This document shows, piece after piece, positions 1-56,685 of a stretch of 56,685 nt of DNA. Every line of letters starts with the position of its first letter. The stretch's first letter is position 1. The stretch lies in sequence record SRR22947727_3604; one strand, 5' to 3'. A program made the translations under genes and the position numbers. The notes below the pieces were generated by a model that saw nothing but the letters and a program-made list of their open reading frames with translations, made no database searches and was not told the origin of the DNA.

Positions 1-64
1 AGTAGCTAAAAAAGCTCCTGCAGCTAAAAAGGCGACCACAAAAAAGAAAGAAGGAGATGCCTAA
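1..64 (+). CDS. rpsF: 3' end of probable 30S ribosomal protein S6 (partial), with Lys/Ala-rich tail
   Basis: Frame from position 2 reads VAKKAPAAKKATTKKKEGDA* (stop 62-64). Identity is inferred only from the conserved rpsF-priB-rpsR-rplI synteny. Confidence 0.6.
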   Translation, partial: VAKKAPAAKKATTKKKEGDA

Positions 65-67
65 CTA

Positions 68-361
68 GTGAATAAACTTCAAATCGAGGGTGAAATCTTA
101 TTTGAAGACAAAATTCGTTACACCCCTTCAGGGTTGGTTGTTCAAAGCTTTAAAATAGGACATAAATCTTTTCAACAAGAAGCGAATTTAAAAAAAGATG
201 TAAGTATTGAATTGGAAGCAATTTTTATTGATAAACATATGAGGAAAGAGATTCAGATTGGGAAACAATTTTTATTTATAGGGTTTCTGGACAAGAAATC
301 ATTTAAATCAACGAAATTAGTTTTCCATATTTCTGAAATTAAAAAATTAGGAGTTATATAA
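68..361 (+). CDS. priB: primosomal replication protein N (PriB)
   Basis: GTG start, RYTPSG motif, SSB-like size, lies directly before rpsR. Confidence 0.85.
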
Positions 362-363
362 TT

Positions 364-591
364 ATGGCAAGAGATATGTACAAAAGAAGAAGGTATTGCA
401 GATTTTCTGCTGAAGGGATAAGTGAGGTTGATTACAAAGATATCGGAATACTTAAAGACTTCATCACAGAGAATGGAAAGTTAATTCCTGCTAGAATTAC
501 TGGAACAAAAGCAAGATATCAAAGACAACTTTCAACTGCTGTAAAGCGTGCACGATTTTTAGCTTTGCTTCCGTTTACAGATAAGCATTAG
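364..591 (+). CDS. rpsR: 30S ribosomal protein S18
   Basis: DYKD...[12 protein letters not shown]...[11 protein letters not shown]. Confidence 0.98.
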
Positions 592-599
592 GAGGAAAA

Positions 600-1049
600 A
601 TGGAAATTATACTACTTGAAAAAATTGTAAATCTTGGTGAATTAGGTGATGTGGTAAACGTTAAAGATGGATTTGGAAGAAATTTCTTGATACCCCAAGG
701 TAAAGCTAAAAGAGCTACAGTTCAAAACATGGAAGAATTTAAAGTTAAAAAGGCTGAACTTGAAAAACAGCAAGCAGCACTAGAGAAATTATCTCAACAA
801 AGAGCTAAAAAACTTGATGGAGTGAGTATTACAATTTCTCAGAAAGCTGGTGTAGATGGCAAACTTTTTGGATCTGTAAATAATATTGATATTTCTGAAG
901 CACTTCTTAAAGAAGGACATGAGGTTGCAAAATCTGAAATTAGACTTCCTGATGGGCCACTTAAGTCAACAGGAGAGTTTGAGATTACGATTGATCTTCA
1001 ACATGAATCAACTGCTTTAATCAAAGTTACTATCGAAGGTGAAGAGTAA
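600..1049 (+). CDS. rplI: 50S ribosomal protein L9
   Basis: LGELGDVVNVKDGFGRNFLIPQG and GKLFGSV motifs. Confidence 0.98.
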   Translation: MEIILLEKIVNLGELGDVVNVKDGFGRNFLIPQGKAKRATVQNMEEFKVKKAELEKQQAALEKLSQQRAKKLDGVSITISQKAGVDGKLFGSVNNIDISEALLKEGHEVAKSEIRLPDGPLKSTGEFEITIDLQHESTALIKVTIEGEE

Positions 1050-1074
1050 TATTTTCAAATAAATTTAATTTTTT

Positions 1075-1102
1075 AGGCTGTCAATGAGGCAGCCTTTTTT
1101 TT
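1075..1102 (+). terminator. intrinsic terminator after rplI
   Basis: AGGCTGTC-aatga-GGCAGCCT hairpin followed by a T-run. Confidence 0.75.
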
Positions 1103-1120
1103 ATTCGTTATAATGAAAAG

Positions 1121-2500
1121 ATGGACGAAAACCAAATATCATCTCTAAAAGTACCACCTCATTCAATTGAGGCAGAACAATCAATTTTAGGTGGGCTATT
1201 GATTGATAATAAGGCAATTGATAGAATCGCCGGCCAAGTTTCAGCCTCTGATTTTTATAGAAATGATCATCAAATTATTTTTTCTCATATAAGCAAGTTA
1301 ATTGATCATAATCAACCCGCAGATATTGTAACTGTTGCAGAATCTTTAGAGCAGAATTCAGAATTAACTAAAGTAGGCGGGGTAGCTTATCTTGGACTTA
1401 TTGCCGAAAATACTCCCACAGCTTCAAATATCTCAGGCTACGCAAAAATTGTTCGTGAAAGATCAATTATGAGGAATCTTGTAGAAGTTGGTTCAGACAT
1501 TGTAGAGAGTGCCTTTTCTCCTCAAGGTAAAGATGCACAGCAGTTACTGGACGAATCGGAATCTAAAATCTTTCAAATTGCTGATGCCGGGACTTCAGAA
1601 AAATTAGGTTTCGTTGATATTAAAGAGTTATTACCAAAAGCCGCTCAAAGAATTGATGACTTATATCAATTAGATGATCCAAATGGAGTCACTGGTGTCC
1701 CTACAGGATATGCTGACTTGGATCAAAAGACAGCTGGTCTTCAGCCAGGAGATTTGATTATTATTGCTGGTCGGCCATCCATGGGTAAAACTTCTTTAGC
1801 CTTAAATATTGCCGAGCATGTTGGAATGGAAGCTGGTTTACCCGTAGCCATATTTTCAATGGAAATGGGTGCAGCACAGCTAACAATGCGTCTACTGGGT
1901 TCGGTAGGTAAATTAGACCAACATAAGATGAGGATTGGCCAATTAGAAGATGAGGATTGGCCAAAGTTAACCAATGCCTTAGGTGTCCTAAATGAAGCTC
2001 CAATATTTATAGATGAGGGATCTGCTTTAAATTCATATGAAGTTCGTGCAAGAGCTAGAAGGTTACATCGTCAACAAGGTAAATTAGGGCTTATTGTTAT
2101 TGATTATATTCAGCTTATGTCATCTGCAAATGATCAATCAGGAGAGAATAGAGCAACTGAGGTTTCTGAGATTTCAAGATCGTTAAAAGCATTAGCAAAA
2201 GAGTTAAATGTTCCTGTTGTTGCACTTTCTCAGCTCAATAGAAGTGTAGAGTCTAGACCTGATAAAAGGCCAATGATGTCAGATTTGAGAGAATCTGGTG
2301 CTATCGAACAAGATGCTGATGTGATTATGTTTATATATCGAGATGAGGTTTATAACCCTGAAACAGCTGAAAAGGGTGTGGCTGAAATTCTTTTATCAAA
2401 ACAAAGGAATGGTCCTACAGGTGTAGCAAAATTGACTTTCCTTGGACAATATACGCGCTTTGAAAATTACGCAAATCCAGGGTACGATTCAAATACATAA
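1121..2500 (+). CDS. dnaB: replicative DNA helicase
   Basis: PPHSIEAEQS, GRPSMGKT (Walker A), DYIQL, SDLRESGAIEQDAD. Confidence 0.98.
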   Translation: MDENQISSLKVPPHSIEAEQSILGGLLIDNKAIDRIAGQVSASDFYRNDHQIIFSHISKLIDHNQPADIVTVAESLEQNSELTKVGGVAYLGLIAENTPTASNISGYAKIVRERSIMRNLVEVGSDIVESAFSPQGKDAQQLLDESESKIFQIADAGTSEKLGFVDIKELLPKAAQRIDDLYQLDDPNGVTGVPTGYADLDQKTAGLQPGDLIIIAGRPSMGKTSLALNIAEHVGMEAGLPVAIFSMEMGAAQLTMRLLGSVGKLDQHKMRIGQLEDEDWPKLTNALGVLNEAPIFIDEGSALNSYEVRARARRLHRQQGKLGLIVIDYIQLMSSANDQSGENRATEVSEISRSLKALAKELNVPVVALSQLNRSVESRPDKRPMMSDLRESGAIEQDADVIMFIYRDEVYNPETAEKGVAEILLSKQRNGPTGVAKLTFLGQYTRFENYANPGYDSNT

Positions 2501-2503
2501 ACT

Positions 2504-3580
2504 ATGCGTCCGATAAAAGCTTGTATAAATTTAAGCGCACTTACTTTTAATCTTCAATCAATCAAAAAAATTGCAAAAAACAGTAAAGTAATGGCAGTTC
2601 TAAAAGCCAATGCTTATGGACATGGGTTAATCGAGTCAGTCAAGGCAATAAAAAATGTAGAGGGAATAGCAATTCTAACTATTGAAGAAGCTTCTAAAAT
2701 TAGAAAGGCAGGCTATAAAAATACAATATTACTCCTTGAAGGTTTATTTGCTGCCGAGGAAATTTACCAAGCAGAGAAACTAAATCTAAACATAACCTTA
2801 CATAATGATCGGCAAATTGAATTTTTAGATAATGTATTTTTAGAGAATCCTGTAAGCGTTCATTTGAAAATCAATACAGGAATGAATAGATTGGGATTCC
2901 CTCCCGATCAAATTGATTATCTGATTGAGAATTTAAATGCCAACCCAAACGTGTCAGATATAACTTTAATGACACACTTTGCTTCTGCTGATGAAAAAGA
3001 GGGGATTACAAAACAGTTAGATTGCTTTAATCGCATCACAGATAACTATAACCTTAGCAGTTCCGTAGCTAATTCAGCAGCCCTTTATAAATTTCCTGAA
3101 TCGAGGCTTGATTGGGTTAGGCCAGGTATTATGTTGTACGGCGCATCTCCTTTTGAAGATATTTCAGCTAAAAAACTTGATGTAAAGCCTGTGATGTCTC
3201 TAGTTAGTGAAATTATTGCTGTACAGGATCTTAAAACAGGGCAGGCCGTAGGTTACGGTAATAATTTTATCGCCAAAAAAGATATGCGCATAGGGATAGT
3301 TGCGTGTGGTTATGGAGATGGATACCCCCGACATGCCAAGACAGGAACACCAATCTTGGTTGATCAAAAAAAAACAACGACTGTTGGAAGAGTTTCTATG
3401 GATATGCTTTATGTTGATTTATCTAATAATCCTAATGCAGATATAGGCTCAGAAGTAGAAATGTGGGGAAATAATATTCCTGTCGATGATGTTGCAAAGA
3501 ACTCAGGCACCGTGGGGTATGAATTATTATGTAATGTTACCGCTTCAACTCGAGTTCCATTGGAGTACGAAGATGGCTAA
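2504..3580 (+). CDS. alr: alanine racemase
   Basis: AVLKANAYGHG (PLP lysine), GRVSMD. Confidence 0.97.
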   Translation: MRPIKACINLSALTFNLQSIKKIAKNSKVMAVLKANAYGHGLIESVKAIKNVEGIAILTIEEASKIRKAGYKNTILLLEGLFAAEEIYQAEKLNLNITLHNDRQIEFLDNVFLENPVSVHLKINTGMNRLGFPPDQIDYLIENLNANPNVSDITLMTHFASADEKEGITKQLDCFNRITDNYNLSSSVANSAALYKFPESRLDWVRPGIMLYGASPFEDISAKKLDVKPVMSLVSEIIAVQDLKTGQAVGYGNNFIAKKDMRIGIVACGYGDGYPRHAKTGTPILVDQKKTTTVGRVSMDMLYVDLSNNPNADIGSEVEMWGNNIPVDDVAKNSGTVGYELLCNVTASTRVPLEYEDG

Positions 3581-4943
3581 AAGTAAATCAGCTTTTCAGT
3601 GCAGAGAGTGTGGGGGCAATTCATCGAAATGGCAAGGTCAGTGTCCACATTGCTTTGTTTGGAATTCTCTCGAAGAAACAATAATTGAATCAAAAACACC
3701 ATCAAGGTTTGCAGCGTTATCAAAGACCAATGAGCTTACAAAGCTTGATGATGTAAAAGCTCTTTCTGTACCCAAAAGAAAAACGAATATCTCAGAATTT
3801 GACCGTGTTCTGGGCGGAGGTTTTGTTCCAGGAGGGGTAATTTTGATAGGGGGTGATCCAGGTATAGGTAAGTCAACGATTTTAATTCAAGCATTGTCAA
3901 AAATTACTCAAGATCCAAAAGATGACTGTAATGTAATTTACGTTAGTGGAGAGGAGTCGAAGGAACAAATTGCAATGAGAGCAAAAAGACTTGAGTTAGA
4001 TGTATCTGATATTTCAATTTTATCTGAAATTAATCTTGAGAAAATTGTAAGTGTTGTCCAAAAGAATAAACCAAATGTAGTTGTTATTGACTCCATTCAA
4101 ACAATTTATTCAGAAGAAATTACCTCAGCACCAGGATCTGTTACACAAGTTAGAGAATGCTCTGCACAGCTAACACGCGTAGCTAAACAATTTGATATAA
4201 CGATGCTTCTTGTAGGCCATGTAACCAAAGAAGGGACTTTAGCAGGACCAAGAGTTCTAGAGCATATTGTAGATACAGTTTTATATTTTGAAGGAGACCC
4301 AAGTTCAAGCTTTAGAATGATTCGAGCATTTAAGAATCGCTTTGGTGCAGTTAACGAATTAGGTGTTTTTGCGATGACTGAAAAAGGTTTGAAAGAGGTA
4401 ACAAATCCATCGGCACTCTTTTTATCACATCATCATAAGGAGGTAAATGGATCTTGTATCACTTGTATCCAAGAAGGTTCTAGACCCATGCTCATTGAAA
4501 TACAGGCTCTAGTAGACAATGCTCATGGACATTCACCCAAAAGACTGTCGGTCGGATTAGATCAAAATAGACTGGCTATGCTACTAGCATCACTCAACAG
4601 GCATGCTGGAATCGCATGTTTTGATCAAGATGTTTTTGTTAATGCTGTGGGAGGGGTAAAAATTGTAGAGCCAGGGGTAGATTTAGCTATTTTGTGTGCC
4701 ATTGTTTCATCATTCACGAATCAACCGCTTGACCAAAAAACAGTTATCTTTGGTGAAATAGGTCTAGCAGGTGAAGTAAGACCAGTTCAAAGGGGTCAAG
4801 AGAGATTAAAAGAAGCTGCAAAATTAGGTTTTACAAAAGCAATTATCCCCAAAGCAAACCAAGCTAAACAAAAGATTAATGGTATTGAGATATCTCCGGT
4901 AGATAATCTTTCGCAAGCTATCAAGTTATTGAAAAATATTTAA
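3573..4943 (+). CDS. radA: DNA repair protein RadA/Sms
   Basis: Start re-called at ATG 3573 (MAKSKSAFQCRECG). C4 zinc finger, GDPGIGKST, KNRFG motif. Confidence 0.97.
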   Translation: MAKSKSAFQCRECGGNSSKWQGQCPHCFVWNSLEETIIESKTPSRFAALSKTNELTKLDDVKALSVPKRKTNISEFDRVLGGGFVPGGVILIGGDPGIGKSTILIQALSKITQDPKDDCNVIYVSGEESKEQIAMRAKRLELDVSDISILSEINLEKIVSVVQKNKPNVVVIDSIQTIYSEEITSAPGSVTQVRECSAQLTRVAKQFDITMLLVGHVTKEGTLAGPRVLEHIVDTVLYFEGDPSSSFRMIRAFKNRFGAVNELGVFAMTEKGLKEVTNPSALFLSHHHKEVNGSCITCIQEGSRPMLIEIQALVDNAHGHSPKRLSVGLDQNRLAMLLASLNRHAGIACFDQDVFVNAVGGVKIVEPGVDLAILCAIVSSFTNQPLDQKTVIFGEIGLAGEVRPVQRGQERLKEAAKLGFTKAIIPKANQAKQKINGIEISPVDNLSQAIKLLKNI

Positions 4944-4948
4944 GCGTT

Positions 4949-5794
4949 CTAAATAAATGAACATCCAAGCATAGTTAGAATTGAAATTCTCATTTTCCTA
5001 AATCCAGGCAGGATAGTTTTTTGATTAAGAATTTTTTCAGGGTTATCTTTTACAATCTCTTTGAGAAGCACATAGTAAATGTTACCCATTACAAGGCTTA
5101 TTTTCTGCGATTTCTTGTCTTCTATAGGTAATGTTTTAGAAGCTAATTCATAAAATTTCTTTGCTCTATCTGATTGATTTTGAACTAGTATTTTTATTTT
5201 TTCACTATTCTTAAGTGAGATAATCTCTTCCTCGGATACACCTAATTTTTTTAATTCATCAAGTGGTATGTATATCCTGCCTCTTCTAGCATCCTCACCT
5301 AGATCTCTAATAATATTAGTTAACTGTAATGCAATTCCAAGATTTTTCGCGAAGGTGAGGGTGTCTTTATTTTTGAAGCCAAAAATATGTGCGGAGAGAA
5401 TACCGACACATGAAGCAACCCTATAGCAATAAAGTTTAAGCTGTTCAAAGCTCTCGTATCGATTAAATTTTACATCCATCTCCATACCATCAATTATTTC
5501 AATAAAATAATTCTTTGAAAGATTAAAGTGACTTAGAAAAGGATGTAGCGCTTTACTGACTGGGTGCTGAGGTGTACCTTTGAAGAGTCTTTCTACCTCC
5601 TCTCGCCACCAGTTTAATTTTTTACTTGCAATTTCATGATCGAGGCATTCATCAGCAATATCATCGACCTCTCTACAATATGCATATAGAGCAGTTAAGG
5701 CTTCACGCTTTTCTTTTTTTAGAAAAATAAAAGCAGATAGGAAGTTTGAGTGACTCTCTTTTGTTTTTTGCTTACAGTATTCTTGTGGTGTCAT
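4949..5794 (-). CDS. hpnD: presqualene diphosphate synthase HpnD
   Basis: MTPQEYC...YAYCREVDDIAD, LQLTNIIRDLGEDARRGRIY; follows hpnC. Confidence 0.85.
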   Translation of the reverse strand: MTPQEYCKQKTKESHSNFLSAFIFLKKEKREALTALYAYCREVDDIADECLDHEIASKKLNWWREEVERLFKGTPQHPVSKALHPFLSHFNLSKNYFIEIIDGMEMDVKFNRYESFEQLKLYCYRVASCVGILSAHIFGFKNKDTLTFAKNLGIALQLTNIIRDLGEDARRGRIYIPLDELKKLGVSEEEIISLKNSEKIKILVQNQSDRAKKFYELASKTLPIEDKKSQKISLVMGNIYYVLLKEIVKDNPEKILNQKTILPGFRKMRISILTMLGCSFI

Positions 5795-6639
5795 TTTTTA
5801 TAGATAACAGTTTTGAATAGTAAAATTGACCAATCTAATTTTGAAATTTTAGGTGGATTCATAAACCAATCACAGTCATCCTTTTTTAATCTTTTGATTA
5901 ACAAATCAGCACCCGAAATTAATATATTAATTTGCAGTTTTAATCGCCCACTAACATTTTCATTTAAAGGCCTCCCTTTATTTAGTAATAATTCTATCCT
6001 TTTTAACCATGAAACTTTAAATATTTTCCAGCTTGGGGTAAAGGATTTACTTTTGATATCAGTTTTTTTAAGTCTAAATTTCTGCATCTCTGTTATCGGT
6101 ATATAAAGCCTTCCTTTCAACAAGTCTTCATAGATATCCTGGCTCATCCCAATCAATGCAAGCGCCTGACATAGGTAGTTAGAGTAGTTTATATTGGTTT
6201 TATTATGCTCACCAAATAGTCTTAAGATCATTTCCCCTACAGGGCATGCCGCATTATTACAATAATCAATTAAATCATTAAAATTTTTATATGATTTTTT
6301 TTCAACATCCTGTTTAAAGGCAGAAATCAACCTCTCAAACAAGTTAATATCAAGTGAAAACTCACTTATAACTTTCTCTAAATCCTTAAAAAATGGAGTT
6401 TGAATTTCTTTTTTAAGCTTTATTGCATCAATATTTATTTCTATTTCTCTGAGCAACTTTTGCCTTTGTTTCTTTGTTAATTTACCTTCATCTGCAATAT
6501 CATCTGCCTCTCTAGCAAATGAATAAAGAAGTGTCGCGGCATCTCGATGTTTTTTTGGAAAAAGTAATGTAGCCACTGGAAAATTTTCATAGTGTTTTTT
6601 TGTCACTTTTGCTTTTTCGAGGGTAATATATTGACTCAT
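5791..6639 (-). CDS. hpnC: hydroxysqualene synthase HpnC
   Basis: HYENFPVA signature, FAREADDIADEG, AFKQD. Confidence 0.88.
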   Translation of the reverse strand: MSQYITLEKAKVTKKHYENFPVATLLFPKKHRDAATLLYSFAREADDIADEGKLTKKQRQKLLREIEINIDAIKLKKEIQTPFFKDLEKVISEFSLDINLFERLISAFKQDVEKKSYKNFNDLIDYCNNAACPVGEMILRLFGEHNKTNINYSNYLCQALALIGMSQDIYEDLLKGRLYIPITEMQKFRLKKTDIKSKSFTPSWKIFKVSWLKRIELLLNKGRPLNENVSGRLKLQINILISGADLLIKRLKKDDCDWFMNPPKISKLDWSILLFKTVIYKK

Positions 6640-6691
6640 AAATTAAGTATGCCATAGACTGGCATCATGATGATTTTCAATAGGACGCTTA

Positions 6692-7438
6692 ATGATCGGT
6701 GTAATTGGTGGAACAGGCTTAAGAAAGATTGAAGGGCTCAATATAACTAATGAGTCATTGGTCGACACACCTTATGGCAAACCATCGGATAAAATAATCA
6801 TTGGTAAGTTAGATAATCGAGACGTTGCTTTTCTCCCAAGGCATGGAGACGGGCATACGATCCCCCCTCATTTAATTAATTATAGGGCAAATATTTATGC
6901 TCTAAATACTTTAGGCGTTAAGGCTATTTTTGGTATTGCAACAGTTGGGTCTATTCCTATCGCTATCAATCCCGGCTCCATTGTATTTCCTCATCAAATA
7001 ATTGATTACACCTATGGTCGAGACCATACATTCTTTGATGGCATTAAAAATCCAGTATCACATATAGATTTTACAAGTCCTTACAACGCAAAATTAAGAG
7101 AATTACTATGTAAAAATTCATCATTAGAGGACATGATTTTTGTCAAAGAGGGGGTTTATGCTGCAGTCCAAGGACCTAGACTTGAAACTGCTGCAGAAAT
7201 AGACAGGTATGAGAGAGATGGGGCGACAATAGTAGGTATGACGGGGATGCCTGAGGCCTCATTAGCTAAAGAGCTAGATATTCCATATGCAGCAATATGT
7301 CCTGTTGCAAATTTTGCAGCTGGCAGACAAAGCAGTAAAGATGGTATTACGCATGAAGAAATTAATAAGCAATCTGAGATGATGTCACACAATGTTAGTA
7401 AATTTTTAAAGGTGGTGGTTGAAGCTTATGGCAATTAG
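6692..7438 (+). CDS. mtnP: S-methyl-5'-thioinosine/thioadenosine phosphorylase
   Basis: [30 protein letters not shown]. The ANFAAG motif resembles the MTI-specific type rather than TDYD. Confidence 0.85.
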
Positions 7439-7943
7439 AGAAATATTAAGGATGGGTAATCCTATCTTGCTGAAAGTATCTGAAAAAGTTAAAAAATTTG
7501 ATACCCCTGAAATTCATGAATTAATTAAGGACATGATTGAAACTATGAAAGATGCTCAAGGAGCTGGACTTGCTGCACCGCAAGTTGGGGAGAGTATTCA
7601 ATTGGTCATATTTGGTGTTGATAAAAATGAGCGATACCCAGATGCGGAGGAGGTGCCATTTACTGTGCTTATCAACCCTGTCATCACACCCTTAACCCAA
7701 GAAAAAGAGGATGATTGGGAAGGGTGTCTATCAGTTCCTGGGATGAGGGGAGTTGTCCCTAGATATAAGACAATTAACTATAAAGGGTTTGATCAATATG
7801 GCAATGAGATCAATAGAAATGCAGAAGGGTTTCACGCGAGGGTAGTTCAACATGAGTGTGACCATCTATTCGGAATTTTGTATCCCTCACGCATCGAAAA
7901 TATGAAACTCTTTGGTTTCCATGACGAAATATTTGCCGAATAA
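7428..7943 (+). CDS. def: peptide deformylase
   Basis: [19 protein letters not shown]; start re-called at ATG 7428. Confidence 0.97.
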
Positions 7944-7985
7944 ATTTTGTTCAATGTATATACGATATGATAAAATTCCGTTTCC

Positions 7986-8075
7986 GGAAGAGTGGCAGAG
8001 CGGTTTAATGCACCGGTCTTGAAAACCGACGTGGGTTCATACCCACCGTGAGTTCGAATCTCACCTCTTCCGCCA
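7986..8075 (+). tRNA. tRNA-Ser(TGA)
   Basis: GGAAGAG acceptor stem pairs with CTCTTCC-GCCA. Anticodon loop CT-TGA-AA, long variable arm, GTTCGAATC T-loop. Confidence 0.97.
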
Positions 8076-8076
8076 T
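8061..8076 (+). repeat. att core (left), 16 bp TCACCTCTTCCGCCAT
   Basis: Identical to 20336-20351 and overlaps the tRNA 3' end. Confidence 0.92.
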
Positions 8077-8140
8077 TATTATTGACTTAATTTATTTATA
8101 ATCAATGACTTAAAAGATAATAACCACTTCTTTAGTGGTT

Positions 8141-8164
8141 TGATATACGGTTTGATATACGGTT
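8141..8164 (+). repeat. tandem TGATATACGGTT x2, putative integrase arm-type sites
   Basis: The same 12-mer recurs three times at 20176-20218. Confidence 0.8.
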
Positions 8165-8454
8165 AAGTTTGAATAACATAGCATTATCACCATATAAGAC
8201 ACCCCACCACACCCCCATGCCATCACTTTCAAACTGGGACTCCTAACTACCCCTATACATCTTAATCTGCACAAATGATGCCTAGTTTTCTCAAAACACA
8301 CCCCCTATGAAATACAAAAGGCTATGCAAAAAATATTTCTAGCAAAAATCCTCAATACCTCATTTGCCAGCTTAATTTATTCCTTTAATAAAATTTATAT
8401 CTTTATAGTAATGTAAACCCATAAATCTTAATCATGTTCTAAAGTGAAAATTTC

Positions 8455-11400
8455 TTACTCGTAGGGTTTTCTTCCTTCGTATGCTAATCGATAAAGTACA
8501 GGCAACACTAGCAATGTAAGTAAGGTTGAAGACCATACGCCACCGATTACAACCGTGGCTAGCGGTCGTTGTATTTCAGCACCTACCCCTGTGGCAATGG
8601 CCATAGGAATGAAACCAAGTGATGCAACCATGGCCGTTATTAAAATAGCTCTTAGACGACTCAAGCTACCTTCTTCAATGGCAGTCTCTAATGATTTTCC
8701 TTCAGCCAATAATTGCCGAATAAAGCTAATCATAACGAGGCCATTCAAGACAGCAATCCCTGATAGTGCTATTAAACCAACGCCTGCAGAGATAGAGAGG
8801 GGTATATCTCGCAGCCATAACATTAATACACCCCCAGTTAATGCAAACGGAATACCAGTGAACACAATCAGACCATCTTTAAGGTTATTAAACATGGCGT
8901 AAAGCAATATAAATACTAATAACAAGACCATTGGCACTACAATTTTTAACCGGTCGCTAGCTTTTTGTAATTGTTCAAAAGTCCCACCCCAGTTAATCCA
9001 ATAACCAGCTGGGATATTGACCTCTTGTTGAATTCGTTGCTGAGCTTCAGCTACGTATGAACCAATGTCACGCTCTCGAACATTGGCCGTAATAACCACA
9101 TTACGTTTTCCATTTTCGCGACTGAACTGATTGATGCCTTGGGATATATCAATGCTTGCAACCTCCCCAAGTTGCAAGTAAACGGGTGCTTCTGCATTAT
9201 TAGTTACTTTGATTGGCAGTCGTTTAAGTGTATCCATATTCACTCTGGCCTCTTCGGCTAAGCGAACGACAATTTGAAAGCGCCTGTCTCCTTGGAATAG
9301 TGTACCAGTCTCATATCCATTCATGGCAATCGCAATCACTTCTTGCACGTCTGCCAAGTTAACTCCTAGCCTCGCAACTTTTTGACGATCAATATTGACG
9401 GTGAGAATGGGTAACCCAGTTGTTTGTTCAACTTTAACGTCTTCACCACCTTGAATTCCTGCCAGCACATGAGAGATGTCTTCAGCCGTAGAGTTCATTA
9501 CTTGGATATCATCACCAAATACTTTCACAGCTACATCGCTTCGGATGCCAGATATGAGCTCATTAAAACGCATTTCCATGGGCTGTGTGAATTCGTAATT
9601 ATTACCTGGCACGTTTTTTAATGCTTTTTGCATTTGGGCAATCAGCGAATTTTTGCTTAGGTTAGGGTCTGGCCATTCTGACTTCGGCTTTAGCATAATA
9701 AAGTTATCTGCAACATTTGGAGGCATTGGGTCGGTGGCTATTTCTGCTGTTCCCAATTTGGCAAATACTCGGTCTACCTGTGGAAATTCTTTCACGGTAG
9801 ACTCTAACTCCCTTTGCATGGTGACCGCTTGCGTTAAGCTAGTGCCAGGAATGCGCAATGCATGCAAAGCAATATCGCCTTCATCGAGGCTAGGGACAAA
9901 CTCGCTACCCATGCGACTTGCTAATAAGCCACTCAACGCGACTGAGACCACTGCAATCGTTAGCACTAATACTTTGTTGAGGATTGCCCATCGCAGCAAA
10001 GGTAAATAGCGCTGTTTAGCCAGAACAATCAATGTTTGTTCTTTTTCTTCCACTTTTCCCGTAACTATTAGAGCTACTGCGGCGGGTATAAACGTCACTG
10101 ATAAGATCATTGCGGATATTAAAGCGAAGACGACGGTGAAGGCCATTGGGTGGAACATCTTACCCTCTACCCCTGTGAGAGAAAAAATGGGCAAGTACAC
10201 TGCTATGATTATCAGTTGCCCATAAATCAAAGGTTTTCTGACTTCTTTCGCCGATGTGAATACTTCATTAAAGCGCTCTGATCTAGTGAGTAGCCTGCCT
10301 GCGCTATTTTGTGCATTAGCTAATCGACGCATACAATTCTCTACGATCACAACTGCACCATCAATAATGATACCGAAGTCTATTGCCCCTAAACTCATCA
10401 AGTTAGCACTAACTTTACCTGCCGCCATCCCCGTGAATGTGAACAACATAGTTAAAGGAATCACTAACATCGTGATAATTGCTGCCCGTATATTGCCTAA
10501 AAAGATAAACAAAATAGCAACGACTAATATTGCTCCTTCAAGCAGGTTAGTTTTTACGGTATTGATAGCTTTATTAATTAAAATTGTTCGGTCATACATC
10601 GTCCTTGTTATTACACCTGCCGGTAAAGTTTGATTAATCTTTTTTAGCTGCTTTTCAACGGCAATTGATACTTCTCGACTATTTTCACCTACTAACATGA
10701 ACACGGTGCCTAATACTACTTCTTGACCATTTTCTGTAGCAGCGCCATTTCTTGATTCGCTTCCAATCATGACCTCAGCAACATCTTTAATACGTAATGG
10801 AACGCCCGCTTTAGTCTCTAGCACAATATTACCTATATCTGCTAGGTTACTAACTTGCCCTGGCACGCGAATCAAATACTGTTCACCTGATTTTTCAATA
10901 TAACCTGCACCAATATTGGCATTGTTATTTTCTAGTGCCAAAACTAAATCTTTCAGAGATAACCCTCTTGATACTAAGCGGTCGATATAAGGTGCCACCT
11001 GATATTGTTTTACGTAACCACCGACAGTATTAATTTCATTAACTCCTGGCACATTCCGTAATTGCGGTTTAATGATCCAGTCTTGGACTTCACGAAGGTC
11101 CATTAAGGTATAAGGAGTATTGTCTGTTTTTAGGGCGCCTTCTTCAGCTTCAACGGTCCACATAAAAATTTCGCCGAGCCCTGTTGAAGCTGGGCCCATT
11201 TCAGGAATAATACCAATAGGCAAACTCTGTTTAACTTGCTGGATTCGCTCATTGACAAGCTGCCTAGCAAAATAAATATCCGTCCCTTCTTTAAATACAA
11301 TGGTGACTTGAGATAAGCCATAACGTGAAATTGAGCGCGTTTGTTCTAATTTAGGTAACCCAGCCATGGCAGTTTCTATTGGATAGGTAACTCTTTGCTC

Positions 11401-11583
11401 AGTTTCTAAGGGGGAGTAGCCTGGCGCCGAGGTATTGATTTGCACTTGAATATTTGTAATATCCGGTACAGCATCAATCGGCAATTTTTGATAATTAAAA
11501 ATACCAAGTACGGCCATTCCTATTGCGATGAGCATAATTAACCAGCGTTGATTAATAGCAAAATGAATTAGCTTTTCAAACAT
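8455..11583 (-). CDS. czcA: CzcA/CusA-family heavy-metal RND efflux permease
   Basis: LPIDAVPDITNIQVQINT, DFGIIIDGAVVIVEN, EIQRPLATVVIGG. Confidence 0.92.
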   Translation of the reverse strand: MFEKLIHFAINQRWLIMLIAIGMAVLGIFNYQKLPIDAVPDITNIQVQINTSAPGYSPLETEQRVTYPIETAMAGLPKLEQTRSISRYGLSQVTIVFKEGTDIYFARQLVNERIQQVKQSLPIGIIPEMGPASTGLGEIFMWTVEAEEGALKTDNTPYTLMDLREVQDWIIKPQLRNVPGVNEINTVGGYVKQYQVAPYIDRLVSRGLSLKDLVLALENNNANIGAGYIEKSGEQYLIRVPGQVSNLADIGNIVLETKAGVPLRIKDVAEVMIGSESRNGAATENGQEVVLGTVFMLVGENSREVSIAVEKQLKKINQTLPAGVITRTMYDRTILINKAINTVKTNLLEGAILVVAILFIFLGNIRAAIITMLVIPLTMLFTFTGMAAGKVSANLMSLGAIDFGIIIDGAVVIVENCMRRLANAQNSAGRLLTRSERFNEVFTSAKEVRKPLIYGQLIIIAVYLPIFSLTGVEGKMFHPMAFTVVFALISAMILSVTFIPAAVALIVTGKVEEKEQTLIVLAKQRYLPLLRWAILNKVLVLTIAVVSVALSGLLASRMGSEFVPSLDEGDIALHALRIPGTSLTQAVTMQRELESTVKEFPQVDRVFAKLGTAEIATDPMPPNVADNFIMLKPKSEWPDPNLSKNSLIAQMQKALKNVPGNNYEFTQPMEMRFNELISGIRSDVAVKVFGDDIQVMNSTAEDISHVLAGIQGGEDVKVEQTTGLPILTVNIDRQKVARLGVNLADVQEVIAIAMNGYETGTLFQGDRRFQIVVRLAEEARVNMDTLKRLPIKVTNNAEAPVYLQLGEVASIDISQGINQFSRENGKRNVVITANVRERDIGSYVAEAQQRIQQEVNIPAGYWINWGGTFEQLQKASDRLKIVVPMVLLLVFILLYAMFNNLKDGLIVFTGIPFALTGGVLMLWLRDIPLSISAGVGLIALSGIAVLNGLVMISFIRQLLAEGKSLETAIEEGSLSRLRAILITAMVASLGFIPMAIATGVGAEIQRPLATVVIGGVWSSTLLTLLVLPVLYRLAYEGRKPYE

Positions 11584-11633
11584 GGCAGGACTCCTTAATT
11601 TTGGTGCCGCATTTTTGAGGCAACATGATATTT

Positions 11634-13238
11634 TTAATGATCATGAGTGGCTCCAGCTTTACCAATATCTGCTTTAATTAAGAAGCTATTCCCTGCTGCA
11701 TATTTTTCTCCGGCCTGAATGCCCTCTAATACTTCGACATAGCTGTTATCGCGACGACCAAGCACTAAAGGCCTTGCTTCAAAGTACCCCCCATAGCGAC
11801 CAAAAACTACCGTCCAATCTCGTAAGGTCTGTATCCCTTCTAGCGACACAGCCAATGGCACTATAACTTCATCGGTGGTTAAATTAATATCCACAGGTAA
11901 GCCAGGTAACCAAGTCCTATTTTTATTATCGATTACCACACGTGCCATTGCAGTTCTGGATTGTGACCCTACTAGTGGGCTCACATAAGCAACAACACCA
12001 GTAGCATCTGCTGCAAATGAAGTCGCATTAATCGAAACTTTTTGACCAACTTTAACGATATTAATATCTTTAGCATATATCATCATTTCTACCCAGACGG
12101 TTGAGAGATCAGAAATTTCATAAAGGATTTCTCTTTCACTAACTACTTGGCCTTCACTGATTTTCTTATTGGTAACTATGCCGTCAATTGGCGAGCGTAT
12201 TTCGTAGTGTGCTAGATTTTGGCTATTAGCGCTGGCACCGATAACGGCAAGTCTTTGCAATAATTGTTGGGTGTTAATTTTTTCTTGATGTAAATCGTTT
12301 TCCGCTTTTAAATAATCCTGCTTAGCAGAAATTTTTTCTTCCCAAAGCTGCTTCTCTCGTTCATAAGTCAACTCAGCAAAGTGCATACGCTTTTGCGCTG
12401 CCAATAATTCGCTACGCATATCAGCAATTTCTTGACTAGAGATGCGTGCCAATACATCCCCTTTCCGAACTTTGTCACCAGCGTTAACATTTACCGATTC
12501 AACAAAACCACTCACACGTGACAAAGCTTGCACACTTTTATCTGCATTGCGCTTAATTTCTCCCTGAAGGGTCAGCACAGACTTAATGCTTGCAGGCCCA
12601 ACCGTGAGTACCTCAATGTTATTGTCTAGAAGCTGCTTATCGTTAAGTTGCACTCTCGCCTCGAATTGATCGTAAGAAAATTGATAGGTTTTATTATTAT
12701 GAAGGGCCGCAATGCTTACGCTAAAAGAATGCGGTTCTTCAACGACGACATCACTTTTGAGATAGTCATTTTCTTTCAGAAACTGAAGTATCTGGGGATT
12801 TTTACCTAATCGCTTTAATTGCACTGTGACCGTTGAAGTTTCAGGATTTAATGCTTTGCCATTTTGATAAGTATAAATCCTAAGTTCTGGTGGTACGTTT
12901 TGCTCAAAGATGGTCACTTCTAGACTGTACTCATCTTGTGTAAAGAGCTTACCACCATGTGGGCCCTTTAAAATTTCTTGGGATATACCACCATTTGCAT
13001 GCTCGTCATGTGGCGCACTTTCTTTAGCGAGTAAATGGTCTTTTTCGTGATCATGTTCTTGTTCGCCGTGCTGGGGTCTAGTGCTTGCTTTTGAAGGCAT
13101 CGATTCTTCCGTATGATTGAGTTCTTGATGCGTGTCTTGATGTTGTTCAGTGTTTAGTATGAGTATAGCCAGGATTAAGCCTATGGCGATGACAGCTAGA
13201 ATGATTGCAGCTTGTTTGTTTTTTTTAAAAAATAACAT
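11634..13238 (-). CDS. czcB: CzcB-family periplasmic adaptor with His-rich N-terminal region
   Basis: N-terminal anchor, His-rich segment, GPHGG, C-terminal GNSFLIKADIGKAGATHDH. Confidence 0.88.
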   Translation of the reverse strand: MLFFKKNKQAAIILAVIAIGLILAILILNTEQHQDTHQELNHTEESMPSKASTRPQHGEQEHDHEKDHLLAKESAPHDEHANGGISQEILKGPHGGKLFTQDEYSLEVTIFEQNVPPELRIYTYQNGKALNPETSTVTVQLKRLGKNPQILQFLKENDYLKSDVVVEEPHSFSVSIAALHNNKTYQFSYDQFEARVQLNDKQLLDNNIEVLTVGPASIKSVLTLQGEIKRNADKSVQALSRVSGFVESVNVNAGDKVRKGDVLARISSQEIADMRSELLAAQKRMHFAELTYEREKQLWEEKISAKQDYLKAENDLHQEKINTQQLLQRLAVIGASANSQNLAHYEIRSPIDGIVTNKKISEGQVVSEREILYEISDLSTVWVEMMIYAKDINIVKVGQKVSINATSFAADATGVVAYVSPLVGSQSRTAMARVVIDNKNRTWLPGLPVDINLTTDEVIVPLAVSLEGIQTLRDWTVVFGRYGGYFEARPLVLGRRDNSYVEVLEGIQAGEKYAAGNSFLIKADIGKAGATHDH

Positions 13239-13241
13239 GAT

Positions 13242-14516
13242 TTACTCCTTTTCCTGTTGGGCCGGATGTGTCACTACATGACCTAAAATACTTTCTATTT
13301 CTGCGATTGCTTGATGTGCATCTAACAACACTTGAATGTATTGGGATTTAGCTTGAAACAATGTGCGCTGAGCATCAAGCACATCTAAGAAATTAAATTT
13401 ACCGGCGTTAAACCCTTTGTTCGCAGCTTCAAATGCATTTTGAGCACCAGGCAATATTTCTTCACTTAATGATATAGCGCTAAGTCTTGCAACACTGAGG
13501 CGCTCATGCTCTCCAGCCAACTTAGTGGCGAGTTGATTTTTTAATGCAATCAATTCATCTTGAGCTTTATATTGAAGACTAACAGCTTCTTGAACGTTGC
13601 CTTGGTTGTGATCAAATAGTGGGATTGGGACTGATAATCCGATTAATGCTTGATTTAAGCCAAGCTCATTATTATGGACTATACCAGCACTGATTGTAAT
13701 ATTGGGTGTCGATTGGCTACGTGCCAATTTAGTCGAGCCACCACGGGCACTAACTTCTAAATTCGCAATCCCAATTGCTGGAGCGTTTTCTAATAAGGCT
13801 AACAAATTTTCGAAGCTTGGGACTAGTGGGATATTTTCCACATCACCGTAAGCTTGTTCAAACACAGGGAATGGATTACCCCATAGCGCACTAAGTCGTT
13901 TACGCGAACTATTCAGTTGACTATTTGCTTGGTTAAGCTCTATTTTTGCGGTAAATGCTGCAATGTTAGATTTTGTTTCCTCAACTGGCGAACTCTTGCC
14001 AGCGTTAACCCGCTTAGTGGCAGCATTAACAGCTGCATTAGCGACCTCAAATGAGGACTTGCTCAGAGCCAAACGCTCTTGCGCCACCAACACTTCATAA
14101 AAGGCATTGACCGTATTTGCATGAATCGTGGCTTTCAAAGCATCTAATTCTGCCGTCGCTTTTGTATACAAGATATCTGCAAGAGCTAACCGTGATTCAC
14201 GTTTATTACCTAATTCAATTTCTTGATTAAACTGAAGCGTTATTTGTCGGGTATCTCTTCGTGTATCTTGGATTTCAGAGGAAATATAAGGATTATGCCG
14301 CACACCAGCCTGTATTCTTGCTCCTTCAGTCGCTTCTTTCTCTCGCATAGCGACTGAAATTTCTGGATTAGCACCCATCGCCAATCCAAGGGCAACCTCT
14401 AATATTAATAGTTTGGGTGGCTCTGTTAACTCCGCACCTCTTGAAGAATGACTGAATATAATCAGCAATAGTGCAGCACTAAATTGCTTTAAAAAACACT
14501 TACATATAAATGGCAT
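13242..14516 (-). CDS. czcC: CzcC/TolC-family outer-membrane factor
   Basis: Signal peptide, LSVPIPLFDHNQG, FLDVLDAQRTLF; AGGAG RBS. Confidence 0.88.
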   Translation of the reverse strand: MPFICKCFLKQFSAALLLIIFSHSSRGAELTEPPKLLILEVALGLAMGANPEISVAMREKEATEGARIQAGVRHNPYISSEIQDTRRDTRQITLQFNQEIELGNKRESRLALADILYTKATAELDALKATIHANTVNAFYEVLVAQERLALSKSSFEVANAAVNAATKRVNAGKSSPVEETKSNIAAFTAKIELNQANSQLNSSRKRLSALWGNPFPVFEQAYGDVENIPLVPSFENLLALLENAPAIGIANLEVSARGGSTKLARSQSTPNITISAGIVHNNELGLNQALIGLSVPIPLFDHNQGNVQEAVSLQYKAQDELIALKNQLATKLAGEHERLSVARLSAISLSEEILPGAQNAFEAANKGFNAGKFNFLDVLDAQRTLFQAKSQYIQVLLDAHQAIAEIESILGHVVTHPAQQEKE

Positions 14517-14583
14517 GGTACTCTCCTAAATCTTAAATAAACTCCCTAACTGTCAGGTAGCAAATGCTACAGACAAATTTAAT

Positions 14584-14991
14584 TTAAAATGTTGGAGGTG
14601 CGCGCGAGGCAGGTAGCCGTTGTTTGAGAGAATTTTTAGGCGTTAAGAGAAATGCATATTTGAGTCTGTGGTTCGACTGTAATGCTAGGACAAAAAGTGA
14701 AATTAATAAAGCAGTAAGAATGGGGCCACTAAATAACAGAGCATCAATACCTTCCCGAACGCTTAAATCGACTGAGATAATGTGTGAGGCATGTGGCGTA
14801 TTAGATAAGAGAATGCTCGAAGAATTCTCTGTACTGAAAACCTCCTCGTGCTCATTCACAAAATGGAATCCATTGCCATGTATAGCATAGCCATCATCAA
14901 TATGGGCATGAAGGAATGGCTGGAGTACTAACAAAATTGCTAAGAAAAAAGCTACGCGTGCCGCAAACCATTTTATGATATATACATACAT
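14584..14991 (-). CDS. His-rich exported or membrane leader protein with C-terminal RAPP motif (CzcI/DUF2946-like position)
   Basis: Signal-like N-terminus followed by HAH, a second hydrophobic segment and a ...RLPASRAPPTF* end, directly upstream of czcC. Confidence 0.7.
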   Translation of the reverse strand: MYVYIIKWFAARVAFFLAILLVLQPFLHAHIDDGYAIHGNGFHFVNEHEEVFSTENSSSILLSNTPHASHIISVDLSVREGIDALLFSGPILTALLISLFVLALQSNHRLKYAFLLTPKNSLKQRLPASRAPPTF

Positions 14992-15085
14992 ATTCTTATA
15001 GTATCAAATTTAAAGATTGTAGTTGTTATTTATTTTCGTAAAGCGCATTAAAATTCGTAAAAATTAAAGTTATTACCTAGAATTT

Positions 15086-15343
15086 TTGAAAGAATTGCTG
15101 CAACAGCAGATACAAAGGCAAGCGAATGCAGATCAACAAAGCAGACAGCTCGCGGCAGCCATGAAAACCCAACAACAAAGATCAAACGCTAATAGCGCCG
15201 AGGCTTTACAAGCTATTTTTTTCCTACTACAGGTAGGGTTAACTTTATATTCTTTAGGTGCATTTACACCCGGATCAGGACCATCCTCTGCTTTTATACC
15301 ACAGCCTGACCCTTGGTTTGACCCCAATTTTGTTGGATTTTGA
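15086..15343 (+). CDS. hypothetical protein, possibly a 5'-truncated remnant
   Basis: TTG start with no clear RBS. Gln-rich coiled stretch plus a hydrophobic segment, at the cargo/core junction. Confidence 0.35.
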   Translation: MKELLQQQIQRQANADQQSRQLAAAMKTQQQRSNANSAEALQAIFFLLQVGLTLYSLGAFTPGSGPSSAFIPQPDPWFDPNFVGF

Positions 15344-15349
15344 TATCTG

Positions 15350-15577
15350 TTATTCCATACAGTCTCTTTCCTGACCTGTAAGTCTTTCCCAGTCTCCAGT
15401 GGTCACCGTCACTTCATTAATACATTTCTTTAGAGTCTGAAACTCTATGTCATTCGGATTGTTAAAGACATCTTTAGCCTTACCGACTTTATACCTTATT
15501 GATGTATACCATTCGTTACCAATTCTCTCGAATTTTATTGGGCTTGGGTGCTTCTCAAATTGTGTTTTCTGTTTCAT
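15350..15577 (-). CDS. hypothetical protein of the element core
   Basis: ATGA overlap with the upstream ORF and an AGGAG RBS. Confidence 0.6.
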   Translation of the reverse strand: MKQKTQFEKHPSPIKFERIGNEWYTSIRYKVGKAKDVFNNPNDIEFQTLKKCINEVTVTTGDWERLTGQERDCME

Positions 15578-15834
15578 ATCTTTTCTCCTTGTATTAATAT
15601 TTTTCTTCCTCGTAACTTGCGTTTAAGGAATCCTAGTTTGTTACCTATGAAGGTAAGCATTCTTATTCTCCTTCTAGTCTCGAATACAGATTTTGTATAG
15701 TCCCCATTTTTGTAATTGGGTGCTTCCTTACCATATTTAATCCTTCTTGCTCCGTGATACCGACAAGTTTTACACCCATAAGCACCATGATTCTTACATT
15801 GTTCTCCATTTTTCTTTATCTGTTTACATTGCAT
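15574..15834 (-). CDS. small Cys/His zinc-finger-like protein (HGGxSTG-domain-like)
   Basis: QC..KKNGEQCKN.....CKTCRYHGA pattern, then NYKNGDYTK. Confidence 0.6.
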   Translation of the reverse strand: MQCKQIKKNGEQCKNHGAYGCKTCRYHGARRIKYGKEAPNYKNGDYTKSVFETRRRIRMLTFIGNKLGFLKRKLRGRKILIQGEKI

Positions 15835-15989
15835 ATTTGGGGGTCTTGATGCCTATATTATTCATTAACCATTTACCTATAGAAGAAGTTGGAACATTGG
15901 ATACTAAATACCAAACGATACTATTAGTTCTTTTTAGGAAATTGAATACTACTAATACCAAAACCCTATATAAAGGGTTGGTATAGTTT

Positions 15990-17885
15990 CTAGTTTGGGT
16001 TGTTATGAACAAACTCAACTCCCTTTGAATCAATACCTTTCTTTAAACAATGGTAAGGACTTCCTGTTAAATCACTAATCAGTCTTCTTGCTTCTGTTGT
16101 AATCTTATGGCTTTGATTAACCAACTTCTTCCCATCTGCATCATCACCTTTCAGCAACTCTGCAATTTCTTTATGTAAAGTGTCTAAGTTGATATAGGGA
16201 ATCATTGGACCATCAACACCACTAGTCTCAAACTTAAACTTGAATAAGAAGTTGTTAATATGGTCTAGCACCTTGAGTTGTAATTTACCTTTTGGATACT
16301 TCCGTTTATCAGTACCTTTTGCAGTAGAGGTTATGACTAGAGTCTCATCATCATCTTCTCCAACAAGATCTGTTCTGTATCCATAGTTAATATTATCTTT
16401 AGCACCTTTAACTTTCTCTATCTTAATATCATGATTGTTGTGAACTGAAATACGAGTATCTAGAGAAGCATTTAATACCGAGGAACCTCTACTTCCTTTT
16501 GCCTTATCCTTCCCTATGTGATGCACATAAATAACGAAAGAATTAAGTGTCTTTGACATATGTTTAAAGTAACCAGTTGCAAGTCCCATATCTTTAGCAC
16601 CATTTTCGTCCATGCCCTCTATGAGATATTGCAAAGTATCAAAGATTATTACTCCGTCAGAAAACCCTTGTTTCTTACAATCCCCTATAAACTTATTAAT
16701 GCCTTTCATCCCTCTATCTAAAAAACCAAGACTGGTATCTTCAGGTAACAAAATTACATTAGCTTCTACACCATGATATTTTTCCCAACCCTTAATTCTT
16801 AAATTAATACCACTCCAATCTTCAAGAGGGACATATAGAACTGGTTTCATACCTCTAGTCTCATGACCAAAGAAATCCATTCCTCTTGATATACGACAAG
16901 CTAAATCAATAGCTACAAAACTCTTCCCATTTCTCTCTTGACCAATAATAGAACCAATGCCTTTATGTCTAAAGAGCCTATCTATATACCAATCTACGGA
17001 GGGGAGATTTTCTCTATCTTCACGCCCTAAAAACTTAAACTCAATATCCTCAGCTTCACTAGCAATAACAGTCTCTTCAGCAGTGAATGGATTATCAGAA
17101 TGATATTTAGAGTATATGTTTTCAACTTCATCAATAACTTCTTTATCAACTCTAGGAGGTATGCATTTTGTATTCCAACCAAGCATGAGTTGAATAACAT
17201 CCTGTAAAGACATTCCTTTGTTAAACAACATACCACTGATACGGATGCAGTCATTATGACGAGTCCCCTCAACTGAACCTTTCAATAATTCGTTTATAGG
17301 TTGTTTAGCTAACTGGTTACCACTTGAGTATTCAGTATTTTCTCTTTTATGGGTATCAGGTATTAAAGGCATACCCTCTAGTGCATGAAAATATGCGTCA
17401 TTTTCTCTACTTGGTGGGCAAGAGAAGTCATAGAAAAACCTACCTACATCTTTAGCAGACATGTCTAGAATTCCTTTCTCTTTCAGCTCAGATAATATTG
17501 GATTGCTATGAACTAGGTTTATAAATCCATCTTCATAATCTTCTGGTTTAATTGTTGATTCAGATTTAATAAAGGCTCTATAACAATACTTCTCATGTCT
17601 TGGGTCATGACTAAAGGTGGTGTTAATGTAACCCTGATAACCCTGTAAGGCTTCTACAAGCATAGGTAATACATCAGTTGGACTCTTATCTATATCTAGA
17701 ACAACGCCATACATTTCCTCTATGTTTTCTTTCTTTCTATAATTGTCTTTTGCCTTTGCATAGAGTGTTCCACTTGCATCTTCTTTTCTTTGGACAACCT
17801 GAAGTATTGGCGATAGCAACTCATCTAAACTAGGATACCAAGCCCTTCCTTGTGGTTTCATTCCATCTACCTTTGTTAACTGCAT
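15990..17885 (-). CDS. primase-helicase replication protein (primase-like domain, PriCT-like domain, RecA-type AAA_25)
   Basis: VVLDID and TTFSH in the N-domain, EGTRHND...WNTKCIPP (PriCT-like), GQERNGKS Walker A, IIFDT, VHHIGK..RGSS. Confidence 0.8.
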   Translation of the reverse strand: MQLTKVDGMKPQGRAWYPSLDELLSPILQVVQRKEDASGTLYAKAKDNYRKKENIEEMYGVVLDIDKSPTDVLPMLVEALQGYQGYINTTFSHDPRHEKYCYRAFIKSESTIKPEDYEDGFINLVHSNPILSELKEKGILDMSAKDVGRFFYDFSCPPSRENDAYFHALEGMPLIPDTHKRENTEYSSGNQLAKQPINELLKGSVEGTRHNDCIRISGMLFNKGMSLQDVIQLMLGWNTKCIPPRVDKEVIDEVENIYSKYHSDNPFTAEETVIASEAEDIEFKFLGREDRENLPSVDWYIDRLFRHKGIGSIIGQERNGKSFVAIDLACRISRGMDFFGHETRGMKPVLYVPLEDWSGINLRIKGWEKYHGVEANVILLPEDTSLGFLDRGMKGINKFIGDCKKQGFSDGVIIFDTLQYLIEGMDENGAKDMGLATGYFKHMSKTLNSFVIYVHHIGKDKAKGSRGSSVLNASLDTRISVHNNHDIKIEKVKGAKDNINYGYRTDLVGEDDDETLVITSTAKGTDKRKYPKGKLQLKVLDHINNFLFKFKFETSGVDGPMIPYINLDTLHKEIAELLKGDDADGKKLVNQSHKITTEARRLISDLTGSPYHCLKKGIDSKGVEFVHNNPN

Positions 17886-17913
17886 AATGGGTTACTCCTT
17901 ATTGATTAGGTTT

Positions 17914-18150
17914 TTAGCTTTCATCATTTCTATTTACCCAATCATCTAAATCAGACTTTCTCCAAACCGAGATTCTTTCCGATATCTTTCTACCTGATGG
18001 AAAATCATCTTTATTATGTTTTGATTTATCCCAAACAGTTGATAGACCCATACTCAAATATTTTGCAACTTCATCTGCTCTGTAATAACAATCTTCCATT
18101 TGTTTTGTTACTTTAGTTCTAGGCTTTCTCTCTTCCATTGTTAACTCCAA
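17914..18150 (-). CDS. alpA: AlpA-family regulator/excisionase
   Basis: YRADEVAKYLSMGLSTVW...FPSGRKISERISVWRKSDLDDWV; TTG start. Confidence 0.85.
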   Translation of the reverse strand: MELTMEERKPRTKVTKQMEDCYYRADEVAKYLSMGLSTVWDKSKHNKDDFPSGRKISERISVWRKSDLDDWVNRNDES

Positions 18151-18259
18151 ATTGTTTATAAAATTACTTGACCAAACACAATCAGAGAATAAAATTAATT
18201 AAGTACTAACTGATATGTATTGGCTATTCTTGTAATGATTTTATCAATGAGAAATAGCT

Positions 18260-18964
18260 ATGTTGGTAGTTAGGAATCTTTATGAATACCAAAAAAATAT
18301 GATTAAATTTATTACATCAAGTGAAGACTATTTGAATGAATGGTATAACACTAGAGCATGGGGAATACTCTCTTTAAGAAGGTTTAGAGAGTCCATAGAT
18401 ACTAGCATTAATGAGATTCAAGACCATGAAATTATTGAAGCAGTTAGGGTGTATGACTCACTTCGCAACCTCCAAACACCTAATGGTACTACTCCAAAAG
18501 ATATTCAAACATTACTTAAGTTTAAGAAGTCTATGATAGAAAAAGGTATGCCTGAAAGAATTCCACCAGAACTCCACAGTTTTTTAAATCATGCAGAAGA
18601 AGAAATAATAAAGGGTAAAAGTCCTGATGTAGCTTACAAATATAAAGGTGAAGTTTCAGGGGGAAGTGGTCTTGATGAAACTAATCCACCAAAGTATATA
18701 TTTCAAATAACAGATGGGTTATTAAACTCTGATGGAGCTAGCCTTCACAAAGTTTCAAAGGTAGTGGAAATCAATGAATATCAAGTTACTAAATTAACTG
18801 CCCAACAAATGCGAAAACAGTTCAGAGAAAAAGAAATGTGGCGACTACAAGGCTATGTAAATTGGCGTATGGAGAAACAAATAAAGAATAAAACAAATGA
18901 TATAAAGTGGACTAAAGGGCAGATTAAAAACCTCAAAAGGTATTGGGGTATAGAAGTTAAATAA
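18260..18964 (+). CDS. hypothetical protein
   Basis: 234-aa ORF filling the gap between alpA and the integrase; no motif recognised. Confidence 0.65.
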   Translation: MLVVRNLYEYQKNMIKFITSSEDYLNEWYNTRAWGILSLRRFRESIDTSINEIQDHEIIEAVRVYDSLRNLQTPNGTTPKDIQTLLKFKKSMIEKGMPERIPPELHSFLNHAEEEIIKGKSPDVAYKYKGEVSGGSGLDETNPPKYIFQITDGLLNSDGASLHKVSKVVEINEYQVTKLTAQQMRKQFREKEMWRLQGYVNWRMEKQIKNKTNDIKWTKGQIKNLKRYWGIEVK

Positions 18965-18967
18965 TTA

Positions 18968-20173
18968 TTATTGCTTATCGCACCAATCTTCATAGGCTTG
19001 GACAATCTTTCTTCTATCTTCTAAATAATCTTCTTTACCCATATAAACTTTTCTAATATCAGTTGAAGTAAAGGCATGGGTTAATTGTGATTCTATCTTC
19101 TCAATCTCAAATTTATTCATCTTGGATACGACTATATTAAAGAGTGTTCTAAATCCATGCACCGTTGTCTTATCACCCGTTAATCTTTGCAAACATAATC
19201 TAGCAGTTGCGTCTGATATCGGCTTACCTTTATTACCCTCAAAGATATAGTCTTTACTCTTACCGTTAAGAAAAGTCTTTAAGGCATTCAGTTTTACTAT
19301 AGCTTGGGTGGGGAGGGGGCATCTAAAGCTCACTCTACCTTTCATATGCAAACTAGGTATATGCAATGTATTAGTCTTGCTATCAAGCCATGACCATTTG
19401 GCATTAGCTAGAGACCCAGTTCTTAAGCCAGTTACCATAACAACATATAAGAATGTTTGAATAATTAAACTTGATTTCCTATCTTTATCTAACGCATTAA
19501 GGAACTCACCTACTCTATGTTCTGCAAGGTGAGAGAAGTGGTTTGTTTTGGGTGGGGCAATTAAGCTATTACCTTTTAGTTCAAGGGTAGGGTTAGCCCC
19601 CTTAAACATTCTTTTCTCTTTCATATGGATAAAGATTTGATTTACTAGGCTCTTAACTTTCATAGCTGAACTAGGTGCTTTGCTATGTACCTTTTCTAAT
19701 ACTGATAATAGGATTTCATCATTTACATCTATTAATGGAAGTTTGCCTAATGAAGCTTTCAGGTACTTCTCATAAAATTCTTTTGTACGCTTAATAGTCT
19801 TATCAGATAGGTTAGGGACTACCTTTTTAGTAAGGTAGATGTTGTAAGCTTTATCAAAGGTAAGATCTGTTTGATTGGTGATACTATTTTTGTCTTTCAG
19901 TTTAGCAATCATTGGGTCTATGCCTTGTTCCCATAGCTTCTTGTATAAGTCCCTAGATTGTCTAGCTTCTGCTAAAGATACAGTAGGGTAGCTTCCAACA
20001 CCTCTAGCGTATCCCTTTCCGTCTTTATACAATCTAACTATCCAAGCCTTTCTACCATCTGCATATCTACGGTGGAGTAAATTACCGCCATCACTAAAAT
20101 CCTTATGAAGCTTCCCCTTTGGACAAGTGGCGTTCTTTACAGTAAGATTATTAAGTAGGTTCTGTTTAGCCAT
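18968..20173 (-). CDS. P4-family tyrosine integrase with arm-DNA-binding N-domain
   Basis: DGGNL...GSYPTVSLAEAR. Catalytic R (GLRTG), K (MKGR), HGFR, H (LTHA) and Y (KVYM) are all present. Confidence 0.93.
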   Translation of the reverse strand: MAKQNLLNNLTVKNATCPKGKLHKDFSDGGNLLHRRYADGRKAWIVRLYKDGKGYARGVGSYPTVSLAEARQSRDLYKKLWEQGIDPMIAKLKDKNSITNQTDLTFDKAYNIYLTKKVVPNLSDKTIKRTKEFYEKYLKASLGKLPLIDVNDEILLSVLEKVHSKAPSSAMKVKSLVNQIFIHMKEKRMFKGANPTLELKGNSLIAPPKTNHFSHLAEHRVGEFLNALDKDRKSSLIIQTFLYVVMVTGLRTGSLANAKWSWLDSKTNTLHIPSLHMKGRVSFRCPLPTQAIVKLNALKTFLNGKSKDYIFEGNKGKPISDATARLCLQRLTGDKTTVHGFRTLFNIVVSKMNKFEIEKIESQLTHAFTSTDIRKVYMGKEDYLEDRRKIVQAYEDWCDKQ

Positions 20174-20175
20174 AT

Positions 20176-20218
20176 TGATATACGGTTTCCAGTTTGATAT
20201 ACGTTTCGATATACGGTT
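20176..20218 (+). repeat. three YGATATACGKTT copies, putative integrase arm-type sites
   Basis: Copies at 20176-20187, 20195-20206 and 20207-20218. Confidence 0.8.
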
Positions 20219-20220
20219 AT

Positions 20221-20260
20221 GTGTTAGATTATACTAGACTATGTCAGACTATACAAGACA
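20221..20260 (+). repeat. 10-bp-period repeats, putative AlpA/Xis binding sites
   Basis: gtgttagatt / atactagact / atgtcagact / atacaagaca. Confidence 0.55.
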
Positions 20261-20335
20261 GAGAAGTAATGTTAACAGGCGTTAGAAAGGGCTTTACTAG
20301 ATGTTGTTAGACTGTATTAAGTTTGACTTCGGAGT

Positions 20336-20351
20336 TCACCTCTTCCGCCAT
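20336..20351 (+). repeat. att core (right), duplicated tRNA-Ser 3' end
   Basis: TCACCTCTTCCGCCAT, identical to 8061-8076. Confidence 0.92.
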
Positions 20352-20357
20352 ATTTAG

Positions 20358-20726
20358 TTAGAAAAATAATGGCAAAATAAAAGCAAATAGAAGCCCAATA
20401 ATAAAAATTCCTACCGATAAAAAGTAAATAATAAGAGATACTTTTCTAGATCGTTTACACAGTTCAGCTAAATTTTTATCTGCCGGACAAGGAAGCTTTC
20501 TTGCTTGGTATTGAAGTATTCCGGAAAATAGAAGCATCATAAAGGCACCGAGAAATATTGGTATTTTATAGACCGAAAGAATGACTAATTGTGGAAATAT
20601 TGAAATAAGTGAACTTAGAGCCGCTCCTGCACCAATAGCTACTAAAAGAGAGGGTAGTGCACAACATAGAACTGTACCGCTACTAAAGAATAAAGATAGA
20701 TAATTTATTAGCTTATTTGACTTCAT
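20358..20726 (-). CDS. MerT-like small metal-transport membrane protein
   Basis: LCCALP in the first TM and CPADKNLAELC in a loop, about three TMs. Start is ATG 20726 or 20753. Confidence 0.7.
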   Translation of the reverse strand: MKSNKLINYLSLFFSSGTVLCCALPSLLVAIGAGAALSSLISIFPQLVILSVYKIPIFLGAFMMLLFSGILQYQARKLPCPADKNLAELCKRSRKVSLIIYFLSVGIFIIGLLFAFILPLFF

Positions 20727-20739
20727 TAAAGCTGACTGT

Positions 20740-21060
20740 TTATTTTGGGTCATACCGCTCCCTAATTTCACCCACAGAGTCAGACACAATTTCAATGTTT
20801 CTAACATCGTAGCCAGCATCATTAACGATTGTCCTGATATGCTTTTCATCAATAGATTTACCATCCTTTGACTCTATTACAACAAAATATTCTTTTAAAT
20901 TAACAAAAACATCCTTAACGCTCTCATCTGAGATAAAACTTTTTTCTATGCCTTGAGCACAGAAGGCACAGACCATTCCAAGAATTTCAATTCGTTGCGT
21001 TAAAGCATAAGTATTCATACTTAAAAATAAAGTGGCTATTAAAATAATTTTTTTCATCAT
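20740..21060 (-). CDS. exported heavy-metal-associated (HMA, MerP/CopZ-like) protein
   Basis: Signal peptide plus GMVCAFC and DAGY. Confidence 0.85.
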   Translation of the reverse strand: MMKKIILIATLFLSMNTYALTQRIEILGMVCAFCAQGIEKSFISDESVKDVFVNLKEYFVVIESKDGKSIDEKHIRTIVNDAGYDVRNIEIVSDSVGEIRERYDPK

Positions 21061-21068
21061 GTAATTTC

Positions 21069-21713
21069 CTAAAATGTGTACATTAAGTGAAAAGATGGAT
21101 CTCCATCTAAATTAACTCCTACCTCACCAAATAAGGATTTATTTATAAACCTCAGGGTTGGCATAAATTCAATTTTACTATCTACAGTACTAGTTTTTCT
21201 AGTTTTTAGAAGAAGCCATGGCTGAGTTTCGTCATAATCTGTTTCATAAAATGAAAATCCTCCTTCAATTTTAGTGGTATCAAAATTCTCATTTCCAACC
21301 CTCATAATTTGATGTGAAATCATAGAAAATACTCTTTTAGTTTCGTAATCAAATTGTAAGGTAGGGCTTAAATAAATATAATCATCATCCTTTAAGTTTT
21401 CTTTTACATTGACTATTCCAGCACTAGTAAATAGCCATAAATTAGTTTGAGAATTAATTTCGTTTACTCTCATTAACCTCCTTAAGTAAAAAAACTCTCC
21501 TGCTTTTAGCTTATAACTATCTCCCTTGTTTTCATTAAAATTTATCCCTAACGAATCTTTGGAGGTAATTGCGTAGCTTGATTCTATGTAGGAATAGTTT
21601 TTACTTATAGTTGACATGCTTGTTATGGAACCTTTAAAGCTCATAGGGGCTGCATAGATCATTGTTTTATGGCTCATTAGTAATACAGCTAATAAATAAA
21701 TACACTTATTCAT
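21069..21713 (-). CDS. exported hypothetical protein, possible outer-membrane beta-barrel
   Basis: Signal peptide, alternating beta-strand-like segments, C-terminal HLMYTF. Confidence 0.55.
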   Translation of the reverse strand: MNKCIYLLAVLLMSHKTMIYAAPMSFKGSITSMSTISKNYSYIESSYAITSKDSLGINFNENKGDSYKLKAGEFFYLRRLMRVNEINSQTNLWLFTSAGIVNVKENLKDDDYIYLSPTLQFDYETKRVFSMISHQIMRVGNENFDTTKIEGGFSFYETDYDETQPWLLLKTRKTSTVDSKIEFMPTLRFINKSLFGEVGVNLDGDPSFHLMYTF

Positions 21714-21716
21714 ATT

Positions 21717-22001
21717 TTATCGTTTGTATAAGACTGAAAGCTCTTTTATTTTATTTGCTTGCTCACTTTGATCATTTGACTTAAATATTTCCATGACGCA
21801 TCTCTCAAGGTGTTTCTCAAGCATAATAATCTCTAATGATTGACATGCTGAGCTCACTGCCTTTAGTTGTGAAATGATGTCCGGGCAATATCGCTGGTCT
21901 TCAATCATCCTCTTAATTCCATTTAGCTGCCCTGCGATTTTGTTTATCCTTGGAATATACTTTTCATAGTTTGGGTGTTTTTCATCACATGAATTAGTCA
22001 T
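21717..22001 (-). CDS. CsoR/RcnR-family metal-sensing repressor
   Basis: RINKIAGQLNGIKRMIEDQRYCPDIISQL...LEKHLERC. Confidence 0.88.
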   Translation of the reverse strand: MTNSCDEKHPNYEKYIPRINKIAGQLNGIKRMIEDQRYCPDIISQLKAVSSACQSLEIIMLEKHLERCVMEIFKSNDQSEQANKIKELSVLYKR

Positions 22002-22019
22002 ACTTATCTCCTTATATTT

Positions 22020-22053
22020 TTAATATACTCTATACCCCTGTGGAGTATATTAA
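22020..22053. promoter_or_regulatory. putative CsoR-family operator
   Basis: TATAC-CCCTGTGGA-GTATA, overlapping an 11-bp inverted repeat TTAATATACTC/GAGTATATTAA just upstream of the repressor gene. Confidence 0.7.
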
Positions 22054-22163
22054 TACTCTTTAGTTCATATTTTTAAAAATATAATTAACTACTTTGAATT
22101 TATTCCCAGTTAATTATCTCAGAGTTATAATTACTTTAATTAATAAAAAAAAGAACATATGAG

Positions 22164-22667
22164 ATGACAAATTTTGAGCAAGAAATGATAAATGTGCTGG
22201 AGCAGCATGTTGAGGCAGAAATGAATGGTGATTTAGAGCTAACAATGGCTACAATGAACGAAAATCCTCACCTTTTAAATGTTCCTAACATGATGGGCGG
22301 AGATGATTTCGATGGAGTGAAAACTTTTTATAAAGTTCATTTGGTAGGTAAATTTTTTCCACCAGATGTGGAATTTAATAGAATTTCATTAATTATAGGG
22401 AAAGATCAGATTGTAGAGGAGCTTGTCATCAGCTTTACTCATACCAAAAAAGTTGACTGGTGTTTACCCAATATTGAGCCTACAAATAAAAAAGTAAAAA
22501 TGGCTGTGGTAGTAATTGCAGGTATAGACAATAAAAAATTAACACATGAGCATATTTATTGGGACCAAGCCAGTGTTCTAGTTCAGGTAGGATTAATCGA
22601 TCCAATAAATCTTCCTGTGGTCGGTGACCAAAGCGCAAACAAACTATTAAAAATTGCTAATATCTAG
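22164..22667 (+). CDS. SnoaL/ester-cyclase-like (NTF2-fold) protein
   Basis: HVEAE...TMATM, FTHT, HEHIYWDQASVLVQVGL. Confidence 0.75.
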   Translation: MTNFEQEMINVLEQHVEAEMNGDLELTMATMNENPHLLNVPNMMGGDDFDGVKTFYKVHLVGKFFPPDVEFNRISLIIGKDQIVEELVISFTHTKKVDWCLPNIEPTNKKVKMAVVVIAGIDNKKLTHEHIYWDQASVLVQVGLIDPINLPVVGDQSANKLLKIANI

Positions 22668-22692
22668 ATTGATTAAGAAGCTATAGGCTCAA

Positions 22693-23967
22693 ATGAAATC
22701 GATATATTGGTTTAGAAATGATCTGAGATTGAATGATAACCTCACATTAAATGATGCTATAGAATCATCTGATGAGTTATTATTTATATATATCCAAGAT
22801 ACAAAAAATTCTAAAGAGACTGAATGGAAATTCTCCCGCATGGGACGACATAGAAGGTCTTTTCTATCACAGGGCCTGAGTGCATTAAGTAATAAACTCA
22901 GTGAGTATGGACATTCATTAAACTATTACTCAGATAATTCGCTTGATAGATTACTTAAATTAGTCGATAAATTTGAAATAGATAGAATTTATTGTGAGTC
23001 TATTGATGCATATGAAGAACTTGTTGAGGAAAAAAAATTAAGGCAGCATAAAATTGATTTACACACGACCTATCAATCAGGTTTGTATTTAACTGACCAG
23101 ATTCCCTTTAGTTTAGACGAGCTACCTGATGTATTTACTAGCTTCAGAAAACAGATTGAATTAAAAAAAATTAAACCCAATAAGCCTTTATCCATTAACG
23201 AAAGAATAAATCGAATTAAATCAATTATTGATGAAGAATCGATTACTTTTGAGGAAAAAATCAAGACTTACGCCAACAGTTCTTTTCCTATTTCTGAGAA
23301 TAGGTTTTCCGGTGGAGAAGATAAAGGATTTGCTTACCTTGAGTCTTACTTTAGTTCAAACAAACCCTCAACTTATAAAAAAACACGAAATGAGTTAATG
23401 GGTATTGATTTTTCTACCAAATTATCACCATGGCTAGCATGTGGTTACGTTTCGGCAAGACAAGTCTATGATTTTTTATTGAATTATGAAGAGAGCATAA
23501 ATAAAAATGAGAGTACTTATTGGATATTTTTTGAGTTACTCTGGAGAGAATACTTTAGGCTAATCTTTAAAAAATATGGAAAAAAAATATTTCATAAGTA
23601 TGGACTTGGGTTTTCTGAAGGAGAAGTTGATCATTCTCCAGAAAATTTTGAGTTATGGCGGGAAGGTAAAACCAGGAGTAACTTTATAAATGCAGGGATG
23701 AAGGAATTAAACGAGACGGGTTTTCTTTCTAATAGAATGCGACAAATTGTAGCGAGTTTTTTAGTTAATGAATTAGCATGCGACTGGAGGGCAGGTGCAG
23801 CCTGGTTCGAGTCTCAGCTTATTGATTATGATGTTTTTAGCAATCAATGTAACTGGGCTTATATTGCAGGGTACGGAACTGATCCTCGCGGAGGCAGGCA
23901 TTTCAATATTCATAAACAAAAAGCTACTTATGACCCAAACAATCTATATCAAGAGTTATGGTGTTAG
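22693..23967 (+). CDS. cryptochrome DASH
   Basis: WFRNDLRL, YKKTRN, STKLSPWL, FELLWRE, SNRMRQ, GTDPRGGRHFN. Confidence 0.9.
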   Translation: MKSIYWFRNDLRLNDNLTLNDAIESSDELLFIYIQDTKNSKETEWKFSRMGRHRRSFLSQGLSALSNKLSEYGHSLNYYSDNSLDRLLKLVDKFEIDRIYCESIDAYEELVEEKKLRQHKIDLHTTYQSGLYLTDQIPFSLDELPDVFTSFRKQIELKKIKPNKPLSINERINRIKSIIDEESITFEEKIKTYANSSFPISENRFSGGEDKGFAYLESYFSSNKPSTYKKTRNELMGIDFSTKLSPWLACGYVSARQVYDFLLNYEESINKNESTYWIFFELLWREYFRLIFKKYGKKIFHKYGLGFSEGEVDHSPENFELWREGKTRSNFINAGMKELNETGFLSNRMRQIVASFLVNELACDWRAGAAWFESQLIDYDVFSNQCNWAYIAGYGTDPRGGRHFNIHKQKATYDPNNLYQELWC

Positions 23968-23968
23968 A

Positions 23969-24850
23969 TTAATTATTTTTTGTAAACTGAATTATTTTTG
24001 GTAAAAGCATGTGCGCAATGGTTAGGCATGCCAGAATTGGAAATACAACTAAAAATCCATTAGCGTTAAAATCTAAATTTAAAATAATAATAATCAGAGT
24101 GATAGGCGCTGTGAAGAGAAGCAGCCAAAGTATATCTGATGAAAAATTGAAATTGTAGTTAATTAGTGCTCTGATTCCATGTAAAAAACAAAAGTAGAAC
24201 CCAAACCATAATAATGGGTGGAGATAGTATGCCAATGCAATTATGACAATAAGCTCCCCCAATAAGAGAAAATAAATTTTATCTTTTGATTTCGTAAGGT
24301 TAAACAGAATATGAATAGTTAAAAAAATTAGATTGATAAAACTTAAGTATTGTAAAAAGCTCATTGAAGAGTTGATAATATTGCTATTAGTAAGCAAATA
24401 AAATATTTCATTAACGCTTGATGGATGAAATAGAATGGGCAGAAAAGTCATGGCTAGGCCCCAGCTATATTTTAAATATTTAGATTTATTACCAATGTAC
24501 AAAAGGTCTGAAAGGCCAAAATGAATGACCGAGATAATAAGCAAAATAAACAGACCCAAGGTAGGCGAAAGAAACCATATCCATAGCCCTAACAAAGAAA
24601 TTAATATATAAATAAAGTAAAGTCTAAAGGCATTTTTTTTATTTCCGCTGTCCCAAATAATTTTTCCATCTAATGCACCATGACTGACGCCAAGAGTGCT
24701 AATTAGAAGAAACGAAGTTAAAAGAATCAGGTTTGCTTGTGAGAGCATATCGAAATTTAAATACCCAGATGGGGCTAGGGAAAAAGATAAGGATAATATT
24801 ACTAAGCCGAGAATTATAACGAACAGTTGATGTTTTGATACCTTAGTCAT
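23969..24850 (-). CDS. blh: Blh/Brp beta-carotene 15,15'-dioxygenase
   Basis: GVSHGALD, IHFG.SD, YFCFLHG, LTIAHM (four His); last gene of the crt operon. Confidence 0.9.
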   Translation of the reverse strand: MTKVSKHQLFVIILGLVILSLSFSLAPSGYLNFDMLSQANLILLTSFLLISTLGVSHGALDGKIIWDSGNKKNAFRLYFIYILISLLGLWIWFLSPTLGLFILLIISVIHFGLSDLLYIGNKSKYLKYSWGLAMTFLPILFHPSSVNEIFYLLTNSNIINSSMSFLQYLSFINLIFLTIHILFNLTKSKDKIYFLLLGELIVIIALAYYLHPLLWFGFYFCFLHGIRALINYNFNFSSDILWLLLFTAPITLIIIILNLDFNANGFLVVFPILACLTIAHMLLPKIIQFTKNN

Positions 24851-25974
24851 TTCTTCTTCAAAAGTCCCTTGATCATTAGATTTTTAGGCATGCTTAAAAT
24901 AATATTTATGATATCAAGCCATGATGGCTTGTCTGATAAAAATTTAATAAGTGATTTATGATTTGATTTGCTAAAAAGTTTGATAAATAAATCAGGGCTT
25001 TTGTCCGGGTGGTCTTTAATAACCCTTAAGAAAATTCTATCAAAAAAGTCCAGTGATGGATTTGACTTATATTTAAAAGAAAATAAATTATTTTTCTTTA
25101 AAGATTTACCTTTATTATCTGAAATCCAATTTGCAATTTTTCTCATTGAGTAGCCAGATGACGCCCTTACCATGCCAGCAGCAGTACCAATCTTAATGAT
25201 CCTTTCGCTTGTTTGTGCTTCTATTAATGCCATAGGGATAATACCCTTTTCACTTCGGAGTATTTTGTAAGAACCATATTTCTTTAAATTTTTTATATGT
25301 TTTGTTTGTAGTTTCTTTAAATTAGGATTACTAGAAAATACGGTAGTTTCAACAAGCGCTCTTTTTTTAGTAAAAGGTAACTGGTAAATAAACTCGGTTT
25401 CATTTTTATTTTTTGAAAAAGACATTATAGTTGCCTCAGAATTATTAAAATTATCTGAATTAACTTCAATTACATTTCCAATAAATGCTTGTTGAATGTA
25501 TTCGGATTTAATTTCACTCTTACTTATTTTAGGTCTACTATCAAGTAGATAGTTTGATAAAAAAGTACCCTGTGAGCTTATTACCTGAACTTTTTTTTCT
25601 AGCTCATTAACCTTTTGAACTTTAATTCCATAAAGAATTTTTATTTTTCCTTTTACTTGTCTTGTCAGTGACTTTAGGGTTGAGTATCCATCATGATGAA
25701 CATAGCGAAAAGGACTTATATCTTTTTTTATTTTGTCACCATTGCCCTCAATTAATATTTTATTCCATCGGTATTTTGATTTTAATTTATATTCCTTCTC
25801 AATATCAATTAATCCAGGGCCTTCCCAAACACAAAAGGATTGACTGTGATCAATCGATTTTTTTTGCTCTATAACCAGGATCGATAATTTAGGTTTATTT
25901 TTAAGTATCTTTGATAAGAACATGAGGCTTGAGAGTCCTGCCCCAATTACGGTGATGTCATATTCTTTTATCAT
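24847..25974 (-). CDS. crtY: lycopene beta-cyclase
   Basis: IGAGLSSL, DSRP, FIYQLPF..ALVETT, EKGIIPM, GTAAGMVRASSGY. Confidence 0.88.
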   Translation of the reverse strand: MIKEYDITVIGAGLSSLMFLSKILKNKPKLSILVIEQKKSIDHSQSFCVWEGPGLIDIEKEYKLKSKYRWNKILIEGNGDKIKKDISPFRYVHHDGYSTLKSLTRQVKGKIKILYGIKVQKVNELEKKVQVISSQGTFLSNYLLDSRPKISKSEIKSEYIQQAFIGNVIEVNSDNFNNSEATIMSFSKNKNETEFIYQLPFTKKRALVETTVFSSNPNLKKLQTKHIKNLKKYGSYKILRSEKGIIPMALIEAQTSERIIKIGTAAGMVRASSGYSMRKIANWISDNKGKSLKKNNLFSFKYKSNPSLDFFDRIFLRVIKDHPDKSPDLFIKLFSKSNHKSLIKFLSDKPSWLDIINIILSMPKNLMIKGLLKKK

Positions 25975-26861
25975 TAAAAATTTGTATCCGGGAGATTACC
26001 AAGTGATGCATGTAATTTTCTTTCATGTAATGGTATGTCAAAATCTTTTGAAAGTTTCAGTAATGTTTTAATCGTTAATTTGAGCTTTTCATAATTTTTA
26101 AGAAATACTCTTTGCTCGTTAAAAGAAATTTTTTTTTGTATTATTTTATGTCCTATACCTTGGTAAATATTTGATGCCACCATAAATGACCTTTTTATTT
26201 TTTTTGGTAGTTGATTTATACCAAAAACACCACTTTCATAATAACTATCAGCTAATTTTATTAGTTTATCTCTAGTGCTATTTATTATCATTAGGTCAGT
26301 TTTTGATGGATTTTTAAAATTATTTATTTTAAGGGAGGCGGTTTCATTTTTTGGAAGATATATTCGATCAATTTGAGCATCTTCATTTATGTCACGACAT
26401 ATATTTGTAAGTTGCATTGCAATCCCAAAATCAATAGCGAAGTATCTTAATTTTGCATCATGAATACCTAAAACATCACAAATCATCAAACCAACAACAC
26501 CCGCGACACGGTAACAATACTTTAATAGCTGGCTAAGATCTTTAGGTTGTTTGAAGTCTAGATCACTTAGTTGTCCCTTAAGGAATTCATCGATAATATC
26601 TTGTCTTGGGATGAGGTTGCTATCAATATTCCTAAATTCCTCAAAATTCTTATTACGTTGATTATTGCTTGCAGATGAGATTAATTTAGATAATTCCTCT
26701 CTAGTCTTAGTATTTTTATTTGATGTATCTACCAGATCATCTAATCTACGACACAATGCATACACAGCAAATAATTTATTCGCTGTAGGTTTGTCTAAGA
26801 ACCACGATGCCCAAAAAAATGTTTTACCATGCTTTTGCATGACATTTGCATAATTACTCAT
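25974..26861 (-). CDS. crtB: phytoene synthase
   Basis: HGKTFFWAS, CRRLDDLVD, MQLTNICRDINED. Confidence 0.92.
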   Translation of the reverse strand: MSNYANVMQKHGKTFFWASWFLDKPTANKLFAVYALCRRLDDLVDTSNKNTKTREELSKLISSASNNQRNKNFEEFRNIDSNLIPRQDIIDEFLKGQLSDLDFKQPKDLSQLLKYCYRVAGVVGLMICDVLGIHDAKLRYFAIDFGIAMQLTNICRDINEDAQIDRIYLPKNETASLKINNFKNPSKTDLMIINSTRDKLIKLADSYYESGVFGINQLPKKIKRSFMVASNIYQGIGHKIIQKKISFNEQRVFLKNYEKLKLTIKTLLKLSKDFDIPLHERKLHASLGNLPDTNF

Positions 26862-28324
26862 GGGTATAGAATATTTTCAACAGCCTTAGCTGAATTGATA
26901 ACGCCAGGGACTCCTGCACCTGGGTGTGTGCCTGCACCGACATAAAATAAATTTTTATATTTATCATCTTGGTTATGGGTTCGAAACCATGCCGATTGCC
27001 TCAAAATGGGTGCTATTGAAAAGCCACTTCCATATGGAGTTCTATAGTTAGATTTAAAATCGTTTGGTGTCATTGAAAAAATATCTCGGGCATTTTCTTT
27101 AATGCCTGGCATGATAGTTTTGTCTAGTGCTTCAAGAATTTTATCTGAAAACTGTTCCTTAATTTTATCCCAATTCTGTTTTCCTTTTAAGTTGGGGACG
27201 GGCACAAGAGCGTAATAACTATCCTGTCCTTTTGGGGCAAAAGATGAATCAGTACAGGTCGGTCTGTGGAGATAAATAGAGAAATCATCTGCTAGTTTAT
27301 GGTGATCAAAGATATCTTCGAGGAGCTCTTTATATCTTGGTCCCATCCAGATCGTGTGGTGAGCAACATTACTATACTGTTTAATTGATCCAAAAAATAA
27401 GACAAAAAGTCCCATAGAATGTTTAGCAAATTTATTTACGAATGCATTATGAAATGATATTTTTTTTCTTCCAATAAGTTCATTTGAGACTTGGATGGGA
27501 TCAGCATTACTTATCACAAGATCAGACTTTTGAGTATGGCCATTTGTAAAATGAATTTCTGAAATTTTATTATTTTTAGTTGATAAGTGCTCAACATCAT
27601 GTTGATATTTTATTTTTATATCATGACGTAACATAAGCTTTTCTAATTCGTGAACAAGCTTACCTGTCCCACCCATGCAGAAGTAAATACCCCATTTCTG
27701 TTCCAGGGAGTGAATGAGGGCATAAATAGAGGAGGTCTGAAATGGGTTGCCTCCAACCAAAAGCGGTTGAATTGAAAAGGCTTGCCTTAAATTGGGATGT
27801 TTTAAGTATCTTGATACAAAGGTGTATACAGATTCATATCCTCTCATTTTAATTATTGCAGGTGCATATTTAATCATCGTAAATATTTTGTGAAAGGGGT
27901 GGCCAGCTAATTTTTGATAGCCTAATTCAAATATTGCGTTTGCCTCTTTAAGCATTTTTAAATAACCATCAACATCCTCTGGTGAAATTTTCTCAATTTG
28001 AGTAAGCATTTCCTCTCGATTAGGACCATAGTCAAATTGTGTTTGGTCATGGAAGTTAAAACGGTACCAAGGGTCAAGCGATCTGAAATCCAAATGATCG
28101 TCAAGCTTTTCGCCAAATAATTCAAATAATTCATAAAATAAATAAGGTGCTGTAATAACGGTTGGACCCGCATCATGAATATAGTTATTTTTTTTGAATA
28201 CTTGCGCACGACCACCTAATGCATCCAGCCTCTCAAAAAGAATCACATTGTTACCTTTGGCTCGAAGCCTCAGAGCAGATGCTATACCCCCAAAACCACC
28301 CCCAATTACTGCAACCTGACTCAT
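26858..28324 (-). CDS. crtI: phytoene desaturase
   Basis: GGGFGG, DAGPTVIT, VGAGTHPGAGVPGV. Confidence 0.95.
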   Translation of the reverse strand: MSQVAVIGGGFGGIASALRLRAKGNNVILFERLDALGGRAQVFKKNNYIHDAGPTVITAPYLFYELFELFGEKLDDHLDFRSLDPWYRFNFHDQTQFDYGPNREEMLTQIEKISPEDVDGYLKMLKEANAIFELGYQKLAGHPFHKIFTMIKYAPAIIKMRGYESVYTFVSRYLKHPNLRQAFSIQPLLVGGNPFQTSSIYALIHSLEQKWGIYFCMGGTGKLVHELEKLMLRHDIKIKYQHDVEHLSTKNNKISEIHFTNGHTQKSDLVISNADPIQVSNELIGRKKISFHNAFVNKFAKHSMGLFVLFFGSIKQYSNVAHHTIWMGPRYKELLEDIFDHHKLADDFSIYLHRPTCTDSSFAPKGQDSYYALVPVPNLKGKQNWDKIKEQFSDKILEALDKTIMPGIKENARDIFSMTPNDFKSNYRTPYGSGFSIAPILRQSAWFRTHNQDDKYKNLFYVGAGTHPGAGVPGVINSAKAVENILYP

Positions 28325-29289
28325 TGTTTAGCCTTATTTAAATTATTCATTCTAAAGTTAATTTCGTTGTATATTGACATTAATACAGGTTCAATGACTT
28401 TGGGTACTCTATGAAATTCATCTTTCGCTTCATTTAATAAATTTTTGATCATACCTATTTGATTTTTAAATTCATTATCACTTAAATACCTAGTAAGACT
28501 GGGCGGGTCTTGGATAATTTCTATTTTTTTTGATTCCTTGAGATTTTTTAAGATATTTATTAACATCCCATTTGGATGATTTTTATATATATCGGTACAT
28601 TTATCTTGATCGATTCCAATTAAATTTTCTAAGTCATTTAGCCATTGATAAGAAAGCCCAAGGATATTAGAGGACTTCTGAAGTCCTTCACATTCTCCTG
28701 TTGAACATTCCTTACATTCAAACATACCCATCATTGGAAGTGAGATAAAAGGCGCTGTTTTATGCGTCGCCATTTTTATATATTGATCCCATGTCATTTC
28801 ATAAGGGCTAATACTTATATCCTTCGATTGCCCGAAAATAATTTCTTTTACTGAACAAGAGAGTAACTTCAATAATATAGTTTGGTGCCAGCCTTGATCA
28901 ATTTCTGTGATTTTTCTGAAAGCCTCAGCAATTAAGTAATCACCCGTACAGATAGCAGCAGATATCCCAAACTCTTTCCATAAGCTTGTTTGTCCTCGTC
29001 TCAGATCATCCTGATCACATATATCGTCATGGAGCAGAGATGCACTATGAATTAACTCACAAACGACTGCCCAGTTGATATAGGTTTGGGATGAAATGCC
29101 TAATAACCCACCTGTTGCGAGTGCGAGTCTGGCTCTTAACCATTTCCCTTGAGATTCACCGTGATGTGACAGCCATGCAGATAAAAATTGATCATCAACT
29201 TCAAAGCTTTCTGCAAAATCAATTTTAACTTTATCTAAAAATTCATCCGCCTCAGGGGGCACAAAAAAATCATCCCAATGTTTTTTCAT
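28321..29289 (-). CDS. crtE: geranylgeranyl diphosphate synthase
   Basis: GKWLRA, ELIHSASLLHDDICDQDDLRRG, KT motif; second motif reads NDLEN. Confidence 0.85.
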   Translation of the reverse strand: MKKHWDDFFVPPEADEFLDKVKIDFAESFEVDDQFLSAWLSHHGESQGKWLRARLALATGGLLGISSQTYINWAVVCELIHSASLLHDDICDQDDLRRGQTSLWKEFGISAAICTGDYLIAEAFRKITEIDQGWHQTILLKLLSCSVKEIIFGQSKDISISPYEMTWDQYIKMATHKTAPFISLPMMGMFECKECSTGECEGLQKSSNILGLSYQWLNDLENLIGIDQDKCTDIYKNHPNGMLINILKNLKESKKIEIIQDPPSLTRYLSDNEFKNQIGMIKNLLNEAKDEFHRVPKVIEPVLMSIYNEINFRMNNLNKAKQ

Positions 29290-29313
29290 AATAGATTTTT
29301 TTTAAATTGGTTT

Positions 29314-30051
29314 TTATGCTCCAATATCTGATTTTCTTTGAGCGATTAAATAAATCATAATACCAAATGAGGCGATTGATAAGATATCTGCAACCGTATA
29401 GCCAACCTGTAAATTTACATAGGATGCGCTTGGATCAAATATTGGAAGAAGGTAAACAATAGGGTAAATTGTCCAAGATCCAATTAGCAACCACCTTGAA
29501 TTACTCACTAAGCTTTGAACATTTTTTGGTTGTTTCGAAATAGGATTTTTTAATTTTATGATTAAGTTATAGAGAATGAATAAAAAAGGAAACATTGCAA
29601 GTGACCAATATATCCATCTCTCATGTAATTGATCAGCATTAACTAACCCTTCACCAGAATATCCTAAGAGCACCATAATAATTGCTGCAATAGTTAACTT
29701 AGTGCCCAAAGAAAAGGTCTCTTCTCTTGATAATCTTATGACCAAGACAAGTTCAAGTAATAGCAACGGCACGGTGAGAAGCCATCCAACATAACGATAA
29801 CTTACATTCAACTGCCCACCTGTTTCTGTAATTACCCCATTAATAACTACATAGGCTTCATTAAAGCTCTCAAATATTCTCAAATAATGATAAAGCGCGA
29901 TCAGGCAAACTAAACCAGCCAGAGTTAAGGCTGTTTTATAAGCAGGTGCAACTTGTGATCTCTGACAAAAAAAGAAGACAGTGCTCGCCCCAAATGTGGC
30001 GATTGCAAAAGATAAAGTGTTGTAGAGTAAATTGTAGTCAGCTACTTGCAT
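29314..30051 (-). CDS. xanthorhodopsin-like opsin lacking the retinal-binding Lys (K to I) and the counterion Asp (D to G)
   Basis: XR-type N-terminus YNLLYNTLSFAIA...SQVAPAYK. Helix C RYVGWLLTVPLLLLE, helix F WTIYP, helix G ADILSIASFG. Confidence 0.9.
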   Translation of the reverse strand: MQVADYNLLYNTLSFAIATFGASTVFFFCQRSQVAPAYKTALTLAGLVCLIALYHYLRIFESFNEAYVVINGVITETGGQLNVSYRYVGWLLTVPLLLLELVLVIRLSREETFSLGTKLTIAAIIMVLLGYSGEGLVNADQLHERWIYWSLAMFPFLFILYNLIIKLKNPISKQPKNVQSLVSNSRWLLIGSWTIYPIVYLLPIFDPSASYVNLQVGYTVADILSIASFGIMIYLIAQRKSDIGA

Positions 30052-30077
30052 TACACCCTAAATCATCAAAAAGAATT

Positions 30078-30108
30078 AAAAAAAACGCGCCATAAATGAC
30101 GCGTTTTT
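30078..30108 (-). terminator. intrinsic terminator between proteorhodopsin and the Lys-less opsin
   Basis: Minus strand AAAAACGCGTCATTTATGGCGCGTTTTTTTT. Confidence 0.8.
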
Positions 30109-30132
30109 AATATTACACTACAGATTCAAAAA

Positions 30133-30828
30133 TTACTTAGTTTTTGTACCTGATGTAGCTGCTGCCCAAATTACAACACCAAAGGCAATCTTGTTAACAA
30201 AGTCAGCTAAGTTGTATACGATATTTAGAGTACCGGCATCAGCACTGCCTGTGTACCCAAGATAGTATCCGATTGGATAAATAGCCCAACCAACAGTAAC
30301 GATTAATCTTAACGCATTAAAAGCTTTCTTACTTGCAGCGGTACCTTTGCTTGCGCTAATCTGACTAGCTTCACCTTTAAATACTTCCCAGATGATATAT
30401 AACCATGCAACCATACCAATCCAGAAACCAGACCATAGGCTACCACCGTCTCCCATTGCACTTACTTCACCAATGTAGCCAGCTACTAACATAACTACTG
30501 AGGCAATTAATAAACGCCAAAATACTGAAATAGAAACGACTGCAATCGCAGCAAGAATTAAATAAAACTCAACAATTTGAAGTGGTACTGTAAGAAGCCA
30601 ATCTACGTATCTAAATACTGTTGGCGAACTTCCTGTATCAATCCAAACACCACGCATGTAAAAGTAATGAATAGCAGCAATACCTGTAACCATTGCAGCT
30701 ACTGTAAGTGAAGTCTTCCATTTACCTACAGCTCTATCTCTCTCAACCCAGAAAAAAAATGTTGCAGCAACCATAGCCGCTGAAAGCAGCCAAAAGGTAA
30801 CTCCAACGTAATCTGATGGATTTAACAT
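30133..30828 (-). CDS. proteorhodopsin, DTE motif, Gln at the spectral-tuning site (blue-absorbing type)
   Basis: RYVDWLLTVPLQIVEF, IHYFYMR, LADFVNKIAFG. Start re-called at ATG 30828 behind AGGAGG. Confidence 0.95.
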   Translation of the reverse strand: MLNPSDYVGVTFWLLSAAMVAATFFFWVERDRAVGKWKTSLTVAAMVTGIAAIHYFYMRGVWIDTGSSPTVFRYVDWLLTVPLQIVEFYLILAAIAVVSISVFWRLLIASVVMLVAGYIGEVSAMGDGGSLWSGFWIGMVAWLYIIWEVFKGEASQISASKGTAASKKAFNALRLIVTVGWAIYPIGYYLGYTGSADAGTLNIVYNLADFVNKIAFGVVIWAAATSGTKTK

Positions 30829-31120
30829 ATTTAAAACCCTCCTATAAAAACGTTTAAACAAAAATGTCTTAGCATCATCACCCTTAGACTGTTTACGTTT
30901 TGATTAAAAAAATGTCTTAAAAAGAGAGCTAATAAATTTTAAAAAAACGAACTTTATTAGCACACCTGATAAAACAATATTAAATTTACCACAATTTTTA
31001 AAAAGATTTTTAAAAATAAGCCTTATAGACATATTTTTTTTTTGGGAGTTCCTTTAAAAATTTAAAGTTGGTTTTATTTTAATATCGAATGGGCATTGAA
31101 CTACTTTATAATAAATTCAA

Positions 31121-32647
31121 ATGAGTAGACTAAGATTAATATTAGGTGACCAATTAAATTTAAACCACTCATGGTTTAAAGAGACGAACTCTTCAGTTAC
31201 ATATGTAATGATGGAGGTAAAAGATGAAACAAACTATGTGCTTCATCATGCTCAAAAAATTATTGCGACATTTGCAGCCATGCGTTTTTTTGCAAATCAA
31301 CTCAGATCAAAAGACCTTGAGGTTATTTATTTAAAAATTAACGATAAAGAAAACAGACAAAATTTTTATGAGAACATTAAAAGCATTGTTAAAAAAAGAA
31401 ATTTCAGCCAGCTAGAGTATCAAAATCCAGACGAATATCGGTTAATGACAGAATTGCAAAAACTTCATTCAATCGAAGATATAAAAGCGGTTCCAGTTGA
31501 CTCGGAACATTTCTTAATCCCAAAGCTATATGCGAAAGAATTTTTTTCTGAAAAGAAACATTGGCGGATGGAAGAATTCTATAGACACATGAGAAAGAAA
31601 TTCTCTATTTTAATGGAGGGTGAAAAACCTATTGGAGGAAAGTGGAATTATGATGTAGACAATCGAAAAAGATGGGATGGTTCACCTAGCTCAACTCAAG
31701 ATTTTAGACCTTCCCATAATCACGAAAAAATTTTTTTAGAAATAAATGACGAGAATATCGAGTACTTTGGGGAGAGCCAAGCAACAGATTTTCGTTGGCC
31801 TATTAGTAGGGATGAATCTATTGAATTACTTGAAAATTTTATTGAAAAAGATCTTCTTTATTTTGGTGATTTTCAAGACGCCCTTCATGATGAAAACTGG
31901 AGATTATTCCACTCATTTTTATCTTTCTCACTAAACACTAAAATGCTTAGCCCAATTGAAGTGATTAAAAAGGCTGAAGATGCATACAATAAAAAAGATT
32001 TACCCCTGGCATCAACTGAAGGGTTTATAAGACAAATTTTGGGTTGGCGTGAATATATTAGAGGAGTTTATTGGGCAAATATGCCCGGGTATGATCAACA
32101 TAATTTTTTTGAGCATAAAAATAAGCTTCCTGAATGGTACTGGACAGGAAAAACCGATATGCGATGTCTATCACAAAGCATTTCGCAATCATTAACTAAC
32201 GCATATGCCCATCATATCCAAAGGCTGATGGTTATTGGTAATTTTAGTTTATTAGCAGGTATTAATCCAAAAGAGGTTCATCAATGGTACCTTGGAATTT
32301 ATATCGATGCATATGAATGGGTAGAGCTTCCTAATACACTAGGCATGAGTCAGTTTGCCGATGGTGGGATATTAGCAACGAAGCCTTATGTATCATCTGC
32401 ATCTTATATTAATAAAATGAGTAATTACTGCACCAAATGTAAATATAATTTTAAGGAAAAAGTGGGAGAAAATGCTTGTCCATTTAATTCACTTTATTGG
32501 AATTTTTTTGATAGACATCAAGATAAGCTTTCAAAAAATCCAAGATTAGGAATTGTAAATAGTCAACTTAAAAAAATGAATCCAACTCAAAAAGAACAAA
32601 TCAATAAAAAAGCAGAATTTTATTTAAAAAATTTAAATACTCTCTAA
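31121..32647 (+). CDS. FeS-type bacterial cryptochrome/(6-4) photolyase (CryB/PhrB family)
   Basis: LILGDQL, HHAQKI, GGKWNYD, YAHHIQRLM. Cys at MRC, YCTKC and ACPF are candidate 4Fe-4S ligands. Confidence 0.9.
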   Translation: MSRLRLILGDQLNLNHSWFKETNSSVTYVMMEVKDETNYVLHHAQKIIATFAAMRFFANQLRSKDLEVIYLKINDKENRQNFYENIKSIVKKRNFSQLEYQNPDEYRLMTELQKLHSIEDIKAVPVDSEHFLIPKLYAKEFFSEKKHWRMEEFYRHMRKKFSILMEGEKPIGGKWNYDVDNRKRWDGSPSSTQDFRPSHNHEKIFLEINDENIEYFGESQATDFRWPISRDESIELLENFIEKDLLYFGDFQDALHDENWRLFHSFLSFSLNTKMLSPIEVIKKAEDAYNKKDLPLASTEGFIRQILGWREYIRGVYWANMPGYDQHNFFEHKNKLPEWYWTGKTDMRCLSQSISQSLTNAYAHHIQRLMVIGNFSLLAGINPKEVHQWYLGIYIDAYEWVELPNTLGMSQFADGGILATKPYVSSASYINKMSNYCTKCKYNFKEKVGENACPFNSLYWNFFDRHQDKLSKNPRLGIVNSQLKKMNPTQKEQINKKAEFYLKNLNTL

Positions 32648-32700
32648 AAAACTCTACCCTCATAATCTAATTAAATTTTTTTTAGGTATAATTTTCACTA

Positions 32701-34167
32701 ATGATTACCAAAGAAAATAAAAACAATTTCTTAATAAAATCTCTTATTCATCTAATAGCTTTATTTTTTATTCTTGGTTGCAAGGCTGTTGGGCCAGATT
32801 ATGAAGGCTCACCTGAAATGGATGTTCCAGATAATTGGAACAACCAGTTAAACAATGAATTTGTTGAAGACAGTGATTATCAGAAACAATGGTGGACACT
32901 TTTAGATGATCCAGTTCTTAATGACTTAATAAGTAGGGCGTCTGTCGATAACCTAGATGCAAAAATTGCACTTACAAGAGTTGAAGAGGCTAGAGCAAAT
33001 TTTAGAATTGTTGATGCCACAAGATTCCCCGAAATTGATGCTGTTGGTGATGCGTCAAGAAAAAGTAGTAGTAAGTCTGCTGCTGGAGATAAAAATACTG
33101 ATAACTATACTTCGATTGGCCTAGATTTAAGTTGGGAAATTGATCTCTTTGGATATGTAAGGAGATCGATTGAAGCAGCGGATGCGCAATATCAGGCAAC
33201 CGTTGAAAGTTATCGAGATGTAATGGTAATTTTATACGCAGAAATTGCAAAGAATTACATTGCATTACGCACCTCTCAAAAAAGACTTCAGTTTGCACTT
33301 GAGAATGTTAAATCACAAAGAGAAACTTTAAAGATTGTTAATGCGCGCTTTAAGGCTGAGCTTGTTTCAGAGATTGATGCGCTTCAGTCAGAGCAAAATT
33401 TAGCAGCAGCAGAATCTTATGTGCCACTTTTTCATGCCGATATCGATGAGTTAATGAATAGCCTTGCAGTCCTGTTGGGAAAAAACCCTGGCTCACTTAA
33501 CGAAGAGCTAAGAGGAAATAAAGGTATTCCACAAGTGTCAGAAAAAACAGTTGTTGAGTTACCAAGGGAAATTTTAAGACAACGACCTGACATTAGAAGA
33601 GCAGAAAGAAGATTGGCCCAAGAAACAGCTGAGGTCGGTATTGCAACTGCTGAAGAATATCCTAGATTCAATCTGAACGGTACCTTTGGCTATGATGCAA
33701 GAGGCTCTGATAGTCAGTTCAGCTCGAACTCCAGATATTGGTCATTTGGACCAAATTTTAGATGGAATATTTTTGATGCAGGTGCAACACAAGCTGGAAT
33801 TGAGGTTGCGGATGCTCGACTTGAGGAAGCTCGTGTAAACTATGAAAAGAAAGTTATAACCGCATTTGAGGAAGTTGAAAATGCTCTTAAGTCTTACAAA
33901 GAGGAAAAGCAAAGAAATACATCGCTCACGGCATCGGTCAAAGCCGCTAAAAAAGTAAATAAAATTACAGTGGCTAGGTATACCTCAGGCCTTATTGATT
34001 TTCAAGAGGTCCAAGATGCAGAAAGAGTTATTTTTTTCCAAGAAGATGAGTTAGCTAAAAGTGATGGAAATTTAGTACAATTTATAATTCAGCTATATAA
34101 AGCAATGGGCGGTGGTTGGGATGCCACAGAAATTCCTGTTCAAGACATTAGCGATGAAGATACTTAG
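32701..34167 (+). CDS. RND outer-membrane lipoprotein (NodT/OprM family)
   Basis: LGC lipobox, VGPDY, WEIDLFG, RPDIRRAE, LYKAMGGGW. Confidence 0.92.
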   Translation: MITKENKNNFLIKSLIHLIALFFILGCKAVGPDYEGSPEMDVPDNWNNQLNNEFVEDSDYQKQWWTLLDDPVLNDLISRASVDNLDAKIALTRVEEARANFRIVDATRFPEIDAVGDASRKSSSKSAAGDKNTDNYTSIGLDLSWEIDLFGYVRRSIEAADAQYQATVESYRDVMVILYAEIAKNYIALRTSQKRLQFALENVKSQRETLKIVNARFKAELVSEIDALQSEQNLAAAESYVPLFHADIDELMNSLAVLLGKNPGSLNEELRGNKGIPQVSEKTVVELPREILRQRPDIRRAERRLAQETAEVGIATAEEYPRFNLNGTFGYDARGSDSQFSSNSRYWSFGPNFRWNIFDAGATQAGIEVADARLEEARVNYEKKVITAFEEVENALKSYKEEKQRNTSLTASVKAAKKVNKITVARYTSGLIDFQEVQDAERVIFFQEDELAKSDGNLVQFIIQLYKAMGGGWDATEIPVQDISDEDT

Positions 34168-34177
34168 GGAATAGCGT

Positions 34178-35230
34178 ATGAAAAAAATAATTTTTTTAAT
34201 ATTCATAGTCTTTTTTATTTCATCCTGTGGAAAGGAAGAGCCGGTAAAAGAAACACCGATACCAAAGATTGCTTGGATGGAAGTGAAACTATCAGGAGTT
34301 GAACAAACAAGAAAGCTATCTGGGCAACTTAACCCGAGAGAGGGTGCTTCACTAAGTTTCAATGGTGGTGGCTACGTCACAGATGTAAAAGTTGATTTAG
34401 GAAGCAAGGTAAAAAAAGGTCAAGTTTTAGCAAGGCTATCCCAGAGAGATGCTAAAAGTATTTATCTTTCATCACAATCTGATTACGTGAACAAAGAGTC
34501 ATATTACAATCGTATGAAGGTCGCTCGAGAAAGTAAGGCGGTCTCACAACAGGATGTGGCTGATGCCAAAACAGAATTAGAAATTGCTGCTTCAAATTTA
34601 GCAATCAGTAAAAAAGGGCTTGATGATACAGTTCTTAGAGCGCCTTATGACGGCACAATCACCTTTAAAGATGTAGACGAGGCCCAACAAGTTTTTATTG
34701 GTGAAACACTTTTTAAAATTGATGGCGGTGAAGGGCTTGAGGTGTCAGTTTTTGTTCCAGAGACGCTAATTAAAAAATTAGTTCAAGATAAAATTTATAC
34801 GGTCACCTTTCCTGCGGCTAAAGGACTTGAAATGAAGGGGGTGCTTAAAGAAATTGGTACACAAGCAACAAGAGCAAATTCTTTCCCAGTAGTTTTGTAT
34901 CTTACTGAACAATCTTCAGAGCTCAGAGCTGGCATGACAGCAGAAGTTTTATTTGTTTATTATCAAGACGTAGAGGAAAGTATATTGATACCAAACTCTG
35001 CATTAGGGGTAGGCAATCAACAATCAAGCTTTGTTTTTGTTTATGATCCGAATTCGAGCAGACTTAAAAAAGTGATGGTTAAGCCACTGAATATTACAAA
35101 TAATGATGTTTATGTTCAAGGCAACATAAAATCTGGTGATATTATTGCCGTGGCTGGAGTTCCTTATCTCCGCGACAACCAAGAGGTGATATTACAAGAG
35201 CAAGATATAGAAATATTTAACTTTAACTGA
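34178..35230 (+). CDS. RND periplasmic adaptor (MFP)
   Basis: SSC lipobox, VKKGQVLA, LRAPYDG, LRAGM. Confidence 0.9.
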   Translation: MKKIIFLIFIVFFISSCGKEEPVKETPIPKIAWMEVKLSGVEQTRKLSGQLNPREGASLSFNGGGYVTDVKVDLGSKVKKGQVLARLSQRDAKSIYLSSQSDYVNKESYYNRMKVARESKAVSQQDVADAKTELEIAASNLAISKKGLDDTVLRAPYDGTITFKDVDEAQQVFIGETLFKIDGGEGLEVSVFVPETLIKKLVQDKIYTVTFPAAKGLEMKGVLKEIGTQATRANSFPVVLYLTEQSSELRAGMTAEVLFVYYQDVEESILIPNSALGVGNQQSSFVFVYDPNSSRLKKVMVKPLNITNNDVYVQGNIKSGDIIAVAGVPYLRDNQEVILQEQDIEIFNFN

Positions 35231-35243
35231 GACTGGTCTTTTA

Positions 35244-38200
35244 ATGAATATTTCAGAGTTAGCTTTTAAATATAAGAAAATATTTTTATTTATTGTTGTA
35301 AGTCTGATGCTTTATGGCGGCATCAGTTATTTTACCCTGCCTTCCCAAGAAGACCCTTCCATCGTAAGCCGTGAAGCAATTGTTACAACGAATTTTCCTG
35401 GAATGTCACCACAAAGAATTGAGCTTCTGATAACCAAAAAATTAGAAGAACAGATTCGAAAAATCCCTGAGATTAAGATGCTCACATCAATTTCTCAAAC
35501 AGGATCCTCAATCATTCATGTCAAAATAGAGGATAAATACTTCAACTTAGCCGATATTTGGCAAAACTTACGAAACAAAGTTAAGGATGCAGAAAAAGAG
35601 CTGCCCAAGGGTTCGTCGACTCCAAACATAAATGATGAATTTGGTGATGTCGCTGTCATCACAATGGCATTAACCTCAGATGGTTTTGGTATGAATGAAA
35701 TGCACGATATGGCAAAACACATTAGAGACATTCTTTACGGTATAAAGGGCACAAAAAAAATTGACTTATTTGGCATTCAAGACGAAAGAATTTATTTAAA
35801 ATTTGAGTCAACAAAGCTTGCAGAGCTAGGTGTTAACCCCAGTCAGATTGCGGCTGCGCTCAGTTCACAAAATATTATTATGCCAGGAGGTCAAGTTGAC
35901 ACTGGAGCAAGGTCGTTTGTCTTGGAGCCAACAGGTGATTTTAAAGATATCGAAGAGTTAGGGGATACATTAATCTCAGTACCCAGGTCGGGTTACAAAA
36001 CAGACACTGAGGACGTTATATCCTTAAGAGATGTAGCCGTTATTGAACGAGGATATATAGACCCACCAAGTAAAACAGCATATTTTAACGGTAAACCGGC
36101 CATTGTTTTTGGTATTTCAATGCTGGAAGGTTATAACCTCTTAGAATTTTCACCAAGGGTTCTAAATGTGATATCAGAAATTCAAGAAACTATGCCTTTT
36201 GGATACCATATAGATATCGCCACCTATCAGGCTGATGTTGTTCAAGATACCATTAACGGAGTATCGATTAACGTAATACAGACTCTGGTCATTGTTCTAT
36301 TTTCGGTTATCATTTTTCTTGGTTTTAGAACAGGCTTTATTGTTGGCTCCATCGTTCCAACTGTCATGTTGATTACACTCGCATTGATGAATTTTTATGA
36401 TCTTCAGCTCGAGAGGATGAGCCTTGCAACACTCATTATTGCTTTGGGGTTGCTGGTGGATAATGGAATTGTTGTCGCTGAAGATTTTATGAAAAGGTTA
36501 GAGAATGGTATCTCCAGAATTGAAGCACTCAAGGGGGTAGGCAAAGAATTAACGATTCCGTTACTGACCTCATCTTTAACAACTATTTTATTTTTTCTTC
36601 CACTTATGCTGGCAGAATCAACCGCAGGTGAGTATACAAGGTCACTCTCATTAGTTATTGCAATGGCTTTATTGACTTCATGGATTGCGGGGCTTTGTTT
36701 AACCCCCATACTCTGTTATTTCTTTTTAAAAATTGATAAGAAAAAAAGTAAAGAAAAAGAAACATCAGGAATTTTCTATAAATTATCAATAGGCTATGGT
36801 TTTCTTCTTAAAGGCATTTTAAAGATAAGGTTTATATTTTTAGCGAGCATGTTTGCAGCGTTTGTATTTGCGATTATGTTAAGCAAAGATGTCCCTAAGC
36901 GTTTTTTCCCAGATTCAGATAGACCTCAAATATTAGTTTATACGCAACTTCCTGCTGGAACCTCTCAAAGAGAGATGACAAGGAAAATGAAAGGGGTCTT
37001 TGAAGCGCTTAATGATAGAGAGTTATTTCCTAATATTGAGTCATTTTCGGGATACGTTGGATTTGGCGGTCCCCGTTTTGTCTTATCACTTGCACCTGAG
37101 GATGCAGCAGACAATATGGGCTTTATTATCATTAATATAGAAGATGTTGAAGCCCAAGATAGTTCTATGGAAAATTTAAGAATGACTTTAAATGATAGAT
37201 TTCCGGGGATGTTTTTTAGAATAAACAAGATGTTTTTGGGGGCAAGTGATTCTAGTGAAATTAAGTTACAAGTAGTCGGCCCCGATTCCAATGTAATTTA
37301 CGCCAAAGCCCAACAGTTGGTTGATAGATTGCACGAGATTCCAGGTGCCATTGATATCAGAACAGATTGGCAGAACAGAACTTTAAAAATTTTAATTAAT
37401 GTAGATCAAGTGAGAGCAAGGAGGGCAGGCGTATCTTCCAATGATATTGCTGAATCTCTCAATGCATATTTTGAAGGTTCAGAGGTTACCCAATTTCGTG
37501 AGAAAGACAATATTATCCCAATCTTATTTAGAGCGGAAGATGAGGAAAGATTTAATATGGATAGGATGAGGACATTAAATGTCTACTCATCAAGCAAAAA
37601 TACAAATGTTCCATTGTTTCAGATAGCTGACTTTGAGGGTCAAAATCAATTTTCAAGAATTGCACGCCAAGATTTATTCAGAACAGTTTCAGTAGAAGTA
37701 AAAAATATGAATTATACGGCTGAGGATTTTAAGGACGAATTAGATCCCATCGTTGAGGAGTTGAGTGGTGACTTACCACCCAATCATTTGATCAGGTACG
37801 ATGGCGTGATCAGAGAGTCTAAGGAGGCGAAAGACTCACTTTCTGCTAATGTACCGCTAGTGATAGGCCTTATTATCATCCTCCTGGTTGCCCAGTTCAA
37901 TTCATTTAGGAGGCCTTTGATCATTTTAATTACGATTCCTCTCTCATTCATTGGGGCTGTATTAGGATTACTTGTTTCAGGGGCAAACTTTGGGTTTATG
38001 GGTACACTTGGGCTTTATAGTTTGGCTGGTATTATTATTAATAATGCGATTATTTTGATTGATAGAATTGATTTCGAAAGAGATGCGGGTAAGAAGTTAT
38101 ATGATGCAATCGTAAGCGCCTGCCAACAGAGGCTAAGGCCAATCATTATTACTACATTAACTACCACACTTGGCTTATTAACATTAATCATTCCTCATGA

Positions 38201-38333
38201 CCCATTGTTTTATGGGCTCGCCAATATAATTGCATATGGACTAGGTGTGGGTACATTCCTTACCTTGGCAGTTGTCCCTGTTTTATATTCATTATTTTTT
38301 AATGATAAAAAGCCTAATACAAAACAAACTTAA
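35244..38333 (+). CDS. AcrB/AcrD/AcrF-family RND permease
   Basis: QEDP, ALGLLVDNGIVV, RLRPIIITT. Confidence 0.92.
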   Translation: MNISELAFKYKKIFLFIVVSLMLYGGISYFTLPSQEDPSIVSREAIVTTNFPGMSPQRIELLITKKLEEQIRKIPEIKMLTSISQTGSSIIHVKIEDKYFNLADIWQNLRNKVKDAEKELPKGSSTPNINDEFGDVAVITMALTSDGFGMNEMHDMAKHIRDILYGIKGTKKIDLFGIQDERIYLKFESTKLAELGVNPSQIAAALSSQNIIMPGGQVDTGARSFVLEPTGDFKDIEELGDTLISVPRSGYKTDTEDVISLRDVAVIERGYIDPPSKTAYFNGKPAIVFGISMLEGYNLLEFSPRVLNVISEIQETMPFGYHIDIATYQADVVQDTINGVSINVIQTLVIVLFSVIIFLGFRTGFIVGSIVPTVMLITLALMNFYDLQLERMSLATLIIALGLLVDNGIVVAEDFMKRLENGISRIEALKGVGKELTIPLLTSSLTTILFFLPLMLAESTAGEYTRSLSLVIAMALLTSWIAGLCLTPILCYFFLKIDKKKSKEKETSGIFYKLSIGYGFLLKGILKIRFIFLASMFAAFVFAIMLSKDVPKRFFPDSDRPQILVYTQLPAGTSQREMTRKMKGVFEALNDRELFPNIESFSGYVGFGGPRFVLSLAPEDAADNMGFIIINIEDVEAQDSSMENLRMTLNDRFPGMFFRINKMFLGASDSSEIKLQVVGPDSNVIYAKAQQLVDRLHEIPGAIDIRTDWQNRTLKILINVDQVRARRAGVSSNDIAESLNAYFEGSEVTQFREKDNIIPILFRAEDEERFNMDRMRTLNVYSSSKNTNVPLFQIADFEGQNQFSRIARQDLFRTVSVEVKNMNYTAEDFKDELDPIVEELSGDLPPNHLIRYDGVIRESKEAKDSLSANVPLVIGLIIILLVAQFNSFRRPLIILITIPLSFIGAVLGLLVSGANFGFMGTLGLYSLAGIIINNAIILIDRIDFERDAGKKLYDAIVSACQQRLRPIIITTLTTTLGLLTLIIPHDPLFYGLANIIAYGLGVGTFLTLAVVPVLYSLFFNDKKPNTKQT

Positions 38334-38806
38334 TGGCCTCACATAAAAAAAGATTAACTAAAGCTGGTGGGAGGTTTGTAAATAACTCTCAAAGATTATT
38401 TCTTGTGTATTTAATATGCATACTTGTCGACATGACAATACTCAATGTTTACGCTGAATTTACTCACTCTATTTATGTTGAGTCTTTTTCTATCACTATT
38501 TTTATTGCTATGTTCTTACAATTATTAATTGTTTTAACAAAGCAGGCAGAGCATAAACTTTCACAATTTTTTGGCGATAAAAAAGGCTTTTTTTTAAAAC
38601 TAAAATACTTCTTTGCATTATGGGCGTTATTGTTTTTTTCTAAAGTAATTATGCTGCACGGGGCAAATCTTATTTTTGGGGATAAGATAAATTTTTATGG
38701 GTTATTTGATGGTTTATTAGCATTTATAATCTTAATAATATCTTTCTTATTAGGTGAGTATCTCCTAACAAAGATCTACCATGCGTTAGAAACAAAAAAT
38801 AAGTAA
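38333..38806 (+). CDS. hypothetical membrane protein (about 4 TM)
   Basis: TAATG coupling to the RND permease; hydrophobic segments. Confidence 0.7.
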   Translation: MASHKKRLTKAGGRFVNNSQRLFLVYLICILVDMTILNVYAEFTHSIYVESFSITIFIAMFLQLLIVLTKQAEHKLSQFFGDKKGFFLKLKYFFALWALLFFSKVIMLHGANLIFGDKINFYGLFDGLLAFIILIISFLLGEYLLTKIYHALETKNK

Positions 38807-38809
38807 AGA

Positions 38810-39370
38810 TCAATATCTCAGGTTTATTTTTGATTCTTTAAGAGTATTTAGTAGATCACAATAAGAGCCGTTCGTTGGGTAGTCCGAATTCAATTGAGCG
38901 TTTTCAATCTCAACAGAAAGCTTACTAAGTAGTTTTGTGTAGATATCATTTATATAATAATCCATGGTAACCCTATCAAACTTAACAACCTCCCAAAGTG
39001 AAATCTTCATTTCCTTGATGAAATTGTCTGGATGTGTTTCTTTATCAGACCTTGACTGGTAAATTTTTACATTTAAATCGCCATATAAGATAGTACTTTG
39101 CGCCTGATAACTTAAAACTGGGTTAAGGATAATAATTGCATCTGTAACATTATCAGATGCACACTTTTTAACATTCGAATAGGATGGTAAATTTATGATT
39201 GCTTTATCCATCATTGGGGATGGATAATAGACATAACTGTCGTAAGGCATGGATAGGTATTGTTGCTTAGATTGGTTTACAAAGTATTGAAGATTTGCAG
39301 CATTCAAAACGTTTGATATTAAAAGAGAAAAAATGAAAAATAAACTTTTTTTTGTGAATGTCGTCATCAT
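38810..39370 (-). CDS. exported hypothetical protein
   Basis: Signal-peptide-like MMTTFTKKSLFFIFSLLISNVLNA. Start uncertain (39367, 39370 or 39394). Confidence 0.6.
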   Translation of the reverse strand: MMTTFTKKSLFFIFSLLISNVLNAANLQYFVNQSKQQYLSMPYDSYVYYPSPMMDKAIINLPSYSNVKKCASDNVTDAIIILNPVLSYQAQSTILYGDLNVKIYQSRSDKETHPDNFIKEMKISLWEVVKFDRVTMDYYINDIYTKLLSKLSVEIENAQLNSDYPTNGSYCDLLNTLKESKINLRY

Positions 39371-39851
39371 TATTTTTGCAATATATATTAACATTGTAAG
39401 AGCGGATTTTACAGCAAAAGTTCGTAAAATAGTTGATGGCGATACGATACATGTCGTTGATAAATATGGAAATCAATTCAAAATAAGACTGACAGGTATC
39501 GACGCTCCTGAAAAAAATCAAGCTTATGGATTGGAATCAAAAAATCAATTAAGTGAAGCGATTAATAATAAGTGGGTTTTTTTAGAATCGAAACCAAATG
39601 AAGGTAAGCCATATACAGTCGATCGTTATAAAAGAGTCTTAGCAAAGGTTATTTTGAATGGGGCTGATATTAATTTGTTACAGATTTCAAGTGGATATGC
39701 ATGGCATTTTAAGAGATATCAAAATCAACAAATTCCCTCAGATCGAGAGGCATATGATTATGCTGAAAAAAATGCAAAAAAAAATCAACTGGGTCTTTGG
39801 GAAGAAAAAAAACCAATAGCTCCTTGGAAATGGCGTAAAATACGAAAATAA
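39333..39851 (+). CDS. thermonuclease (SNase) family protein
   Basis: VDGDT, IRLTGIDAPE, DRYKR, GLW...PWKWR. Confidence 0.9.
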   Translation: MKNKLFFVNVVIIIFAIYINIVRADFTAKVRKIVDGDTIHVVDKYGNQFKIRLTGIDAPEKNQAYGLESKNQLSEAINNKWVFLESKPNEGKPYTVDRYKRVLAKVILNGADINLLQISSGYAWHFKRYQNQQIPSDREAYDYAEKNAKKNQLGLWEEKKPIAPWKWRKIRK

Positions 39852-39874
39852 ATCTAAGAATCTAACTATTAAAA

Positions 39875-40420
39875 ATGAGGCCCATTTTGAAAAATAATAT
39901 TTTTGTTACCTTTTTGTTTTTACTTTTCGTCAACCCAGTATATTCTGCTTGTATGGATTTTTATAATCAAGATTTAAAAACTCTGCAGGGAGAAAAGTTT
40001 AACTTGTGTGAATATCAAGAGAAACCAATTCTTTTTGTAAATACAGCAAGTAAATGTGGCTTTACCTCCCAGTTTGAGGGACTTGAGAAGCTTTATAAGC
40101 AACATAGTAAAGATTTATTGATAGTAGGATTTCCCTCAAACGATTTTAATCAAGAATTCAAAACAGACAAGGAAATTCAAGACTTTTGTAAGTTAACCTA
40201 TGCTGTAGATTTTCCTATGATGAGTAAATCGAACGTTGTTGGTCCAAATGTAAATCCTGTTTATAGGAATTTAAAAAAAATGACAGGGGAAGCGCCCATG
40301 TGGAATTTTTATAAATTTCTTGTGATGCCTAATGCTGAAACAGCTTTTGTTTTTCCAAGTACCGTAGGTCCTGAGTCTTCTGAGATTATGGGACTTCTTG
40401 AGCCTTACTTTAAAAATTAA
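39875..40420 (+). CDS. glutathione peroxidase family protein (exported)
   Basis: NTASKCGFT, GFPSNDF, WNFYKF; N-terminal signal peptide. Confidence 0.9.
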   Translation: MRPILKNNIFVTFLFLLFVNPVYSACMDFYNQDLKTLQGEKFNLCEYQEKPILFVNTASKCGFTSQFEGLEKLYKQHSKDLLIVGFPSNDFNQEFKTDKEIQDFCKLTYAVDFPMMSKSNVVGPNVNPVYRNLKKMTGEAPMWNFYKFLVMPNAETAFVFPSTVGPESSEIMGLLEPYFKN

Positions 40421-41223
40421 TTTTTCATAAATTGTATGATGATGGCTGAAAGCTCTTCAACTGACTTTGAGGTTGAATCTGCGGTTGGGATACCAACCTT
40501 TTTCATTAATTCTTCTGCCTGACCAATCTCATGTCTACAGTTTGAGAGAGATGCATAGTTACTGTCCGGTCTTCTTTCACTCCTTAAAGAATGTAATCGT
40601 TCAGCCTTAATCGTAAGTCCGAATATTTTATCAAGGTAACCTTCAAGAATAGGGGGAAGCTTTCCTCTTTCGAAATCTTCAGGAATAAGTGGATAGTTTG
40701 CAGCTTTAATACCAAACTGCATTGCTAAATAGATACTCGTTGGAGTTTTCCCACTTCTAGAAACACCCACAAGTATAACTTGTGCTTGATTAAGACCGGT
40801 GTGAGTCATTCCATCATCATGACCTAAAGCAAAATTTATCGCTTCCATTCGCGAGCCATATTGATTTGTTTTTATACTGTGAGAAACGCCGGGTGTTGTC
40901 AAGGCTGACTCATTAAGCTCAACCCCAAGAGGGTGGATGAAAGAATCAAATAGATCAATATAATAAGCATCAACAGCTTTTAGCTCATTTCTTAACACTT
41001 GATTACCAATTGACATAATAACGATAGGTCTTGACCCAGTCATCATTTTTGCATTGGCAACTCTCTTTTGAGCGTCCTCAACTTTTTCAATTGAGTCTGT
41101 AAATGGAATCCTAATTTGATCAAATTCAGTTTCGGGGAAATGTGCTAATAAACCTCCTAGTGAACCAGCCGTAATACCAGTTCCATCTGATATAAAAAAG
41201 GCTGTCCTTTTATTTTTGGCCAT
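40417..41223 (-). CDS. ppsR: PEP synthase regulatory protein
   Basis: ISDGTGIT, GVSRSGKTPTS; adjacent to ppsA. Confidence 0.93.
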   Translation of the reverse strand: MAKNKRTAFFISDGTGITAGSLGGLLAHFPETEFDQIRIPFTDSIEKVEDAQKRVANAKMMTGSRPIVIMSIGNQVLRNELKAVDAYYIDLFDSFIHPLGVELNESALTTPGVSHSIKTNQYGSRMEAINFALGHDDGMTHTGLNQAQVILVGVSRSGKTPTSIYLAMQFGIKAANYPLIPEDFERGKLPPILEGYLDKIFGLTIKAERLHSLRSERRPDSNYASLSNCRHEIGQAEELMKKVGIPTADSTSKSVEELSAIIIQFMKN

Positions 41224-43587
41224 TTATTTTTTGCTTAAACTTTTCCATGTACTTATTACTGTATCAGGATTTAATGACATCGAATCCATTTTTTGGTCTA
41301 GTAGCCATTTTGCAAAATCTGGGTGATCCGAAGGGCCTTGTCCACAGATGCCTACATATTTTTTATTTGTTTTAGCCCCAGAGATTGCTAATTCAATTAA
41401 CTTCATAACTGCAGGGTCTCTTTCATCAAAACCATCTGCTAAAATACCTGAATCTCTATCAGTCCCCAGTGTCAATTGAGTTAAATCATTTGATCCGATT
41501 GAGAATCCATCAAAGTATTTTAGGAATTCTTTTGCTAAAATAGCGTTGGATGGGACTTCACACATCATAATAAGTCTCAATCCATTTACCCCGCGCTTAA
41601 GACCATTTTCCTCGAGTAAATCAATCACAGCTTCGGCTTCTTTTAATGTCCTCACAAAAGGAATCATCAATTCAATATTAGTTAAACCCATTTCATTTCT
41701 TGCTTTTATCATAGCTTCACATTCAAGCTTAAAGCAATCTTTAAATTGATCGGATATATATCTTGCAGCACCTCTAAAACCAATCATTGGGTTTTCTTCA
41801 TCAGGTTCGTAAATATCACCAGCGACTAACTTCTTGTACTCGTTTGATTTAAAGTCTGACATTCTCACAATTACTGGCTTTGGAAAAAATGCTGACGCAA
41901 TAGTGGCAACTCCCTCAGTCACTTTATTTACATAAAAGTCTTTAGGGGAAGCATATCCTCTAGATTTATAGTCAATTGCATTTTGGATATCTTCAGGCAT
42001 CGCATCATAATTCAATATGGCTTTGGGATGAATACCTATCATGTTATTAATTACAAACTCAAGCCTTGCCAAACCTACACCGTCGTTAGGGATTTGTGCG
42101 AAGGTAAAAGCCATATCTGGATTCCCCACATTCATCATTAGCTTGATGGGTATTTTTGGTAAATCGCCATCATCTTGAACTTTAATATCAAAATCTAACT
42201 TACCTTGATAGACTATGCCTGTTTCTCCTTCAGAGCATGACACTGTTACAGTTTCCTGCTCGGTGAGAAGTTCTGTTGCATTGACACTCCCAACAATTGC
42301 AGGAATACCGAGCTCTCTAGCAATTATTGCTGCATGGCATGTCCTGCCACCGCGATTTGTAACTAATGCCGAGGCTCTTTTCATAACAGGCTCCCAATTT
42401 GGATCAGTCATATCAGCTACAAGAACATCACCCGGTTGGACGGTATGCATTTCTGACGGATCTTTAACAATTTTTACAGGCCCTATACCAATTTTTTGTG
42501 TGACCGCTCTCCCAGCAACCAATGCTTTACTTGTTTCTTTTAAAGAATAAGTTTCAGTGGTATTTTGATTCTGCGATTTAACTGTCTCAGGTCTTGCTTG
42601 AAGTATGTATAAATTACCATCAAGTCCATTTTTCCCCCACTCGATATCCATTGGACATCCGTAATGAGATTCAATAATCATTGCGTATTCAGCTAACTCT
42701 TTTACGTCACTTTCGTTAATACTAAATTGATTTGATAAATCTTCTTCAACATCTACTGTGTTTGTACTAAGCCCCGCTTTCGTATCTTCACTAAAAACCA
42801 TTTTTATTTTTTTGGATCCGATAGATTTTCTAACAATGGCATTTTTTTCCAATTTTAGAAGTGATTTATGTACATAAAATTCGTCTGGATTTACCGCTCC
42901 TTGAACCACTGTTTCACCAAGTCCATAGGATGAGGTAATAAAAATCACATCCTTAAAACCTGATTCTGTATCAATTGTGAACATAACACCTGATGAACCC
43001 ATATCACTTCTCACCATCTGTTGTATCCCAGCTGAAATAGCCACTTCAGAATGAATGAAGTTTTTATGGACCCGATATGAAATTGCACGATCGTTATATA
43101 AAGAAGCAAATACCTCTTTAATCGCTTGTTTGATATTATCTATACCATGAATGTTTAAAAAACTTTCTTGTTGTCCAGCAAATGATGCATCAGGTAAATC
43201 TTCTGCTGTTGCTGATGATCGAACTGCAAATGTAGTGCCTTTAGGTGACTTATCTAATAAATTTTCATAGTGACTTTTTATATTTGTCTCTAACTCTTTT
43301 GAAAATGGGGTGTCAAGAATCCATTTTCGAATTTTCTTTCCACTTTCAGCAAGCTTTACAACGTCGTTAATATCAAGATCTTTTAATTCTTCTTCAATTT
43401 TTGTGCCTAACTGATTTTGACTCAAAAAGTCGTTAAAGGCATCCGCAGTCGTTGCAAAACCTGTTGGGACTCTCACACCTTTTGCCTTAAGTTGAGATAT
43501 CATTTCACCTAGCGATGCATTTTTGCCGCCTACAACAGCGACATCTTTATTTCTGAGCTTTTCGAAAGAAATTATACTTTGAGTCAT
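41224..43587 (-). CDS. ppsA: phosphoenolpyruvate synthase
   Basis: GGKNASLGEM, GGRTCHAAIIARE, GICGQGPSD. Confidence 0.97.
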   Translation of the reverse strand: MTQSIISFEKLRNKDVAVVGGKNASLGEMISQLKAKGVRVPTGFATTADAFNDFLSQNQLGTKIEEELKDLDINDVVKLAESGKKIRKWILDTPFSKELETNIKSHYENLLDKSPKGTTFAVRSSATAEDLPDASFAGQQESFLNIHGIDNIKQAIKEVFASLYNDRAISYRVHKNFIHSEVAISAGIQQMVRSDMGSSGVMFTIDTESGFKDVIFITSSYGLGETVVQGAVNPDEFYVHKSLLKLEKNAIVRKSIGSKKIKMVFSEDTKAGLSTNTVDVEEDLSNQFSINESDVKELAEYAMIIESHYGCPMDIEWGKNGLDGNLYILQARPETVKSQNQNTTETYSLKETSKALVAGRAVTQKIGIGPVKIVKDPSEMHTVQPGDVLVADMTDPNWEPVMKRASALVTNRGGRTCHAAIIARELGIPAIVGSVNATELLTEQETVTVSCSEGETGIVYQGKLDFDIKVQDDGDLPKIPIKLMMNVGNPDMAFTFAQIPNDGVGLARLEFVINNMIGIHPKAILNYDAMPEDIQNAIDYKSRGYASPKDFYVNKVTEGVATIASAFFPKPVIVRMSDFKSNEYKKLVAGDIYEPDEENPMIGFRGAARYISDQFKDCFKLECEAMIKARNEMGLTNIELMIPFVRTLKEAEAVIDLLEENGLKRGVNGLRLIMMCEVPSNAILAKEFLKYFDGFSIGSNDLTQLTLGTDRDSGILADGFDERDPAVMKLIELAISGAKTNKKYVGICGQGPSDHPDFAKWLLDQKMDSMSLNPDTVISTWKSLSKK

Positions 43588-43845
43588 GAGTTACCTTTGG
43601 AATAATCAATATCTGTAAAGAACGTAATTTTGCCACATTATAGGATTAGTTGTCGACTTAAACGTTTTCTTAAATAAACTTGTTAATTAGATATTAAATT
43701 TAATTCTAATTTAACTAAACATTTTATATTTAGTAGAAATATTGTTGTTATTTGATAAATTTTGTTAAAATGTTCAGCCCGGTCTGTTTTTAAAAACTAG
43801 GATCGAAATTACATAATACTTATTTAAAAAAATACGGAGAAATTA

Positions 43846-44796
43846 ATGGCTTCATTACTCGAACAACTAAAAACAATGACAACAATTGTTGCAGATACAG
43901 GGGAGGTTGATGCAATTAAATCTCTAAAACCTGTAGATGCTACAACGAACCCTTCTTTATTATTGAAGGCAAGTAAGCTGCCACAATGTGAACCCATGAT
44001 TGAAGAGGCTATAGAATACGCAAAAGCTAAGAGCTCTGATAAAGCCCAACAAATCGAAGATGCTGCAGATAAGTTAGCTGTTCTTGTTGGGTTAGAAATA
44101 TCTAAACATATTCCTGGAAGAATATCTACCGAAGTTGACGCTAGCCTTTCTTTCAATATTGACAAAATGGTCGCTAAGGGTAAAAAAATTATCTCTCTAT
44201 ATGAAGAGGCTGGCTTAACAAAAGATAGGGTTTTAATTAAACTAGCATCAACATGGGAAGGTATTAAGGCCGGTGAAATTCTTGAAAAAGAGGGTATTAA
44301 CTGTAATTTAACTTTACTATTTAGTTTTGCGCAAGCAAGAGCTTGTGCGGAAGCAGGTGTTTTCCTAATATCTCCATTTGTAGGAAGGATTTTAGATTGG
44401 TATAAAGCAAGCACAGGCGAAGAATACACCTCAGAAACTGACCCAGGTGTTGTTTCAGTTAGAAATATATATAGCTGGTATAAGGAACATGGATTCAAAA
44501 CAGTCGTAATGGGTGCATCATTTAGAAATATTGGTGAAATTACAGCATTATCTGGTTGTGATCGTTTAACAATTGGTCCAGCTCTGATTGAGGAATTAGA
44601 TGCAACCGAGGGAGATCTTCCACAATATCTTAAAGATAATGGAGCAAGCAAAGAAAAGCCATCCAAACTTGAGGAGGATCAATTTAGATTCGATCATAAT
44701 GAAGATGCTATGGCCACTGAGAAGCTAGCAGAGGGTATCAGAAACTTTGTTATTGATCAAAATAAATTAGAGGATGCACTAAGTCAAAAACTTTAA
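43846..44796 (+). CDS. tal: transaldolase
   Basis: [30 protein letters not shown]. Confidence 0.97.
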
Positions 44797-44814
44797 GAGA
44801 TACAACTTCGTTAA

Positions 44815-44843
44815 TTGACAATATTTAACTGAAGTTATATTAT
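44815..44843 (+). promoter_or_regulatory. sigma70-type promoter of hxlA
   Basis: TTGACA-17 bp-TATTAT. Confidence 0.7.
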
Positions 44844-44941
44844 CCTCGGTCTACTCGACCTAAATGAGAAAAAAGTTTTACGAGTTTTTTAGCGTAGATA
44901 TTTTATTAATAATGTACTTTTAAATATGGGAGATAAAAACC

Positions 44942-45571
44942 ATGGCATTAACACAAATGGCACTAGATTCATTAGATTTTGACGCAACAGTAGCATTAGC
45001 AGAAACAGTTGCTCCTCACGTTGATATCTTAGAAATTGGTACACCATGTATCAAACACAACGGTATTAAATTACTTGAAACATTAAAAGCAAAATTTCCA
45101 AATAACCTTATCCTTGTTGATCTTAAAACAATGGATGCGGGTGAATATGAAGCTGAGCCTTTTTATAAAGCAGGTGCAGATATCTGTACAGTGCTAGGCG
45201 CTTCTGGAATTGCTACAATCAAAGGCGTTATTGCTGCTGCTAAGAAGTATGGTAAAGAATGCCAAGTTGACATGATTAACGTTGACGATAAAGAATCTTT
45301 AGCAAAAGAAGCTGTAGCTGCAGGTGCTGATATCATCGGTGTTCATACAGGTCTTGATGCACAAGCTGCTGGTCATACACCATTTGCTGATCTTGCTGCA
45401 ATTGCTGCTCTAAACACTGGCGCTAAAATTTCTGTTGCTGGTGGTGTTAAAGCTGCTACAGCACAAGAAGTAAAAGACGCAGGTGCTGCGATTATTGTTG
45501 CGGGTGCTGCTATTTACGGTGCTGCTGATCCAGCTGCTGCTGCTGCTGAGATTACATCTATTGCTCACTAA
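44942..45571 (+). CDS. hxlA: 3-hexulose-6-phosphate synthase
   Basis: QMALD, EIGTP, DLKTMDAG, GVHTGLDAQ; strongly biased codon usage. Confidence 0.95.
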   Translation: MALTQMALDSLDFDATVALAETVAPHVDILEIGTPCIKHNGIKLLETLKAKFPNNLILVDLKTMDAGEYEAEPFYKAGADICTVLGASGIATIKGVIAAAKKYGKECQVDMINVDDKESLAKEAVAAGADIIGVHTGLDAQAAGHTPFADLAAIAALNTGAKISVAGGVKAATAQEVKDAGAAIIVAGAAIYGAADPAAAAAEITSIAH

Positions 45572-45595
45572 ATTTTGACAGTAGATTGCTTATAT

Positions 45596-45626
45596 AAAAA
45601 ACCCGGCTTATTGCCGGGTTTTTTTT
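45596..45626 (+). terminator. intrinsic terminator after hxlA
   Basis: AAAAAACCCGGC-ttatt-GCCGGGTTTTTTTT. Confidence 0.85.
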
Positions 45627-45669
45627 GGTATGATTACAACATAATTATTGATTAGGAGTTAACTTTAGT

Positions 45670-46206
45670 ATGGATACACAAAAATTAATTGTTGATAAAA
45701 TTCAAGCTGTGCTGGATTCGACAGATAAAAATCAGTCTTCGGAGCTAAAAAAACTGATTGATCAAGCAGGTCACATTTTCGTAGCAGGTGCTGGAAGATC
45801 AAAATTAGTATCAAGTTTTTTAGCAATGAGGTTAGTCCATTGTGGCTATAATGTGAGCATGGTAGGTGAGATTGTTACGCCAGCATTGAAAGATGGTGAT
45901 TTATATATTGTTATCTCAGGCTCTGGTGGAACTAAAACGCTTCTTCCTACCCTTGAAACTGCAAAATCTAAGGGAGCAAAGATTGCGGTTGTCTCAATGA
46001 AGACTTCTTCAGCGATGGCCGACTTAGCTGATTTAACGATAAAAATGGGTAATGATGATGTCTTTGCACTTACGAAAGGACTGCCAATGGGAACTTCATT
46101 TGAGCTTTCAACATTAGTTTATTTAGAAGCAATAATTGGCGAGATTGTCTTTGATAAGGACCTCACCGAAGAGGGTATGAGAGCTATTCATGCTAACCTA
46201 GAGTAA
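45670..46206 (+). CDS. hxlB: 6-phospho-3-hexuloisomerase
   Basis: GAGRS, SGSG, PMGTSFE, HANLE. Confidence 0.95.
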   Translation: MDTQKLIVDKIQAVLDSTDKNQSSELKKLIDQAGHIFVAGAGRSKLVSSFLAMRLVHCGYNVSMVGEIVTPALKDGDLYIVISGSGGTKTLLPTLETAKSKGAKIAVVSMKTSSAMADLADLTIKMGNDDVFALTKGLPMGTSFELSTLVYLEAIIGEIVFDKDLTEEGMRAIHANLE

Positions 46207-46225
46207 CATGGGTATATAGGTTTTT

Positions 46226-46253
46226 AAAAAAAGACACCTTGGTGTCTTTTTTT
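46226..46253 (+). terminator. intrinsic terminator after hxlB
   Basis: AAAAAAAGACACC-tt-GGTGTCTTTTTTT. Confidence 0.8.
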
Positions 46254-46290
46254 ATTCTTTAAGATAAGTGAGGTTTGTAAAAAACAATAA

Positions 46291-47646
46291 ATGCTGATTT
46301 CAAAGATTCCATATAAAGTTGATACCACGACTTACTATGAACAAATTCGTCATTTAGATTGGCCTGTTTTTTTTGATAGCTGCTATCAGTCAGATAGAGA
46401 AAAAAGTCAGTATGCCCGCTATGATATTATTTCCGCTGATCCTTTTGTTAAAATTTACTCAAATTTAAATTCGATAAAAGTATGTGAAAAAAATCAAACC
46501 TTTCATTCTAATGATGATGGCTTAGAGATCGTGCAGAACTATATCAACAAGTACTCAAGGCCTTATTCAGAAATTCCATTCATTGGGGGAGCAATTGGAT
46601 ATTGTTCTTACGAGATGGAAGAAAAGAAAATTGATAATTATAATTTACCCAAGATTTCGATGGGAATTTATGACTGGGCACTAATCGTTGATCATTTTCT
46701 CCAAGAAGCATATTTGGTAACTACAAATGTTGATGAAGAAACAAAAAAAAATTGGTCAAAGTACACTAAGTTATTAAGTACTTCAACTTCTGATAAAAGC
46801 CAAAAATTTATTGTGAAGAGTGAAATAGAAGATAATTCAAACTTTGAGGACTATCGTAATAAATTCAAATTAGTTATGGATTACTTAAAGGAAGGTGATT
46901 GTTATCAAATTAATCTCTCAAAACAATATAAAGTTTTAGTTGAGGGAGATAGTTGGCAATTTTATAAGATATTTAGAAATTCAAATAAATCAAGATATAT
47001 GGCTTATTTAGATTTTACAGATTTTGAAATACTTTCGGGTTCACCCGAAAGATTCATTCAGGTAAGAGGTAATGAAGTGAATACAAGGCCAATAAAGGGA
47101 ACAATCGGAAGAGATAAAAATCATGATAGAGATAAAAAGAATGCATTAGCTCTAAAAGAATCTGTTAAAGATCAATCAGAAAACTTAATGATCGTTGATC
47201 TTTTAAGAAATGATTTAAGTAAAAACTGTGACATTGGCTCAATTAAAGTAAGTGAATTATTTGAATTAGAATCTTACCCAAATGTCCATCATCTGGTAAG
47301 CACTATTTCTGGAAATTTAAAAAATGAATCAAACATGTTAAAGCTTTTTTCTGACTCTTTTCCTGGGGGTTCAATTACGGGTGCTCCGAAAATAAGAGCT
47401 ATGGAGATTATAAGAGAGCTTGAAGATCATAATAGGGAATTATATTGCGGTTCCGTTGTTTATTTTAGCTTTAATCGATCTATGGACAGTAATATTGCAA
47501 TTAGAAGCTTATTTAGGAAAGGCAATGAATTATATTTTTATTCTGGCGGGGCTTTAACAATTGCATCAAATGATAAAGATGAATTTCAGGAAATTGAGGA
47601 TAAGGTGAGAATTATTAAAAAAACTATTAATTATTTTAAGGAGTAA
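46291..47646 (+). CDS. pabB: aminodeoxychorismate synthase component I
   Basis: GDCYQIN, SPERF, TRPIKGT, MIVDLLRND, FPGGSITGAPK. Confidence 0.92.
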   Translation: MLISKIPYKVDTTTYYEQIRHLDWPVFFDSCYQSDREKSQYARYDIISADPFVKIYSNLNSIKVCEKNQTFHSNDDGLEIVQNYINKYSRPYSEIPFIGGAIGYCSYEMEEKKIDNYNLPKISMGIYDWALIVDHFLQEAYLVTTNVDEETKKNWSKYTKLLSTSTSDKSQKFIVKSEIEDNSNFEDYRNKFKLVMDYLKEGDCYQINLSKQYKVLVEGDSWQFYKIFRNSNKSRYMAYLDFTDFEILSGSPERFIQVRGNEVNTRPIKGTIGRDKNHDRDKKNALALKESVKDQSENLMIVDLLRNDLSKNCDIGSIKVSELFELESYPNVHHLVSTISGNLKNESNMLKLFSDSFPGGSITGAPKIRAMEIIRELEDHNRELYCGSVVYFSFNRSMDSNIAIRSLFRKGNELYFYSGGALTIASNDKDEFQEIEDKVRIIKKTINYFKE

Positions 47647-47942
47647 TGGATATGATAGACATTTCTGATGATTTAAAGGAAAAGCTTAAAACGGATCTCC
47701 CTGAGTGGAAGCTATCTACAAATGGGATTAATCGGTGGATTTCGAGAGAAGTTTCTACTGAATTAGGGGGGGTAGTTAGTAAGATATGGGATCTTGCAGA
47801 AGAAGCCAACCATCACCCTGATATAATTCTTGGATACAAAGGTATATCAGTAGACCTCCTAACGCATGATAAAAATGCGATAACAATTAAGGATATTGAT
47901 CTTGCCAATAAAATTGAGATATTAATTTTATCTTTGAATTAA
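47646..47942 (+). CDS. pterin-4a-carbinolamine dehydratase
   Basis: AEEANHHPDI, THD...DIDLA. Confidence 0.85.
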   Translation: MDMIDISDDLKEKLKTDLPEWKLSTNGINRWISREVSTELGGVVSKIWDLAEEANHHPDIILGYKGISVDLLTHDKNAITIKDIDLANKIEILILSLN

Positions 47943-50900
47943 TTTTTTAAATGAGCCGTAATTTAATAAAATTGTCGGCAGTATTAGAAGATTAAGGATA
48001 GTTGAAGTAAATAAGCCGCCAATAATAATCATTGCCATGGGTCCCTCAATCTCTTTTCCTGGCTGATCCGAGCCAAAGGCAATGGGAGTCAATGCGAGAC
48101 CTGCAACAAGCGCTGTCATTAAGATTGATGGCAGCCTTTCTTTAGCGCCCCGTATACATGTTTTGGTATCCCAAATACAATTCTCCTCATTAATTAAAAA
48201 TTGATAATGTGATATAAGCATAATTGTATTTCGTAAGGTAATACCAAATAACGTTACAAATCCAACGAGTGATCCAATTGAAATCCAGCCCCCAGTAAAA
48301 GTGGCAGCCAAAACACCGCCTATCAGTGCGAAGGGAAGGTTCAGAACAGTCAAACATAAATTAGAAAATGAACCAAAAGCAATGTAAAGTAAAAGCAAGA
48401 CAACGCCCCCAGCAAAGAGAGATTGGGTTATGAGTTCATTTCTAGCTTGTCTATTTTCTTGAGCTGATCCTGTAACTTCATAATAGTTACCGTCATTAAG
48501 CTTTAATTCTTTTAATTTTGTATTTAGGCTCTTTGTGAAAATGTCTATATCGACGTCACCTATATTAGCGGTTACCGTTTGAACTCTCTTACCGTTTTGA
48601 TGAAGAATTTTTGATCTACCGTTTTTCTGAGTTATGTCAGCTATTTCAGACAGCGGTATTATTTGATTTTGGGCATTCATGATCGGCAACTCTTTTATAT
48701 CAAGTATGTCATCTCTTGACTCCTTATTAAGGGTCAAAGCAACTGTTGTGGGGATAATTCCATTGTAAATTTTTGTTACAGGATAATTATCATAAGCAGC
48801 TCTTATAAACTTTAAAACATCTGCTTTATTTATTCCAAGAGAGCTCATTTTCTCTGATCTAAGTTTAATGAATACCTCAGGTGAGCCTGGAGGTGATTGA
48901 AGTGTAATATCTTTTATCCCATTAATAGTATTCAACGTTGAACTAATCAGTGCTGCGTCTTGATCAATTAGATCAAGATTTTCACCGTACAGGTTTATAA
49001 CTACGGATGCATTATATCCAGAAATAGTTTCTTCAATCCTTTCGGTAAGAAAGGTATTGATTGCAAAGTTAACTCCCACAAACCCAGCATCAAGCTCTTT
49101 ACTCTCATCTCCATGCAAAGTAGATTTTATTTGTTCTAAAATCTCATCTTGCTCTGGGCCACCTAATCCTTCATCCAGCTCAATTTCAAATTCACTATAG
49201 TGTGTACCAAATGTATCAGCACCTAAAGGTGATCTTCCTACCCATTGTGCAATCGATTTTATACCTTCAATTTTTTCTAATTTTTTTGTCACGAGATTAC
49301 CTACCCTGATTGATTCTTCCTCAGAGGTACCAGGGAATGAAGTCATATGCATAATAAAATGTCCTTCGTGAAGAGGGGGGATAAATTGTGTCTTAAGAAA
49401 AGGTAAAAAAGATAAACCAATTGCAATTACAAATAAAGACGAAAAAATTATTAACTTAGATTGTTTTTCTATTCCCAGTAAAATAATTTCATATTTATGT
49501 TTAAGGAATTTAACTACTGGGGAGTCTTCTGTTTTTATATCTGAATAACCAATCATCAAGTAACACAGAGCAGGGGTGATGGTGAGGGCAACAAATAGAG
49601 ATGCCGTGATTGAAGAGATATATGCAATTGCTAAAGGCCCAAAGAGCTTTCCAGCAACCCCAGAAAGTGATAATAATGGAAGAAAAACAAGGACAATGAT
49701 TACTGTTGCAAACACGACAGACTTTCTTACCTCCATTGAAGAGCTAAAGACCACCTGATAGAGTGGCAATGGTTGTTTTTTTTGTTTGTTTTGCCGCATT
49801 CTTCGAAATATATTTTCAACGTCAATAATTGCATCGTCAACAACTTCACCTAAAGCAATTGCCAATCCGCTAATGACCATTACGTTTAGACCAATATCAA
49901 AATAACTCATTACTGAGATTGCAGATAGGAGTGATAGAGGTATTGCAACGGCTGAAATAAAAGCAGTTTTAAAGTTAAATAGGAAGAGGTAAAGAATAGA
50001 TATAACAAAAAAAGCACCAATGACAATATCAATTCTCAATCCTTTAATAGATGCATCAATAAAATTTGATGGTTTAAATAAATCTGGAATGAGTTCAATA
50101 TTTTGATTTTTTAGCAAAGGCTCAATTAATTCAAGAGCAATTTCTAGTTCCTGAGTTAATTTATAAGAATCTGCATTTAATTGACCTTGAACTGATAAAT
50201 AGACTCCAGGATTTCCATTGATTGAGGCTGCACTAATTGATGGCTCAAAACTTTCCTTTACATTTGCAACATCCCTAATCTTAATGACACTATTATTTAC
50301 ACTTTTGATAGGAGCAATTTCAATTTCTTTTAAAGTCTTTGATTGACCGTCTGTATTTATTATTATTCTCTGGTTGGCATTTTCGATATAACCCCCACCC
50401 ATAACAAGTGTCGAATTTTCTACAGCATGAAGTATTTCCCCTATTGAAATATTGTATTGATAAAGCTTTTTAGGGATAACTTCTATGTGAATTTGTTTGA
50501 CTTTACCACCAAACCTATTTACATCAGCCACGCCAGATACAGCCATTAATTGGGGGATTATAAGGGTTTCCGCGACTGTTCTTAGCTCTGTTAGGGTCTT
50601 ATTGTCTGAGTAAATACCAATACCTAGAACACTTGATGCTGATGAGGTTAGCGGGGCAATTGTTGGAATAATCCCCGTAGGTAAAGATCTTATTAATTTT
50701 GAAAGACTTTCAGAAACAGCCTGTCTATTTTTATGAATATCTGTTTTTTCATCAAAGATGACAGTCACTACAGAAAGTCCCGGAATAGACTGAGATCGTG
50801 TTTGTTTGATGCCAATTGTTCCTGATATCGCCTGTTCTATTGGTTTAGAAATAACTGTCTCAACCAAACTAGAGGAAAAGCCAGGTGCTTCAGTTTGAAT

Positions 50901-51041
50901 AATTACTTGAGTTGGAGAAAATTCAGGAAATACATTCAAAGGACTCTGCTTTATCTGGTAAATACCATAGGCTATGATAATAAAAGCTAATCCAATTATT
51001 ACCCCAGGATGACGAATTGAAAAACGAATAACTGATCCCAT
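47928..51041 (-). CDS. CusA/CzcA-like RND permease
   Basis: VFPEFSP.QV.IQTEAPG, ALGEVVDDAIIDVENI, PGKEIEGPMA. Confidence 0.88.
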   Translation of the reverse strand: MGSVIRFSIRHPGVIIGLAFIIIAYGIYQIKQSPLNVFPEFSPTQVIIQTEAPGFSSSLVETVISKPIEQAISGTIGIKQTRSQSIPGLSVVTVIFDEKTDIHKNRQAVSESLSKLIRSLPTGIIPTIAPLTSSASSVLGIGIYSDNKTLTELRTVAETLIIPQLMAVSGVADVNRFGGKVKQIHIEVIPKKLYQYNISIGEILHAVENSTLVMGGGYIENANQRIIINTDGQSKTLKEIEIAPIKSVNNSVIKIRDVANVKESFEPSISAASINGNPGVYLSVQGQLNADSYKLTQELEIALELIEPLLKNQNIELIPDLFKPSNFIDASIKGLRIDIVIGAFFVISILYLFLFNFKTAFISAVAIPLSLLSAISVMSYFDIGLNVMVISGLAIALGEVVDDAIIDVENIFRRMRQNKQKKQPLPLYQVVFSSSMEVRKSVVFATVIIVLVFLPLLSLSGVAGKLFGPLAIAYISSITASLFVALTITPALCYLMIGYSDIKTEDSPVVKFLKHKYEIILLGIEKQSKLIIFSSLFVIAIGLSFLPFLKTQFIPPLHEGHFIMHMTSFPGTSEEESIRVGNLVTKKLEKIEGIKSIAQWVGRSPLGADTFGTHYSEFEIELDEGLGGPEQDEILEQIKSTLHGDESKELDAGFVGVNFAINTFLTERIEETISGYNASVVINLYGENLDLIDQDAALISSTLNTINGIKDITLQSPPGSPEVFIKLRSEKMSSLGINKADVLKFIRAAYDNYPVTKIYNGIIPTTVALTLNKESRDDILDIKELPIMNAQNQIIPLSEIADITQKNGRSKILHQNGKRVQTVTANIGDVDIDIFTKSLNTKLKELKLNDGNYYEVTGSAQENRQARNELITQSLFAGGVVLLLLYIAFGSFSNLCLTVLNLPFALIGGVLAATFTGGWISIGSLVGFVTLFGITLRNTIMLISHYQFLINEENCIWDTKTCIRGAKERLPSILMTALVAGLALTPIAFGSDQPGKEIEGPMAMIIIGGLFTSTILNLLILPTILLNYGSFKKLIQR

Positions 51042-51049
51042 CTTAAAAA

Positions 51050-52132
51050 CTAATCCTCGTTTTCGTTTTTGATCTGATACTTAAACTCTTCAGAAAGAAG
51101 TAATTGTGCACCGTTTATAACTATCTCATCGTCAATTTTAATTTTATCATCTGGAACAATCCATCCATTTTCAGAACCATTTTCAGCTTCACGCATACCC
51201 TGAAGAGAGCGTCTCACAAAATTTCCATTTTCCTTTATTCTTATGAAAGCCCAAGGTTGTCCATTGCTCCATACAACAGAAGAGTTTGGAACAAGAAGGT
51301 ATTTTTTCTTATCATTAAATTTTGAAATATAGGCAGAAATCCGCTCACCTACAATCAATTTACTGTTATTCGTTAAGTAGAAAAAGTTTTTACCTACAAT
51401 TGACTGATTAACTATTGGGGAGGGGGATAGGTATTTTGCCTTTATCTCCGATGCGCTTGAGATAGATGGAATTATTACAATATTTTGAGGGGGTAATGCC
51501 TCGCGCTCGATTTGAGTTATAGATAAACTGACAAGTTGGTTTTGATTGCTTAGCAGCTTATTTAAGGGATCATTTGTATTTTTAAGGATAGCAACAAAAA
51601 CTTCACCCCATTGTTGCTGAACTAAACTCATTATATTAACTTTTTCATTTTCATAAATATTAACCTGATTATTTAAACCACTTATCTCAATTTGTTTTTT
51701 ATTTATAGCAAGATCAGAAACATTTTTATTATCTTCGTTAAGAATTATTAACGCTTTTAAATGTTTCTTCTCATTTTTAATCTGATTCTTTAACTTTTTA
51801 ATTGAATAATTTACTTTTGTAAAATTTGCTTTGGCCGAGATAAGTGTTGAAATGTTCTGAACTATCCCATAGTTCAATTTCTTTTGATTAGTTTTTGTTT
51901 CTTCCAGCTTCTTGTACTGGATGTTACTGTTTTTTTCAACTGCGCTTGGAAGTTGAATTTGTTTGATACCATCAACTATGGTCGTATAGTCAACAATTAT
52001 TTCTTCTTCAGATTCCCCTTCATCAGAATGGTTACCTAAAATATCTTTGTTGGCCAGTAAAATAATAACCCAGATTAAAACAATGATAATTATGATTTGT
52101 GCAACGATGAAAATTGTTGTTTTATTCTTCAT
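51050..52132 (-). CDS. divergent RND periplasmic adaptor
   Basis: N-terminal anchor, VPNSSVVW, GAQLLLSEE; lies between the TolC and permease genes. Confidence 0.75.
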   Translation of the reverse strand: MKNKTTIFIVAQIIIIIVLIWVIILLANKDILGNHSDEGESEEEIIVDYTTIVDGIKQIQLPSAVEKNSNIQYKKLEETKTNQKKLNYGIVQNISTLISAKANFTKVNYSIKKLKNQIKNEKKHLKALIILNEDNKNVSDLAINKKQIEISGLNNQVNIYENEKVNIMSLVQQQWGEVFVAILKNTNDPLNKLLSNQNQLVSLSITQIEREALPPQNIVIIPSISSASEIKAKYLSPSPIVNQSIVGKNFFYLTNNSKLIVGERISAYISKFNDKKKYLLVPNSSVVWSNGQPWAFIRIKENGNFVRRSLQGMREAENGSENGWIVPDDKIKIDDEIVINGAQLLLSEEFKYQIKNENED

Positions 52133-53544
52133 AAGCCATAATTAATTGAGGTTGGAAATAATTGATCCTGTAGGACACCCTCAGCAGCAACTCCTAACTC
52201 AATTGAAGCATGAGTAGCGCGATGAACTTCTAAGTCAATATCCAGTAAACTAAACATTTCCTTCTCAAGCTGCATTCGGTCAATCTGGCCTTGATGAAAT
52301 CTATCCTGAAGCTGTTTAACGAGTGAGTCTTTTGATGCAAAAGATTTTTTAACAGCCTCTTCATGTTCTTTGTTTTTTTGAATAGACAAAGTTAGCTCCT
52401 CCACTTGATTATTGATCTCGAGCTCAAAATTTATAACCTTACTTGCCTCAAGCTCGCGAAACAATGATGCGCGATCTATATAGGCCTTATTTCTTTCGGG
52501 TGTTTTAAGAAGTGTTCGAATGCCAAGCCCCCAAACATTATAACCAAAGTCATAAATATACGCAGGTGTAAATGTCATATCAGGATACTGTTTTGCAATT
52601 TCAAGTTTGAGATTTGCTTCGGCTATGGCATAGCGTGCAAGCTTTTGTCTTAAATCAATTCTATTAATTATTGCAGTTGAGTGCATTTTATCTTGGTCAG
52701 CATTTTCAAAAAATGTAGCTAGACTTGAGAGTATTTTATCCCTTGTTTTTTTAACATCGATAGCCAATAGGTTAAATTGTTCAAGGGAAAGGCCAACAAG
52801 GGTAGCTAAATTTTTTGTAATATTGAGTTGCAAATTTTGATGTTTAATTAATTCCTTTTGGATAGAATTAAACTTTATCTTTTCTCTCATATGATCAACA
52901 TTTGAGACTAGGCCATAATTAAGCCTCTTTTTAATCATATGAACGATGGATTGTTGCAGGCGAATTTTGTTCTTTAGAATTTGGATTAAATCTTGATTTT
53001 TAATATATTCCGTCAAACTTGAAATAAGACTGGCCCGCAAATTCCAGTGGATTAATTCTTTATCGAGAAGGGCTGACTGGGTTTCGTTAAATGCAAGCTC
53101 ATACCTTATTAATCTCTTATTCGCAGTCTCGTAGGTGAACGTATAGTCAAATTTAAAGAAATTTTCACTTGGGTCACCAACGTCTCCTCGTTCGTATTTT
53201 GCTCCAACTGATGACAATGGCCGCAAAGAGGCAATTTCTTCATTACTTTTTATATATTCCATCTCTAAGTCAGCAGTTTTTAGTTGGGGGTTAAAGTATT
53301 TTTGAGTAATCAAGAGCTCATCGATACCCCAGCTTTTAAAGGGTATATTTACTTCATCAAAGTTATTTTTTTTTAAAAACAGTATGAATCCAGGGTCGTT
53401 TAGATTTGTTTGCTTAGTTGCTTGATGAACTTCATTAATGTTGAGGGGTTTTTCCTCATACTCAATGAAGCTACATGCATTCAAAAAAAATACTAATATA
53501 ACGAGTGAAATCTGACTTAATTTTGATGTAATTTCAATTTTCAC
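52129..53544 (-). CDS. TolC-family outer-membrane lipoprotein
   Basis: LNAC lipobox, RIDL...LKLEIAKQYPD; GTG start. Confidence 0.8.
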   Translation of the reverse strand: MKIEITSKLSQISLVILVFFLNACSFIEYEEKPLNINEVHQATKQTNLNDPGFILFLKKNNFDEVNIPFKSWGIDELLITQKYFNPQLKTADLEMEYIKSNEEIASLRPLSSVGAKYERGDVGDPSENFFKFDYTFTYETANKRLIRYELAFNETQSALLDKELIHWNLRASLISSLTEYIKNQDLIQILKNKIRLQQSIVHMIKKRLNYGLVSNVDHMREKIKFNSIQKELIKHQNLQLNITKNLATLVGLSLEQFNLLAIDVKKTRDKILSSLATFFENADQDKMHSTAIINRIDLRQKLARYAIAEANLKLEIAKQYPDMTFTPAYIYDFGYNVWGLGIRTLLKTPERNKAYIDRASLFRELEASKVINFELEINNQVEELTLSIQKNKEHEEAVKKSFASKDSLVKQLQDRFHQGQIDRMQLEKEMFSLLDIDLEVHRATHASIELGVAAEGVLQDQLFPTSINYGL

Positions 53545-53704
53545 GTTGATTAATTTAAATTTTTATATTTATGATGTAAGCCATCAATTTTAATGTAATT
53601 TTCAGAGAACTTCCAAGATATAATTTAGATTGAATTTTTCAGTCCCTTTTGAGACTAAAGTTGATATAATACGCGCTTGTTATAATACATGTTTACTAAA
53701 TCAA

Positions 53705-53789
53705 GCGAGAGTGGCGGAATTGGTAGACGCACTGGTTTTAGGTACCAGCGCCGCAAGGCGTGAGAGTTCGAGTCTCTCCTTTCGCACCA
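53705..53789 (+). tRNA. tRNA-Leu(TAG)
   Basis: GCGAGAG...CTTTCGC-ACCA, anticodon arm CTGGT-TTTAGGT-ACCAG, variable arm. Confidence 0.96.
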
Positions 53790-53807
53790 ATTTTAGGAAT
53801 AAATTTA

Positions 53808-55121
53808 ATGGCCGAAGCTTTAGAAAAAATTAGCAATATAGAAAGAAGGGTTAGGGCAACAGTGCCCGTGGGTCCTCTTCAAGATCAAATAAATCAACGT
53901 TTCAAACAACTAACGAAAACTGCGCGAGTACAGGGTTTTAGACCTGGAAAAGTGCCTTTGAGTATTATTAAACGTCAGTTTGGACCTGATATTAAAACAG
54001 AAGTTTATTCAAAAGCCATTGAAGATAAATTTGGAACTGTTATTGAAGAGAATAAGGTTCAGGTTGCCGGTATGCCTGATATACAGCATGAGCCATTAGC
54101 TAACATCAATGATGATTTTGAGTTTACAGCTACGTTTGAAATCTTCCCCGAAGTGAAAGATATTGATGTAGGGAAGATTAAAGTGACAGATTATGAAACA
54201 GAAGTTAAGGACTCTGACGTAAAAAAAACACTAGAAACTATTGCTAATCAAAGGGCAACCTTTGCTACCGTTAAAAGATCGTCCAAGATGGGAGACAAAG
54301 TAAAAATTAAAATGGAATCATTCCTCGATGGTGAAAAGATTGAAGATACAGGCAATGAAAACATAGAGTTCGTTTTAGGAGACCCTAAAAGAGTAAAGGA
54401 GATTGACCAAGAAATTGTTGGGCTGAAAGTAAACGAAGAAAAAGACTTTGAGGTTAAGTACCCAAAAGATCATGAACCCTCTCAGTTGGCTAATAAATCT
54501 GTGAAGTACCATATAAAGATGTTAGAGGTAACTGAGCCTGTGTTACCAAAAATTGATGCTGCATTTGCCAAGAGTTTAGGTGTAGATTCAGGGGATATAA
54601 AACAGATGAATGCGGAAATTAAGGCTTCATTAGTCGATGAGGTCATTGTTCGAAAAAAAGCCTCTCTCAAGAGACAAATATTTGCTGAAATAGTTAAAAT
54701 TTCTAAATTAGAGCTTCCTAAGTCTCTTGTTACCATGGAAATTAATAGAATGATGCAGACCATGCAACAAAATATTGAAAGACAGGGGGGGAGTGCTAAG
54801 GATATTAACTTCCAGCCTGAAATGTTTGAAGCCAGAGCTAGGGAAACGTCTACGTTGAGGCTTGTATTAGCAAACCTAGTTGATAAAAATAAACTTCAGG
54901 CAAATGATGAACAAATCAAAGAAAAAGTGAAAAGTTTTGCTGGTAATTATGATGATCCTAAGAAAGCCATTAAATGGTTCTATGAGGATAAGCAAAGGTT
55001 AAGTGAGCCAGCTGCCCTTGCAACTGAGGATAATGTAGTTGAGTGGGTATCAACAAAGTGTAAAAAGACCAAAAAAAATATTACAGTTGATGAATTGATG
55101 GAGCTTCAACCAAATGGGTAA
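53808..55121 (+). CDS. tig: trigger factor
   Basis: GFRPGKVP. Start re-called at ATG 53808, since the ORF-track start lies inside the tRNA. Confidence 0.95.
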
Positions 55122-55752
55122 GACTTTGGATTCGATTAGTAAATTTTCAGCAAATAACCTAGGCTATATTCCTATGGTTGTCGAACAAAGTGGTCGTGGC
55201 GAGAGGGCTTATGACATTTATTCAAGGCTTCTTAAAGAAAGGGTAATTTTTTTAGTTGGACCTATCGATGACATTATGGCCAATGTAGTTGTTGCACAGT
55301 TATTATTTTTAGAAGCAGAAAATCCAGACAAAGATATTTCCTTGTATATTAATTCACCTGGTGGTTCCGTTACAGCTGGAATGGCAATATACGACACAAT
55401 ACAATTCATCAAACCAGACGTTAGTACGTTATGTATCGGTCAGGCTGCAAGCATGGGGGCATTATTACTAACTTCAGGGGCAAAAGGGAAGAGATTTTGT
55501 TTGACTAACTCGAGGGTTATGATTCACCAGCCTCTTGGAGGTTTTCAAGGGCAAGCATCTGATATTGAGATTCACGCAAAAGAAATTTTATACCTCAAAT
55601 CTAAATTAAACGACATCCTGGCCCACCATACAAAACAGTCAGTTAAGAAAATTGCTGAAGATACAGATAGAGATAATTTCATGAGCTCTGAAGATGCCGT
55701 GACTTATGGCATTGTAGACAAAGTTATTAATAGTAGATCTAACTTAAAATAA
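55114..55752 (+). CDS. clpP: ATP-dependent Clp protease proteolytic subunit
   Basis: [27 protein letters not shown]. Confidence 0.98.
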
Positions 55753-55761
55753 GATTTAGAT

Positions 55762-56685
55762 ATGGCTGAAGACTCTAAAGAAAAAACATTGTTATGTTCA
55801 TTCTGTGGAAAGAATCAATCAGAGGTTAAAAAATTAATTGCTGGGCCATCAGTCTTTATCTGCGATGAATGTGTCGATCTTTGCAATGATATTATTGTCG
55901 AGGAAAATGACATTAATACAGACAGCTCTGAACAAACAAAAAAAGAAAATAAACGCCTAACGCCAAAAGAAATTTTTTCAAAGCTGAGTGAGCATATAAT
56001 TGGTCAAGATGAAGCAAAAAAAAGCTTGGCTGTTGCGGTCTATAACCACTACAAGAGGTTAAGCTCGATTGAGGAAAATGATAAAGAAGACCCCGTTGTA
56101 ATTTCAAAAAGTAATGTGCTTTTCATAGGACCCACAGGTTCTGGTAAAACGCTTTTAGCACAAACGCTTGCAGAGCTTCTGGATATACCTTTTGTCATGG
56201 CTGATGCAACAACTCTAACTGAGGCTGGTTATGTTGGTGAAGACGTTGAAAATGTAATGCAAAAACTTCTGCAGAAATGTGATTATGATGTTGAAAGGGC
56301 GCAACGAGGGATAATTTATGTCGATGAGGTTGATAAAATATCAAGAAAAAGTGAAAACCCCTCAATCACTAGAGACGTTTCAGGTGAGGGGGTTCAACAA
56401 GCCTTACTTAAGCTTATAGAGGGGACAGTAGCTTCAATTCCTCCTCAGGGGGGCAGAAAGCACCCTAATCAAGAATTCGTTCAATTGGATACCACAAACA
56501 TTCTTTTCATATGTGGAGGTGCCTTTGATGGCCTTGAAAAAATAATTCAGCAGAGAACAGAAAAAAATAGTATTGGTTTTGGCGCGGATGTGCACGGGGA
56601 GGCGGAAAATAAAGAGATAGGAAAAATAATTGCCAATGTTGAACCAGAAGATCTCATTAAATATGGTTTAATTCCAGAATTTATT
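55762..56685 (+). CDS. clpX: ATP-dependent Clp protease ATP-binding subunit (runs off the window)
   Basis: Not in the ORF track. Translated by hand: [17 protein letters not shown]...LIAGP...[23 protein letters not shown]. Confidence 0.96.

Follow-up and report, generated by a model that had tools for sequence, protein, structure and literature searches.

Why would a bacterium keep, next to a proteorhodopsin (PR), a second opsin in which both the Schiff-base Lys and the proton-accepting Asp have been replaced? The question is raised by a pair of opsin genes in a stretch of 56,685 nucleotides (record SRR22947727_3604; "the window" hereafter means this whole stretch). To our knowledge no Lys-less opsin of bacteria has been assigned a function. 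The portion of PMC7714340 available to us counts ~600 of 5,558 microbial opsin genes, about a tenth, without the Lys. In a preliminary description the second opsin had been placed between PR and crtE-crtI-crtB-crtY-blh, an order that Pfam matches confirm, with the opsin directly upstream of the five genes. The features are as follows.

30133..30828, minus strand: proteorhodopsin (PR), 231 aa, ATG at 30828; PF01036, DTE, Schiff-base Lys, Gln at the tuning site
30081..30108, minus strand: intrinsic-terminator-like hairpin of 12 pairs with a T-run after it, in the spacer separating the PR stop from the second opsin start
30054..30059, minus strand: Shine-Dalgarno-like AGGGTG, 5' of the second opsin ATG
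29314..30051, minus strand: Lys-less, Asp-less xanthorhodopsin/Gloeobacter-rhodopsin-like opsin (very probably of the Rh-noK type), 245 aa, intact
29785..29787, minus strand: Gly89 (GGA) at the position of the primary proton acceptor/counterion Asp, from the sequence and PDB alignments
29752..29754, minus strand: Glu100 at the proton-donor position, kept
29386..29388, minus strand: Asp222 (GAT) at the second counterion position (Asp of DxxxK), kept
29377..29379, minus strand: Ser225 (TCA), the residue preceding the lost Lys
29374..29376, minus strand: Ile226 (ATC) at the Schiff-base Lys position, from the sequence and PDB alignments
28321..29289, minus strand: crtE (polyprenyl synthetase; Pfam), ATG 24 nt past the opsin stop
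26858..28324, minus strand: crtI (phytoene desaturase type; amine-oxidase/CrtI match in Pfam)
25974..26861, minus strand: crtB (phytoene synthase; SQS_PSY match in Pfam)
24847..25974, minus strand: crtY (lycopene cyclase; Pfam)
23969..24850, minus strand: blh (beta-carotene 15,15'-dioxygenase, retinal-making; BCD/Blh match in Pfam)

Next to the cluster we saw neither a regulator nor a transducer gene, HAMP/MCP being absent among the neighbours scanned (18968-38333), and no flotillin gene among the ORFs examined adjoining the second opsin.

Family and pocket residues of the two opsins

Both opsins match PF01036 (E values 1.2e-31 and 4.9e-47) and are 30% identical to one another. The second was described as full length and free of frameshifts, and its ORF indeed runs through 245 aa with zero internal stops; it scores 110.3 bits against the Bac_rhodopsin profile (cut-off 24.6) over residues 15-236, in keeping with a type-1 rhodopsin fold. 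Its best solved relatives are Gloeobacter rhodopsin (6nwd, 1.3e-58), psXR (9wfa, 1e-57) and xanthorhodopsin (3ddl, 2.9e-57), while PRs appear among its PDB matches at merely ~1e-25. Gloeobacter rhodopsin and xanthorhodopsin, the closest solved structures by sequence, can be aligned with it end to end; both are light-driven proton pumps with Asp and Lys, and xanthorhodopsin has a carotenoid antenna besides, whereas the window's opsin lacks the Asp and Lys and carries Trp149. In the PDB alignments Gly89 faces the Asp of 'yryvdw' and Ile226 the Lys of 'advlak', so that two features of the XR/GR pumps are missing, the Schiff-base Lys of helix G and the Asp of the helix C DTE motif. Trp149 aligns with the carotenoid-admitting Gly of xanthorhodopsin in the 3ddl and 6nwd alignments (Gly156 in the accessible part of Salcher 2019, PMC6794327), and the residue expected for a carotenoid antenna is thus absent.

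The rest of the pocket had been described as retained in helices B, C, F and G, and the alignment bears this out: helix-B His55, Arg86, Trp90, Thr93, Pro95, the carboxylic donor Glu100, Trp193/Tyr196/Pro197 and Asp222 are all present. With the Schiff-base Lys and the Asp acceptor lost, the second opsin is predicted to be unable, on its own, to bind retinal covalently or to pump protons. The window's PR has the DTE motif, the Lys and, at the colour-tuning site, Gln (VPLQIVEF), which we take to mark blue absorption and for which we call this PR blue type. Leu or Met at that site corresponds to green in the part of PMC12823576 available. The exact PR sequence occurs on 326 contigs and near-identical PRs on hundreds more; a homologue search with it returned 97-100% identical sequences alone, too close to bear on where this PR came from.

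Read directly, the Ile codon at 29374-29376 and the Gly codon at 29785-29787 are as first described, correct to the base, and each does differ at two positions from the codons it replaces (ATC from AAA/AAG, GGA from GAT/GAC). Sequencing or assembly error, already judged unlikely, is practically excluded as their source, as two base changes would be needed per codon, the same residues recur in 17 further genomes and in metagenome clusters by the dozen, and RNA-library contigs of four independent studies show no alternative letter at either codon (contig X13 spans only the Gly codon of the two).

The Lys-less clade and its history

The substitutions are shared by a whole group of orthologues. 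Among 37 genomes of the genus, 16 of the 28 full-length orthologues lack both Lys and Asp, all as intact ORFs, and two more genomes bring the species-level genomes with the Lys-less form to 18. Of the 31 genomes in the genus with an XR-like gene, these 18 have the Lys-less form together with PR. The two genes are neighbours in 17 of them, the contig ending in the other, and relatives in the genus with the intact Lys/Asp version have no PR. The comparison of orthologues suggested at the outset therefore finds K loss and D loss conserved together and accompanied by the PR. Among the best 120 database homologues the Asp is absent in 51, and none of the 48 Asp-less sequences covering the Lys site has the Lys; database clusters of Asp-less homologues hold up to 411 member sequences. 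The nearest loci (85-100% identical) are filed as Methylophilaceae, Methylophilales BACL14 and 'Methylobacillus sp.' MAGs, with the exception of one 86% identical 2.2-kb contig under a Flavobacteriaceae MAG, and the RNA runs holding the second opsin are labelled marine or seawater metagenomes. Source names in the homologue searches agree with the Methylophilaceae titles, and a complete genome with the tandem is on record (CP159827.1). Our survey of other Lys-less XR relatives in a representative library is a rough one, many of its rows being fragments.

The Lys-less sequences form one clade (support 100/98), which keeps an SH-aLRT of 100 after removal of the trait columns and spans divergence down to about 65-70% identity. 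In 48 distinct members the Gly89 site is Gly in 88% and Ser in the remainder, position 225 is Ser in 100% (Ala in 99% of the Lys-bearing relatives), and Glu100 is relaxed, with Gln in about a third (~35%). By contrast with these few sites, the pocket is fixed: H55, Y85, R86, Y87, W90, T93, P95, L96, L97, M126, G130, W149, M153, P155, F156, R186, W193, Y196, P197, Y200 and Q215 are conserved in 100% and D222 in 98% of the 48. Replacements in the pocket are confined to D89, A225 and K226, where the new residues are smaller or carry no charge, and none of the pocket positions compared has acquired a bulky one. Invariant positions number 95 of 245, whereas a comparably diverse set of 34 Lys-bearing relatives from the sea has 85. 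A Lys relocated within the pocket was considered and rejected, the sole clade-specific invariant Lys being K176 in the E-F loop.

Selection on the gene was estimated in several ways. Pairwise dN/dS among Lys-less opsins is 0.04-0.17, and maximum likelihood omega (IQ-TREE) is 0.100 for the Lys-less form, 0.037 for the Lys-bearing orthologues and 0.042 for the adjoining PR. Fixing omega at 1 gives lnL -6354.7 against -5680.7 when free, a rejection by about 674 lnL units, and fixing it at the pump value also fits more poorly (-5697.9 against -5680.7); the free-omega lnL was -5641.4 in a first run and -5680.7 in the fixed-tree run, and values are compared only among like-made runs. A pseudogene slowly decaying once PR had made it redundant would account for the two missing catalytic residues, for the donor Glu relaxed to Gln in part of the clade, and for an omega about 2.5 times that of working pumps, yet it is very improbable, given the absence of any stop or frameshift from the 18 genome copies and from full-length database members, the firm rejection of neutral evolution, the many invariant positions in so divergent a clade and a conserved ribosome-binding site. 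The dN/dS proposed as a check at the start, together with the single clade and the intact ORF in every copy, thus speaks for a maintained protein and against decay. In all likelihood the Lys and Asp were lost once, long ago, and the gene has been under strong purifying selection since.

The gene also has a close counterpart in the literature. Papers citing Yamauchi et al. (2019, Photochem Photobiol 95:1116, doi 10.1111/php.13114) describe Rh-noK as an XR-related opsin of marine betaproteobacteria that forms a tandem with a functional PR and, in some members, adjoins retinal biosynthesis genes in a putative operon. The window's opsin agrees with this description, as far as the named traits go, on all four (XR relationship, marine betaproteobacterial host, PR tandem and retinal genes). 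It is thus very probably a member of this already described group, an XR/GR-type paralogue of marine OM43/BACL14-type Methylophilaceae that is linked to PR and crtEIBY-blh. Going by the citing papers, this class of gene, its place in the tandem and the experiment of restoring the Lys are already in print (Yamauchi et al. 2019). Beyond the passages that cite that paper, our analysis adds the co-loss of the Asp, the fixed Ala-to-Ser change, the single origin and the omega of about 0.1, as well as the terminator/read-through layout, the occurrence in RNA libraries and the pair's three genomic settings; the selection figures, the Asp co-loss and the read-through layout are the useful additions to a class that was itself known. 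Our literature search returned no further paper on a Lys-less OM43 opsin beyond those cited here.

Salcher et al. treat XR-like opsins from 'Ca. Methylopumilus', a freshwater genus, and from marine OM43 that keep the Lys. These are orthologues of the window's opsin, 56-66% identical to it, and occupy an equivalent position: in both groups they precede crtE, and in the freshwater genus they follow PR. They share with it the Trp at the position of xanthorhodopsin's antenna Gly, but keep the Asp and Lys and are taken as proton pumps, while the window's opsin has neither. The portion of Salcher et al. (2019, PMC6794327) available says that marine OM43 carry the XR-like gene only, and makes no mention of a Lys-less form.

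This comparison bears on the order of events. The freshwater sister genus has the same PR-terminator-XR-like-crtE layout with both opsins keeping their Asp and Lys, and the tandem is therefore probably older than the loss, as far as gene order in living genomes can tell. That pumping first passed to a PR of another clade, as suggested earlier, would be one possible order of events. PR and the Lys-less opsin stay paired across three different genomic contexts. Recent recombination of the cassette of one genome (G015) with Lys-bearing neighbours was also considered, and was rejected for want of such a mosaic in gene-by-gene identities.

Transcription behind the PR terminator

The second opsin starts 18-26 nt past the PR terminator, and a similar hairpin with a T-run stands at the same position in 16 of 16 tandem copies shown (the window and L002-L016). 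This spacing leaves no room for a promoter of its own, and a crude consensus match found no sigma-70-like promoter between the two opsins. A Shine-Dalgarno site (GGAG/AGGAG) is present in most orthologues shown, L004, L007 and L015 being the exceptions. Since there is no room for a promoter and the ribosome-binding site is kept, the second opsin would be transcribed only by read-through from PR, continuing into crtE-blh; the layout is read from the DNA, and the course of the RNA deduced from it. The gap between the opsin and crtE has no hairpin in the window's subclade. Read-through from PR would be expected to give far less second opsin than PR.

Whether transcripts exist, a check proposed in the preliminary description, is answered in part: the second opsin is covered by RNA-library contigs of four studies, among them contigs that run across the terminator (X5, 29990-30140; X1; X8, 29133-30863), though DNA carry-over in such libraries is possible and could contribute. 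In X5 the contig depth is about 1100-11200 for PR and 54 for the second opsin, and in X13 about 570-1830 and 5.8, these being Logan per-contig values that cannot rank genes. The depth of second-opsin contigs is near that of crtE in the two RNA studies, a similarity also expected from DNA. X13 has bins without cover inside the second opsin (29392-29465 and 29984-30057), to which we attach no meaning. In codon bias the second opsin is like crtE and unlike PR (ENC 46.1, 47.3 and 39.9, respectively).

Possible roles of the second opsin

The explanation that best fits the whole joins Rh-noK identity, expression by read-through and an accessory role in holding retinal, and we regard it as plausible if somewhat short of probable. 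The second opsin would then assist the PR/retinal system as an accessory present in small amounts; its preserved pocket may hold retinal non-covalently, and it could buffer the reactive aldehyde from Blh or hand retinal to apo-PR. Taken by itself this mode of working, which we infer from the pattern of conserved residues, is tentative. According to papers citing Yamauchi et al. (2019), Rh-noK with the Lys restored binds retinal and pumps protons, which argues that the pocket is intact; the abstract of a citing paper says that such proteins 'showed no retinal binding'. The conservation of the pocket could also be simply a requirement of 7-TM fold stability, and against a helper role it is to be said that PR bacteria elsewhere, like the Lys-bearing members of OM43, do without one.

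The main rival reading makes the second opsin a subunit of PR oligomers, regulatory or structural: lacking retinal, it would join PR pentamers or hexamers as a protomer and adjust their pumping or their assembly. It would readily explain why the second opsin is found next to PR in every genome whose contig extends far enough and why the pair travels together through its three contexts; overall constraints on the fold resemble those on working pumps, and the authors of 2019 speculated along these lines, per papers citing them (Yamauchi et al. 2019). The two proteins belong, however, to different opsin subfamilies at 30% identity, the gene sits behind the PR terminator without a promoter of its own, and contig depth in two RNA studies, a weak indication, is roughly 20- to 300-fold below that of PR, pointing to a substoichiometric protein. 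A role at an interface also leaves the invariance of buried pocket residues unexplained. We consider the subunit unlikely, if worth keeping in view, and a stoichiometric part of PR oligomers less likely than an accessory role.

Less likely still is a 7-TM scaffold independent of light and retinal, acting in lipid scrambling, in help with membrane insertion, or as a passive proton or ion path via Arg86/Asp222/His55. There are precedents in the accessible parts of the literature, where Lys-less opsin-related proteins (ORPs) of haloarchaea and fungi (Becker 2016, PMC4915679), those of yeast included (PMC7714340), have known or proposed non-light roles and a PR is reported to have dark scramblase activity (PMC10730872), and Arg86, His55 and Asp222 are treated as invariant though their Schiff-base partner is gone. 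Such a role would leave unexplained why the gene is so strictly tied to PR and to the pathway for retinal, and why the aromatic lining (W90, W149, W193 and Y196) is invariant. The haloarchaeal and fungal ORPs moreover belong to other opsin clades than the window's opsin, and many, in the text available (Becker et al. 2016, PMC4915679), adjoin HAMP/MCP transducers, which suggests sensors, whereas the neighbours of the window's opsin are PR and the retinal pathway; the same text does not mention Methylophilales or betaproteobacteria.

The flotillin-associated rhodopsins (FArhodopsins) of SAR11, HIMB59 and Pseudothioglobus also invite comparison, being likewise second opsin paralogues, apparently retinal-free, that streamlined marine bacteria carry in addition to a normal PR (excerpts of PMC10308929 and bioRxiv 10.1101/2025.04.29.651185). 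The two kinds differ, in so far as these excerpts describe them: marine FArhodopsins keep the Lys and have the pocket filled or reduced, while the window's opsin has lost the Lys and kept the pocket lining, and FArhodopsins are PR-derived and have a cluster of their own that includes a flotillin gene, while the window's opsin is XR-derived and lies beside PR and crtE.

In coastal seas few methylotrophs are more abundant than OM43, whose PR is very common in ocean data. The Lys-less clade offers a clean natural experiment: the loss is single and ancient, purifying selection is strong, the pocket is untouched, the partner gene is fixed, and sister genomes hold a working version in the corresponding position. 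It therefore makes a good system for finding what a Lys-less opsin does. In the most specific form of the accessory reading, which is speculative and on balance doubtful, a former pump has turned into a membrane 'retinal chaperone or buffer' that is co-transcribed with Blh and feeds apo-PR, PR and its helper forming a two-gene module found in at least three contexts in OM43. If this were true, a retinal chaperone would be a new functional class of microbial opsins, and would supply a reason for the missing Lys in one opsin gene out of ten.

The opsin pair and its cassette

Features of the opsin pair
30133-30828, minus strand: proteorhodopsin (PR), 231 aa (Pfam)
30108-30081, minus strand: 12-pair hairpin and T-run 3' of PR, shared by all 16 tandem copies (window and L002-L016)
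29314-30051, minus strand: second opsin, 245 aa (Pfam)
29787-29785, minus strand: GGA, residue 89 of the second opsin, at the acceptor Asp site (read off the sequence)
29376-29374, minus strand: ATC, residue 226 of the second opsin, at the Schiff-base Lys site (read off the sequence)

On the minus strand PR is followed by an 81-nt spacer, the second opsin, crtE, crtI, crtB, crtY and blh, and Pfam supports every assignment in this cassette. The preliminary description of a Lys-less, Asp-less opsin beside PR is real and accurate: ORFs and Pfam place the gene between PR and crtE-I-B-Y-blh as it had stated, and direct reading confirms exactly its Ile and Gly codons, each two substitutions from any Lys or Asp codon. 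The two opsins are only 30% identical. The best solved relatives of the second opsin by HMMER are Gloeobacter rhodopsin (6nwd, 1.3e-58), psXR and xanthorhodopsin (XR; 3ddl, 2.9e-57), with PR structures scoring only about 1e-25, and the alignments to solved structures put Gly89 on the acceptor Asp and Ile226 on the Schiff-base Lys. The second opsin is unable to form a Schiff base and lacks a proton acceptor. PR has the DTE motif, the Lys and a Gln at the colour-tuning site, which we take to mean blue; Leu or Met at that site means green in the available text of PMC12823576.

The phenomenon is already published, as every described trait of Rh-noK, the Lys-less class of Yamauchi et al. 2019, fits the window's gene, though the match is by description only, through passages of citing papers. 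These passages describe Rh-noK as xanthorhodopsin-related opsins that marine betaproteobacteria carry in tandem with PR, place some of them beside retinal biosynthesis genes in a putative operon, report that restoring the Lys gives retinal-binding proton pumps, and count about 600 Rh-noK among 5,558 known opsin genes (PMC7714340). No further paper on the Lys-less OM43 opsin was found in the literature searched.

The cassette is flanked by a photolyase-family gene (22693-23967, plus strand) and a photolyase-related (DPRP) gene (31121-32647, plus strand), a small "light" neighbourhood shared with the two closest complete relatives. About 4 kb beyond blh lies a gene for a tyrosine recombinase of the phage integrase family that carries an Arm DNA-binding domain (region 18968-21713, minus strand). 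Next come a small protein with a heavy-metal-associated domain and two ORFs without assignment; the recombinase gene adjoins no tRNA, the nearest being tRNA-Ser at 7986-8075. Three RND-type efflux systems or parts (8455-14516, minus strand; 32701-38333, plus strand; 47928-51041, minus strand), two of CusA/CzcA heavy-metal type, all fall in this 57 kb of a 1.2-1.4-Mb genome. In the 50% complete genome G020 (loci L002 and L030) the crtE and DPRP matches each come in two pieces in different frames, reflecting either frameshifts or assembly errors; its opsin pair is intact.

Distribution, origin and selection

We searched 37 genomes of one genus (the window's nearest genome and 36 others) and found the second opsin in 29, full-length in 28 and cut by a contig end in one. 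Among the aligned full-length orthologues 16 are Lys-less, with Ile (Leu in one) at the Lys site and Gly (Ser in two) at the Asp site; 12 retain both residues, and the contig-cut copy also has the Lys. Two further genomes of Lys-less type bring the totals to 18 Lys-less and 13 Lys-bearing, with all copies uninterrupted over 244-249 codons. Lys and Asp do not reappear in contigs from RNA libraries or in the closest homologues; reads or close relatives with these residues were the outcome that the preliminary description had named as speaking against it. RNA-library contigs from four studies hold no alternative letters at either codon, and among the best 120 homologues in a collection of 5.8 billion proteins, all those at least 65% identical are of the Lys-less/Asp-less type. 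In the same 120, Asp is absent in 51, and none of the 48 spanning the Lys site has Lys; some clusters are large (411, 287 and 198 member sequences). The group is the marine OM43/BACL14 group (Methylophilaceae), and the double loss is a conserved trait of a large clade rather than an accident.

A maximum-likelihood tree built from 47 sequences groups the 21 Lys-less rows in a single clade (support 100/98, stem 0.26 changes per site), and support is still 100 by a quick method after removal of four trait columns and the long row P0070. The Lys-less opsins have one origin, followed by purifying selection.

Selection on the opsin genes
Pairwise dN/dS, pairs with dS < 1.5: Lys-less opsins 0.04-0.17; Lys-bearing orthologues 0.00-0.12; neighbouring PR 0.00-0.17
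Maximum-likelihood omega, GY+F3X4+G4: Lys-less opsins 0.100 (16 sequences); Lys-bearing orthologues 0.037 (12 sequences); neighbouring PR 0.042 (15 sequences)

On a fixed tree the Lys-less log-likelihood is -5680.7 with omega free, -6354.7 at omega=1 and -5697.9 at the pump value of 0.037, and the gene is therefore somewhat relaxed compared to working pumps and far from neutral. With omega at 0.100 and not near 1, and the worse likelihood at omega=1, a pseudogene is ruled out for practical purposes; the part of the earlier interpretation that saw a maintained rather than a decaying protein stands. Synonymous divergence of PR is often well below that of the adjoining Lys-less opsin in the same genome pairs (0.23 vs 1.50 for loci L006-L016, 0.22 vs 0.95 for L003-L004); either exchange of PR among lineages by recombination or strong codon bias (ENC 39.9 vs 46.1) could account for this.

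The order of events proposed earlier, in which PR took over pumping before the losses, is not established. The freshwater sister genus (1.3-Mb genomes) has PR, terminator, XR-like gene and crtE in the same order with both opsins intact and PR green-tuned, so the tandem is probably older than the loss. This layout agrees with the account of 'Ca. Methylopumilus' in the available text of Salcher et al. 2019 (PMC6794327), which also gives marine OM43 an XR-like gene only, a statement that holds here just for Lys-bearing genomes and not for Lys-less ones. Lys-less genomes split into at least three groups with Lys-bearing genomes interspersed (one-marker PpsA tree, 30 genomes and the window, quick method), and the cassette [PR]-XR-like-crtE-I-B-Y-blh (window 23969-30828; L083-L094) occupies three genomic contexts within the genus, in every one of which PR and the Lys-less opsin occur together.

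Genomic contexts of the cassette
Context A: Lys-bearing opsin alone in G002, G012, G021 and G026; PR and Lys-less opsin in G015
Context B: window and two relatives
Context C: four other Lys-less genomes

The cassette of G015 is deeply diverged, and gene-by-gene identities speak against a recent mosaic with its Lys-bearing neighbours. Either the cassette was moved or exchanged between lineages, or the single PpsA marker misleads.

Elsewhere in the XR-like family, a rough alignment leaves five full-length representatives without the Lys: P0149 (Asn), P0180 (Leu), P0208 (Gln), P0214 (Ile) and P0225 (Gln). Since the last three also lack the Asp (Gly, Asn and Ser respectively), joint loss may recur. 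A different lineage, from another genus within the family, may hold a broken second opsin: its XR-like match adjoining a PR gene (G126:C15:2601-3266) has one in-frame TGA.

Linkage to proteorhodopsin and transcription

The paired losses are conserved together with the adjacent PR: of the 18 Lys-less genomes, 17 have PR immediately upstream, and in the remaining one the contig stops 87 nt upstream, within a PR-type 3' region. All 13 Lys-bearing genomes (5 complete) have one opsin match each, and there the terminator comes after the XR-like pump itself. In the 16 tandem copies the second-opsin ATG follows the hairpin T-run by 18-26 nt (in three loci this distance is shorter because of a second T-run), mostly with a GGAG-type ribosome-binding site between, which leaves no room for a promoter, and a scan between PR and the second opsin found no separate one. 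From this layout we infer that only read-through from PR can give a transcript of the gene. Between the opsin stop and the start of crtE the window's subclade has 24-28 nt and no hairpin; in some other subclades a second hairpin and T-run occupies this spacer, in L008, L009, L011 and L012 and in weaker form in L010, L013 and L014.

The transcripts that the preliminary description had called for appear as RNA-library contigs covering the second opsin in four studies, though DNA carry-over is possible. Some bridge the terminator (contig sets X5, 29990-30140; X1; X8, 29133-30863). Contig depth in two studies was about 1100-11200 and 570-1830 for PR and 54 and 5.8 for the second opsin, near crtE; as the figures are per contig and may include DNA, they are no more than a hint at a functioning terminator and at low levels of second-opsin protein compared with PR. 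Codon usage runs in the same direction (ENC 39.9 for PR, 46.1 for the second opsin, 47.3 for crtE).

The retinal pocket and possible functions

Comparing 48 distinct Lys-less with 78 Lys-bearing sequences, we found only three clade-wide replacements, K226 to I/L, A225 to S (100% Ser vs 99% Ala) and D89 to G/S, all at the Schiff-base site and all to smaller or uncharged residues. Relaxed positions are the proton donor E100 (65% Glu, the rest Gln), Y56, P132, F195 and a few loop sites. Mapped onto bacteriorhodopsin pocket residues, the following positions presumably form the retinal-pocket lining and extracellular network: H55, Y85, R86, Y87, W90, T93, P95, L96, L97, M126, G130, W149, M153, P155, F156, R186, W193, Y196, P197, Y200 and Q215, all 100% conserved in the Lys-less clade, and D222 (98%). 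The pocket lining is untouched, as the preliminary description had claimed for the remaining pocket residues. Overall diversity and variability per helix are on par with those of 34 marine Lys-bearing relatives (mean identity 0.763 vs 0.771; invariant positions 95 vs 85 of 245), and a search of the membrane core found no new conserved Lys. A carotenoid antenna is unlikely, since Trp149 occupies the position of a Gly in antenna-binding xanthorhodopsin. The pocket of the Lys-less clade is not filled in, unlike that of flotillin-associated rhodopsins, which is reported as filled in the available text of PMC10308929 and bioRxiv 10.1101/2025.04.29.651185.

The second opsin is strongly constrained, tied to PR and the retinal pathway and without a promoter of its own; it is probably produced at a low level, from a transcript shared with the retinal enzymes. 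We tentatively favour a function in which the preserved pocket would hold retinal non-covalently, either buffering the aldehyde produced by Blh or handing it over to apo-PR. Otherwise it is difficult to see why buried residues of the pocket are under selection, the changes at the three sites give room for a free aldehyde and could hydrogen-bond it, and the expression class resembles that of the pathway enzymes. The speculation of Yamauchi et al. 2019, as relayed in citing papers, that Rh-noK forms multimers regulating the adjoining PR would here make the second opsin a regulatory subunit in PR oligomers; this accords with the linkage to PR but fits less well with how scarce the protein appears to be and how conserved its pocket is, and we consider it rather doubtful. 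A retinal-independent membrane role, which leaves that selection hard to explain, seems improbable from sequence.

For learning the function of Lys-less opsins the OM43 clade is well suited, with working and Lys-less versions at one and the same locus in sister genomes.
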